A stretch of DNA of 64,000 bases from Macrostomum lignano. Taxonomy: Eukaryota. Under the pieces are notes generated by a model, which worked only from the letters and a program-made list of their open reading frames with translations, did not search any database and was not told the origin of the DNA. Made by a program: the position numbers and the translations under genes. The stretch covers positions 1-64,000 of the forward strand of contig NIVC01002032.1 in assembly GCA_002269645.1 (NCBI GenBank), read 5' to 3'. This document shows positions 1 through 64,000 of this stretch, in pieces; position 1 is the first letter of the stretch, and each line of letters begins with the position of its first letter.

Positions 1-362
1 ACAGGTGTCGACGGTATCTCACCTGTCGAAGTCAAGCCGGCTAATGAAGTGCAAGTTTCAAGTGGTATAGTTTGAGTAACTAAATGAATGTCTATTTATC
101 AGAAAATGTTGTTGGTGAATAAATGTTCCTTTGGTGTAAAAACAGTTTCGCTTTTTAAATTATTGCAGTGATGAACGCCCAGGCACAAGTGTCCCGTTTT
201 CGAAAATTGCCGCTTTGAAAACTGTACATTTAATTTTGGGGGTAAGTAATAGGCGTCTCTTTGACATCTGCAGTAACGTTGATACGACAGTGACATTTAA
301 TTGCTCCTGTTCTGGTTTGTGTTCACGTTTATTTAATGCATGGCATGAATGCAGCTTTTACA

Positions 363-585
363 CCTTTTTCACGTTCAATTTTGAACAAACTCCAGTTTCT
401 AAAAAACTAGCGGAAATTCAATTCAGACGATTCAGACTGGGGACAATTTTGTCTATGGCTAAAACTTGCTTCGGTTGCATAATGTTTTGAACGGGGTGTT
501 TGTTGCCCAAGTCTGAATTATCTGAATTTGAATTTCCGCTAGTTTTTTTAGAACTGGACTTTGATCAAAATTGAACGTGAAAAGG
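363..585. mobile_element. Palindromic MITE-like element (about 83-bp inverted arms, about 56-bp spacer)
   Basis: 363-446 (cctttttcacgttcaattttgaacaaactccagtttctaaaaaactagcggaaattc...) is the imperfect reverse complement of 503-585. No TSD identified. Confidence 0.55.
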
Positions 586-1294
586 ATGTTGTTAGTACAT
601 GTTTTTCTTGTTGACACAGTTTTGGCATAGACTACTAGCGTGAGGCCCTGATATCTTTTCATTTATACGAGTTCTTTTCGTATTTGCATCCGTTGCTTAT
701 TGTTAAAAATATACTGATTGACTCTTTTGTCTATGGAAAGTTCCAAAAGTGTGGAATAATGGCCTAAATTAAACTTCATTGCGTCTGAAGGAAAGTATAT
801 TACAATCGTTGCCACGCACTGGACCGCTGATTATTTATCCATTGTTTGTTTAGCTAAAATGTCTGGGACTATCCTTTTCAGTGTATTCCAGAATTCCATT
901 GTAGACTGTTTTGCGATTATTCCCTTATGTCAGTTAATAAATGCATAGTTAAACTAATCGTCTATGGTTCAAACGCCTGCTAAAGCTGAAATAATGGCCA
1001 GTTGAGTTTGTCATTACGCCAGGCTGTCTTAAGGATAATTTCAAAACCATATTCAAAACTCTCTTTTTGCTTTCGCTGTTTTTGTGCTGTTTCTGTTAAA
1101 ATTTCAACAAAAATTATTTGTTTGGCCGCCGAAAATTGCACGAACTTTTTCAATCCCGAAAAAACTAAAAGATAAATGCTATTAAAAAACGAGCAAAAAT
1201 TAAAGAGAAAAAAGCAAATCTAATGATTGAAACTTACATCAAATTCTGGCTCTTTCGGTGGTTTTTCCAAAGCAGATGAACTTTTAGTTACTTT

Positions 1295-1975
1295 TTATCC
1301 AACAACAACAACAAAGTACACTGGAGTTTTGACTCCCAATATACTCAGAATTGGCGTCATCTTGTTGTGCATTGGGAGTAGGTTCACAATTTTGTGGTGA
1401 CCATTCTGTGATGCAATGTTGAGAGGTGAACAGCCATGAACATTTTCTTGAAGATTGACGTCAGCTTCTGCTTTGATGAGTGAGCTCACAACTTGGTGGT
1501 GACCATTCTGTGATGCAATGTAGAGAGGTGAGCAGCCATCGACTTCTTGAAGATTGACGTCAGCTTGTGCTTTGATGAGTGAGCTCACAACTTGGTGGTG
1601 ACCCTTCGCTGATGCAATGTAGAGAGGTGAGCACCATCGCTTCGTTGAAGATTGACGTCAGCTCTGGCTTGATGAACATTTCGATAATTTTGACTTTTCC
1701 CATTTCACATGCAATGTGAAGCGATGAGAATGTCATCTCATTGATCTGAAGAGCCTATCAACGTTAGAAGCCATCTGCAGGTATCGTGAAATTTTAGTTT
1801 CATTTTCGAGCATAATGGCTTCCAGTATCTCCTGCTCAGTGCCATCGAGGCCTCGCTTTGGCTTGCGGACCTGCCGAAGTTCTGCATCAGAACTGCTGCA
1901 ATCGCTGTCAGAATTCTCCAAAGAGCTTCCATTTCGGCTCGGTATCGGTGCTGTGGAATGCGGAGAGCGCCGCAT
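1295..1975 (-). pseudogene. Frameshifted ankyrin-repeat ORF (about 4 ANK repeats)
   Basis: Repeated ADVNLQ..DGCSPLYIASQNGHHQVVSSLIKA units at 1295-1588. Upstream pieces (SSLHIACEMGKVKIIEMFIK; ARADVNLQRSDG) and ORF 1733-1975 join only through about 3 frameshifts, and I found no splice sites that resolve them. Confidence 0.7.
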
Positions 1976-2534
1976 TTTGCTGGTATTTATCTATTTTTGC
2001 TCATTTGCGTCACAATTGACTGCCATTGCAGCGCTGCCACCGTCCAATTGAAATAAATGAGGTTTGGGTGCGGTTCGGCTTGGCTACAGACTAATTGCTA
2101 TCGTAGCTGCTGCTTTGCTACTTAAAGTAGCAGCTTGATGCCAGTAGGAGGAACGTATTTATCAAGTATGCAGCTCATGTGCATGGCGGTGGCTAGCTGT
2201 GAGTTCAACCTCATGAACTCTGATGAAGTTCAACCTCACATGACAAACCCAGGTGTAGTGCGAATACAGGAATCTGATTCTTTAACGAATCCGATTAAAA
2301 TTTGCCAAATTAGTTTTAGACAAGAATGAAAACACCTGCCTGTAAATCTGGAATCGAACAAGAGTTTCTTATTTTTATGCCCGCCAGTGCAAAAGCAAGT
2401 CGAACTGTCCCTGAGCAGGTCCTCGACATCGCTGCAGAATCTGTCTGCCGTGTGAGGCTGGCTGCCTTCGGGCTTTGCTAACACAGCCGCTCTGTCTGGC
2501 GAAATCTTTTGTTACAACAATGCTGCGTTTGATT

Positions 2535-4175
2535 TTTGGATCTTCTACCAGTCTAACAACAAGATGAACCAGTCAAGGCAAGTTCAATGTGAAAGTCAGG
2601 AATCGCGATTTCGACAACAAGAAGTCGAACAAACTAAGACCAAGTGGGAGTGAACGAAGGTGCAAAAGAAGCCATTCCATTGAAGACGAAGCAGAAATGC
2701 AAGAAGTGGATGACAGACGAAATCCTTCTGCTCATGGAAGACAAAAAGTGTACATGAAGCTAGACTGAAGAATTAGGCCGCAATGTGCACTGAAGAATAA
2801 TGGGCAATTGGCTAAATTAGAGATGTGAAGAGATTGAGAAGCAGAAGGACAGAAACCTGACTGATATGCATTCCAATGTAGCTGCATCAGGTTGCAGCAT
2901 TGGAAACGAGAAGGTGCTGAAGCAATGGTCTGATCTGTCACCGATCTCTTCCATGATCACAGCAGTGAGCAGCCCAACCTCAGAAAGGAGCCACGTGGAC
3001 CAGCAATCTGGAAATCGGAAGTCAGAGAGATGCCATTGTGAGCATGTAATTGAACAAATTGAACAAAAGATATGAGTCAGCCAAGCTTCATTGCCATGCA
3101 AAAAGACGGGAGCAACTGAATGCGAATGAGCCACGTTACCAAGGTGCTGATAAGGGTTCTGATGATGGAGCGTGAAGTAGATTACGACCGTGCGTCCAGA
3201 AGTCTTTGAAGTTCAGTGCGGCTTTGCTGGAGACTGTGAAACACGAACTGCCATCTTCGAATTGTTCGAATGCTTAGTGAAAGAGCTGTTGAAATGAAGA
3301 AGAATCTGTATTTTTCTTTGAGCTATCTATACTAAGTAAGAGCTTTCGACAGTGTCAGACACAAAGAACTGATGAAGATGTTAGAATAAATTTACATTAA
3401 TGGAAAAGACACTTGAGTTCTCAATAATCTGTATTAGAAGCAAGGTACTGCTGTAAGAATGTCAAAGTTTGCGCAGATTAAGACAGTTGTTCTTAAGAAA
3501 TTAAGCTCAGAGAAGTTGCAAGAAATTCTGAACAGGGTGAGCGGTATTGGAAAGTAAGAAGATGTGTTCAAGGATTGCATGGTTTGTTCCCAAACAGAAG
3601 AGAGAACCATTCAAGGAAGCAAAAAATTCAACTATATTTGGGAAGTGTGATTACTTCGAAAGGAAAAGGTGAACAGAAAATCAAATGAAGAATCAGAATA
3701 GCATGGGATTCCTTCCAACAGCTGAACAAAATCCTGAAAAACAGGAAAGTCAATCTGAAGACCAAGTTAAGAATCCTTGACTGCTGTGTTCTCCTTGTTC
3801 TGAACTACGGCTCAGAATGCTGGACAATATCATCAGCAATGGATAGAAGAGTGAAGAGTCGAGACAATGGAGTTGTGGATCTTGAAGCGCATCCTGAGAG
3901 TGAGCTGGACCAGTCACACACGAGTGAAGATGCTCTGCAGAAGAAACTTGATGGCGAACATTCGGAGACTGCAAGTGGTGCTCTTTGGCCCTATGATGAG
4001 TAAGACTGGGAAGATTGAACAAAAAATTTAAGGAGACAGCGAATCACCTTTCTGTCTCGATGTATGAACATGAACAGCCTGGAAAGACTCCACGCCTCAA
4101 AGGACCGTGCTTTGTGGAAGACTGCGGTCGCCAAGGTCCTTCCGTCAATATGGCACCTAGAGAGGAGTAGTGCTT
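2535..4175 (+). mobile_element. 5'-truncated, internally deleted RTE-clade LINE (decayed reverse transcriptase)
   Basis: Fragments translate as FNVKVRN, KKWMTDEILLLME, GPAIWKSEV, MSHVTKVLIRVL, EVQCGFAGDCETRTAIF, RMLSERAVEMKKNLY, AFDSVRHKELMKML, GSVITSK, KTKLRILDCCVLLVLNYGSECWT, KDRALWKTAV. These match RTE/BovB-type ORF2 motifs. Many stops and frameshifts. Confidence 0.85.
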
Positions 4176-4447
4176 TCCGGCTGAGAACTTACTAGTAATG
4201 AGAAGAGCTTCAACTGTGAACTGGCCTTCTCCTTCATAGCGAAACTTTCACAAAGTTGCAAGGCGTTACCGTCACGTTCACGAGTCTAAAAGACGTCAAC
4301 TGAAGAAGGCAATCCAAAAATGTTTTTGGACTGATTGGGGCAACTCACTTCATCAATCGTGCATTGCAGCGAATTGTGCCAATCAAAAAACTTCTTGGCG
4401 CTTTCCAAATTTGGCACAACAGGAAAGTTCGACAAGTGAGAGATTAC

Positions 4448-7928
<3,481 letters not shown>

Positions 7929-8454
7929 CAGCACCCTCAGCTCCCTCAGCTCCCTCTTCTTCATCAGCACACTCGACTCCCTCCCTCATCGGAATTCACA
8001 CTCTCCTCAGTCCATTTGATCACCAAAATCAATTGAGACATAGAAAGCTCCCTAGCGCAAAACTACTTTCAAATTTATATCCACAACAAAAATTTTTGTG
8101 AAAAATCTGTATTTATGCATTAATCATATATTATATTTTCACAGAAACACAATATTACAAGCTAAGATAAGCTGACATGAAGCTAACAATGTATATTTTT
8201 TTAATATATACGAACTTTGCATGTATGTAATAATGGTTCGATTATAACATTTCTACTAATGATACTATTAAAAGTACACAATAATGCTAAGAATCATGTA
8301 CAAGACTAAACTGATACAACTGACACAGACATTATATTTTTAAAATAAATTCATTAAAAGTTTTTTTGATTAAAAGTTACTATTTAGGAGTTATTTACCC
8401 TCCACTAATTAGTGGAGTCTGAAGGACAACACTGGGGCGCGTTAACAATATTTA

Positions 8455-8860
8455 CTGTCTCCCTCTCACTGTCTCCTTCTCACTGTCTCCCTCTCACTGT
8501 CTCCCTCTCACTGTCTCCCTCTCACTGTCTCCTTCTCACTGTCTCCCTCTCACTGTCTCCTTCTCACTGTCTCCCTCTCACGGTCTCCTTCTCACTGTCT
8601 CCCTCTCACTGTCTCCCTCTCACTGTCTCCCTCTCACGGTCTCCTTCTCACTGTCTCCCTCTCACTGTCTCCCTCTCACTGTCTCCTTCTCACTGTCTCC
8701 CTCTCACTGTCTCCCTCTCACTGTCTCCCTCTCACTGTCTCCCTCTCACTGTCTCCCTCTCACTGTCTCCCTCTCCTTGTCTCCCTCTCACTGTCTTCCT
8801 ATCATTGTCTCCCTCTCACTGTCTCCCTCTCACTGTAACCTTCTCACTGTCTCCCTTATA
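8455..8860. repeat. 12-bp minisatellite (CTCACTGTCTCC)n
   Basis: Direct reading. Confidence 0.95.
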
Positions 8861-9173
8861 ACAAGTTACCATTTCAAGTTACCAATGTTACAGTATTTGA
8901 ACACTGGGCGCTGAAAAGACAGACACGGAAAAGTTTGCAGAAATTTTAGTGCACATCAATACTATAGCAATTCTAATACTAGGCCTGGATTAACAATTAT
9001 CAAATCTGTTCATACTTCAGTAATAAACATTCTAGAGACAAACACGACTAAGCGCAAAACAAGCAATAAATATTTTGTGACTAAACAACCCGCCGAGGAC
9101 CTCTAAGATCTGGACTGAAAATAAAAGTAGTCTAGTAGTATAAAAGATACTAAATAGTCTAGTATCTGCTAAA

Positions 9174-9174
<1 letters not shown>

Positions 9175-9234
<60 letters not shown>

Positions 9235-9235
9235 G

Positions 9236-9272
<37 letters not shown>

Positions 9273-9293
9273 ATAACTAACTAACTAACTAAA

Positions 9294-9362
<69 letters not shown>

Positions 9363-9363
9363 G

Positions 9364-9445
<82 letters not shown>

Positions 9446-9446
9446 G

Positions 9447-9490
<44 letters not shown>

Positions 9491-9491
9491 G

Positions 9492-9528
<37 letters not shown>

Positions 9529-9529
9529 A

Positions 9530-9598
<69 letters not shown>

Positions 9599-9599
9599 G

Positions 9600-9641
<42 letters not shown>

Positions 9642-9642
9642 G

Positions 9643-9684
<42 letters not shown>

Positions 9685-9690
9685 ACTAAA
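9175..9690. repeat. (CTAA)n microsatellite, read as (GTTA)n on the GPCR strand
   Basis: About 125 units, starting about 150 nt past the GPCR stop. Confidence 0.97.
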
Positions 9691-9839
9691 CTAAGCTAAA
9701 AAACTTACTACCTAATTAGAAAACTAACTATACCAATAACTTTTGACCATTTTCAATCCAAGTCTTCTAAGGTCCTTGAACACAGACTCTCAAACCGACG
9801 CAGCTTTCCGTTCCCAATCCCTTCTGTCAAGCGACTCCG

Positions 9840-14368
<4,529 letters not shown>

Positions 14369-14939
14369 TTTGGTTTCTGTCTCGAAGAATGGATGGATGG
14401 ATGGATGGAATGGACACGAACTGATCGACTTGGCGGAGAAGTTCGAGATTAAAGTCAGCTGGGCTGGTCCGAACTCCCGATAGGAGGGCTGTTGCGATTG
14501 GCTGAGACAGAATGACTTGTGGCCAGATAGGGAAATTTTTCGAGTTATTTTGGAGCGCGCAATATAATCAATAAAGAGCGTGTTTGCATAAGCGCGCGCT
14601 TATGACACTGCGCGCGTATTACAAAACTGCGCGCTTGTAACAATCTGCGCACTTATGACACTGCGCGCTTGTAACAATCTGCGCACTTATGACACTGCGC
14701 GCTTATGACACGTGTGTGTATTTGCGATTGAGAAGCTGAAAACTTTTAAAGCAAAGCTTGAACAGTCAATCCCTGTATATGACAGTTGAAGGTGATAAAA
14801 AATAATCTCTTATACATGCAAATTTCATTTGTAAACTGATGAAACTCGGCTTTGATGTTTGACGGCAGCGAATTTATAGACTTTAAAGAATGTAATGACT
14901 CAGTGCCCGCTTCTCCGTTCAATAAAGTTTTGAATGCTG

Positions 14940-15180
14940 CTACCCTCTGCCTCACCCTCCCTATCCTTCTATGGGAGCCGCCGCTACCGTCTGCCTCACC
15001 CTCCCTATCCTTCTATGCGAGCCGCCGCTACCCTCTGCCTCACCCTCCCTATCCTTCTATGGGAGTCGCCGCTACCGTCTGCCTCACCCTCCCTATCCTT
15101 CTATGCGAGCCGCCGCTACCCTCTGCCTCACCCTCCCTATCCTTCTATGGGAGCCGCCGCTACCCTCTGCCTCACCCTCT
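14940..15180. repeat. About 30/60-bp tandem repeat (CTACCCTCTGCCTCACCCTCCCTATCCTT...)
   Basis: Direct reading. Confidence 0.9.
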
Positions 15181-15649
15181 GTCTTCCCTCAAGTCGCACG
15201 GTTTCCCAATGTGGCAGAGAAGATTTCAGCAGCTGTGAACCAAGCTACACAGACAGCTTCGCCCAATAACTGAGACAAACTAAAAAAGAAGTTCAGCCAT
15301 TTTATAAGTCGTTCAGGAAACAGCTAATGATGCTAATGAGAAGCCTTGCTCTGAGCATGAGCAAGCGTGTTACACTCAGACACGCAGACTCAGTTGCATT
15401 AGAAGTTGTGTTTACAAATTCAGTTGTGTAGTTAATTAGGCATTGGAGGCAGCACTGAATGCCCCTGAAAGCGGAGGCTCCTAAAGCTAAAACTCAGTAT
15501 GTGTCACAAAATAACTAAGATGGATTGCTATTTGGATACCCTCTTGAATACCTTTTGTTCTTTAGGGGTTTGGGATTACGGATAGAGTCTAGGGATGCGT
15601 TCAAGGTGCTACGGACAGACAACCTTCCTATCCGTCTGCCTGTCTGCAA

Positions 15650-15980
15650 GTTATGAGTCTTGTCTATGTGTCTGTCTATGTGTCTGTCTATGTGTCTGTC
15701 TATGTGTCTGTCTATGTGTCTGTCTATGTGTCTGTCTATGTGTCTGTCTATGTATCTGTCTATGTGTGTCTGTGTGTGTCTGTCTGTGTCTGTATATGTG
15801 TCTGTGTCCGTCTATGTGTCTGTCTGCGTCTGTCTATGTGCCTGTCTATGTGTCTGTCTGTCTGTCTGTCTGTGTCTGACTGTGTCTGTTTGTGTCTGTC
15901 TGTCTGTGTCTGTCTGTGTCTGTCTGTATCTTTCTATGTATCTGTCTATGTCTGTCTGTGTCTGTTGTCTGTCTGCCTGT
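15650..15980. repeat. Compound (TATGTGTCTGTC)/(TGTC)n repeat
   Basis: Direct reading. Confidence 0.9.
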
Positions 15981-16076
15981 CCGAAAGCACATATTAACCT
16001 ACAGGTGCATCTACACGAACAAACAGAAAGGTTAACTTCTTCGCAACACAGTGCCACACAATTCCTCCAAGCCTCA

Positions 16077-19000
16077 TCACACTCCGGACAGATGCTGTGT
16101 GTGCAGCATCCCGGACAGGAAGTTGAACAGTAGCCCGGACCCGCCGTCCCGACGCAGCTCCGGCCGCTCTCGGATGCTCCGCCTGACGCTCATCCCGTCG
16201 AACGGCTCGCCAGGCTGCAGCGTGAGGCTGAGCTTGCCAATCAGCACACGCCGTCGAAGGCTCTGATGGCTGGCGTACATCTTGAACTCGATCGGCTTCG
16301 TAGTGCTGTGCTTGCGATAGAAAATGAACGAAGTCTGGATGTCCTCCAGCTTGTTGGTTCGCTTGGTCTTCAGCTGGACGCCTTCGCATTCGGCGACAAC
16401 GTAGACGTCGGAGTAGACTGGGGATGGTGGCGGGAGGGATGAAGGAGGGGGGAATTAAATATAGCAATTTCCGGTCTAGCTGCCCCTGGGAGATTTTTAT
16501 TTAATAATAGATAAGAATAAATAATACTAATTAATACCACTAATTGATTGCACCTGCCCCAATTGGGCCAGATGTGCAACCGACAGCTCAGCCGCAGCTA
16601 TTGCGCGGCGCATCTGAAGTCTGCGTACGGCTGTTGGGGAGTCGCCACGATTGGGAATTACCCCAGCTAATGCTGGCACCGATCTTACAGCTGGGTGAAC
16701 TGAAGCAATGCAGAGTCATAGTGTCTTGCCTCAAGGACACAAATTGTTCCAGTGGGATCGGGAATCAAACCACCGACCTTCAAGTCGTGAGTCCGACGCT
16801 CTTACCACTAGGCTACAACCACATATATTCCTATACTCTGCTGATCGAAATGGTGGCTTGATTGGCAGAGGTTTCGACCATAGACTAAAGTTTTTGTCGA
16901 ATTTCAAGTCGGGAGTTTTCTCTCGATTATTAAATTGAAGGGTCTTAGAATTTACTTGAATGGAAAATACTATGAAATTTCTGCTCTAAAATAGCTATTA
17001 CACTACATATCAAAATTTAATTCTCTCTGAAGAGATCCACCAGAAAGTTACAATCAGTAGCTACAACATTCAATGGCAGAAAAATGCTACCAAAAGTGTC
17101 TGCAGAGCAAGTTTGGCAAACAGATCAAATTGCAGACAGAATCAATACGGCATGTAAAAATGGATATTTAGTTCCAACCCAAACATTAAGGAGAAGCGCA
17201 GCTTTGCAGGCAGGTAGAAAAACCAGATCAGATTTCGCCTGCAATTCGGAGCACCTGAGCCTATGCGTTACTCGTATTTGTTGGCTTTTTTAATAACGTG
17301 CATGAAATTCTAGGCCTGAAAATCTGGAATGGAAAGACCATCCAATGCGTGGGTTTCTGGATCTGCGATTTGGAATGGAAACCACGTGTATCTTGATCCT
17401 TACTTATCACATCAGATTCAAACTGTTCTTAGATGAAACGTCCAGGGGCCGGGGGTGTTTCCCAAGGTCACACACACTCGGACCCTGCGTGGCAAGACAA
17501 TGTACGCACTCAAATGTACATTTGTTGAGAACACCCACCCATATGCAATGTACATTATAGTTAAAATCCAAGACCGAAACTCCCCAAGCTCGAAACTCCT
17601 TTAAGCTCGAAACTCCCCAAGCTCGAAACTCCCCAAGACCGAAACTCCCCAAGCTCAAAACTCCACAAGCTCGAAACTTCCTAAGCTCGAAACTCCACAA
17701 ACTCGAAACTCCCCAAGTTCGAAGCTCCCCAAGCTCGAAACTCCCCAAGCTCGAAACTCCCCAAGCTCGAAACTCCCCAAGCTCGAAACTCCTCAAGCTC
17801 GAAACTCCCCAAGCTCGAAACTCCCCAAGCTCGAAACTCCTCAAGCTCGAAACTTCTCAAGCTCGAAACTCCCCAAGCTAGTTTCCCCAAGCTCGAAACT
17901 CCCCAAGCTCGAAACTCCCCAAGCTCGAAACTCCCCAAGCTCGAAACTCCCCAAGCTCGAAACTCCCTAAGCTCGAAACTCCCCAAGCTCGAAACTCCTC
18001 AAGCTCGAAACTCCTCAAGCTCGAAACTCCTCAAGCTCGAAACTCCTCAAGCTCTGACTACGCAGGATAGCACAATAACTGGACTCACAGTTTCTCAATT
18101 CCTCAGCATCAACCGTCAGCACGGTGTACAAATCCTCATCTTTGTTTGCATCGCCAGCCGTAGCCCCAGCTGAAGATATGATTGGCTGCACGGATTCCAG
18201 ACCCCTGCTGAAATCATTGTTGGCATTCGACTGCTGCTGCTGCTGCCGCTCGCTGTTGTTCAGGCTGACGCAGGTGCTGGCATTCGTAGTTGGCCGGCTG
18301 GTGAAGGCAAACTGGTGCGCTCCGCCGGCTACAAGTCGACTTCCGGTGGCAGTTCCGCTTCCGGTTCCTCCTCGCTGCTGCTGCTGCTGTTGTTGCCGGG
18401 TTGTAGTCGAAGGACTGGGTGCAGCCGCTGCTGCCGCGGCAGCTGCTACCGCCGCAGCGGCTGCCGCCTCCGCAGACAGCTGCTGGCGCTGTGCAGGAAG
18501 CTGGAGCATGGAAATGATGAAGGGGGAGCCGTCGTAGCCTAGTGGTCTAGCGCAGCGCTCTGATGCGTCAGCGGCCCAGGCTTAACTCTGCTTGTGCAAT
18601 CAACACCATTGAGGCTGCCTGCCTTGGGGGTTGGGCCTCATGGCTGTGAATCCACGGCAACCCCTCTGAGCGAATTTCTGCTCCCGACCACTAAGAAATC
18701 AAACCTGGGGTCATGGTTGAAGTCTAATTTAGTAGTCCTTGAACCAGTGTTTAGCTATACGTATTACACAATTGTCATTGAGAAAGGCACTCAATATGTC
18801 ATTGATTAATAGTCTAAGCATCGATTAGAAAATCAAACAGATAAGTTCAGAGAGTGACAGTGAAGAGTGACAGATGAGTTCAGAGAGTGACAGTGAAGAG
18901 TGACAGATGAGTTCAGAGAGTGACAGTGAAGAGTGACAGATGAGTTCAGAGAGTGACAGTGAAGAGTGACAGATGAGTTCAGAGAGTGACAGTGAAGAGT

Positions 19001-19555
19001 GACAGATGAGTTCAGAGAGTGACAATGAGGAGTGACACATGGGGTAAGAGAGTGACAGTGAAGAGTGACATATGAGTTCAGAGAGTCACAGTGAGGAGTG
19101 ACACATGGGGTAAGAGAGTGACAGTGAAGAGTGACAGATGAGTTCAGAGAGTGACAGTGAGGAGTGACACATGGGGTAAGAGAGTGGCAGTAAGGAGTGA
19201 CAGATTGGTCAGAGAGTGACAGTGAGGAGTGACAGATTGTGTTACAGACAAGGAGTGACAGTCAAACAGTAAACGGTAAAAAAACTATGATCATTATTCA
19301 ACAAGCCCAAACCTCATGCTGCCGTTTGTCCGCTCCCGTACCCAACGTCGCAGCTCCGCGTCGACGAAACGACTGGTACAGCTGTCGAATACGCCGACGA
19401 ACTGTGCCGCCTGGATGTCGCTCGACGCCGTCGCCATCGCCTTTTGTCGACATTATCGACAGGTCCGGGTTCGAGTCCCGCTCGTCGCCTGTCTGAGCAG
19501 GCGAGTCGTACTCAGAGTCGTTGTCGGCTTGCTGCTGAAGGCTGCCGTCCGACAT
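16077..19555 (-). CDS. About 340-aa protein: low-complexity N-terminus plus a calpain-5/6 (TRA-3 domain T)-type C2 domain. Exons 19555-19313, 18500-18062, 16417-16077
   Basis: Phases match (0, then 1) and the CDS totals 1023 nt. The C-terminus YSDVYVVAECEG...SFIFYRKHSTTKPIEFKMY...LIGKLSL...LS...LSGV* parallels the calpain-5 C2 motifs YVIIKCEG, IFYRK and FLGQVHL as I recall them. ATG context is AAAAATGT. The exon 2 donor (C|gtagtc) is weak. Confidence 0.72.
16545..16820 (-). mobile_element. tRNA-derived SINE with CORE-like central domain
   Basis: Head GGTTGTAGCCTAGTGGTAAGAGCGTCGGACTCACGACTTGAAGGTCGGTGGTTTGATTCCC has an A box (TAGCCTAGTGG) and a B box (GGTTTGATTCC). It is followed by GTGTCCTTGAGGCAAGACACT...CAGTTCACCCAGCTGTAA, resembling the MIR/CORE domain. 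Confidence 0.8.
17575..18055. repeat. 16-bp minisatellite (AAGCTCGAAACTCCCC)n
   Basis: Direct reading. Begins within a few nt of the exon 2 donor of the C2 gene. Confidence 0.95.
18527..18800 (+). mobile_element. Second, more degenerate tRNA-derived SINE
   Basis: GTCGTAGCCTAGTGGTCTAGCGC carries an A box. The B box is degenerate (GGCTTAACTC). 3' boundary uncertain. Confidence 0.55.
18835..19260. repeat. 33-bp minisatellite (GAGAGTGACAGTGAAGAGTGACAGATGAGTTCA)n
   Basis: Direct reading. Same family as 22290-22710. Confidence 0.93.
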
Positions 19556-19734
19556 TTTTACAGAGGCGGTCTCGACGCTGGTAAATAAAATATGAGAAGC
19601 TCGGCAGGCCTAATATAGCTTCATTTCCTAGAGACTCCTCCCATATGTCTATGGCCAAAATTTATTCCTAGTCTATATTTCACGTAGTTTGAAATTTTCA
19701 TACTGAGATATAATCATAATCAGTTGTGTTCAAA

Positions 19735-20215
19735 CACCCCCAGTGCTTGAGAATCTGCCTCTCCCATTCCCCCAGTGCTTGAGAATCTGCCTCTCCCATT
19801 CCCTCAGTGCTTGAGAATCTGCCTCTCCCACTCACTCAGTGCTTGAGAATCTGCCTCTCCGCTCTCACTCAGTGCTTGAGAATCTGTTTCTTCGCTCTCA
19901 CTCAGTGCTTGAGAATCTGCCTCTCCGCTCTCACTCAGTGCTTGAGAATCTGCCTCTCCGCTCACTCAGTGCTTGAGAATCTGCCTCTCCGCTCACTCAG
20001 TGCTTGAGAATCTTCCTCTCCGCTCACTCAGTGCTTGAGAATCTGCCTCTCCGCTCACTCAGTGCTTGAGACTCTGCCTCTCCGCTCACTCAGTGCTTGA
20101 GAATCTGCCTCTCCGCTCACTCAGTGCTTGAGAATCTGCCTCTCCGCTCACTCAGTGCTTGAGACTCTGCCTCTCCGCTCTCCATCAGTGCTCAAGAATC
20201 TGCCTCTCCTCTACC
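19735..20215. repeat. 31-33-bp minisatellite (CACTCAGTGCTTGAGAATCTGCCTCTCCGCT)n
   Basis: Direct reading. Confidence 0.95.
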
Positions 20216-20869
20216 TTAGTGCTTACAACTCTTAATACAAGCATGCAGTATCGCTTACTATCATAATTGACAAACTTAGATATACCTGCTTCATGATCAT
20301 AATTGTCCAGCTTCTTCTAATTAAAATAACCGATCCAGTTTAAATGGTGTTAGCTCGCAGGAGATGCCTATATAACCGCATTAATTATCACCGTTAAACA
20401 CCAGAGACTGCTTGCCTCGTAGACTCGCTATAGCAGCACCTGAACCCTCAGATGCAATTAGATTTTCCCAGCTGATTCATTAAACTCGATTTGAACGCTA
20501 ACGCACCCGGCTGCGTATAGCCAAATTAATTAATCAAAATGCCGCAAACAGGCCGGGGAGACCACCATTTGGCTATGGTGGAAATAGAAGGTAAAAATGT
20601 ACTTCTGTTCGCTACTTGTTTCATTTTCTGCTTCAAGGTATAGAAACGGCGCCTTGTCTGCTTTCTAACCTCTCTTGATTTGATCGTTAGCAAACAGGCC
20701 ACGGTGCTGCTGTACCGCAGTCCAGGTGTGCTGCAGCTTTACGGGTATATTAATCATATATTATAATCATATTAAATTATATATATTTACCTTGCAGGTG
20801 TAAGCCAAGAAATCCTAAATCAGGATTACAAATATATAACTGAATTGAATCTATTAAAATAGATACACG

Positions 20870-20871
20870 AC

Positions 20872-20910
<39 letters not shown>

Positions 20911-20931
20911 CACAGACAGACAGACAGACAC

Positions 20932-20986
<55 letters not shown>

Positions 20987-21089
20987 CTAAGACAGACAGA
21001 CAGACACTAAGACAGACAGACAGACAGGCAGACACTAAGACAAACAGACAAACAGACAGACAGACACTAAGACAGACAGACAGACACTA

Positions 21090-21124
<35 letters not shown>

Positions 21125-21160
21125 AAGACACAAACACACACAGACACAGATACACAGACG

Positions 21161-21232
<72 letters not shown>

Positions 21233-21276
21233 CTAAGACACTAAGACAGACAGACAGACACACAGACAGACAGACA

Positions 21277-21325
<49 letters not shown>
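20870..21325. repeat. (GACA)n plus (CA)n compound microsatellite
   Basis: Direct reading. Confidence 0.95.
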
Positions 21326-21326
<1 letters not shown>

Positions 21327-22289
21327 TAGTGTGTGTGCTAAAACACAGAGACCTGAGAGCTGAAGTCGAGTCAATCAGACAGTGAGGTGTTCATTATAAA
21401 GGAGTCGCACGGGCAGGTGGCGGGAGTAGATATGAATAGAATATAAGGATAATTTATTTACTACACTCGGCCATAACTTGCATTGGCCCGAGAGCTTTGC
21501 ATTGCAAACACAAATCTCACGCATGATAAATTTATGAAATAAAAAAATTGTAAAATATATTGGCAATCAATGATGATGGTGCCAAAAAAACTGGAGTAAG
21601 TCAGGCGGGGTTATAGTAGTAGTAATATAATAACAATAATAATAATAAGAATATAAACGTTGGCCCATCAAAAAAGCGCTAAAAAGTACAAAACACACAC
21701 TTGGCCGAACAGGAAGAAGTGTACATCGCGCATGTACCACTGCTGAAACAGAAGATTTCAGATGATTTGGACTCATTAAGCCAGATTGGTTGAGGCGAAA
21801 CAAATGGATAGCAACAACATAAATAAGGATTATGTCAGGAATTGATTATAGTAACTTGAATTATTAAAACACAACCAAATATCAGCTATTTATTCATTCA
21901 GAAGTAAACGCGGAAAGACGTTAAAAGCAATTCTATAACCGTTTGCCAATATTGCGAATATTAAATTCAGTTTGGAAAAAACACAAAAACTGACTAGCCG
22001 TCCGCACTATACTACTGATTAACACTTGACCAGTAACAATGAAAGCTTTTTGATAATATAATTAAATAAAACTGTTATTAAAAAGGCAACCGGAAATGAA
22101 TAACAAGACTAGAAAAAATCATACGGTAATCATGCGTTTCATTTTTATTGCTATCAGCTGACGGTGGCATCAAAAACTATAGCGTGTCAGGCTAAGCATA
22201 AGCAAAACAGTGAATGGCAGACAGAGAAAGAAAGAAATGATAAGAAAATAAGTGAGACTTATTGAGAAATCAACAGAGTGACAGATGTT

Positions 22290-22710
22290 GGTCACAGTGT
22301 GACAGATTTGGACAGAAAGTGACATTGAGAAAGACAGATGAAGTCGGAGAGTGACAGTGAGGAGTGACAGTTAAGGTTAGAGAGTAACTGAGGAGTGACA
22401 GATTGTCCCAGAAAGTGACAGATGTGGCCAGAGATAGATTGACAGTGAGGAGTGACAGATAGGGTTAGAGAGTGACAGTGAGGAGTGACAGATGTGGTGA
22501 GAGAGTGACAGTGAGGAGTGACAGAAGTGGTGAGAGAGTGACAGTGAGGAGTGACAGATGTGGTCAGAGAGTGACAGTGAGGAGTGACAGAAGTGGTGAG
22601 AGAGTGACAGTGAGGAGTGACAGATGTGGTCAGAGAGTGACAGTGAGGAGTGACAGAAGTGGTGAGAGAGTGACAGTGAGTAGTGACAGATGTGGTCAGA
22701 GAGTACACAG
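22290..22710. repeat. 33-bp minisatellite (GAGAGTGACAGTGAGGAGTGACAGATGTGGTCA)n
   Basis: Direct reading. Confidence 0.92.
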
Positions 22711-23754
22711 AGAAGCAAGCAAACTGATAGCAAGCACAGGTGTGTACAAAAAGCTGGTGCTCATCTAAAAACAAACTCTGATAAAGCAGAAAAAGCTGTT
22801 GCTGTGTTTTGTTCAGAAGTCTGGTACAATTAACACAAATTAATATCTGTAGAAATGTTTGTCTCAGTCTCAAATATTATTTTGCAATCAGCAGGACATC
22901 AGAAATTGAATCGGAGAAAATATAAAACAGGATATTATCAAATGAATACTTACAGTATTAAACACTGGCTGGAGTATTTCGTTGACATAAAAGATCTATA
23001 CAAATGCATGAACTATACATAAATAAGTACAATACATGTATAAATAGCAGTTATAAAAAGCCAGATTGCTGCAGTTTAATAATCCAACTTTCATCCGCTT
23101 CTTATTCCGGTTGGCAGTCCGGTTTTCATCCGCTGATCGACCGGAGCAGGAATCGGACACAATCCGGATAAAATGTGATCAATAAAAACACTTTAATCCG
23201 GTTCTGCTCCGGAGTTTCCTCCGTTTGTTAGTCCGGTAAGAACTGCCGGATCAAAACCGGATAAAAATTCATTTTCGTCCGGAAAAGTCTAAAATTACGG
23301 ATTAAACCGGATGAAGGCCGGGTAAATACCGGGTACCGACAGCCAGGCGGGAATATAGTAAAAATGTTATAAAAAAGACACTGATAGCAAGGGATTATAA
23401 AAAATGGAAAAACAACTTGTGCCAGAGCGGCGGTAAAAAAGATGTATTTACATGATTTACATAAAAATGATGTACTTTAGTTACAGAGAGCCGACCGGAC
23501 TCCGAAAATGCGGTCGGGATGGAGTGCTGTAGCACGCTTTTCTACTGCCTGGGCGCATCAGCAGGCTGTGGGGTCAGGCAAGCACTCTACTTGATAAGTA
23601 GTATAAATAATTGCAAAAAACACAATAAAAATACAACAGGAAAATACCCACTGAAAACGGAAATTCAAAAAAGCAAAAGAACTGAATTGTTGAGCAAGTT
23701 AAAAATTAATTTTATGTAATATGAGTTATTGGACTAGTGGCCAAGCCTCAGGAG

Positions 23755-24120
23755 CTGGGAGGGTGGCAGATTAACAGCTGAGGAGGATCTGGGAAGGCAG
23801 ATTAACAGCTGAGGAGGATCTGGGAAGGCAGATTAACAGCTGAGGAGGATCTGGGAGGAAGGCAGATTAACAGCTGAGGAGGATCTGGGAGGGAGGCGGA
23901 TTAACAGCCGACGAGGATCTGGGAGGAAGGCAGATTAACAGCTGAGGAGGATCTGGGAGGGAGGCGGATTAACAGCCGACGAGGATCTGGGAGGAAGGCA
24001 GATTAACAGCTGAGGAGGATCTGGGGAGGCAGATTAACAGCTGAGGAGGATCTGGGGAGGCAGATTAACAGCTGAGGAGGATCTGGGAGGGAGGCGATTA
24101 ACAGCCGAGGAGGATCTGGG
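23755..24120. repeat. 30-35-bp minisatellite (GGCAGATTAACAGCTGAGGAGGATCTGGGA)n downstream of the MAP3K1 stop
   Basis: Direct reading. Confidence 0.93.
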
Positions 24121-24274
24121 CAGGTGGCGGCCAACTCAGACAATGATAAAAAAGCAACAAAAAACCGGGGGATAAACTGCACGAAGAACTATAAACAATG
24201 AGAAGTGGAAAAGCCAAACAGATTACGCAGAAACTCTCCTATCTACCTACTAACAGTAACATAATAAGGCAGAA

Positions 24275-27200
24275 TCAAACTCGCCGCCCCTCAGGCCGGG
24301 CAGTCAGAGCCGGGTAGTGAGTGAAAAGCGGGTGCTGCAGCAGCTCCTTAGCCGATGGCCGATTGAACGGAATGGGGTCAACACAGCGCAGAAGGACATC
24401 CCGCAGGCCCGGATGCATATTGTCCGGCAGAGGCGGAGGGTCGCTGGAGCTGGCGATATGGTAGATCAGAGCCAGATGATTGCTGAGATCCGGCATGTCC
24501 CAAGGCGGCTTGGTGGTCACCATCTCGATGATGACGCAGCCAACTGACCAGATGTCGCAGCTGCGGCCGTAGTTCTCGCCCCGCAGCACCTCCGGGGCCA
24601 TGAAGGCGATGGTGCCAAGCAGTTGACCTTTGAACTCGCCGGCCCCGGTCATGTGACTGGCTAATCGGCCGGCCGCGCCGAAATCGGCAATTCGAACTTG
24701 ACGACCGCTGCTGCTGACCAGCAGGTTGGCGCCTTTGAGGTCGCGGTGCAGTATCTGCTGGTTGTGCAGGTAGGCCAGGCCGCGTAGCACCTGGCGGGGG
24801 ATGAAGAAGGGGCGGAATCCGGCTTGGCTTGTTGGTACTGGCAGTGTCCGTACTTTTTTACCTAGCAACGCTCAATCTAGCTTAGTAACAGTTCGATAGC
24901 CTAGCAACGAAAACCATTGCTTAGCAACGGAAACCGTAGCCTAGCAAAGGAAACCATAGCCTAGCAACGAAAAGCAAAGCCTAGCAACGGAAACCATAGC
25001 CTAGCAACGGAAACCAAAGCCTAGCAACGGACACCATAGCCTAGCAACGGAAACAATAGCCTAGCAACGGAAACAATAGCCTAGCAACGGAAACCAAAGC
25101 CTAGCAACGGAAACCATAGCCTAGCAACGGAAACCAAAGCCTAGCAACGGACACCATAGCCTAGCAACGGAAACCATAGCCTAGCAACGGATACTGCAGC
25201 TTAGCAACGGAAACCATAGCCTAGCAACGGAAGGCGTAACATAAGAGAATGGAATCTATAACCTAACAACAGAAAACGTAGCCTAGCAACAGAGACTATT
25301 ACCTAGCAACGGTAACCGTAGCCCAGCAACAATGATAACACAATAAAAATCACTAGCAATCAAGCACAAACAGCCACTTGCCTGTTGAATATAAGACGAT
25401 ATAACCGGTTCACTAAACGGGCCAAACCGGTTGAGCAGGGCAGACACGGAGCCGCCGGGCATCCACTCCACGAACATGCAGAACCGATCTCTGGTCATGG
25501 TGGCCCCAAGAATTCGAACCAGATTCTGGTGTCTCAGCCGGGTCATCAGTTCCACTTCCTCTTGAACAGCTTCAATAACTTCATGCTGCTCCTGATCGCA
25601 GTTGCGCACCAATGAGATCTCCTTGACAGCCATGAGAACTCCGGTCCGCTTGTCCCTGGCCTGATAGCAGGTGGCGAATGCGCCTAGGCCAATCTGCGCG
25701 CCTCGAACCCAGTGCTCGCCTTCCGAATAGGCCGTCTTAGTAACCAGGTGAGGCGATGGCGTTAAGCCGGGTATTACCGGTAGTTCCTCGCTCCAGCCGT
25801 AGAGCCAGTTGTTGCTATCGGCCTGGTGATGATGCGGATGGTGATGATGATGGGAAGTCACGTCAACCACGCCGCCGCAGGTCGAAGATGATGGAGTCGG
25901 CGAAGGCTCCGGATCTGGGAGCGGCTGAGGCGTGGAAGTCTGCTGTTGCTGCTGCTGCTGTTGTTGCTGCTGCTGCTGCATCATGAGCTGCTGACGATGC
26001 TCAGTCTGCCTACGTCCGCCAGATTTGGCGCAGAAAATCTCAGGTGTATAATCCTGATTAGTGAAATGCCGGCACACCTGGGCGCTAAACGAGATTAAGT
26101 CTTCTTCAACCTCCGTATCTGTGTCACCGTCTTCTTCTGTTCGACTTTTCTGCTTCAGTTTCTGCTTTTGCTGCTGTTGCTGATGCTGGTGTTGATGCTG
26201 ATGCTGATCAGCCTCTGATGAAGAGTCATCGACAAGCGAACCGACAGGAGCTGTTGAAGGCCGCTGAGGTGGCGGTGGCGGCGGTGGTGGCAGCGACTGC
26301 TGAGTTTGCTGTTGCTGCTGCTGCTGCTGCGGATGTGGCGGAGGCGGAGGAGGCGGCGGAAACGACGGTGGAGGCGGCATCTGCTGCTTTTGCTGTTGCT
26401 GCTGCTGCTGCTGCACAGGGCGAACAATGGCAGAATTCTGGCGACTAACAGTTCGCGGAGGCGGCAGAGGCGGAGCCGTGTCCGTTGCTGCTGTTGTTGC
26501 TGCAGAAGAAGAGTGATGATGCTGGCGTTGTCTCTGCTGCTGCTGCTGCTGATGGGCTGGGGATCTTGGAAAATCGTAGGCTGGTTCAGGCTGGCCCAAT
26601 GCTAGCCGATGGTTCATGTGCCTGCGGTGCGGTGGTCACGTGATGTGCTGGCTCGTTATGCTGGTTACGATATAAATATTTATTAATATGTCCACTCAGA
26701 TGGACTCTTCAAAACCTCTCCAAGAACTGATACTAGACCTGGAACTAAACTGAGTTGACACTAGAACTGACATTACACATGACACTAGACCTGACACTCG
26801 ACTTGACACTAAACCTGACACTATAACTGATACTAGACTTGAAACTAGACCTGACAGTAAAACTGACACTAGAACAGACACTAGAAGTGACACTAAAGCT
26901 GACACTAGAACTGACACTAAAGCTGACACTAGAACTGACGCTAGACCTGACACTAGACTTGACACTAGAAATGATACACTAGACCTGACACTTAACCTGA
27001 CACTCGACCTGGCACTAGATGAGACACTCGAATTGACACTAGATCTGACACTAGACCTGGCACTAGACCTGACATAACCTGACACTAGATGGGACATTCG
27101 ACTTGTCACTAGACCTGACACTAGACCTGACACTAGATCTGACACTAGACCTCTGACCTGACACTAGACCTGACACTAGACTTGACACTAGAAATGACAC

Positions 27201-30200
27201 ACTAGACCTGACACTTAACCTGACACTCGACCTGACACTAGATGAGACACTCGACCTGACACTAGATGAGACACTCGAATTGACACTAGATCTGACACTA
27301 GATCTGACACTAGACCTGGCACTAGACCTGACATAACCTGACACTAGATGAGACACTCGACTTGTTACTAGACCTGACACTAGATCTGACACTAGACCTC
27401 TGACCTGACTAGACCTGACACTATACGACACTAACGTAGAACTGACACTACAGTTGACACTAGAACTGACACTTCAATTAGGTCTCAAAGAAGCCGAATC
27501 TCACCGGTACACAGCGCTGAACTCGCTCCGGATGAGCTCCAGCCTGCGCAGCATCTTCTGCCTGACGCTGGCATCTTCAATGCTTCTAACAAGTCGTTCG
27601 GCCTCCTGAGCACAGTCTGACAGGTGAGCAACCTGACGAGCGCCTAACACAAACACTCTGCCAGCCATTTTGCTAATCCTAGGCTGCTGAGAATTGAGCG
27701 CGGTGACAGCAAACCGCAGGATGCCAAATAGTCTTATCCTGGCCTTACAGGAGGTCTCGTGCACAGTGAAATGCCCGGGAAATGAGTCCAAAAGTCGGTC
27801 TAGTAGAAGCAGACGGCCTAATAGCCACTGCCAAGAGACTCGAGAGAGGCAATATTCGGACACGATGCACTCCAGTAGGAAGAGTACACCCCATGGCCCG
27901 GGCTCCTGCAAGTAGGTAAATTTAGACTTTAATTAAATCTTAATTCGTAACCTACTTTTTTCAGTAGCAAAATTAGCGTTTTTGCCTATACAATAGTAGT
28001 ATCATTAAATTAGCGTATTCATCCTTTTTGTGCATGACGAGCAAGAGAGAAGAGGGCTGGCGCCCCAGCCAGGCCGATAAACAGTTTGGCTTTCCTCTTG
28101 CCGCTTGTCTGACTGCCCTCTTTCTTACTGCTCTCTCATTGGCTGAGCCAGATTGGGCCTGCCCAACCCCCTGGGCTGAGCTTCGTCCGTCTAACTTTGA
28201 CCTCTCTCCTTACTGCTCTCTCATTGGCTGAGCCAGATTGGGCCTGCCCCACCCCCTGGGCTGAGCTTCGTCCGTCTAACTTTGACCTCTCTCCTTACTG
28301 CTCTCTCATTGGCTGAGCCAGATTGGGCCTGCCCCACCCCCTGGGCTGAGCTTCGTCCGTCTAACTTTGACCTCTCTCCTTACTGCTCTCTCATTGGCTG
28401 AGCTAGATTGGGCATGCCCTTCCAGGCTGAGTTTAGTCCGTTGTGTACATCGAGTAAAATGCTTGTTGTTCATTTTAAATCTTAATACGCTCGTATGCAC
28501 CTGAGGCCGCCAACCAAGGAAGGAAATAACTTTTTTGGCTGTAAGTAAATTCAAACGACACTGCGCAGACAAACTACTGAAAAGAGTAGGTAGACGCTTC
28601 GCTTTTTCACAACTTTCATTGCAAGTGATATTATTGACTATTCTACATGTACTATATAGACTACCTTAATCAAATGAAAAGTAGGCAGGTAGCGAATTTT
28701 ATCAACTTAATATGATAGGCAGCTAAGCATTACCCCAGGATGCGTCACTCCGCCACCTCGACAGCCGCCGACGCCGCCGCAAACCCCGCCGACGTCACCG
28801 CCGGTGCCGCCGCCTCCGCCGCCCCCGGCAACAGAAGCGACAGCCGCAGCTACAGGATTCGGTCGGAGAGCGCTGCCAATAGCCAGACAGCCGGCGTGAT
28901 TCTTAGCTAATTCGACCAGATTGAACAGGGCCAACTGGGTGACCCGCTGGTGCCTGTCTGAGCACCGGTTGAGCAGAGTCTCAACTAGAGGCCTAGCGCT
29001 AGTCTGCAATCGGGTATAGCTCTGCCTATTGCAAGGCAGATGAATAAACAGATTTCGCATCAGATTCACGGCGGCGTAGAACACTTTGTACTCTTCATCT
29101 TTGCAGGCGTGCACCAGTACGCTGATGGTTGGGGCAAACACCTGCAGCTGGTCCAGGTCCAGGTTAGCGGACGAGCGCAGTTCCATTAGGCGCGATACGA
29201 CCAGATCGTTGACAAATTTTAAACCAAGCTCGCGTTGACCGGCTCGGCTTGAGAATAGAAATTTCACTGTGCTGTCGCCGAATACCTGCGGGTTGGGGTG
29301 GGATGGGGAGTTTGGGACTTGTGACTAGTTGGGATCGGGAGTTTGGAACTGTGGCTAGTTGGGATCGGGAGTTTGGAACTGTGGCTAGTTGGGATCGGGA
29401 GTTTGGAACTGTGGCTAGTTGGGATCGGGAGTTTGGAACTGTGGCTAGTTGGGATCGGGAGTTTGGAACTGTGGCTAGTTGGGATCGGGAGTTTGGAACT
29501 GTGGCTAGTTGGGATCGGGAGTTTGGAACTGTGGCTAGTTGGGATCGGGAGTTTGGAACTGTGGCTAGTTGGGATCGGGAGTTTGGAACTGTGGCTAGTT
29601 GGGATCGGGAGTTTGGAACTGTGGCTAGTTGGGATCGGGAGTTTGGAACTGTGGCTAGTTGGGATCGGGAGTTTGGAACTGTGGCTAGTTGGGATCGGGA
29701 GTTTGGAACTGTGGCTAGTTGGGATCGGGAGTTTGGAACTGTGGCTAGTTGGGATCGGGAGTTTGGAACTGTGGCTAGTTGGGATCGGGAGTTTGGAACT
29801 GTGGCTAGTTGGGATCGGGAGTTTGGAACTGTGGCTAGTTGGGATCGGGAGTTTGGAACTGTGGCTAGTTGGGATCGGGAGTTTGGAACTGTGGCTAGTC
29901 GGGATCTAGCGAGAGTTTGGGACTTGTGAGTAGCTGGGATCAGGAGTTTTGGACTTGTGACTAGTTGGAATCGGGAATTTGGGATTGTGAATAGTTTGGG
30001 ATTGGGATCGTTTGGGACTTGTGACTAGGTGAGAGATCGGGATCGTTTGGAACTTGTGACTAGGTGAGAGATCGAAATCATTTGGGACTTATGACTAGGT
30101 GAGAGATCGGGATCATTTGGGACTTGTGACTAGCTGGGATCAGGAGTTTGGGATTGTGACTAGATGGGATCCGGAGTTTGGGACTTGTGACTAGCTGGGA

Positions 30201-33200
30201 TCGGGAGTTTGGGATTGTGACTAGTTGGGATCCGGAGTTTGGGACTTGTGACTAATTGGGATCGGGATTGGTTGGGACCTGTGACTAGTTGGGATCGGGA
30301 TCGTTTGGGACTTGTGACTAGTTGGGATCGGCATTAGTTGGGACTTGTGACTAGTTAGAATCGGAAGTTTGGAACTCGGGACTAGTTGGGATCCGGAGTT
30401 TGGGATTGTGACTAGTTTGGGATCGGGATCGTTTGGGACTTGTGACTAGTTTGGGATCGGGATCGTTTAGGACTTGTGACTAGTTTGGGATCGGGATCGT
30501 TTGGGACTTGTGACTAGTTTGGGATCGGGATCGTTTGGGACTAATCGATTCGTACTGCATGGGATTTTATCTCACCGAAATCCAGCACTTGGAAGTCTCC
30601 TTGTGCGACTCCGGTATCGACTCGGTGTCGGAGAACGAGTCGACAACAAAATCGACATTGATTTCGCCGGACACGGCCGACAGGTTTTTGCGATTGGCCG
30701 GCCACTGGCTGCGGCACAGCGGGCAGATCAGCGGGTCGCCGTGCGCATTGCGCTCCTCGAACCCTGCGGGTGGGCGGTGCGGCTTGGGGATTAGGGAATG
30801 GCTTGTCCACTGGCTTGCTGCTGGTTGGAGTGGGCGCTTTGGCAGTTGGGTTGGGTTGGTGGTGGTCTCAGGTGTTCAAACTTGCGGGTTGAATAGGTTT
30901 TGGGTGGGGTAGGTTTTGGGTGGTGCAGGTTGCGGGTGGTGCAGGTTGCGGGTGGTGCAGGTTTTGGATGGGGTAGGTTTTGGGTGGTGCAGGTTGCGGG
31001 TGGTGTAGGTTGCGGGTGGTGTAGGTTGCAGGTGGTGTAGGTTGCAGGTGGTGCAGGTTGCGGGTGGTGCAGGTTTTGGATGGTGCAGGTTGCGGGTGGT
31101 GTAGGTTGCGGGTGGTGTAGGTTGCAGGTGGTGCAGGTTGCGGGTGGTGCAGGTTGCGGGTGGTGCAGGTTGCGGGTGGTGCAGGTTGCGGGTGGTGTAG
31201 GTTGCGGGTGGTGTAGGTTGCGGGTGGCGTAGGTTGTGGGTGGTGTAGGTTGCGGGTGGTGTAGGTTGTGGGATGGTGTAGGTTTCGGGTGGTGTAGGTT
31301 GTGGGTGGTGCAGATTGCGGGTGGTACAGGTTGCGGGTGGTGCAGGTTGTGGGTGGTGCAGATTGCGGGTGGTACAGGTTGCGGGTGGTGCAGGTTGTGG
31401 GTGGTGCAGGTTGCGGGTGGTGCAGGTTGCGGGTGTAGGTTTCGGGGCAACTGCTGAGATTGGAAAAAAGGCACACTACTCACAGATCATGAGGCAGTGA
31501 TGATGGAAGTAGTTCTGGCAGCCGAACTGGCACTGGACCAAGCTGTCTGAGACGGTCATTTTTAGCAGACAAATCGAGCACGTGTTTTGGTCTTCGTCTT
31601 CGATGAAGCTGCAGTTTTGGAAACCGGAATTTCAAAGCTAGTAGGGTTTTCACAATGACAGAAGCAATGATATTAACTAATGATGCAACATAGAAACCAT
31701 TGATGATGAAAGGATGCTGGGTTGAGGATGAAGCAATGATAGACTGAGATGCTGACAGAGAATGGGCTGAGTCGATGATGGAAAACAGAGTCTAAGCCGA
31801 CGATGAAGAACAGAGCCTGGGCCGATGATGGAGAAGAGACTGAGCAGATGATGGAGAACAGAGGCTGAGCCGATGGAGAAGAGGCTGAGTTGATGATTGA
31901 GAACAGAGGCTGAGTCAATGATGGAGAACAGAGGCTGGATTGACGTTTCAGAGCGGAAGAGGCTGAGCCAAGCAGGGCAATAACAGCCACAGAGCGGGTA
32001 GCCAGCTCACCATTCGTCCTTTTGCACAACTTCATCAACCGAAGTATTAGTGGACCGGCTATCCCTAAAGCTCGGCCGCTTCTTGCACTTGGCCTTTTCC
32101 CGTTCGTGATAATTCTGAAACAGGCCTTCAACTTCGTAGTTCTTCAAATCGCGCGCCCATATCAATGGATTGTTTTGTTTTAATTTGAACACGCGCAGCA
32201 TAACAAACAGGATGTGGACGCAGTTGGGCGGACCCCGGCCGCACGTGCAGGTCTGCGAGCCGATGATCACCCGGTACTTGCTGGACAGATTGTCGTCACC
32301 GACTAGGAAAGAATTGGGGCCCGGCTGCTGCAGCAGGTACAGCTTAATTCGCATTGCTTTGGCCAGCCGCCTGCTCGCATCCTGTGGCACTTCAAATGGA
32401 GGCGACGGATTGCCGCCGCCTCCGCCGCCTCCGCTGCCGCCGCCGGAGCTACGACGACCGACGCTGCCGTCGCCTCCAGTGGCAGAGCCTCCAGTCGTAG
32501 CAGCGTTAGCAGCAGTAGCGGCACTGTTAGCGGCAGTCGAGTCGACAGGCGACACGCCGCTTCGTTTCCGAGCCCGAATGCTGCTGCCGCCGCTGTCGCC
32601 AGCTGATTCGGAGCCCTTGGCGTTGCCGCTAGCGAGGGCCGCCGACGATTGCGACGACGATAGAAATGGCCGGCGGAAACTCTGCTCGGTGAAGCAATTT
32701 TACGAGTATAATATCATATTATATAGGCACAAATGTTTTACTGCCTACTTGTAGTAGATGCTGAGCATGTGAAACTTTTTATACAGGTAAAAATTAACGC
32801 GTTTAGTTCTACTTATAGTGAAGTCTATATTTCTATCTCCCTCTCTACTCCCCTATCTCCCTCTCTGCTCCCCTAACTCCCTCTCTGCTCCCCTATGTCC
32901 CTATCCACTCTCCTATCTACCTCTCTACCCCCTATCTTCCTCTCTACCTCCTATCTTCCTCTCTACTTCCCTATCTTCCTATCCACTCTCCTATCTACCT
33001 CTCTACTCTCCTATCTCCCTATCCACTCTCTATCTACCTCTCTACCCACTATCTACTTCTCTACCCCCTATCTTCCTCTCTGCTCCCCTATCTCCCCCTC
33101 TGCTCTATCTCCCTATCTACCCCCATCTCCCTTTCTGCCCCCTTTCTTCCTCTCTGCACCCAATACCTCAGCTCAGTCGCAAAAAATACCCCTCTCCCTG

Positions 33201-33634
33201 AGTTGTCAAGCACGCCGCTACTCACGAAGAGTCTACCGCGGGAGGAGCTTCGCTCCTTGGCTCGGCCGCCGCCACCGCCGCCTCCGCTGCCTGTGCCAGC
33301 TCCGCCACTGCCGCCGCCACCAGAGCTGTTGCCTTTCAGCTTGGATTTCGACAAGTCGCTCAAATCGCAACTGGACTTGCTCATTCGACTGTTGGGCACG
33401 CTGTGAAAAAGGGGGAGAAAAGTCGCATATCGATTGAGAAATAGAGCAAGCACAGTTCAAAGCAGTCAATTTTGAAATGGAATTCATGTTTTGGACTCAC
33501 CTTGCGCATCTTTCGGATTCACCGTCGGCAGTTCCGTCCTCGCCGCCGCCACTGCCGCTGCCAGACACGGGCGGTTTCACCACTGTATGCCGTCTGGACC
33601 TGGCAACTACCAGCTTCTTCAGGCGGGACTCCAT
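24275..33634 (-). CDS. MAP3K1: MAP3K1/MEKK1 ortholog (SWIM, RING/PHD, TOG-like helical region, Ser/Thr kinase). 9 exons: 33634-33501, 33400-33226, 32681-32011, 31608-31484, 30763-30576, 29285-28734, 27905-27505, 26621-25382, 24790-24275
   Basis: All junctions are phase-compatible. SWIM: [12 protein letters not shown]...[27 protein letters not shown]: CSICLLKM...[17 protein letters not shown]...[11 protein letters not shown]. Also VFG..FLFSSR and [15 protein letters not shown]. Kinase motifs [26 protein letters not shown] and APE are intact. Confidence 0.95.
24860..25340. repeat. 20-bp minisatellite (CCTAGCAACGGAAACCATAG)n in MAP3K1 intron 8
   Basis: Direct reading. Confidence 0.95.
26745..27470. 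repeat. 12-bp minisatellite (ACACTAGACCTG)n in MAP3K1 intron 7
   Basis: Direct reading. Confidence 0.93.
28130..28420. repeat. About 81-bp tandem repeat, about 3.5 copies, in MAP3K1 intron 6
   Basis: CTCTCTCATTGGCTGAGCCAGATTGGGCCTGCCC... repeated. Confidence 0.93.
29320..30540. repeat. 30-bp minisatellite (GTTTGGAACTGTGGCTAGTTGGGATCGGGA)n, perfect to about 29900 then diverged
   Basis: About 19 identical copies followed by degenerate copies, in MAP3K1 intron 5. Confidence 0.97.
30890..31440. repeat. G-rich 17-18-bp minisatellite (GGGTGGTGCAGGTTGC)n in MAP3K1 intron 4
   Basis: Direct reading. Confidence 0.93.
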
Positions 33635-33804
33635 TGGCGCGCTTTAATCTGCTAATCTGCTTGTTGATTTGTCTAGCATTAATGATAACAGTTTGGAGTA
33701 ATTGGCTATCAATCAGGATTGGCTGGGTGGAGACTGCTGAGCACGGTTGGGCGGCAGTGGTGCGTACAGGAACCGCGGCATGAATGCAACAGGTGGGGCT
33801 TGTA

Positions 33805-34930
33805 GAGACCTGATGCTGGGAGCTAATGACCTGATGCTGGGAACTAATGACCTGGACAGGGAGCTAATGACCTGATGCTGGGAGCTAATGACCTGATGCT
33901 GGGAGCTAATGACCTGATGCTGGGAGCTAATGACCTGATGCTGGGAGCTAATGACCTGATGCTGGGAGCTAATGACCTGATGCTGGGAGCTAATGACCTG
34001 ATGCTGGGAGCTAATGACCTGATGCTGGGAACTAATGACCTGGACAGGGAGCTAATAACCTGATGCTGGGAGCTAATGACCTGATGCTGGGAGCTAATGA
34101 CCTGATGCTGGGAGCTAATGACCTGATGCTGGGAGCTAATGACCTGATGCTGGGAGCTAATGACCTGATGCTGGGAGCTAATGGCCTGATGCTGGGAGCT
34201 AATGACCTGGACAGGGAGCTAATGACCTGATGCTGGGAGCTAATGACCTGGACAGGGAGCTAATGACCTGATGCTGGGAACTAATGGCCTGATGCTGGGA
34301 GCTAATGACCTGATGCTGGGAGCTAATGACCTGGACAGGGAGCTAATGACCTGATGCTGGGAGCTAATGACCTGATGCTGGGAGCTAATGACCTGATGCT
34401 GGGAGCTAATGACCTGGACAGGGAGCTAATGACCTGATGCTGGGAGCTAATGACCTGATGCTGGGAGCTAATGGCCTGATGCTGGGAGCTAACGACCTGA
34501 TGCTGGGAGCGAATGGCCTGATGCTGGGAGCTAATGGCCTGATCCTGGGAGCTAATGACCTGATGCTGGGAGCTAATGACCTGATGCTGGGAGCTAATGG
34601 CCTGATGCTGGGAGCTAATGACCTGATGCTGGGAGCTAATGGCCTGATGCTGGGAGCTAATGACCTGGACAGGGAGCTAATGACCTGGACAGGGAGCTAA
34701 TGGCCTGATGCTGGGAGCTAATGACCTGATGCTGGGAGCTAATGGCCTGATGCTGGGAGCTAATGACCTGGACAGGGAGCTAATGACCTGATGCTGGGAG
34801 CGAATGGCCTGATGCTGGGAGCTAATGACCTGATGCTGGGAGCTAATGGCCTGATGCTGGGAGCTAATGACCTGATGCTGGGAGCTAATGACCCGGACAG
34901 GGAGCTAATGACCTGGACAGGGAGCTAATG
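33805..34930. repeat. 21-bp minisatellite (GACCTGATGCTGGGAGCTAAT)n upstream of MAP3K1
   Basis: Direct reading. Confidence 0.97.
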
Positions 34931-35719
34931 ACCCTATCTCCCTTTCTGCACCCCTAGCGGTGAATGCTGTATTTCTAACATTGTCAATTGTCACAAAGAA
35001 GCAAAGATAAGATGCGACGGCACAATGGCAAGCCGCTCACTTATGATTAATAACAGACGGTATGTTTATTGCGTTCATTTACTAATAATAATTTAGTTTT
35101 GCACACAAAACAGACAATAGTGATACTATTAATAATATTTAATTTCACACGAATATGTATATATAAATATATAATAGATAATAAAAAGGAAAATGTGTAT
35201 CCTAGGCTTGCGGTGTGCAGTTCATTACTCCAGCTGGCTAGGTGTATAATTGAAACGCAACTAACAAAAAACCCGCTTCTGACACGGTTGTAGTAAGCAT
35301 ATATGCACAGACTAAAGAGGAAAAAAACAAAAGTTCACTACATCCTACTCACAGACAGTAGTTGTAGTAGTATGATTAAAAAAAGCAAACAGAGCAATTA
35401 AATGTACTTTTGACGAATTGTAAAATGACACAATTGTTTGATGGTATAATAACTCATTATAGTCTTATAAAATAAATTAATTACATTTTATACAGGTATC
35501 TTGTTACAACAAAAACAATTGCTATTCCGATTCAAAAACTAGCATGCAAATTATAAAATTTATATGTACTGCATAGGCCATTGGGCTTAACAAGAAACAA
35601 ATTTATGCAAGTACCAAACCAAATTACCAAACCAGATAAAAAATCAATATAGGATTTTTATTGCTGAGATACAATCTAATGTTAAGACTGATCGTACTGC
35701 ACTGGCATGAGAGAAGAGC

Positions 35720-35820
35720 CGATATACAGACAGACACACAGACAGACAGACTGACTGACTGACAGACAACCAGACAGACAGACTGACTGACTGACAGACA
35801 ACCAGACAGACAGACAGACT

Positions 35821-35876
<56 letters not shown>

Positions 35877-35989
35877 CAGACAGACAGATCGGCAGACAAC
35901 CAGACAGACAGACAGGGACAGACAGACAGATAAACACAGACAGACAATCAGACAGACAGACAGACAGACATACATACAGACAGACAACC

Positions 35990-36026
<37 letters not shown>

Positions 36027-36049
36027 CAGACAGACAACCAGACAGACAT

Positions 36050-36080
<31 letters not shown>

Positions 36081-36170
36081 CAGACAGACAGAAAGACACA
36101 AACACACACAGACACAGACAGACAGAAAGACACAAACACACACAGACACAGACACACAAAACAGACAGAC

Positions 36171-36215
<45 letters not shown>

Positions 36216-36265
36216 TAGACAGAAAAACACACAAACGCACACAGACACAGACAGACACACAGACA
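35720..36265. repeat. Degenerate (GACA)n
   Basis: Direct reading. Confidence 0.93.
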
Positions 36266-37274
36266 GAAGTAAACATAATTTCAAACTTATTAACCGTGAA
36301 ACACACCATTTGAATCAGAATGAAGAAGTCAGTTATAAGAAGTACCAGTCGTTATGCGGTTAGACAGAAATAGCAGCAGTTTAACAGACCCCAAACTTAC
36401 TATAAGTAGTACATTTTGAAAGGATGGGAAAAACCGATTTAAATATACAGATAAAATTGTAAATTTTCAAAACAGAAAAAGCGGCTGGCTGATATTTTAA
36501 AAGATTTCTACTGGTGCTCCAGTAGTGGACTCGCGCTACACATAGTACTACTAGTATAGCATGGATAATGGCAGTAGTATAATATGCAAAACAATATAAT
36601 AAAACATCAAAAGGCTGATTAACTAGGCGATTTCAAACGCAAAAAACAGCAAAACACACTAATAGCAAAGTACAGAGCAAACTTAGAAAGAGCTGCCAAC
36701 AAAAAATTGAGATATTTATGCATCATAATGTATCATTTATATAGAATTTAATTTAAGCAAATTAAGCATTATAAAGCAGGATTCAAGGAGAAGCTGGGTG
36801 CTATACTGGTTATTAGTGATCAGGTTTTCATTTTAAACAAAGAAGCAAGCAGCAAGGAGGCAGAAAAAGCAGCAGAAATAGGAACAATCAAAGCTGCAAA
36901 TCGTTATAAATAAAGCATCATTAACGTGCCATTTCTTTGCTATGGGTAAAATTTTACAACGCCAGCTAGCGTTTGATACTACTGGCAACAGTAGCAATTT
37001 AAAATTAAGTGTGCAGACTAACTTAGTAGATAAAAGACAACACACGGAGACACATTTAATTAGACAGAGAACGCTAACGAGATTATAAAAAATTTGATTA
37101 TAAATTGATAGATAGATAGAAATACACAGGTGTAAAAATATACATCAAAACATGAGACTATATGCATACTAACAATAAAAGTGTGAATTATTTCTATTAT
37201 TCACTTACTGCCTCTTTTTCTGCTGGCAAATGACGACAGCTGCTGCTAAACTGGCGTGATGATGTAATCATTTA

Positions 37275-38090
37275 AAATGTACATCATACATTAACGTCAA
37301 TCAATGTACATCACACATATTAATGTCAATCAATGTACATCACACATATTAATGTCAATAAATGTACATCACACATATTAATGTCAATGTACATCACACA
37401 TCAATGTCAATCAATGTACATCACACATATTAATGTCAATGTACATCATACACTAATGTCAATCAATGTACATCACACATCAATGTCAAACAATGTACAT
37501 AACACATATTAATGTCAATCAATGTACATCACACATATTAACGTCAATGTACATCATACATCAATGTCAATCAATGTACATCACACATATTAATGTCAAT
37601 CAATGTACATCACACATCAATGTCAATCAATGTACATCACACATAAATGTCAATCAATGTACATCACACATATTAATGTCAATCAATGTACATCAAACAC
37701 ATTAATGTCAATGTACATCATACACTGATGTCAATCAATGTACATCACACATATTAATGTCAATCAATGTACATCACACACATTAATGTCAATGTACATC
37801 ATACACTGATGTCAATCAATGTACATCACACATAAATGTCAATCAATGTACATCATACATCAATGTCAATCAATGTACATCACACATTATGTCAATCAAT
37901 GTACATCACACATAAATGTCAATCAATGTACATCACACATAAATGTCAATCCATGTACATCATACATCAATGTCAATCAATGTACATCACACATCAATGT
38001 CAATCAATGTACATCACACATAAATGTCAATCCATGTACATCATACATCAATGCCAATAAACGTACATCGCACATAAATGTCAATCAATG
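37275..38090. repeat. 27-29-bp AT-rich minisatellite (ATGTCAATCAATGTACATCACACATATTA)n downstream of the ZMYND11 stop
   Basis: Direct reading. Confidence 0.93.
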
Positions 38091-38191
38091 TACATTATAT
38101 ATACAAATTCTTACGGTTGCACTGTATCCCACATATCCCTAACTCAGCAATTACATGAAAATCAGATCGCTGACCGGACCAGTGCCCCAAT

Positions 38192-41100
38192 TCAACGCTT
38201 CCGTCGGCAGACCCGTTTGTGCTCCTTGTGCCAGTGGTCCTGCTGGCACTTGATGCTGCAGTAGGAAGTGTTCCAACAGCAATGGTACATGGCCTCTTCT
38301 AGGCAATTGTAGCACCATTGCCTGCGCTTAGTGTTAGCAATGGCCTCTCTGTGCTGGTGCATGATGTTCTCTAGTTCGCGCTGGAATTCGCCGCGCAAAT
38401 CCGCCTCGGATTTGTCCAGCTCAGCTTTAGTCTGCGCCTCCGCTTGCATACGAGCTGCCGTGACCGCCTCCTCCAGCTTCTTGCGCTCGGCGGCCAGAGC
38501 TTCTTCGAATACGTTGGCGTCCAGGGTGGAGGCTTGCACGGATCTGTTGGGGGGGGGAAGAGGGGATGAGCTGTATGCATATGCTGGCTAATAATCGGGA
38601 CTGTGTCGGGACTGTTATCGGGACTATTATCAGGACTTCTGTCGGGACCATTATTGGGACTTATGTTGGGACCATTACTATCGGGACTATTATCAAGATT
38701 TCTGTCGGGGCCATTATCCAGACTTATATCAGGACCATTATTGGGACTTATGTCGGGACCATTATCAGGACCATTCTCGGGACCATCAGGAACATTATCG
38801 GGACTGTTATCATGACTATTATCGGGACCAATGTCGGGACTATTATCAGGACTGCTATCAGGACTTCTGTCGGGACCTTTACCCGGACTCATATCAGGAC
38901 CATTATTGGGACTTTTGTCGAGGCTGATATCGGGAATATTTTTGGGACTTATGTTAATTCAAGACTTATGTTGGGACCATTATGTCGAGACTATTTTCGG
39001 GACTTATGTCGGGATTATTACTGAGGATTATGTCGGGACTAAACAAAAGTGCAAAAGCCTATCTCACCTGTGCACCATCTTCACCGGGCTCGGGGTACGC
39101 AAAGCGGCTCCGCCAGCCCCGGCCGAAGCGGCCGCAGAGGCGCCGCCACCGCCAGCAGAATGATGCGGCTGCTGCTGCTGATGATGCTGGCCGGGCTGCG
39201 GCGGCTGCGTTTGGCCCGACGACTGATGCTGCTGCTGATGGTGCTGCTGCTGACGCGGCTCAACGATGCTCGACGTTACAGCGCAGGTTGAACCGGGCGA
39301 GGAGCTGGCGCTGGAGTCCGTGCTGCTCAAATCCAAACGCTTGCGCTGGCGCTGCTGCTGCTGAGTTGGTGGCGGCTTCTTCTGCTGCTGCTGCTTGCTC
39401 TGCTTGGCAGCAGCGCCCGCGGCAGCCGATCGTCGAGACGAAGTTGCGGTGGATGCGGACGCCGTTGGAGACGCCATGATGGCGGCGCCGACCCCGCCGG
39501 TGGCAACGGTGATGGCGCCGCTGCCGCTGCTACCGGCGCCGCGGCGAAGCTTCGACGAGGCTGCGGAAGCGGTTGAGGCGGCGGCGGCGGAGGCTGAAGA
39601 GGCTGTCGGCGCTGAGCGTCGGCTCGACGTCGCTGTAGCAGCCGGCGCCGCCGCCTTCTTGGCGCCAGTAGCGGCAGTGGACACGCTAGACGGCGCCGCA
39701 GGTGTAGCCGGCTTCTTCCTCGTGGCCTTCCCGCTGGCCACGCTGCTTCCAGCGCCGACGCCGGTGCCGCTCCTGCCGCTGCCGGTTGGACTCAGGCCCA
39801 CCCGGATGCGCCATTCGTCGCGAGACTCAGACGATTCCGAATCGGCGTCCGGCATTGCCTCGTTTTTGGCCGATGTCGCAGCTGCGGCTGCGGCGGCGGC
39901 GGCGGTGGCAGTTATGGAGTTCTCGTCGTCCATATCGTCATCGTCCTCGGCATCGGATTCCGACGTTGTTCCCGACGCGGCGGCGGCTCGACGACGCTTC
40001 GAGGCCGGTTTCTTTTTCTTATTTTTCTGCTTCGACTTGCTAGCAGAGTTTGCCCCCGTCGCCGGAGGTCGACGCGTCGGCGACAAGCCGGAGGACGAGC
40101 CGGCAGCTACGCCGGATGATGGCGAAGTCAGCGCCGCCTTCTTGGCTCCGGTAGCGTCGACAGCCGACGAGGGGCGGCGCTTCCTAGCAGCGGAGCCGCC
40201 GCTGCCGGCGCCACCAGCCGCGGCCAGGATGTACAGCTCATCCGACCAATCGTCATCGCTAGGCGGCATGTCGGAGTCGCCGCTGCTGCTAGTGTAGTAG
40301 CCTTCGCCTACCAGCTTCTGAAGCTTCTGCACTTCGTTCAGGGCCCGTTGGAATGCCGGTGTCCGGCGAACGCCCAGCTCATCGGGCGGGATGTCGTACG
40401 GCCTGGTGCTCTCCTTGGTGACCGCGGCGCGCTCGTGGTAGCTGCCGAAGAATCGAACCTGGAGATTACGAGGTTGTTTAAGATTCGAACAGCATCTGAA
40501 GCATCGGGGAGGAGGGGGGGCAGCCGCACAAGCATCGGAGATGGGCAGCCACACACTGAAGCATCGGGGGGGGGGGCAGTCACACACTGAAGCATCGGGG
40601 GGCAGCCGCACACTGAAGCATCGGGGGGGGGGGCAGCCGCACACTGAAGCATCGGGGGGGGGGGGCAGCCGCACACTGAAGCATCGGGGGGGGGCAGCCG
40701 CACACTGAAGCATCGGGGGGGGGGGGGCAGCAGCACACTGAAGCATCGGGGAGGGGCAGCCACTGAAGCATCGGGGGGGGGGGGGGGGGGGGGCAGCCAC
40801 TGAAGCATTGGGGGGGGGGGCAGCAGCACACTGAAGAATCTGGGGGGGGGGGGGCAGCAGCACACTGAAGCAAAGGCCAGTCCGAACCTCATAAGTGGTG
40901 TCTTTCTCCTCCAGCACTTTGGCCGGCCAGAACGGGAAGCCTTTAAGCTTGGCCCAGACCAGCTCGTGGGCCGGCCGGCAAGGCTTGCTAACCCATTCGG
41001 ACGGCCGGGCCTTGGCGTTAATGTAGCAGTTGGTGCACAATCGAATCTCGTAGATTTCCACTTCAATTTCTCTGAGCAGTACGCGAGCAAGGTCGGCCAT

Positions 41101-43564
41101 GTTGCTGAGGTCGCCGTACATGACGCACACGTCGTGAAGCAGGGTGTTCACGTCTACTAAGAACGACTCCAGCGACCTGGGTTGGTTTATTAGAAATTAT
41201 TTCCGGGTCAGGCCAAAAACTGATTACTAAGTCAGACTATGAAAAAATAGCTATGATATTTGCAGGCAGGACTGTGAAGTATAAACGTTAAAACCGACAC
41301 TAGGATAGACACACTAGGACAGGCTCTAAGACACACACTAGGACAGGCTCTAAGACACACACTAGGACAGGCTCTAAGACACACACTAGGACAGGCACTA
41401 GGACACACACTAGGACAGGCTCTAAGACACACACGTCACACACTAGGACAGGCTCCAAGACACACACTAGGACAGGCTCTAAGACACACACTAGGACAGG
41501 CTCTAAGACACACACTAGGACAGGCTCTAAGACACACACTAGGACAGGCTCTAAGACACACACACTAGGACAGGCTCTAAGACACACACTAGGACAGGCT
41601 CTAAGACACACACTAGGACAGGCTCTAAGACACATACTAGGACAGGCACTAAGACACACACTAGGACAGGCTCTAAGACACACACTAGGACAGGCACTAA
41701 GACACACTAGGACAGGCTCTAAGACACACACTAGGACAGGCTCTAAGACACATACTAGGACAGGCACTAAGACACACACTAGGACAGGCTCTAAGACACA
41801 CACTAGGACAGGCACTAGGACACACACTAGGACAGGCACTAGGACACACACTAGGACAGGCTCTAAGACACATACTAGGACAGGCACTAAGACACACACT
41901 AGGACAGGCTCTAAGACACATACTAGGACAGGCACTAAGACACACACTAGGACAGGCACTAAGACACACTAGGACAGGCTCTAAGACACACACTAGGACA
42001 GGCTCTAAGACACATACTAGGACAGGCACTAAGACACACACTAGGACAGGCTCTAAGACACACACTAGGACAGGCTCTAAGACACACTAGGACAGGCACT
42101 AGGACACACACTAGGACAGGCACTAGGACACACACTAGGACAGGCTCTAAGACACACACGTCACACACTAGGACAGGCTCCAGGACACACACTAGGACAG
42201 GCTCTAAGACACACACTAGGACAGGCTCTAAGACACACACACTAGGACAGGCTCTAAGACACACACTAGGACAGGCTCTAAGACACACACTAGGACAGGC
42301 TCTAAGACACATACTAGGACAGGCACTAAGACACACACTAGGACAGGCACTAAGACACACTAGGACAGGCTCTAAGACACACACTAGGACAGGCTCTAAG
42401 ACACATACTAGGACAGGCACTAAGACACACACTAGGACAGGCTCTAAGACACACACTAGGACAGGCTCTAAGACACACACTAGGACAGGCACTAAGACAC
42501 ACACTAGGACAGGCTCTAAGACACACACTAGGACAGGCTCTAAGACACACACACTAGGACAGGCTCTAAGACACACACTAGGACAGGCTCTAAGACACAC
42601 ACTAGGACAGGCACTAGGACACACACTAGGACAGGCACTAGGACACACACTAGGACAGGCTCTAAGACACACACGTCACACACTAGGACAGGCTCCAAGA
42701 CCCACACTAGGACAGGCCCTAAGACACACACTAGGACAGGCTCTAAGACACACACACTAGGACAGGCTCAAAGACACACACTAGGACAGGCTCTAAGACA
42801 CACACTAGGACAGGCTCTAAGACACACACTAGGACAGGCTCTGAGACACACACTAGGACAGGCTCAAAGACACACACTAGGACAGGCACAAAAACACACA
42901 CTAGGACAGGCACAAAAACAGACACTTACCTGTATCTGCCATCCTTAATCTTCCTGGAGATGACATTCAAATCCAGGTACTTGAACAGCAGATAGTCATT
43001 CCGACCCTGATCGTCCAGGTAGCCAATTTTGCCTAAATCTTTCCACAATGGCTTGCCCTTAAGCCGGTGGGTGGCGAACTCCAGCAGTTTGCGAATCTGC
43101 TTTCGCTTGTACTCAGCCTTGGAGTTCATCACGCAGGTGGGGCAGAGGAAGACACCCTCAGTCGGCGCGGCTTTGCCAGGCAGACAGGCCGGATGCCAAA
43201 CCCGGAAGCATTCGGTGCACTCGAGCACCTCGCCGGGCTTGTGACACCGGAAGCAATACCAATCGTGCTCAAATCGTTTATCAATTGGCTCTTTAAATTC
43301 TGGAATGCGAACGCCTTCCATAGACTCGCCGGCGCGACTGCCTTTGGCAACTGTCCAAGAGTAGCGCTCCAGTAGGCCATCAGACAGCGCATCATCAATG
43401 TGCTTAGCAGCCTCCTGCTCATTGGCTGACAGCTCCTTCATCACTGCCCGAGTGACCCTATCAAGAGTAGTAGCCTGTTTGTTCACTCGACTACACTCGA
43501 CCATGTTCCACAGCTTCTGCACTACAACAGGGTCGCAGGCGCGACGTACAACCGTTCTGACCAT
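38192..43564 (-). CDS. ZMYND11: ZMYND11/BS69 (N-terminal winged helix, PHD, bromodomain, PWWP, MYND), about 888 aa. Exons 43564-42930, 41176-40888, 40458-39068, 38543-38192
   Basis: The N-terminus [32 protein letters not shown] matches the ZMYND11 start as I recall it. PHD: [32 protein letters not shown]: [17 protein letters not shown]...EVRFFG. MYND: [41 protein letters not shown]. Phases 2/0/2 are consistent. Confidence 0.95.
38590..39040. repeat. 12-bp minisatellite (GGGACTATTATC-like) in ZMYND11 intron 3
   Basis: Direct reading. Confidence 0.88.
40490..40875. repeat. Poly-G minisatellite (GCAGCCGCACACTGAAGCATCG{G}n) in ZMYND11 intron 2
   Basis: About 13 units with long G runs on the plus strand. 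Confidence 0.92.
41300..42925. repeat. 24-bp minisatellite (CTAGGACAGGCTCTAAGACACACA)n filling ZMYND11 intron 1
   Basis: Direct reading. Confidence 0.97.
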
Positions 43565-43819
43565 GGCCGTTCGCTTGCAAGACTAATTATTCTATTTTGA
43601 TTTATTGTCTGATTACGCAAATTCGTGGCAATAAAATTGGCTCCTCTGGGTCTCAAGCTTGGACAATGCGATGCAGAATTGACTGACTGAAATTCAAAAG
43701 TTTATGATTGCTTACTATATACCTTAAAAAAATACTGTCGAATAATGCATGATCAGAACTAAATAATCTTGAAAATTATTTTTTTCAAGATCTAGTTTAA
43801 TAAGCAATCTGTTACTGCC

Positions 43820-44850
<1,031 letters not shown>

Positions 44851-44903
44851 AGTTACAGTAAAGAATCCAGCCCAATGACCCAGGAGCATCAGAGACGGGA
44901 TAA

Positions 44904-44986
44904 AAGCAAGGCTCAGACATCAGGTTTGCGATCAATCACTAAAGTTGATCAGCATTACGTCCCGTTTGTGTCATCACTGCTTGCTT
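44904..44986 (-). ncRNA. C/D-box snoRNA, U82/SNORD82-like (copy between NOP2 stop and ZMYND11 start)
   Basis: Minus strand: AAGCAAG-cag-TGATGA(C)-cacaaacGGGACGTAATG-CTGA(D')-tcaactttag-TGATTGA(C')-tcgcaaacctgatgt-CTGA(D)-gc-CTTGCTT. 7-bp terminal stem. The guide is complementary to the conserved 18S AUUACGUCCC. Confidence 0.85.
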
Positions 44987-45693
44987 CTTAAAACGTTTGT
45001 TTTTAGAGATAAAAGAACCCAGACAATTAGATAGATACAGACAGACAGACAGACAGACAGACCAGCTACCTACTGAGTATAGCTACTCACACTACCAATG
45101 AAATATGCACAGCAAAGTAAAACAACGAAAGCCAACAGATGTCAGCACAGAAACTCTCAATCAAATGGCAGATTATATTTATCGTTCGCGCAAAAATAAC
45201 TTACACAGCTACCATTTTGCAATTGAAACGATCAATCAAATTACTCAATGAACATTTTTGTTTGCTTGTACAGCCGCAAGCAAGTGGAAAAAATAAAACC
45301 GCCATGAATGCACTACTCATTTAGTAGCAATACAAGAAAAAAATGCACCCAGCAATAAAATATGCCGTTGATTTCACTTTTACCGCTAAACTCGCAAAAA
45401 TGGAGGAAATTAATTCCCATTGACTGAATTTTTTGAATAAATTTCAATTTAATCACCCAAAACTCTGGCTCAAAGCTAATGTCTATGGCCGAAACCGGAA
45501 ACCCCAGTTTTCATTGGCTTTAAAATTATGTCAATGGCCGAAACCCGAAGTCTCAGATTTTATTGGCTAAAAAGCTCTTGTCTATGGCCAAAACAGGTTT
45601 CAATCTCAGCGTGTCAGTTTTATAAAAATACTTATAATATCAATTAAATGATTAACCATTAGCAACAGATAGAGTGACTGTCCTATCCAAAAG

Positions 45694-48600
45694 TTACTTA
45701 GCTTCAGCAGTGCCATTCTTCTTCTTGCTATTATTACTACTACTCTTACTACTAACAGCAGTAGGCTTAGCCCCTCCAGCAGCGGATTTAACTAGCTTAG
45801 CAACAAAGAATCCATCCATATTGTGCTGATGCGGCGTGATTCGTCGAGCGGCCGTCATGCTGGGATAAAATTTCTTGTCACGAAACGCCCGAAACGCGGG
45901 CTCGCCAATGACCAGACCGGTTTCAACCAGTTTCAGCTGGCGCTTTCTTAGAGCGTAGTCAACTACGGCCTCGTTCTCTTCAACTAGCACGCTGCAGGTG
46001 CAGTAGACTATGACTCCGCCAGCCTTAGCGGCATCAACACCAGCTAGTAGCAGCTGCTTCTGCAGGTGACTGCACTTTAGCACGTCTTTCTCCTCTTTGT
46101 TAGCCTTCACGGCTGGGTCCTTGGCAATGACTCCGGTGCCCGTACAGGGAGCGTCAACCAGTACCCGATCGAAATTGTGCATCGTTCGAGGGAATTCTCG
46201 ACCGTCACCAACGCACACGACAATGTTATTGAGGCCGTGACGATGCGCATTGCCCACTACAGCCTTAGCTCGCTCTTTGTTGGCTTCGTTTGCCATCACT
46301 AGGCCTGTGTTGCGCATCAGCTCTGCTATGTAGGTGGTCTTGCCGCCCGGGGCTGCGCACAGGTCCAGCACTTTCTCCTGCGGCCTGCGGGTGGGTGATA
46401 ATATAAGATGCTGTACCGTGTATTTTTGAGTTCTGGTTCTTTTTGAGTTCCGTGTCTATTTGAGTTCCGTGTCTTTTTGAGTTCCGTGTCTATTTGAGTT
46501 CCGTGTCGATTTGAGTTCCGTGTCTATTTGAGTTCCGTGTCTATTTGAGTTCCGTGTCGATTTGAGTTCCGTGTCGATTTGAGTTCCGTGTCTGTTTGAG
46601 TTCCGTGTCTATTTGAGTTCCGTGTCTATTTGAGTTCCGTGTCTATTTGAGTTCCGTGTCGATTTGAGTTCCGTGTCTATTTGAGTTCCGTGTCTATTTG
46701 AGTTCCGTGTCTATTTGAGTTCCGTGTCTATTTGAGTTCCGTGTCTATTTGAGTTCCGTGTTTATTTGAGTTCCGTGTCGATTTGAGTTCCGTGTCTATT
46801 TGAGTTCCGTGTCTATTTGAGTTCCGTGTCTATTTGAGTTCCGTGTCTGTTTGAGTTCCGTGTCTATTTGAGTTCCGTGTCTATTTGAGTTCCGTGTCGA
46901 TTTGAGTTCCGTGTCGATTTGAGTTCCGTGTCTGCTTGGGGAGCACGAGATTTGCCCGCCGAGCTTTTCCCGCCGAGAATTGCCCGCCGAGATTTGCCCG
47001 CATGCTTTTTTCTGCAGCGCATTTAACCAGCGGCAGATTTTGTCTGCATTGCCTCCCCAGTGTTTAGTAAGTCTTAATAAAGAGATTTACCCGATCAAAC
47101 GTTTTGATAGTAATTGCATATCAAATGCATCTTTTTTTTTGGGGGGGGGGGCATTGCAGACAGAATCCAGCTGCCAAATGCGCTGCAGGAAAAAACATTG
47201 CCGGCAAAACTCGGCGGGCAGTTCTCATGGACCCGTCTGTTTGAGTCTGAACTCAGACGAATACGGAACTCAAATAGACACGGAACTCAAAAAGACACGG
47301 AACTAAAAAAGACACGGAACTCAAATCGACACGGAACTCAAACAGACACGGAACTCAAAAAGACACGGAACTCAGACGAATACGGAACTCAAATAGACAC
47401 GGAACTCAGACGAATACGGAACTCAAATAGACACGGAACTCAAATAGACACGGAACTCAAATAGACACGGAACTCAAATAGACACGGAACTCAAATAGAC
47501 ACGGAACTCAAATAGACACGGAACTCAAAAAGACATGGAACTCAAATAGACACGGAACTCAAACAGACACGGAACTCAAATAGACACGGAACTCAAATAG
47601 ACACGGAACTCAAATCGACACGGAACTCAAATAGACACGGAGCTCAAAAAGACATGGAACTCAAATAGACACGGAACTCAAATAGACACGGAACTCAAAC
47701 AGACACGGAACTCAAATCGACACGGAACTCAAATAGACACGGAACTCAAATCGACACGGAACTCAAATCGACACGGAACTCAAATAGACACGGAACTCAA
47801 ATAGACACGGAACTCAAATAGACACGGAACTCAAATAGACACGGAACTCAAATAGACACGGAACTCAAATAGACACGGAACTCAAATAGACATGGAACTC
47901 AAATAGACACGGAACTCAAATCGACACGGAACTCAAATAGACACGGAACTCAAAAAGACATGGAACTCAAATAGACACGGAACTCAAACAGACACGGAAC
48001 TCAAACAGACACGGAACTCAAATAGACACGGAACTCAAACAGACACGGAACTCAAATCGACACGGAACTCAAATCGACACGGAACTCAAATAGACACGGA
48101 ACTCAAATCGACACGGAACTCAAATCGACACGGAACTCAAATAGACACGGAACTCAAATAGACACGGAACTCAAATAGACACGGAACTCAAATAGACACG
48201 GAGCTCAAAAAGACATGGAACTCAAATAGACACGGAACTCAAATAGACACGGAACTCAAATAGACACGGAACTCAAATAGACACGGAACTCAAATAGACA
48301 CGGAGCTCAAAAAGACATGGAACTCAAATAGACACGGAACTCAAATAGACACGGAACTCAAAAAGAACCGGAACTCAAATAGACACGGAACTCAAAAAGA
48401 CACGGAACTCAAATAGACACGGAGCTCAAAAAGACATGGAACTCAAATAGACACGGAACTCAAATAGACACGGAACTCAAAAAGAACCGGAACTCAAATA
48501 GACACGGAACTCAAATAGACACGGAACTCAAATAGACACGGAACTCAAATTGACACGGAACTCAAATAGACACGGAACTCAAACAGACACGGAACTCAAA

Positions 48601-50493
48601 TAGACACGGAACTCAAATAGACACAGAACTCAAATAGACACGGAACTCAAAAAGACACGGAACTCAAAAAGACACGGAACTCAAATTGACACGGAACTCA
48701 AATAGACACGGAACTCAAATAGACACGGAACTCAAAAAGACACGGAACTCAAAAAGACACGGAACTCAAATAGACACGGAACTCAAATAGACACGGAACT
48801 CAAAAGTTGAGGATAGGCAGAGGGGGACCCAGGTTACACCCAGGTTACGAGTTCTGGGTGCAACCTGGCAACCCCAGTGTAACCTGGTGTAACCTGTAAC
48901 AGACATACAGACCTCGTAATTGTGGGTGTAGGTTAAAGGATTGTGGCTGCAGGTTAAAGGATTGTGGGGGTGCAGGTTAAAGGATTGTGGGGGTGCAGGT
49001 TAAAGGATTGTTTGGTTGTAGATTAAAGGATTGTGGGGGTGCAGGTTAAAGGATTGTTTGGTTGTAGATTAAAGGATTGTGGCTGCAGGTTAAAGGATTG
49101 TGGGGGTGCAGGTTAAAGGATTGTGGGGGTGCAGGTTAAAGGATTGTGGGGGTGCAGGTTAAAGGATTGTTTGGTTGTAGATTAAAGGATTGTGGGGGTT
49201 CAGGTTAAAGGATTGTTTGGTTGTAGATTAAAGGATTGTGGCTGCAGGTTAAAGGATTGTGGGGGTGCAGGTTAAAGGATTGTGGGGGTGCAGGTTAAAG
49301 GATTGTTTGGTTGTAGATTAAAGGATTGTGGGGGTGCAGGTTAAAGGATTGTTTGGTTGTAGATTAAAGGATTGTGGCTGCAGGTTAAAGGATTGTGGGG
49401 GTGCAGGTTAAAGGATTGTGGGGGTGCAGGTTAAAGGATTGTTTGGTTGTAGATTAAAGGATTGTGGGGGTGCAGGTTAAAGGATTGTTTGGTTGTAGAT
49501 TAAAGGATTGTGGGGGTGCAGGTTAAAGGATTGTTTGGTTGTAGATTAAAGGATTGTGGGGGTGCAGGTTAAAGGACAGTTCAAAACACGAGTATCTAGT
49601 GCGTAGACAAAATAATACAAGTTCACATTATTGATAAGGAACATACATGCGCAACCTCCAAAACTTGGTCGGCCATGCGACTTAGTTTTAACAAAAATGC
49701 GACGTAGTTTTTGGCCAAAAATGCGACTTACATGTAATAAAAACCCTAAAGCAAAATTAACGCAACTTTGGGTAAACGGCAGGAGTACCTGTAACTGTCT
49801 TATTAGGTCAAAATGCCTCGTCAGCTACTTAGTAATACTACTTGGGTATTTTTCGGGTGGGTATTTTTGCGACTTCCTTGATTGGCTGCCAAATCGGTCG
49901 GCCGGATCGGCCGACTCGGCCGACTGTTGCTCATGTATGATAAGGAAGAAAATTTGTCACACAAAACGTTTATAGAGGTTCATAAATACAAAGGACTATC
50001 CGGGGCACTTAAATCTGCCAGGGAAACCTGAGACGCTGTGCCGAACAATATGATTTTTTAAAGACTCGCCCGCATGAATAGAAGACATTAGAAGAGATTA
50101 ATGAGGATAGAAGAATGGGTGATTAATTTCAAGCAGGAATTCGAGATGCAACTAAAAGCAAAGCGGTGACAGCAAAAGCAAAAGCCAGCGGTGACTCAGA
50201 CATCAGATTTACAGCTCCGTCAGTGAGTTGCTCAGCATTACGTCCCGTTTTTGCTCATAATTTACCTGCGTGGCTCTGGTAAAAACTAGAGAACTTATAA
50301 GAGAACCCAGAAGCATCTCAGAGATTTTGGGTCTTTAGTTAAGATAACAGCAAGCCTCAGGCATCAGATTTGCGATCAATCACTAAAGTGGATCAGCATT
50401 ACGTCCCGTTTGTGTCATCACTGCTTGCTTATTGAATAGTTTGTTGGTTAGGAATAGAAGAGACCCATATAGCTAGATAGATGATAGATAGAT

Positions 50494-50532
<39 letters not shown>

Positions 50533-50573
50533 GATAGATAGATAGATAGATAGATAGATAGACAGGCAGACCC

Positions 50574-50610
<37 letters not shown>

Positions 50611-50679
50611 TAGACACACAGATAGACACACAGACAGACAGACAGATAGACACACAGATAGACAGACAGATAGACACAC

Positions 50680-50710
<31 letters not shown>

Positions 50711-50929
50711 TAGACAGACAGATAGACACACAGATAGACACACAGACAGACAGACAGATAGACACACAGATAGACACACAGATAGACATACAGATAGACA
50801 CACAGACACACAGACAGACAGACAGATAGACACACAGATAGACAGACAGATAGACACACAGATAGACACACAGATAGACACACAGACAGACAGACAGATA
50901 GACACACAGATAGACAGACAGATAGACAC

Positions 50930-50968
<39 letters not shown>

Positions 50969-50969
50969 T

Positions 50970-51014
<45 letters not shown>

Positions 51015-51015
51015 A

Positions 51016-51088
<73 letters not shown>

Positions 51089-52836
51089 CAAAAGCAAGCC
51101 AGGCCGCACTCACTTCGGATCCAAGGCCAGCACAGGCAGCATACTGGCGGCACCCTGCAGCATGTAGTGGCCAGCCAAGTACTCCGGGGTAGCGCCCAGC
51201 GGCACCTGGGAATCGTACACAACCAGGCCCACCTTGGACCATTTGTCGAACGGGTCCAGATTGACGCCGCGAGAAATGAGCGCCTGCGCCAAATCTTTGC
51301 GCCGAGTTTTCAACGCATTGGTTCGCAACGTCAGCGGCCTGTCGACTTCGTTGGATTGTAGAAAGTCCAGGATGTCCTTTGGATAGAGGTCCAGCAGGCG
51401 GCGCATTAGGAAAGCGTTATAGGAGAATCGCATGCAGAGCAGGCTGCACAGCCGGTCCAAACAGTCGGATCGGGAGAATTTAGCGCCAGTTTTTGGGGAC
51501 TTCTTCTTCTTAGCCTTCTCGACACTGTCGCCGGAGTTGCCTAGCAACTGGAGCAGACTGTCGATGCGGCCATCAAGCTCGGAGAGATCGGCAGGAGCCT
51601 GGGAATTTTTATTAATGTTGAAGTCAGTCAGTCAGTCAGTCAGTCAGTCAGTCAGTCAGTGAGTCAGTGAGTCAGTGAGTCAGTGAGTCAGTGAGTCAGT
51701 CAGTCAGTCAGTCAGTCAGTCAGTGAGTCAGCCAGTCAGTCAGTCAGTGAGTCAGTCAGTCAGTCAGTCAGTGAGTCAGTCAGTCAGTGAGTCAGTCAGC
51801 CTTACCTGCTGCAAATCTGCTGCTTTAGCGGCCTCGTCCTCATCAGCCTGGCCAGCCTCTTCGGCGTCATCATCTTCGCCAGCCTCATCTGCAGCCTCCT
51901 TTTCAACGCCTTCGCTGCTGTCAGAATCCTCAGCCTCGTCGGCATCCTCATCGCTGATAGGAAAATCGTCGTTTAAAAAATCTTCGTCTTCTTCTTCTAG
52001 CAGAGTCCGGCCAGCAGTTCCTCCTTCCTCTTCAGCTGAGTCGTCTTCATCCAGATCGAGTCGCAGTCGTTTGCTGCTTTTATTGGCTTCGGCCGTTTGA
52101 GCTTGCTCCAGCTCGTCTAGACTGTCCATGTCTTCGTCTGCCTCGTCAGACTCTTCTTCATCCGGGCGTGGAGGCTTCGGTGGACTGTTGGATTTGACGT
52201 GGTTGGGTCAATTAAGGTCAATCAGTGGACACCCCGGGATGTCTGTGGGGCTGTGTTAGAATCAGTGGACACCATGGGATGTCTGCGGGGCTGTATTATT
52301 AGAATCAGTGGACACCCCAGGTGTCTGCGGGGCCGTATTATTAGAATCAGTGGACACCCCCAGGTGTCTGCGGGGCTGTATTATTAGAATCAGTGGACAC
52401 CCCCAGGTGTCTGCGGGGCTGTATAACTAGAATCAGTGGACACCCCAGGTGTCTGGGATGCTTATGATCTTAAGATGTATTTCTATTCTCTATAAACGCA
52501 AAATTTACAGGTGCACAAGCAGAACAATCAGAATTAGTCCATGGTTTTAATGCCAATCAATAAAAGCACACACACTGACCCAGCATTATCGCCATTCGAC
52601 CGTTGCTGTTCAAGCTTTTTCTTTTGCTTCTCCATTTTCTTAGCAGCAACTGTGGCCTGTTTAACAACTCGCCGTTTCATTCGCTGCTTCTGCCGACTGC
52701 TCAGCTGACGCGGGCCGGCAGCCTCCTCTGCATCAACCTCAGTCTCAATACTAGCCGGCAGCTTGGGGTCTTTCTGCTTTCGAGTTTTGCGACCCGGACC
52801 CCGCTGCGACTGCAGGCGATAGTCTTTGCGGCCCAT
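45694..52836 (-). CDS. NOP2: NOP2/NSUN1 28S rRNA m5C methyltransferase, about 603 aa. Exons 52836-52580, 52184-51806, 51598-51114, 46384-45694
   Basis: N-terminus MGRK...[11 protein letters not shown], acidic region, [106 protein letters not shown]. Both catalytic Cys motifs are present. Phases 2/0/2 are consistent. Confidence 0.96.
46416..48805. repeat. Head-to-head inverted array of a 17-bp unit (TTTGAGTTCCGTGTCTA): about 30 copies at 46416-46933 and about 90 reverse copies at 47250-48805
   Basis: The right array GAACTCAAATAGACACG is the reverse complement of the left unit. Lies in NOP2 intron 3. Confidence 0.95.
46938..47234. mobile_element. About 297-bp MITE with about 100-bp imperfect TIRs and a candidate 8-bp TSD
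   Basis: gcccgccgagatttgcccgcatgcttttttctgcagcgcattt...gtctgcattgcc pairs with 47141-47234. Flanks are GTCTGCTT (46930-37) and GTCTGTTT (47235-42), 7/8 identical. Confidence 0.7.
48920..49575. repeat. 23-bp minisatellite (GGTTAAAGGATTGTGGGGGTGCA)n
   Basis: Direct reading. Confidence 0.95.
50182..50274 (-). ncRNA. C/D-box snoRNA paralog (divergent box C) in NOP2 intron 3
   Basis: Minus strand: TTATGA (variant C), aaaaacGGGACGTAATG-CTGA(D'), ...aaatctgatgt-CTGA(D). Flanks AGCCA/TGGCT and GGT/ACC can pair. Confidence 0.65.
50349..50429 (-). ncRNA. C/D-box snoRNA, U82/SNORD82-like, in NOP2 intron 3
   Basis: Minus strand: AGCAAGC-ag-TGATGA-cacaaacGGGACGTAATG-CTGA-tccactttag-TGATTGA-tcgcaaatctgatgc-CTGA-g-GCTTGCT. 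Perfect 7-bp terminal stem, sense to the host gene. Confidence 0.88.
50470..51090. repeat. (GATA)n grading into (GACA)n
   Basis: Direct reading. Confidence 0.96.
51623..51800. repeat. (AGTC)n microsatellite filling NOP2 intron 2
   Basis: Direct reading. Confidence 0.95.
52215..52455. repeat. About 35-bp tandem repeat in NOP2 intron 1
   Basis: TAGAATCAGTGGACACCCCCAGGTGTCTGCGGGGCTGTATTAT repeated. Confidence 0.9.
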
Positions 52837-55800
52837 TGAGAGTCAACTAGCTGTAGTAGTTGCCAGGGTGCATGTACTAATGCCATTTTTTGAGTATGTG
52901 ATTTGCTCAGCTCAATACAGAATTACAGATTGCACTTGAATGAAATCTTAGATAGCAGTTAATGTAAAATAAAATGGTCATTTTATTGTTTACTTTCAGT
53001 AGTTATTTTTACAAAAGAAATAATTTATTAGTAAACTTTAAATCAAAGCCACTAAATGTACAAGAATGGCATGGGTAGACCACAGATACTAGAATAACTA
53101 GATGGGCCACTCAGCAAATTTGTTTGAAATCTACTTTTAGTTCAGTAGTATGTTAAACAGGAGCATCTTAATGTATTTTTAAAGCCAAGGCTCATTTATT
53201 GGCTCTTACCCCCCCCCAGCTTAAACTCTCCAACTGTGCCTTTCCACACTACTCCCCTCCACATGGCCCCAATTTTTATTGCCTAAAGCTGCCTTGTACA
53301 TTTCAATGGCTATTGTACATTATGGATGAACCAATTAGCAAGTTGCTTTCATCTGCAAGCTAAATTTAAATTTAGGCTTCTAAATTTATCAAAGCATTTC
53401 ATCTGGCTTTATTTTATAAAATACCTAGTATATTATTCATTGCTACTGAACTGAATGTAGAAAGCTGTTTTACTAAGCATAAATGCCTGAGTGACCTATC
53501 TAGTTATTTTAATGTCTGTGGAGTAGACTAAGGAATCTTAAAAAAATTGTATATATTCACTTCATTATAGTGTAAGGTTGCCTTAAGTATAAATGATTAT
53601 AAAGGACCTAGAAATTTTTTAAAACAATATAAACTAGCTTTGTCATAATGTTAAGTCCATATGTCCAAATATCTACTATGAGCTACACAAAATTAGTTTA
53701 AAAATTTCATAGGTGGCTACAATCTAACAAATTCAGGGAGAGAATAAGATTAAAGTAAGTTTAAGTAGACATAAAACAAACAGTATACATATTGGTATAT
53801 ATATAACTATAAATGTTTTTAGCAATCAATTTTTTAAATAGAGCATTTTTTGTCATTTAAAAAGTTTATTGCTTATATACTAACATTAGTTTCTCATAAG
53901 TGAAAGTCCATTTTTATAATATAAAATTTACAAATTAAGTTATAGAATAAATATTAATAATATTTTATATTTCAATTTTTTTTACATTATAAATAATGAA
54001 AAAGCATTTTAAAAGTTAAAAGTATTTCTTACTTTATAAGTTAAACAACTAATAATACTTTCAAAAGCCCAATTTAAAATACTTTCTATTTGGCTTATTT
54101 TTTATGCAATATAAACTTAAAAGTATAAAATCTAGCAAATCTAGCCGACACACAGGTTGTACAACGCAGACTTTTGAACATTGAGATGAGGTGGATCTTT
54201 GGACTTTTTGATTGGCTGTATTTCCGCAACCTTCCAGATCCTTGCAACTTCTAAGTTAGGCTATTATTCTTACGTTGCGACCTTTGTGAAACTAGTGCTT
54301 TTATTTCGAAGTTTCTTTTTACTATTGCATTAATACTTCCTTTGCAGCAAAATTCTTTTCTACACCTTTAATACTTGTTTTGTTGTATTTTACTACCTAA
54401 ATCATCGTTTTATTGCTTATTAGTATGTTTAATAGTGCTTTCTTATTGACTAGTGTTTATTGCTTACCAGTGTTTTATTAATAGATCTAATGTTTTTGCT
54501 TAGTACTAATAGTAGCATAGTGTGATAATTGCCTGTTAATTTTCTGCACTTATAGAGCACCCACACTATAACTTATCTACACCTTTCATATAGTGCACTC
54601 CTAAAACTTTTCACATTTTTCTGCATAGTAGAAAATTTTTGCACTCAATTTACTATCGGTATATTTCATTTAAATTTTTTTAGAGGAGGTAGGTTGTGCA
54701 GGGCGATCTATAATTTTATGAGTAACAATGTTTTCAAATTTGTGCTTGAAAACTAAGTAAACAGTTTGTTATACTGTACGACTTTCTCATAATATTTTAC
54801 GAATATAATTTTTGTTTTAATCTATGAGTAAAAAAATAGTATAAATAGAACCAATTTTGGCGGAGGGAGAAGCAACCTTGCTCATTGGGGTTCACTAATG
54901 AAACATAGTGAAGAGTAATAGTTCCGAGAAAAATATAATTGAAGAAGTGTTTTCCTATGTTAATTCTTTTAAGAAGAGCGAAGTAGACCGAAGTGTATAC
55001 AGTACATACTACTGAGAAGTAGCAGCATTGAGTAGTAAGGAATTACGAAGTAGATCTGAAGTATTATGTGTAAGAATAACCAGAGGCTATGACCCTCTGA
55101 TCTCGGTAACGCCAAGGACTTAGAGAGTACATGTGATACATATACTAGTAAGCCAATATACCACTCAGGCCAACTTACTAGAACACTACTAGAATAATAA
55201 CAAATGCTACCAGAATAATATACTTATAAAGACCAAATAATATACTCAGACAAATTCTAAGAAACAATTTTCAGATTATTCTAAGATTGATAAACTCATA
55301 ATTTATTAATAGAATAATCTTGGTGGCAGCTACCAACATAGGACATTTAATATTTATATAGGAAGTTACCCCTTTGACAACTTTAGTGACAGCTATAAAA
55401 TCATTTGTAGAGACAGAAGAATAACCACTGTTAAAACTTGGTGGCAGCAAGAAGACTAACAAAAGAATAATTAAGAGCCCTGGGACAGCTTTTGGTGGTA
55501 GCTATAGGATTAAAATTGATAAAGTAGGAGGCGAAAGCATTGTAACAATATAGACAAATTTAAGTATAAGGCCAAGGGGGCAAGATAACTATCCCTTTTT
55601 GTAGCTAGCAATAACAGTATCCAATTTTCTTTGGGCTAAAGTCTATTACCTTAAAGTTTTCTTAGTATAATACTCTAATATTATATTAGTGTCCTTTTAT
55701 CTATACTATGGTAGTATCCTTTTTGTTAATCTTATAGGCTTAACATTCCTTTTATCTACATATAGTATCTTTTTAATATATATTATAGGCTTAGAAACCC

Positions 55801-56183
55801 TACTTTTATGGTTAAAATATACTTTTCTTCCATAGTTTGGAATAGCCTAAATGTTTTGCTGGACTAAAATCTCCTACAATTTATTTGGTACGCCAGTGTA
55901 TGCCAAATGTTTTCTAGCCTGGAAAAAATTGTAATCCTGGAAAAAACGAAGCTTGATATGAGCTTTGTTTCTGGTGTCATGGCATACCAAATGACCTTTT
56001 TTGCTTCTTTGTTTTACTTTTTTTGCTTTTTAGCTGATACTCTTTATAGTAAGAAGCCAATATATACCAAGATTTCTTTCATTCTTTCGAAAAAACTACT
56101 ATTTATTTAAATTTACTTTTATTTCACAATTTAATTCTGCAACTGCAGAACATATAAGTCACTTTTTTATTATCAATTTTTAT

Positions 56184-56372
56184 ATGCTAGATAACATACA
56201 TGCAACCTTGGGAATCACCCGGCCGTTTCTATTGGCAACACACACATGTAAGTCGCTATTGGCTGAGAGCAGTCACGTGACTACTATTCTGTCCAATAGC
56301 GACATACATGTGTGTGTTGCCAATAGAAACGGCCGAGTGAATCCCAAGGTTGCGCCCAAGCATGCTAGATAA
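56184..56372. mobile_element. 152-bp near-perfect palindrome (56202-56353) flanked by 11-bp direct repeats; MITE-like
   Basis: 61-bp arms with 3 mismatches. The loop contains AGTCACGTGACT. ATGCTAGATAA occurs at 56184-94 and 56362-72. Confidence 0.7.
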
Positions 56373-58607
56373 TATGCCAGATTTAAAAAATTTGTATGCC
56401 AAGTGTATACCAAATAATTCTAGTGTACTCCCTCTTTTTTAGACTGGCTTTTCATAGTATATATCTGTTTTTTTTTAATTTACCTTCTAATTAATATTTG
56501 TCAAATTTTTTAAATAAATTAGTTATTTATTATTCTAATACAATTGACAAATCATTTTAATGTAAGCATAAAATCTAGGCCCTAATATTAATAGGTCTCA
56601 TGAAAGTTGAAATAATTGATTTATTTATAAAAACTGGTTTGATTTCTATTCTAATGCCAAAATTAACATTGGCAATATCATTTGACTTGTAACTTGTAGA
56701 ATCTATTATTATAATTATAAAAAAGCAAAAATTATTGCAAAAATACTTAAAATTATAAAAATAGATACTAAATAACTAAATAAAACACAAAATAGTAAAC
56801 ATAAATTAAAATTGAGAGCATGTTTAGACTGGAAGCATAGTAGGCCCAGAGGCCAAGGGACTATACAAATTATAAGATTAGCCTAGGCCTATAAATATAA
56901 GTTTTTTCACTAATATAATAATAGAAGTTAAGAAGTATATACATTATTAAAATGCCAGATTTAGAGACACTTCAGCCATGTCTATAATCCAAAAACTTAT
57001 AGAAACGGTAGGCATGTCTCTAATAGTGATTAGGTCTATACTTATAAATATGGCTGAGCCACTATGTCTATAATATTTGAGCTTATAGACAGCAGTTGCG
57101 TGTGTCGATACAATAGAGAATGTATCTTATTCTCACATTGGAGACAAGTGACAATGGCCATGCTAGTCTATATAGGTAGACTAGTGCCAGTGGCCATGTT
57201 ATTAATATTAAAAATAGGCCCTAATACTTAAAGACATGGAGGGTGGCTATGTCCCTAATAAAGAATCCATTCAACACTAGAGACAGCAGTGGTCTCTTAA
57301 TTTATTGCCAAATTTAAAGCAATAGTACCATGCGTGCTTACTAATGTGTCTATAAGCTCTAACATTATTAGGCCTAGACACGGCCACTGTTTTTATAAGT
57401 AGGCCTATTCCATTATTAAAATACCTTTTTTGCTTAACCTTTACTTTATGATTCTAGGCTGTGCAATTTTTTTTCAAAAAGTAAAAATCACATCAACACA
57501 AAAAAATAATTAAAAACTTTTTAAATTCTCTCGTGTTGTCTATTTGACTATTGTCTTGAATGATAATAAACAGGCCTATATAGTAATAATTGTCTGACAT
57601 ATCTGTGTCTGACATATCTGTGTCTGACATATCTGTGTCTGACATAATATACTTGTAATTAGATAAGTAAATAGTCCAGTAGATATAACTGTGAAATAGT
57701 ACTAAAGAACATAAAACTGAATTGCATTTAACTTGTAAGATAAATATACTGGTTCCAGCCAGTGCAATAGCGGATTGACGATTTATTAAATGATAAATCT
57801 GAGACAGAGATTGATTTTTCATTTCGCCGAATTTTTTTCTATAGGTAATACTCATTAGGCCTAGTCATTATTATGCACATATGTAGATGACATACATACA
57901 TATACATGTACCTTAATAATTGCATTAGTTCAAAATTTTCTAAATTTTGCGCACCTAGTTCCATTGTTTTCCTGAAAAATTGAGTAATGCAAGTTTTGTG
58001 TTTAGGATTTCGTTTAAAACTTCCAGGATTTGCTTTTTAAAGTTACAATATTGTGAAAAACTGGAAACTTTTATTTACCAAAATCGTTTTATTAAATAAT
58101 AGTTTGATAACCTGAAGACAGAAAACAGTATTTAAAAAAATTGAATTTGCAAAAAAATAATATCTGTGTTTTAGTTTATCTATAGTAAGCAACTCCAGGC
58201 CGGACTTTTTTTAACTTTAGTTTCGTAAACCTTATGCTGGATAACTAAAACTAAAAGGGTTGGTCGAAAACTTGTCTAAGCCATTGCACTTGAGACTCAG
58301 AACGCAATTTTATTGCAGATAGCTGAGAAAATTAAAATAATATATAGTTATCAATGAGCTTTTAGTGTACTTTATATAATTATTGGCCTACTTACTTACT
58401 TCAAGTTACTTGTTCTAAATAAATGCTAGGTCTAGACTCTAGGACAGGACAATGTGCGCGATAATTTTTTTACAATATATCTGAGCTTAATGCATTGTCT
58501 CTGTACTATTTGCTCATTGTTTAGTTGCCTTGTTTGGTCCCTAACCTAAAATTAGGACCTATATCAATTATAATTGTCAATTATGAATTATGTTATGAAA
58601 CATTATC

Positions 58608-59171
58608 GGCAATCCTACACTTCCGTTCGGTGGATTGTTTTAACATTTGAATTCGTACCACCGAGTCAAATGACGTCAATTGGCAATGTGTCTATGGCCA
58701 AAAGTTTGAGCGAACAGAGTTTAAGGGGGTGTCAGTTTAAGGGAGCTGTTGCTTGTGAGCTGCTTGTTTTTTGAGCTTCAATTTCTCTCATTTCCCATCG
58801 GCTGCACTTCGTAGATCCAGCAGACCTAACAGTCCACACCAACACCGTGGAGGGCACATAGGCCCACGCAAAGTGCAAGATCTGCAACATGCATAGCACG
58901 AGCGATGCTCTCTTCGATGCACACATTGAGGAATTCCTCTGGCATTGTCTATATCCCCAATGTCCATTTGGGGCTATCCTGTACTGGATTGGACATTACT
59001 ATCCATTATAGACACCTTAATGACCTGCAGACACACTCTAAGTGACTATGCACTCTAACAGACTGCTACCACGTTCCACTGTTTCAGTTTTGTTTGGTTA
59101 CATTGTTATTTAACACGCCTGTTCAAAATTCAGTGTCAAAATAATTTACCGAACGGAAGTGTAGGATTGCC
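58608..59171 (+). mobile_element. Non-autonomous Merlin (IS1016/IS1595-related) DNA transposon, 564 bp, with a C-terminal transposase remnant at 58805-59011
   Basis: Perfect 24-bp TIR GGCAATCCTACACTTCCGTTCGGT and exact 8-bp TSD ACATTATC (58600-07 and 59172-79). The remnant HFVDPADLTVHTNTVEGT*AHAK...FDAHIEEFLW...AILYWIGHYYPL* matches the IS1595/Merlin FVDP...HTNxIExxW pattern. Confidence 0.92.
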
Positions 59172-59993
59172 ACATTATCAATTATTATGAATTATGAATT
59201 AGAAATTAAACATTAAAAATGCTGGGCCTTGTTTGATTAATTAGGCCTAGGGGCCTAGCCTGGCTCTGTTTTAACTAAGCAAGGCCTAAATGCTAAACTA
59301 GGTTTTTGTCATTTTATAAAAATTATATTCAATTAATTAAGTACTTACTAAGTAGGCCCTACTAGTACTATTTTATGAATATCATTTATCAAACAAAAAA
59401 GCCTAGAACAAGGTTTATCAAATGAGACTATTTTTATAATGATTTGTAGAGAAATATAGACTTTAGAATCTTTTGTCCTTCCTTTCCCTAAACTAAAAAC
59501 AAAGTTGATATTAGGGGCTTAGGTAAAATCAAAATTTTAGCCAATATAGGTTAGAAAGAATGTTTCTTTATAGAGGCCTAATATAAAATTTATAAATATT
59601 CATTTTTGGAAAGTTTTATTTCAATAGCTAAAAAGATATGGATACAGACAAATGACAAATATATTTTTGCTAAAATCCTAACTTAGGAATTAAAGTTTTT
59701 AAGATAGCCTTTAGCCAAGGCCTAGCTAGGCTACTATCAATGGGATTTAGAATTTAAAACCTATTTGATCTGCATTCAATCATATCTAACATTTGATTTA
59801 ATAGCTATATTAGCTTTAAACTAAATAAACAAAATAGAATATTAGATTAAATAAGAGAATATGATTTTTTGATAATAAAATAGTTCAAATTTTATCTAAC
59901 TAAATAAATCTAAGATAAAACTCCTATGTTATCTTTTAGATTAAGATTTTATGATAAGATTATTTATGGTTGTACTGCTATAAGAATAAGATA

Positions 59994-60260
59994 AAGGTTG
60001 GCAAATTTTTTTATCTTGAAGGCCAGATCAAGAATCTAGCTTATGGATGTAGACCAAAAGAAAGTAAAAAGAAAAGGATAGAACATATAAGATGAGAGAA
60101 AAGAGAAGAAGAGAAGCCTGAAAAGAAAAAACAAGGAGAGATGGGAAGAAAAAAATAAAGAAAAGAAAGTTGAGAAGAGAGAAAAGATAAGCATGCCATA
60201 TTGCTATTGTAAAGTTAAAGTTACTACATATTTCAAAGCATCTACAGGCCAGAGCTTACT
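59994..60260 (-). mobile_element. Old, heavily deaminated copy of the hAT-Charlie-like MITE at 61276-61876, in inverted orientation
   Basis: 60001-60057 and 60191-60216 align with the reverse complement of 61812-61866 and 61352-61377. A central GA-rich tract mirrors the CT-rich tract of the younger copy. Confidence 0.7.
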
Positions 60261-60303
60261 TTCTAGCACTCATTAGATGTTTCTTTTTTTGAATGATTTT
60301 CAG

Positions 60304-63300
60304 GCAGACCAAAACTTAGAGCAACAAACAGGCGAGGATAGCGAAGTTAGTAAGGAATGGATTGAGTAAGTACTCATTTTCTAGACCTAAATTCTTACTT
60401 AAAGTTCATAAAGTTCTATCAAATTATTTCAACATAATGGCCTTTGGTATAGATGGCAGTAACTTTAAGATTTAGTAAATGCCTAGATCTAAAAAATAAG
60501 ACGTAGCTAGTACTAATAGCTAGATGTAGTGCATGTATGAATTCGGGTACAGCAGTCTATTTTGATCTACACTTTCTACTTCACAAAATAATCTAACAGG
60601 CTTCAACTAAACCTGAAGCGTCAGCTGAAATTAATCAACGAGTTGCCATGGCAACAAGCCAGACGCTTAGTCAGCCACTGTCCATCCGCCAGTGAACTGA
60701 ACAACCCCAGCTTTGTCCTGCCCGATGGGCGTCAATCACTGCCTGCGGCTAGTGGCCGGCGCCGATCTGTCATTCGTCAAAGGCGACTCAGAGACCGCCT
60801 GCGCCAGTTTAGTAGTGCTCAGCCTGCCCAATCTCAGCCCGGTGCACAAAATCTGTCGCCAAGTCAAAGTCTCGCATCCATACGTGCTAGGATTTCTCAG
60901 CTTCCGCGAGGCGCCCCCGTTGCTTGAACTGTTGGACGAGCTGCGCGCTACAAAGCCGGAGCTGATGCCGCAGGCTCTTCTACTTGACGGCAATGGCACC
61001 TTGCACCCGCGCGGATTCGGTTTGGCCTGCCACGTTGGCGTGCTGGCCGGCCTACCGACTGTGGGCGCGGCTAAGAGCTTCTTCCATGTTGACGGGCTCG
61101 ACCAGAAGCAGGTGCGAAAGCTGGTTAAGGAGGCCGGCAACAGGTTAGTGGCGTAGTTGGAATCGATAAATTGTCAGAGTTTCACTATTCACCGCCGATC
61201 CCAAACCTTACACAACGTTGAAAAAAAACGTCACGATGACAAGACTCACTGTCACTAGTGCCTCTAGCGCAGTCGCAGGGGTTGGCAAACTTCGGTCCGC
61301 GGCACACATGCGGCCTGCAGAGCCTCTCTATCCGGCCCTCGGGTCCTTTGAAACTTCACGATAGCAATCCGGCCCGCTCAGGGTTTGTGTCTCTCCTTGG
61401 CTCTCTTTTCTCTAATCACCTCTTTTTTTCTTATCTCTTCTCCTCCTCTCTTGTCTCATCTCTTCTCTCCTCTCCTCTCCTCTACTGTCTCCTTTTTTCT
61501 TTGCTGTCTCGTCACTCCTCTCCTCTCTTCTCCCTTCTCTTCTCTCCTCTCTCCACTCCTCTCCTCTCCTCTACTGTCTCCTTTCTCCTCTGCTGTCTCC
61601 TCTCTCTTCTCTCCTCTCTTCTCGCTTCTTTTTTCTCTTCTCTTCTCTCCTGTCTCCTCTCTTCACTCTCCTCTTCTGTCTCTTCTCTCCTCTTCCCCTC
61701 TCCTTTCCTCTTCTCTCTCCTGACTCCTGTCCTCTCCTTTCATCTCGTCTCATTTTTTCCTCGCCTCTCCTTTCTTCTATCTTCCCTATTCCCTCTCCTT
61801 TCCCCTCCTCTGACCCGCAGTCATGCTCTAGGTTCTCTATCTGGTCCTCGAGGTAAAAACAGTTTGCTGGCCCCTGCTCTACCGACTCTGGAGTGGCTCT
61901 TGTGACTTTGTTTAACGACTCAAACTTCTATAATTCCATTGTCCAAGAGTCGTTAGTGTTAGCGCTCAAATTTCTTCTAATTTAAGTAGGCTAAATAGAG
62001 TTGTTATAAATGCGAAATGCGATTCTAATTTGTAAAGTGACGCAGATGCGCTTCAGACGCAACTCGGTGATTCTGCAGCGTGTCTGGCACGCCCCCTAAG
62101 CTTTTACAACACCCTAACCATACTTATAAACCCCATCCTAAGCCCTTTAGCTGGGTTTTAAGCGTGAGAATTGCACTGTTATTCGGTATACGGTGTCCAA
62201 CTTCTGGATGTTAAAATTTAAACTTGATTTCATGACACACGCTATGATCGGAACAAGTTGGCACATTGTTTCTCGGAGAAGTTTTGAAGGCCTTTTCTCA
62301 AGATGAGTTCCAAGGTCCCAAATTGCTCAAAATGAGTTCTAACATCCCAAATTGCTCAAAATGAGTTCTAACATCCCAAACTGCTCAAGATGAGTCTTAA
62401 AATCCTAAATTGCGAGCCAGATGAGTTCCGAGATCCCAAACTTCTCAAGATGACTCTTAAAATCCCAAACTGCTCAAGATGAGTCTTCAAATCCCAAATT
62501 GCTAGCAAGATGAGTTCCGGGATCCCAAACTGCTCAAGATGAGTCTTAAAATCCCAAACTGCTCAAGATGAGTCTTCAAATCCCAAACTGCTCAAGATGA
62601 GTCTTCAAATCCCAAATTGCGAGCAAGATGAGTTCCTAGATCCCAAACTGCTCAAGATGAGTCTTAAAATCCCAAATTGCGAGCAAGATGAGTTCCTAGA
62701 TCCCAAACTGCTCAAGACGTGTCTTCAAATCCCAAATTGCGAGCAAGATGAGTTCCTAGATCCCAAACTGCTCAAGACGTGTCTTAAAATCCCAAACTGC
62801 TCAAGATGAGTCTTCAAATCCCAAACTGCTCAAGATGAGTCTTCAAATCCCAAATTGCGAGCAAGATGAGTTCCTAGATCCCAAACTGCTCAAGATGAGT
62901 CTTAAAATCCCAAATTGCGAGCAAGATGAGTTCCTAGATCCCAAACTGCTCAAGACGTGTCTTAGTCAAGATGAGTCAAATCCCAAACTGCTCAAGATGA
63001 GTCTTCAAATCCCAAATTGCGAGCAAGATGAGTTCCTAGATCCCAAACTGCTCAAGATGAGTCTTAAAATCCCAAATTGCGAGCAAGATGAGTTCCTAGA
63101 TCCCAAACTGCTCAAGATGAGTCTTCAAATCCCAAATTGCGAGCAAGATGAGTCTTCAAATCCCAAACTGCTCAAGATGAGTCTTAAAATCCCAAATTGC
63201 GAGCAAGATGAGTTCTAAGATCCCAAATAGCCCATAAAAGTCTCAGAATCCCAAGAAGATGGCCAAGTTATAAATAAGTAAATGCTCGTATCAATGATAC

Positions 63301-63558
63301 AATAACTTTCGTGCTCATTTGCACCTCAGAGACTACTATATCAAGGGCGAGAGCGGTGCCGTGATTGGCTGCGCCCACGTGCCCGACGTATCAGTAAAAA
63401 ACCCGGTGTACATCAGCTGCGGTCACATGATCTCCCTGTCAACCGCGGTCTGGCTTGTCGGCCACTGCTGCCGTTATCGGGTGCCCGAGCCGACCAGGTT
63501 GGCCGACTTCGAATCGAGGGAGTTTCTTAGACAAGAATCGGCCGCGTCCAAGACTTAA
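60304..63558 (+). CDS. ENDOV: Endonuclease V (inosine-specific nuclease). Exons 60304-60365, 60600-61143, 63330-63558. Frameshifted at about 60739-60746 in this sequence (null allele, decaying copy or consensus error)
   Basis: EWIELQLNLKRQL..PWQ, LRLVAGADLSFVKGD..ACASLVVLS, YVLGFLSFREAP, LLLDGNGTLHPRGFGLACHVGV, VGAAKS, PVYISCGH, CCRYRVPEPTRLAD. The joined length of 835 nt becomes in frame (831) on removing one CTGC copy. Confidence 0.9.
61276..61876 (+). mobile_element. hAT-Charlie-like MITE containing a CT-rich tract, in ENDOV intron 2
   Basis: Ends CAGGGGTTGGCAAACT and AGTTTGCTGGCCCCTG (16-bp TIR, 3 mismatches). Charlie-like subterminal GCGGCC/CCGGCCC motifs. Candidate TSD CTCTAGCG (61262-69) / CTCTACCG (61877-84), with 6 extra nt at the left end. 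Confidence 0.75.
62320..63225. repeat. Compound 29/30-bp minisatellite (ATCCCAAACTGCTCAAGATGAGTCTT...) in ENDOV intron 2
   Basis: Direct reading. Two unit types alternate in a higher-order pattern. Confidence 0.95.
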
Positions 63559-64000
63559 AGAGGCTGTGCATGATTATTAATCAGCTAAAAAATTGTCGCT
63601 TTAAGTACACTACAAAAATCTGTGATAATTGTGTGTTTCTTGGTTGATTTTATAACATATTTTCTTTGTTTGTAGCCTTGTGTGTCTTAAGATGCTTTTT
63701 TGTATCAATATTTTATTATTAAACAAGCTGTTGAAACCCGCGGATTTTGAACCCGGGGAATTCCAATACCCGGAACTACTTTTGCATGTATTCTGAAATC
63801 TAAGGCCATACACAAACAAAAACTTGTTAATAGTTAGTAGGATAGAGGTAGACATAAAATGGAGCACATTCGTGTAAAATTAGGGTTTGAGACATTGTTG
63901 GCTGGGGTACTGCGCAGAATGTCAGGCAATGTCTGTCTGACTCTAAAACATATATTGCTAAACTCTGGCCTCTCCCTGACTCTCCCTACGTCCCTTGGAT

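What the first reader, a model, noticed from the sequence alone, without database searches (positions are those of the whole stretch)
44904..50429. Three paralogous C/D snoRNAs with a U82/SNORD82-like guide hosted by NOP2
Seen: three copies (44904-44986, 50182-50274, 50349-50429) on the host strand share the D' guide GGGACGTAATG-CTGA. They also share AAA(T/C)CTGATG(T/C) before box D, although their middles diverge. The two intact copies have different but perfectly pairing 7-bp terminal stems. Established: AUUACGUCCC is conserved near the 18S 3' end, and the D+5 rule predicts 2'-O-methylation of the A in AUU[A]CGUCCC. From memory this equals human 18S Am1678, guided by SNORD82 from nucleolin introns. 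Inference: a host-gene switch to NOP2 with local triplication, and possibly a second, unassigned guide upstream of box D.
Basis: partly seen in the sequence, partly recalled or inferred. Interest (0 to 1): 0.75.

Follow-up and report, generated by a model that had tools for sequence, protein, structure and literature searches.

The report
SNORD82-type snoRNA triplet at NOP2
Three nearby copies of an ordinary small nucleolar guide RNA gene sit in and just after the NOP2 gene of an invertebrate, probably a flatworm; they are the counterpart of human SNORD82, which directs methylation of one conserved adenosine near the 3' end of 18S ribosomal RNA, so this is a new family member in a new host gene rather than a new kind of element.

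Summary
Three minus-strand elements (44986..44904, 50274..50182, 50429..50349) share the exact 15-mer GGGACGTAATG-CTGA.

Copies 1 and 3 are textbook box C/D snoRNAs. Each has C GUGAUGA, an 18-nt spacer, D' CUGA, C' UGAUUGA, a 15-nt spacer, D CUGA and a 7-9 bp terminal stem. Copy 2 keeps the guide, D', D and a different terminal stem, but its C box is damaged (UUAUGAG).

The D' guide pairs 10/10 with AUUACGUCCC of 18S. This puts the methyl group on the A of GAUU[A]CG, the equivalent of human 18S Am1678, whose guide is SNORD82. Rfam's SNORD82 consensus has the same guide in the same register. All three copies nevertheless score below its gathering cut-off (23, 21 and 17 bits against 43).

Copies 3 and 2 lie in the last 4.7-kb NOP2 intron. 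Copy 1 lies 708 nt past the NOP2 stop codon and beyond an AATAAA, so it is not demonstrably NOP2-hosted.

NOP2 loci of three other invertebrates lack the snoRNA. Same-guide snoRNAs occur in EEF2 introns of other animals. Host relocation of snoRNAs is a known phenomenon.

The conserved element before box D found no conserved rRNA target.

Verdict: new member of a known kind, low to moderate interest.

The parts
44904..44986 (-). snoRNA copy 1, canonical box C/D. C box 44977..44971 (GUGAUGA); antisense element 44963..44954 (GGGACGUAAU); D' 44952..44949; C' 44938..44932 (UGAUUGA); D-side spacer 44931..44917; D box 44916..44913; terminal stem 44986..44980 with 44910..44904. It lies 708 nt after the NOP2 stop codon and 1.34 kb upstream of the ZMYND11-like ATG.
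   Evidence: MFE fold closes the terminal stem, z = -2.7.
50349..50429 (-). snoRNA copy 3, canonical box C/D. C box 50421..50415; antisense element 50407..50398; D' 50396..50393; C' 50382..50376; D-side spacer 50375..50361; D box 50360..50357; terminal stem 50429..50423 with 50355..50349. It starts 684 nt into the last NOP2 intron.
   Evidence: (SNORD82 23.1 bits, E = 0.024).
50182..50274 (-). snoRNA copy 2, a divergent paralogue. Degenerate C box UUAUGAG 50260..50254 (alternative register AUGAGCA); antisense element 50246..50237; D' 50235..50232; no clear C'; D box 50199..50196; its own bulged 9-bp terminal stem 50274..50264 with 50192..50184. It lies 75 nt downstream of copy 3 in the same intron.
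46385..51113 (-). Last intron of NOP2 (GT at 51113-51112, AG at 46386-46385; 4729 nt). It hosts copies 3 and 2 and otherwise consists mostly of micro- and minisatellites.
   Evidence: The reading frame joins ...LALDPK|[16 protein letters not shown].
45694..46384 (-). Last NOP2 exon, holding the whole RsmB/F-type methyltransferase domain and the stop codon.
   Evidence: PF01189, E = 1.2e-69; 3660 homologues, named NOP2.
51114..52836 (-). Upstream NOP2 exons: ATG exon 52836..~52580, acidic exon ~52184..51806, and the RsmF_N/ferredoxin-like exon 51598..51114, with two short repeat-filled introns between them.

Best explanation
The locus holds three tandemly derived paralogues of one box C/D methylation-guide snoRNA gene. 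This gene is the counterpart of vertebrate SNORD82/U82.

**Proposed mechanism**
- Each RNA would be cut out of a Pol II transcript made on the minus strand. For copies 3 and 2 that transcript is the last intron of NOP2. For copy 1 it would be read-through, polycistronic or neighbour-gene transcription.
- The RNA would be protected by its C/D kink-turn and terminal stem, and assembled with Snu13, Nop56, Nop58 and fibrillarin.
- The 10-nt element GGGACGUAAU, one base upstream of box D', pairs with 18S AUUACGUCCC. Fibrillarin then 2'-O-methylates the A of GAUU[A]CG, which is equivalent to human Am1678.

**Status of each copy**
- Copies 1 and 3 are probably functional.
- Copy 2 has lost the critical G of box C. 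It is either a decaying paralogue or uses a non-canonical C box.
- The conserved AAAYCUGAUGY before box D is treated as an orphan second spacer.

**Shown versus inferred**
- Shown: sequence architecture, complementarity and register, paralogue conservation, and host gene identity.
- Inferred: expression, snoRNP assembly and the methylation itself.
For: **Architecture**
- C, D', C' and D boxes and a 7-9 bp terminal stem lie at canonical spacings in copies 1 and 3.

**Guide and target**
- The guide pairs perfectly at positions 2-11 with GATTACGTCCC in all 121 eukaryotic 18S contigs examined. Position 5 is the A. No other conserved rRNA site matches.
- The Rfam SNORD82 consensus has the same element and register. 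SNORD82 is hit by all three copies.
- Human Am1678 is assigned to SNORD82 (PMC11550049; bioRxiv 10.64898/2026.09.11.751006).

**Selection**
- Copy 1 versus copy 3: the snoRNA body shows 73 matches over 77 aligned bases, about 95% (92.4% over the whole 79-column alignment). The 80-nt flanks are 68% and 51% identical.
- Copy 2 versus copies 1/3: only the guide with D' and the D-proximal element are conserved. The terminal stem is rebuilt from different bases.

**Context**
- All copies are on the sense strand of NOP2.
- Nine independent metagenomic snoRNAs carry the same guide, boxes and terminal stems, showing that this guide family is widespread.
Against: - There are no expression or methylation data.
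- All three copies fall well below Rfam's SNORD82 gathering score (16.9-23.1 bits against 43). No family reaches its gathering score anywhere in the window.
- The species' own 18S was not available, so target conservation is inferred from other eukaryotes.
- Copy 1 is outside any recognisable intron.
- Copy 2 lacks a canonical C box, and its fold is no better than shuffles (z = +0.27).
- The snoRNAs lie 3.8 kb from the 3' splice site, far from the position that is optimal in vertebrates.
Confidence: 0.8

Rival explanations
1. The copies are a dual-function snoRNA. The conserved 11-15 nt before box D (UCGCAAAYCUGAUGY) is a second working antisense element. It would either guide a lineage-specific methylation, predicted on the C of RCAU[C]AGRUUU, or add accessory pairing to the 18S hairpin loop UCAUCAG that lies about 15 nt 5' of the D' target.
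For: - AAAYCUGAUGY is the only stretch between D' and D that is conserved between copy 2 and copies 1/3.
- The two variable positions (Y) would both tolerate a G in a target through G-C or G.U pairing.
- Typical 18S reads UCAUCAG-CUUGCG just upstream of the methylation site, which partly matches the complement CAUCAGRUUUGCG.
- RNAduplex gives -11 to -13 kcal/mol.
Against: - No conserved target was found in 121 rDNA contigs covering 18S, 5.8S and 28S; the best hits are single-locus.
- The duplex with the adjacent 18S segment sits only at the 4th-11th percentile of random rDNA windows. It needs a mismatch and a bulge (6+2+3 bp).
- The element contains a CUGA and a UGAUGY, so it may be conserved as a box-like or structural sequence.
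- Same-guide snoRNAs from other animals do not share it.
- There is no target in the window.
Confidence: 0.15
2. Only one copy, or none, is a live gene. The others are decaying duplicates produced by the local repeat-driven instability of this region: copy 2 with a broken C box, and copy 1 stranded outside the host transcript.
For: - In copy 2 the G3 of RUGAUGA, needed for the kink-turn G.A pair, is replaced, and no C' box is present.
- Copy 1 lies after the AATAAA/ATTAAA signals of NOP2.
- The region is saturated with unstable satellites.
- All three share flank motifs (CTGGGTTCT...), showing duplication of a roughly 160-nt unit rather than independent genes.
Against: - Copy 1 is about 95% identical to copy 3 across the snoRNA body while its flanks have diverged to 51-68%. 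It keeps perfect boxes and a 7-9 bp stem.
- Copy 2 keeps the guide 19/19 and has a compensated terminal stem of its own, despite otherwise heavy divergence.
- Copy 1 is on the same strand as both neighbouring genes, so read-through or polycistronic transcription could supply it.
Confidence: 0.3
3. The match is a chance resemblance, or a dispersed repeat that merely contains box-like motifs.
For: - A guide-type 10-mer match next to a CTGA is expected about 3.5 times per window by chance.
- Rfam scores are below threshold.
Against: - None of 100 shuffles gave three copies of the 15-mer.
- The full C/D'/C'/D and stem architecture is present twice.
- The target and register are the same as in an established family.
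- Independent homologues exist in other eukaryotes.
Confidence: 0.03

Closest known systems
SNORD82 / U82 (Rfam RF00158), guide for human 18S Am1678
   Same: - Box C/D snoRNA with the functional antisense element upstream of D' in the 5' half.
- One unpaired base lies between the element and CUGA.
- The element GGGAC-N-UAAU selects the same 18S adenosine.
- ACAAA immediately 5' of GGGAC is also shared with the consensus.
- Similar size.
   Different: - Scores 17-23 bits against the gathering score of 43.
- The guide has G where the vertebrate consensus has U. This matches C versus A in the target (AUUACG here; AUUAAG in human, from memory).
- The C' box, D-side spacer and terminal stem are unrelated.
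- The 3' end carries two CUGA motifs.
- The host is NOP2, not nucleolin (human host from memory).
- Three local paralogues are present.
Unnamed same-guide box C/D snoRNAs in EEF2 introns of other metazoans (metagenome contigs L125, L128, L132, L133, L134, L137)
   Same: - The motif UGAUGA-N(8-9)-GGGACGUAAU-N-CUGA.
- A D box and a 5-8 bp terminal stem.
- Intronic, on the sense strand of a housekeeping translation or ribosome-related gene.
- L132 also has two paralogues in one host gene, one with a variant C box.
   Different: - Different host gene (EEF2).
- Shorter: 55-56 nt from C to D, against 64 nt here.
- Different D-side spacer and stems.
- Source organisms are unknown.
Generic intron-encoded box C/D snoRNAs with lineage-specific host relocation
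   Same: A conserved modification target combined with a non-conserved genomic position. Hoeppner & Poole 2012 (PMC3511168) and the Xenopus survey (PMC6984369) describe this as ongoing intragenomic mobility of snoRNAs.
   Different: Nothing qualitative. This is one more instance of the pattern.

Membership tests
Box C/D snoRNA (2'-O-methylation guide) | Box C (RUGAUGA) near the 5' end and box D (CUGA) near the 3' end | tested here: met
   Copies 1 and 3 have GUGAUGA and CUGA. Copy 2 has only UUAUGAG (G3 lost), so the feature is not met for copy 2.
Box C/D snoRNA (2'-O-methylation guide) | Terminal stem of at least 4-5 bp bringing C and D together | tested here: met
   The stems are 7-9 bp in copies 1 and 3 and 9 bp with two bulges in copy 2. 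They are built from different bases in copy 2, which is compensatory.
Box C/D snoRNA (2'-O-methylation guide) | Internal D' and C' boxes | tested here: met
   D' is CUGA in all three copies. C' is UGAUUGA in copies 1 and 3, with a GAUCAA/UUGAUC stem between D' and C'. C' is unclear in copy 2.
Box C/D snoRNA (2'-O-methylation guide) | At least 10 nt of complementarity to rRNA or snRNA ending next to D or D', with the target nucleotide opposite position 5 | tested here: met
   There are 10 Watson-Crick pairs (positions 2-11) with the 18S sequence GATTACGTCCC in 121 of 121 rDNA contigs. The species' own 18S was not available.
Box C/D snoRNA (2'-O-methylation guide) | Stable 60-100-nt RNA bound by fibrillarin, Nop56, Nop58 and Snu13; target methylated | not testable with these tools
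   Needs RNA-seq, RiboMeth-seq or immunoprecipitation.
SNORD82 (Rfam RF00158) | Covariance-model score at or above the gathering threshold (43 bits) | tested here: not met
   Scores are 23.1 bits (copy 3), 21.4 (copy 2) and 16.9 (copy 1); the best E-value is 0.024. Nothing was found at gathering level.
SNORD82 (Rfam RF00158) | D' antisense element directing methylation of the 18S adenosine equivalent to human A1678 | tested here: met
   The element and register match the Rfam consensus GGGACUUAAUACUGA. The mapping of the site onto the human numbering is from memory of the human 18S sequence.
SNORD82 (Rfam RF00158) | Sequence homology outside the boxes and guide; conserved host (nucleolin in human) | tested here: inconclusive
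   Only ACAAA 5' of the guide is shared. The host here is NOP2. Host conservation is not expected over such distances.

The most novel reading that the evidence does not exclude
The snoRNA may be bipartite. Besides the SNORD82-type D' guide, the paralogue-conserved element before box D would engage the 18S hairpin loop (UCAUCAG...) immediately 5' of the methylation site. Alternatively it would engage a lineage-specific second target. One snoRNP would then clamp about 35 nt at the 3'-major-domain/h44 junction of pre-18S. It would do so while being co-expressed from the gene of NOP2, a protein reported to form non-catalytic complexes with box C/D snoRNPs (PMC9561284).
Probability: 0.1. Interest if true: 0.5.

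Novelty: new member of a known kind. Interest (0 to 1): 0.25.

Why it matters
The finding adds a clear orthologue of a conserved rRNA-methylation guide in a lineage with almost no snoRNA annotation. The lineage is apparently a flatworm with no close relative in the databases. It predicts that the decoding-region-proximal 18S Am (human 1678) is also conserved there.

It also gives a clean example of snoRNA relocation and local amplification. The same guide sits in NOP2 here, in EEF2 in other invertebrates, and in nucleolin in human. This is useful for genome annotation and for studies of snoRNA mobility, but it does not change how snoRNAs are thought to work.

Tried and rejected
- **Rfam at gathering thresholds over the whole window:** nothing.
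- **SNORD109A hit on copy 2** (28.5 bits, gathering score 35): rejected. It is sub-threshold, driven by boxes and an AUGCUGAG coincidence, and the family is a mammal-specific orphan (family background from memory).
- **Other weak hits** (snoZ266, snoR53Y, SNORD2 and others): generic box C/D similarity only.
- **Target search for the D-side element**, with either CUGA taken as box D, against 121 rDNA contigs: no conserved site. Against the window itself: nothing. The duplex with the adjacent 18S segment is not significantly better than background.
- **Same snoRNA in NOP2 loci of other species:** absent in Darwinula (L002), Dreissena (L003), Fasciola (L140) and four compact Logan contigs (L141-L144), even allowing 2 guide mismatches for L002, L003 and L140.
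- **Synteny through the neighbouring ZMYND11-like gene:** its closest relatives (L138, L139) show no snoRNA and no NOP2.
- **Literature searches:** SNORD82+A1678, SNORD82+18S+nucleolin and Me18S-A1806 returned nothing.
- **Human-type target variant** (GATTAAGTCCC...) in viral contigs: none found. The guide/target co-variation with human therefore rests on memory.
- **Identifying the species:** not achieved. Best NOP2 identity is 65% and best ZMYND11-like identity is 54%, and the only named relatives of the latter are cestodes.
Full report
**Observation**

On the minus strand the window carries three elements that share the exact 15-mer GGGACGTAATGCTGA, at 44949-63, 50232-46 and 50393-407. No other match exists, even with 2 mismatches. 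None of 100 dinucleotide shuffles reached three matches. The alignment shows a second shared block, AAAYCTGATGYCTGAG, at the 3' end.

**Anatomy**

Copy 1 (44986..44904) and copy 3 (50429..50349) read as follows:
- terminal stem
- GUGAUGA (box C)
- CACAAAC-GGGACGUAAU-G
- CUGA (D')
- a 10-nt loop
- UGAUUGA (C')
- UCGCAAAYCUGAUGY
- CUGA (D)
- G, then the terminal stem

The stems are AAGCAAG/CUUGCUU in copy 1 (up to 9 bp with G.U pairs) and AGCAAGC/GCUUGCU in copy 3. The D' and C' boxes are bridged by GAUCAA/UUGAUC.

Copy 2 (50274..50182) keeps AAAC-GGGACGUAAUG-CUGA and AAAUCUGAUGUCUGAG. Its C box is UUAUGAG, so the G that forms the kink-turn G.A pair is lost. An alternative register, AUGAGCA, keeps RUGA. 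Copy 2 has no clear C' box. Its terminal stem is built from entirely different bases (GCCA-C-GC-A-GGU/ACCGCUGGC).

Two CUGA motifs lie 3 nt apart at the 3' end. The terminal stems of all three copies abut the second one, which also gives a 15-nt C'-D spacer. I therefore take the second CUGA as box D. Infernal aligned SNORD82's D box to the first one.

**Evidence of constraint**

- Copy 1 versus copy 3: 73 matches over 77 aligned bases of the snoRNA body (about 95%). The 80-nt flanks are 68% and 51% identical.
- Copy 2 versus the others: about 70% overall, with identity concentrated in the guide plus D' and in the D-proximal block.
- Shared flank motifs (CTGGGTTCT about 45 nt upstream; TCTCTGA..TGCTYCTGGGT downstream) show that a unit of roughly 160 nt was duplicated in tandem, and that one unit now sits 5.3 kb away.

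**Target**

A scan of prokaryotic genome assemblies for the 18S motif returned more than 120 contaminating eukaryotic rDNA contigs, with 43 different upstream variants, so the taxa are diverse. I used these as an rDNA panel.

The D' element pairs with 10 Watson-Crick pairs (positions 2-11) to GATTACGTCCC in all 121 contigs. No other conserved rRNA site matches. These contigs were selected for that motif, so the result shows uniqueness and breadth rather than independent confirmation. Position 5 is the A of GAUU[A]CG.

Human 18S Am1678 is assigned to SNORD82. Rfam's SNORD82 consensus reads ACAAAGGGACUUAAUACUGA, the same element with the same one-base spacer and the same ACAAA prefix. SNORD82 is the only family that all three copies hit on the element's strand (23.1, 21.4 and 16.9 bits). 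All are far below the 43-bit gathering score, and nothing in the window reaches any gathering score.

These are therefore functional counterparts and probable orthologues of SNORD82, but not formal Rfam members.

A guide-type 10-mer match next to a CTGA is expected about 3.5 times per window by chance. The case rests on the whole architecture, not on that match.

**Host and context**

The minus strand encodes NOP2:
- ATG exon 52836..~52580
- acidic exon ~52184..51806
- RsmF_N/ferredoxin-like exon 51598..51114
- a single last exon, 46384..45694, holding the whole RsmB/F methyltransferase domain (PF01189, 1.2e-69)

The last intron (51113..46385, GT..AG, 4729 nt) contains copy 3, which starts 684 nt from the 5' splice site. 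Copy 2 follows 75 nt later and ends 3.8 kb from the 3' splice site. The rest of the intron is satellites.

Copy 1 is not in NOP2. It starts 708 nt after the stop codon. AATAAA and ATTAAA lie 129 and 240 nt after the stop. Copy 1 is 1.34 kb upstream of the ATG of a ZMYND11-like gene on the same strand. Its supply by read-through, a polycistronic transcript or a 5'-UTR intron of the neighbour is inference only.

**Comparison across species**

- NOP2 loci of Darwinula, Dreissena and Fasciola contain no such snoRNA.
- Four compact NOP2 contigs from Logan also contain none.
- A metagenome scan for UGAUGA-N(4-12)-GGGACGUAAU-N-CUGA gave 14 loci. Nine have a D box and a 5-8 bp terminal stem.
- Six of those nine lie between metazoan EEF2 exons. 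One contig carries two paralogues in different EEF2 introns.

The guide is therefore widespread and its host gene varies. This matches the published picture of conserved targets with mobile genomic positions (PMC3511168; PMC6984369). The direction of any 'switch' cannot be determined here.

**The D-side element**

Its complement, RCAUCAGRUUUGCGA, has no conserved match in the rDNA panel with either CUGA taken as box D. It has no match in the window.

It partly resembles the 18S hairpin UCAUCAG-CUUGCG that sits just 5' of the D' target. The best duplex needs a mismatch and a bulge. It ranks only at the 4th-11th percentile of random rDNA windows. It remains an orphan spacer, a possible lineage-specific guide or a box-like structural sequence.

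**Source organism**

The organism is not identified. The best NOP2 identity is 65% (Fasciola). The only named relatives of the ZMYND11-like exon are cestodes, at 38-39% identity. This suggests a flatworm lineage without close database relatives.

**Verdict**

This is a genuine, ordinary box C/D snoRNA family member, the SNORD82 counterpart. It is locally triplicated, with two copies in the last NOP2 intron, one just downstream of the gene, and one copy with a damaged C box. It is a new member of a known kind.

That NOP2 protein associates with box C/D snoRNPs in human cells (PMC9561284) makes the host a neat coincidence. It is not evidence of a functional link.

Noticed in passing
window 46416-46933 and 47263-48804: A 17-nt minisatellite (CCGTGTCTATTTGAGTT) is present as two arrays in opposite orientation, about 30 and 91 copies. 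Together they form a very large palindrome with a spacer of about 330 nt inside the NOP2 intron. A 23/136-nt minisatellite follows at 48924-49576.
   Followed up: partly
window 52220-52455: NOP2 intron 1 consists largely of 5.6 copies of a 43-nt unit. Each unit holds a GGACACC...GGUGUCC hairpin. Function unknown.
   Followed up: no
window 4364-8101; 43821-44848; 50497-51088; many others: Microsatellite load is extreme: a (GATA)n array of about 3.7 kb, a 1-kb (AGAT)n array abutting snoRNA copy 1, and an (AGAC)n array abutting copy 3. Long (CAGA)n-type arrays (the CLSV-type repeat ORFs) are scattered through the window.
   Followed up: no
window 45470-45600 (minus strand, NOP2 3' UTR region): Three imperfect copies of a unit of about 55 nt (GGCCATAGACA...TTTCGGCC) lie right after the NOP2 stop codon. 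One of them carries the AATAAA.
   Followed up: no
window 38195-43564 (-), 24278-32555 (-), 60713-61153 (+): Neighbouring genes are: a ZMYND11-like gene (PWWP and ZMYND11-type MYND finger); a MAP3K1-like gene (SWIM finger, CEP104-like TOG domain, kinase domain, very long poly-Q/poly-A tracts); and endonuclease V.
   Followed up: partly
window 42929-43564 (-): The ZMYND11-like N-terminal exon has only 7 detectable homologues in 5.8 billion proteins. The named ones are cestodes (Anoplocephala, Hydatigera). This hints that the window comes from a poorly sampled flatworm lineage.
   Followed up: partly
L004-L123 (genome contigs): More than 120 contigs in 'bacterial/archaeal' species-representative genomes carry eukaryotic 18S rDNA. 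This is eukaryotic contamination of those assemblies and MAGs.
   Followed up: no
L132 547-561 and 2454-2468 (-); L125, L128, L133, L134, L137: Metazoan EEF2 genes in metagenome contigs host snoRNAs with the same 18S guide. L132 has two paralogues in different introns, and the second has a variant C box (GGAUGA).
   Followed up: partly
window 2747-2793 (+): A lone CTGA-adjacent 10-mer (CGCAATGTGC) is complementary to a conserved rRNA 10-mer. It has no C box nearby and is most likely chance.
   Followed up: no
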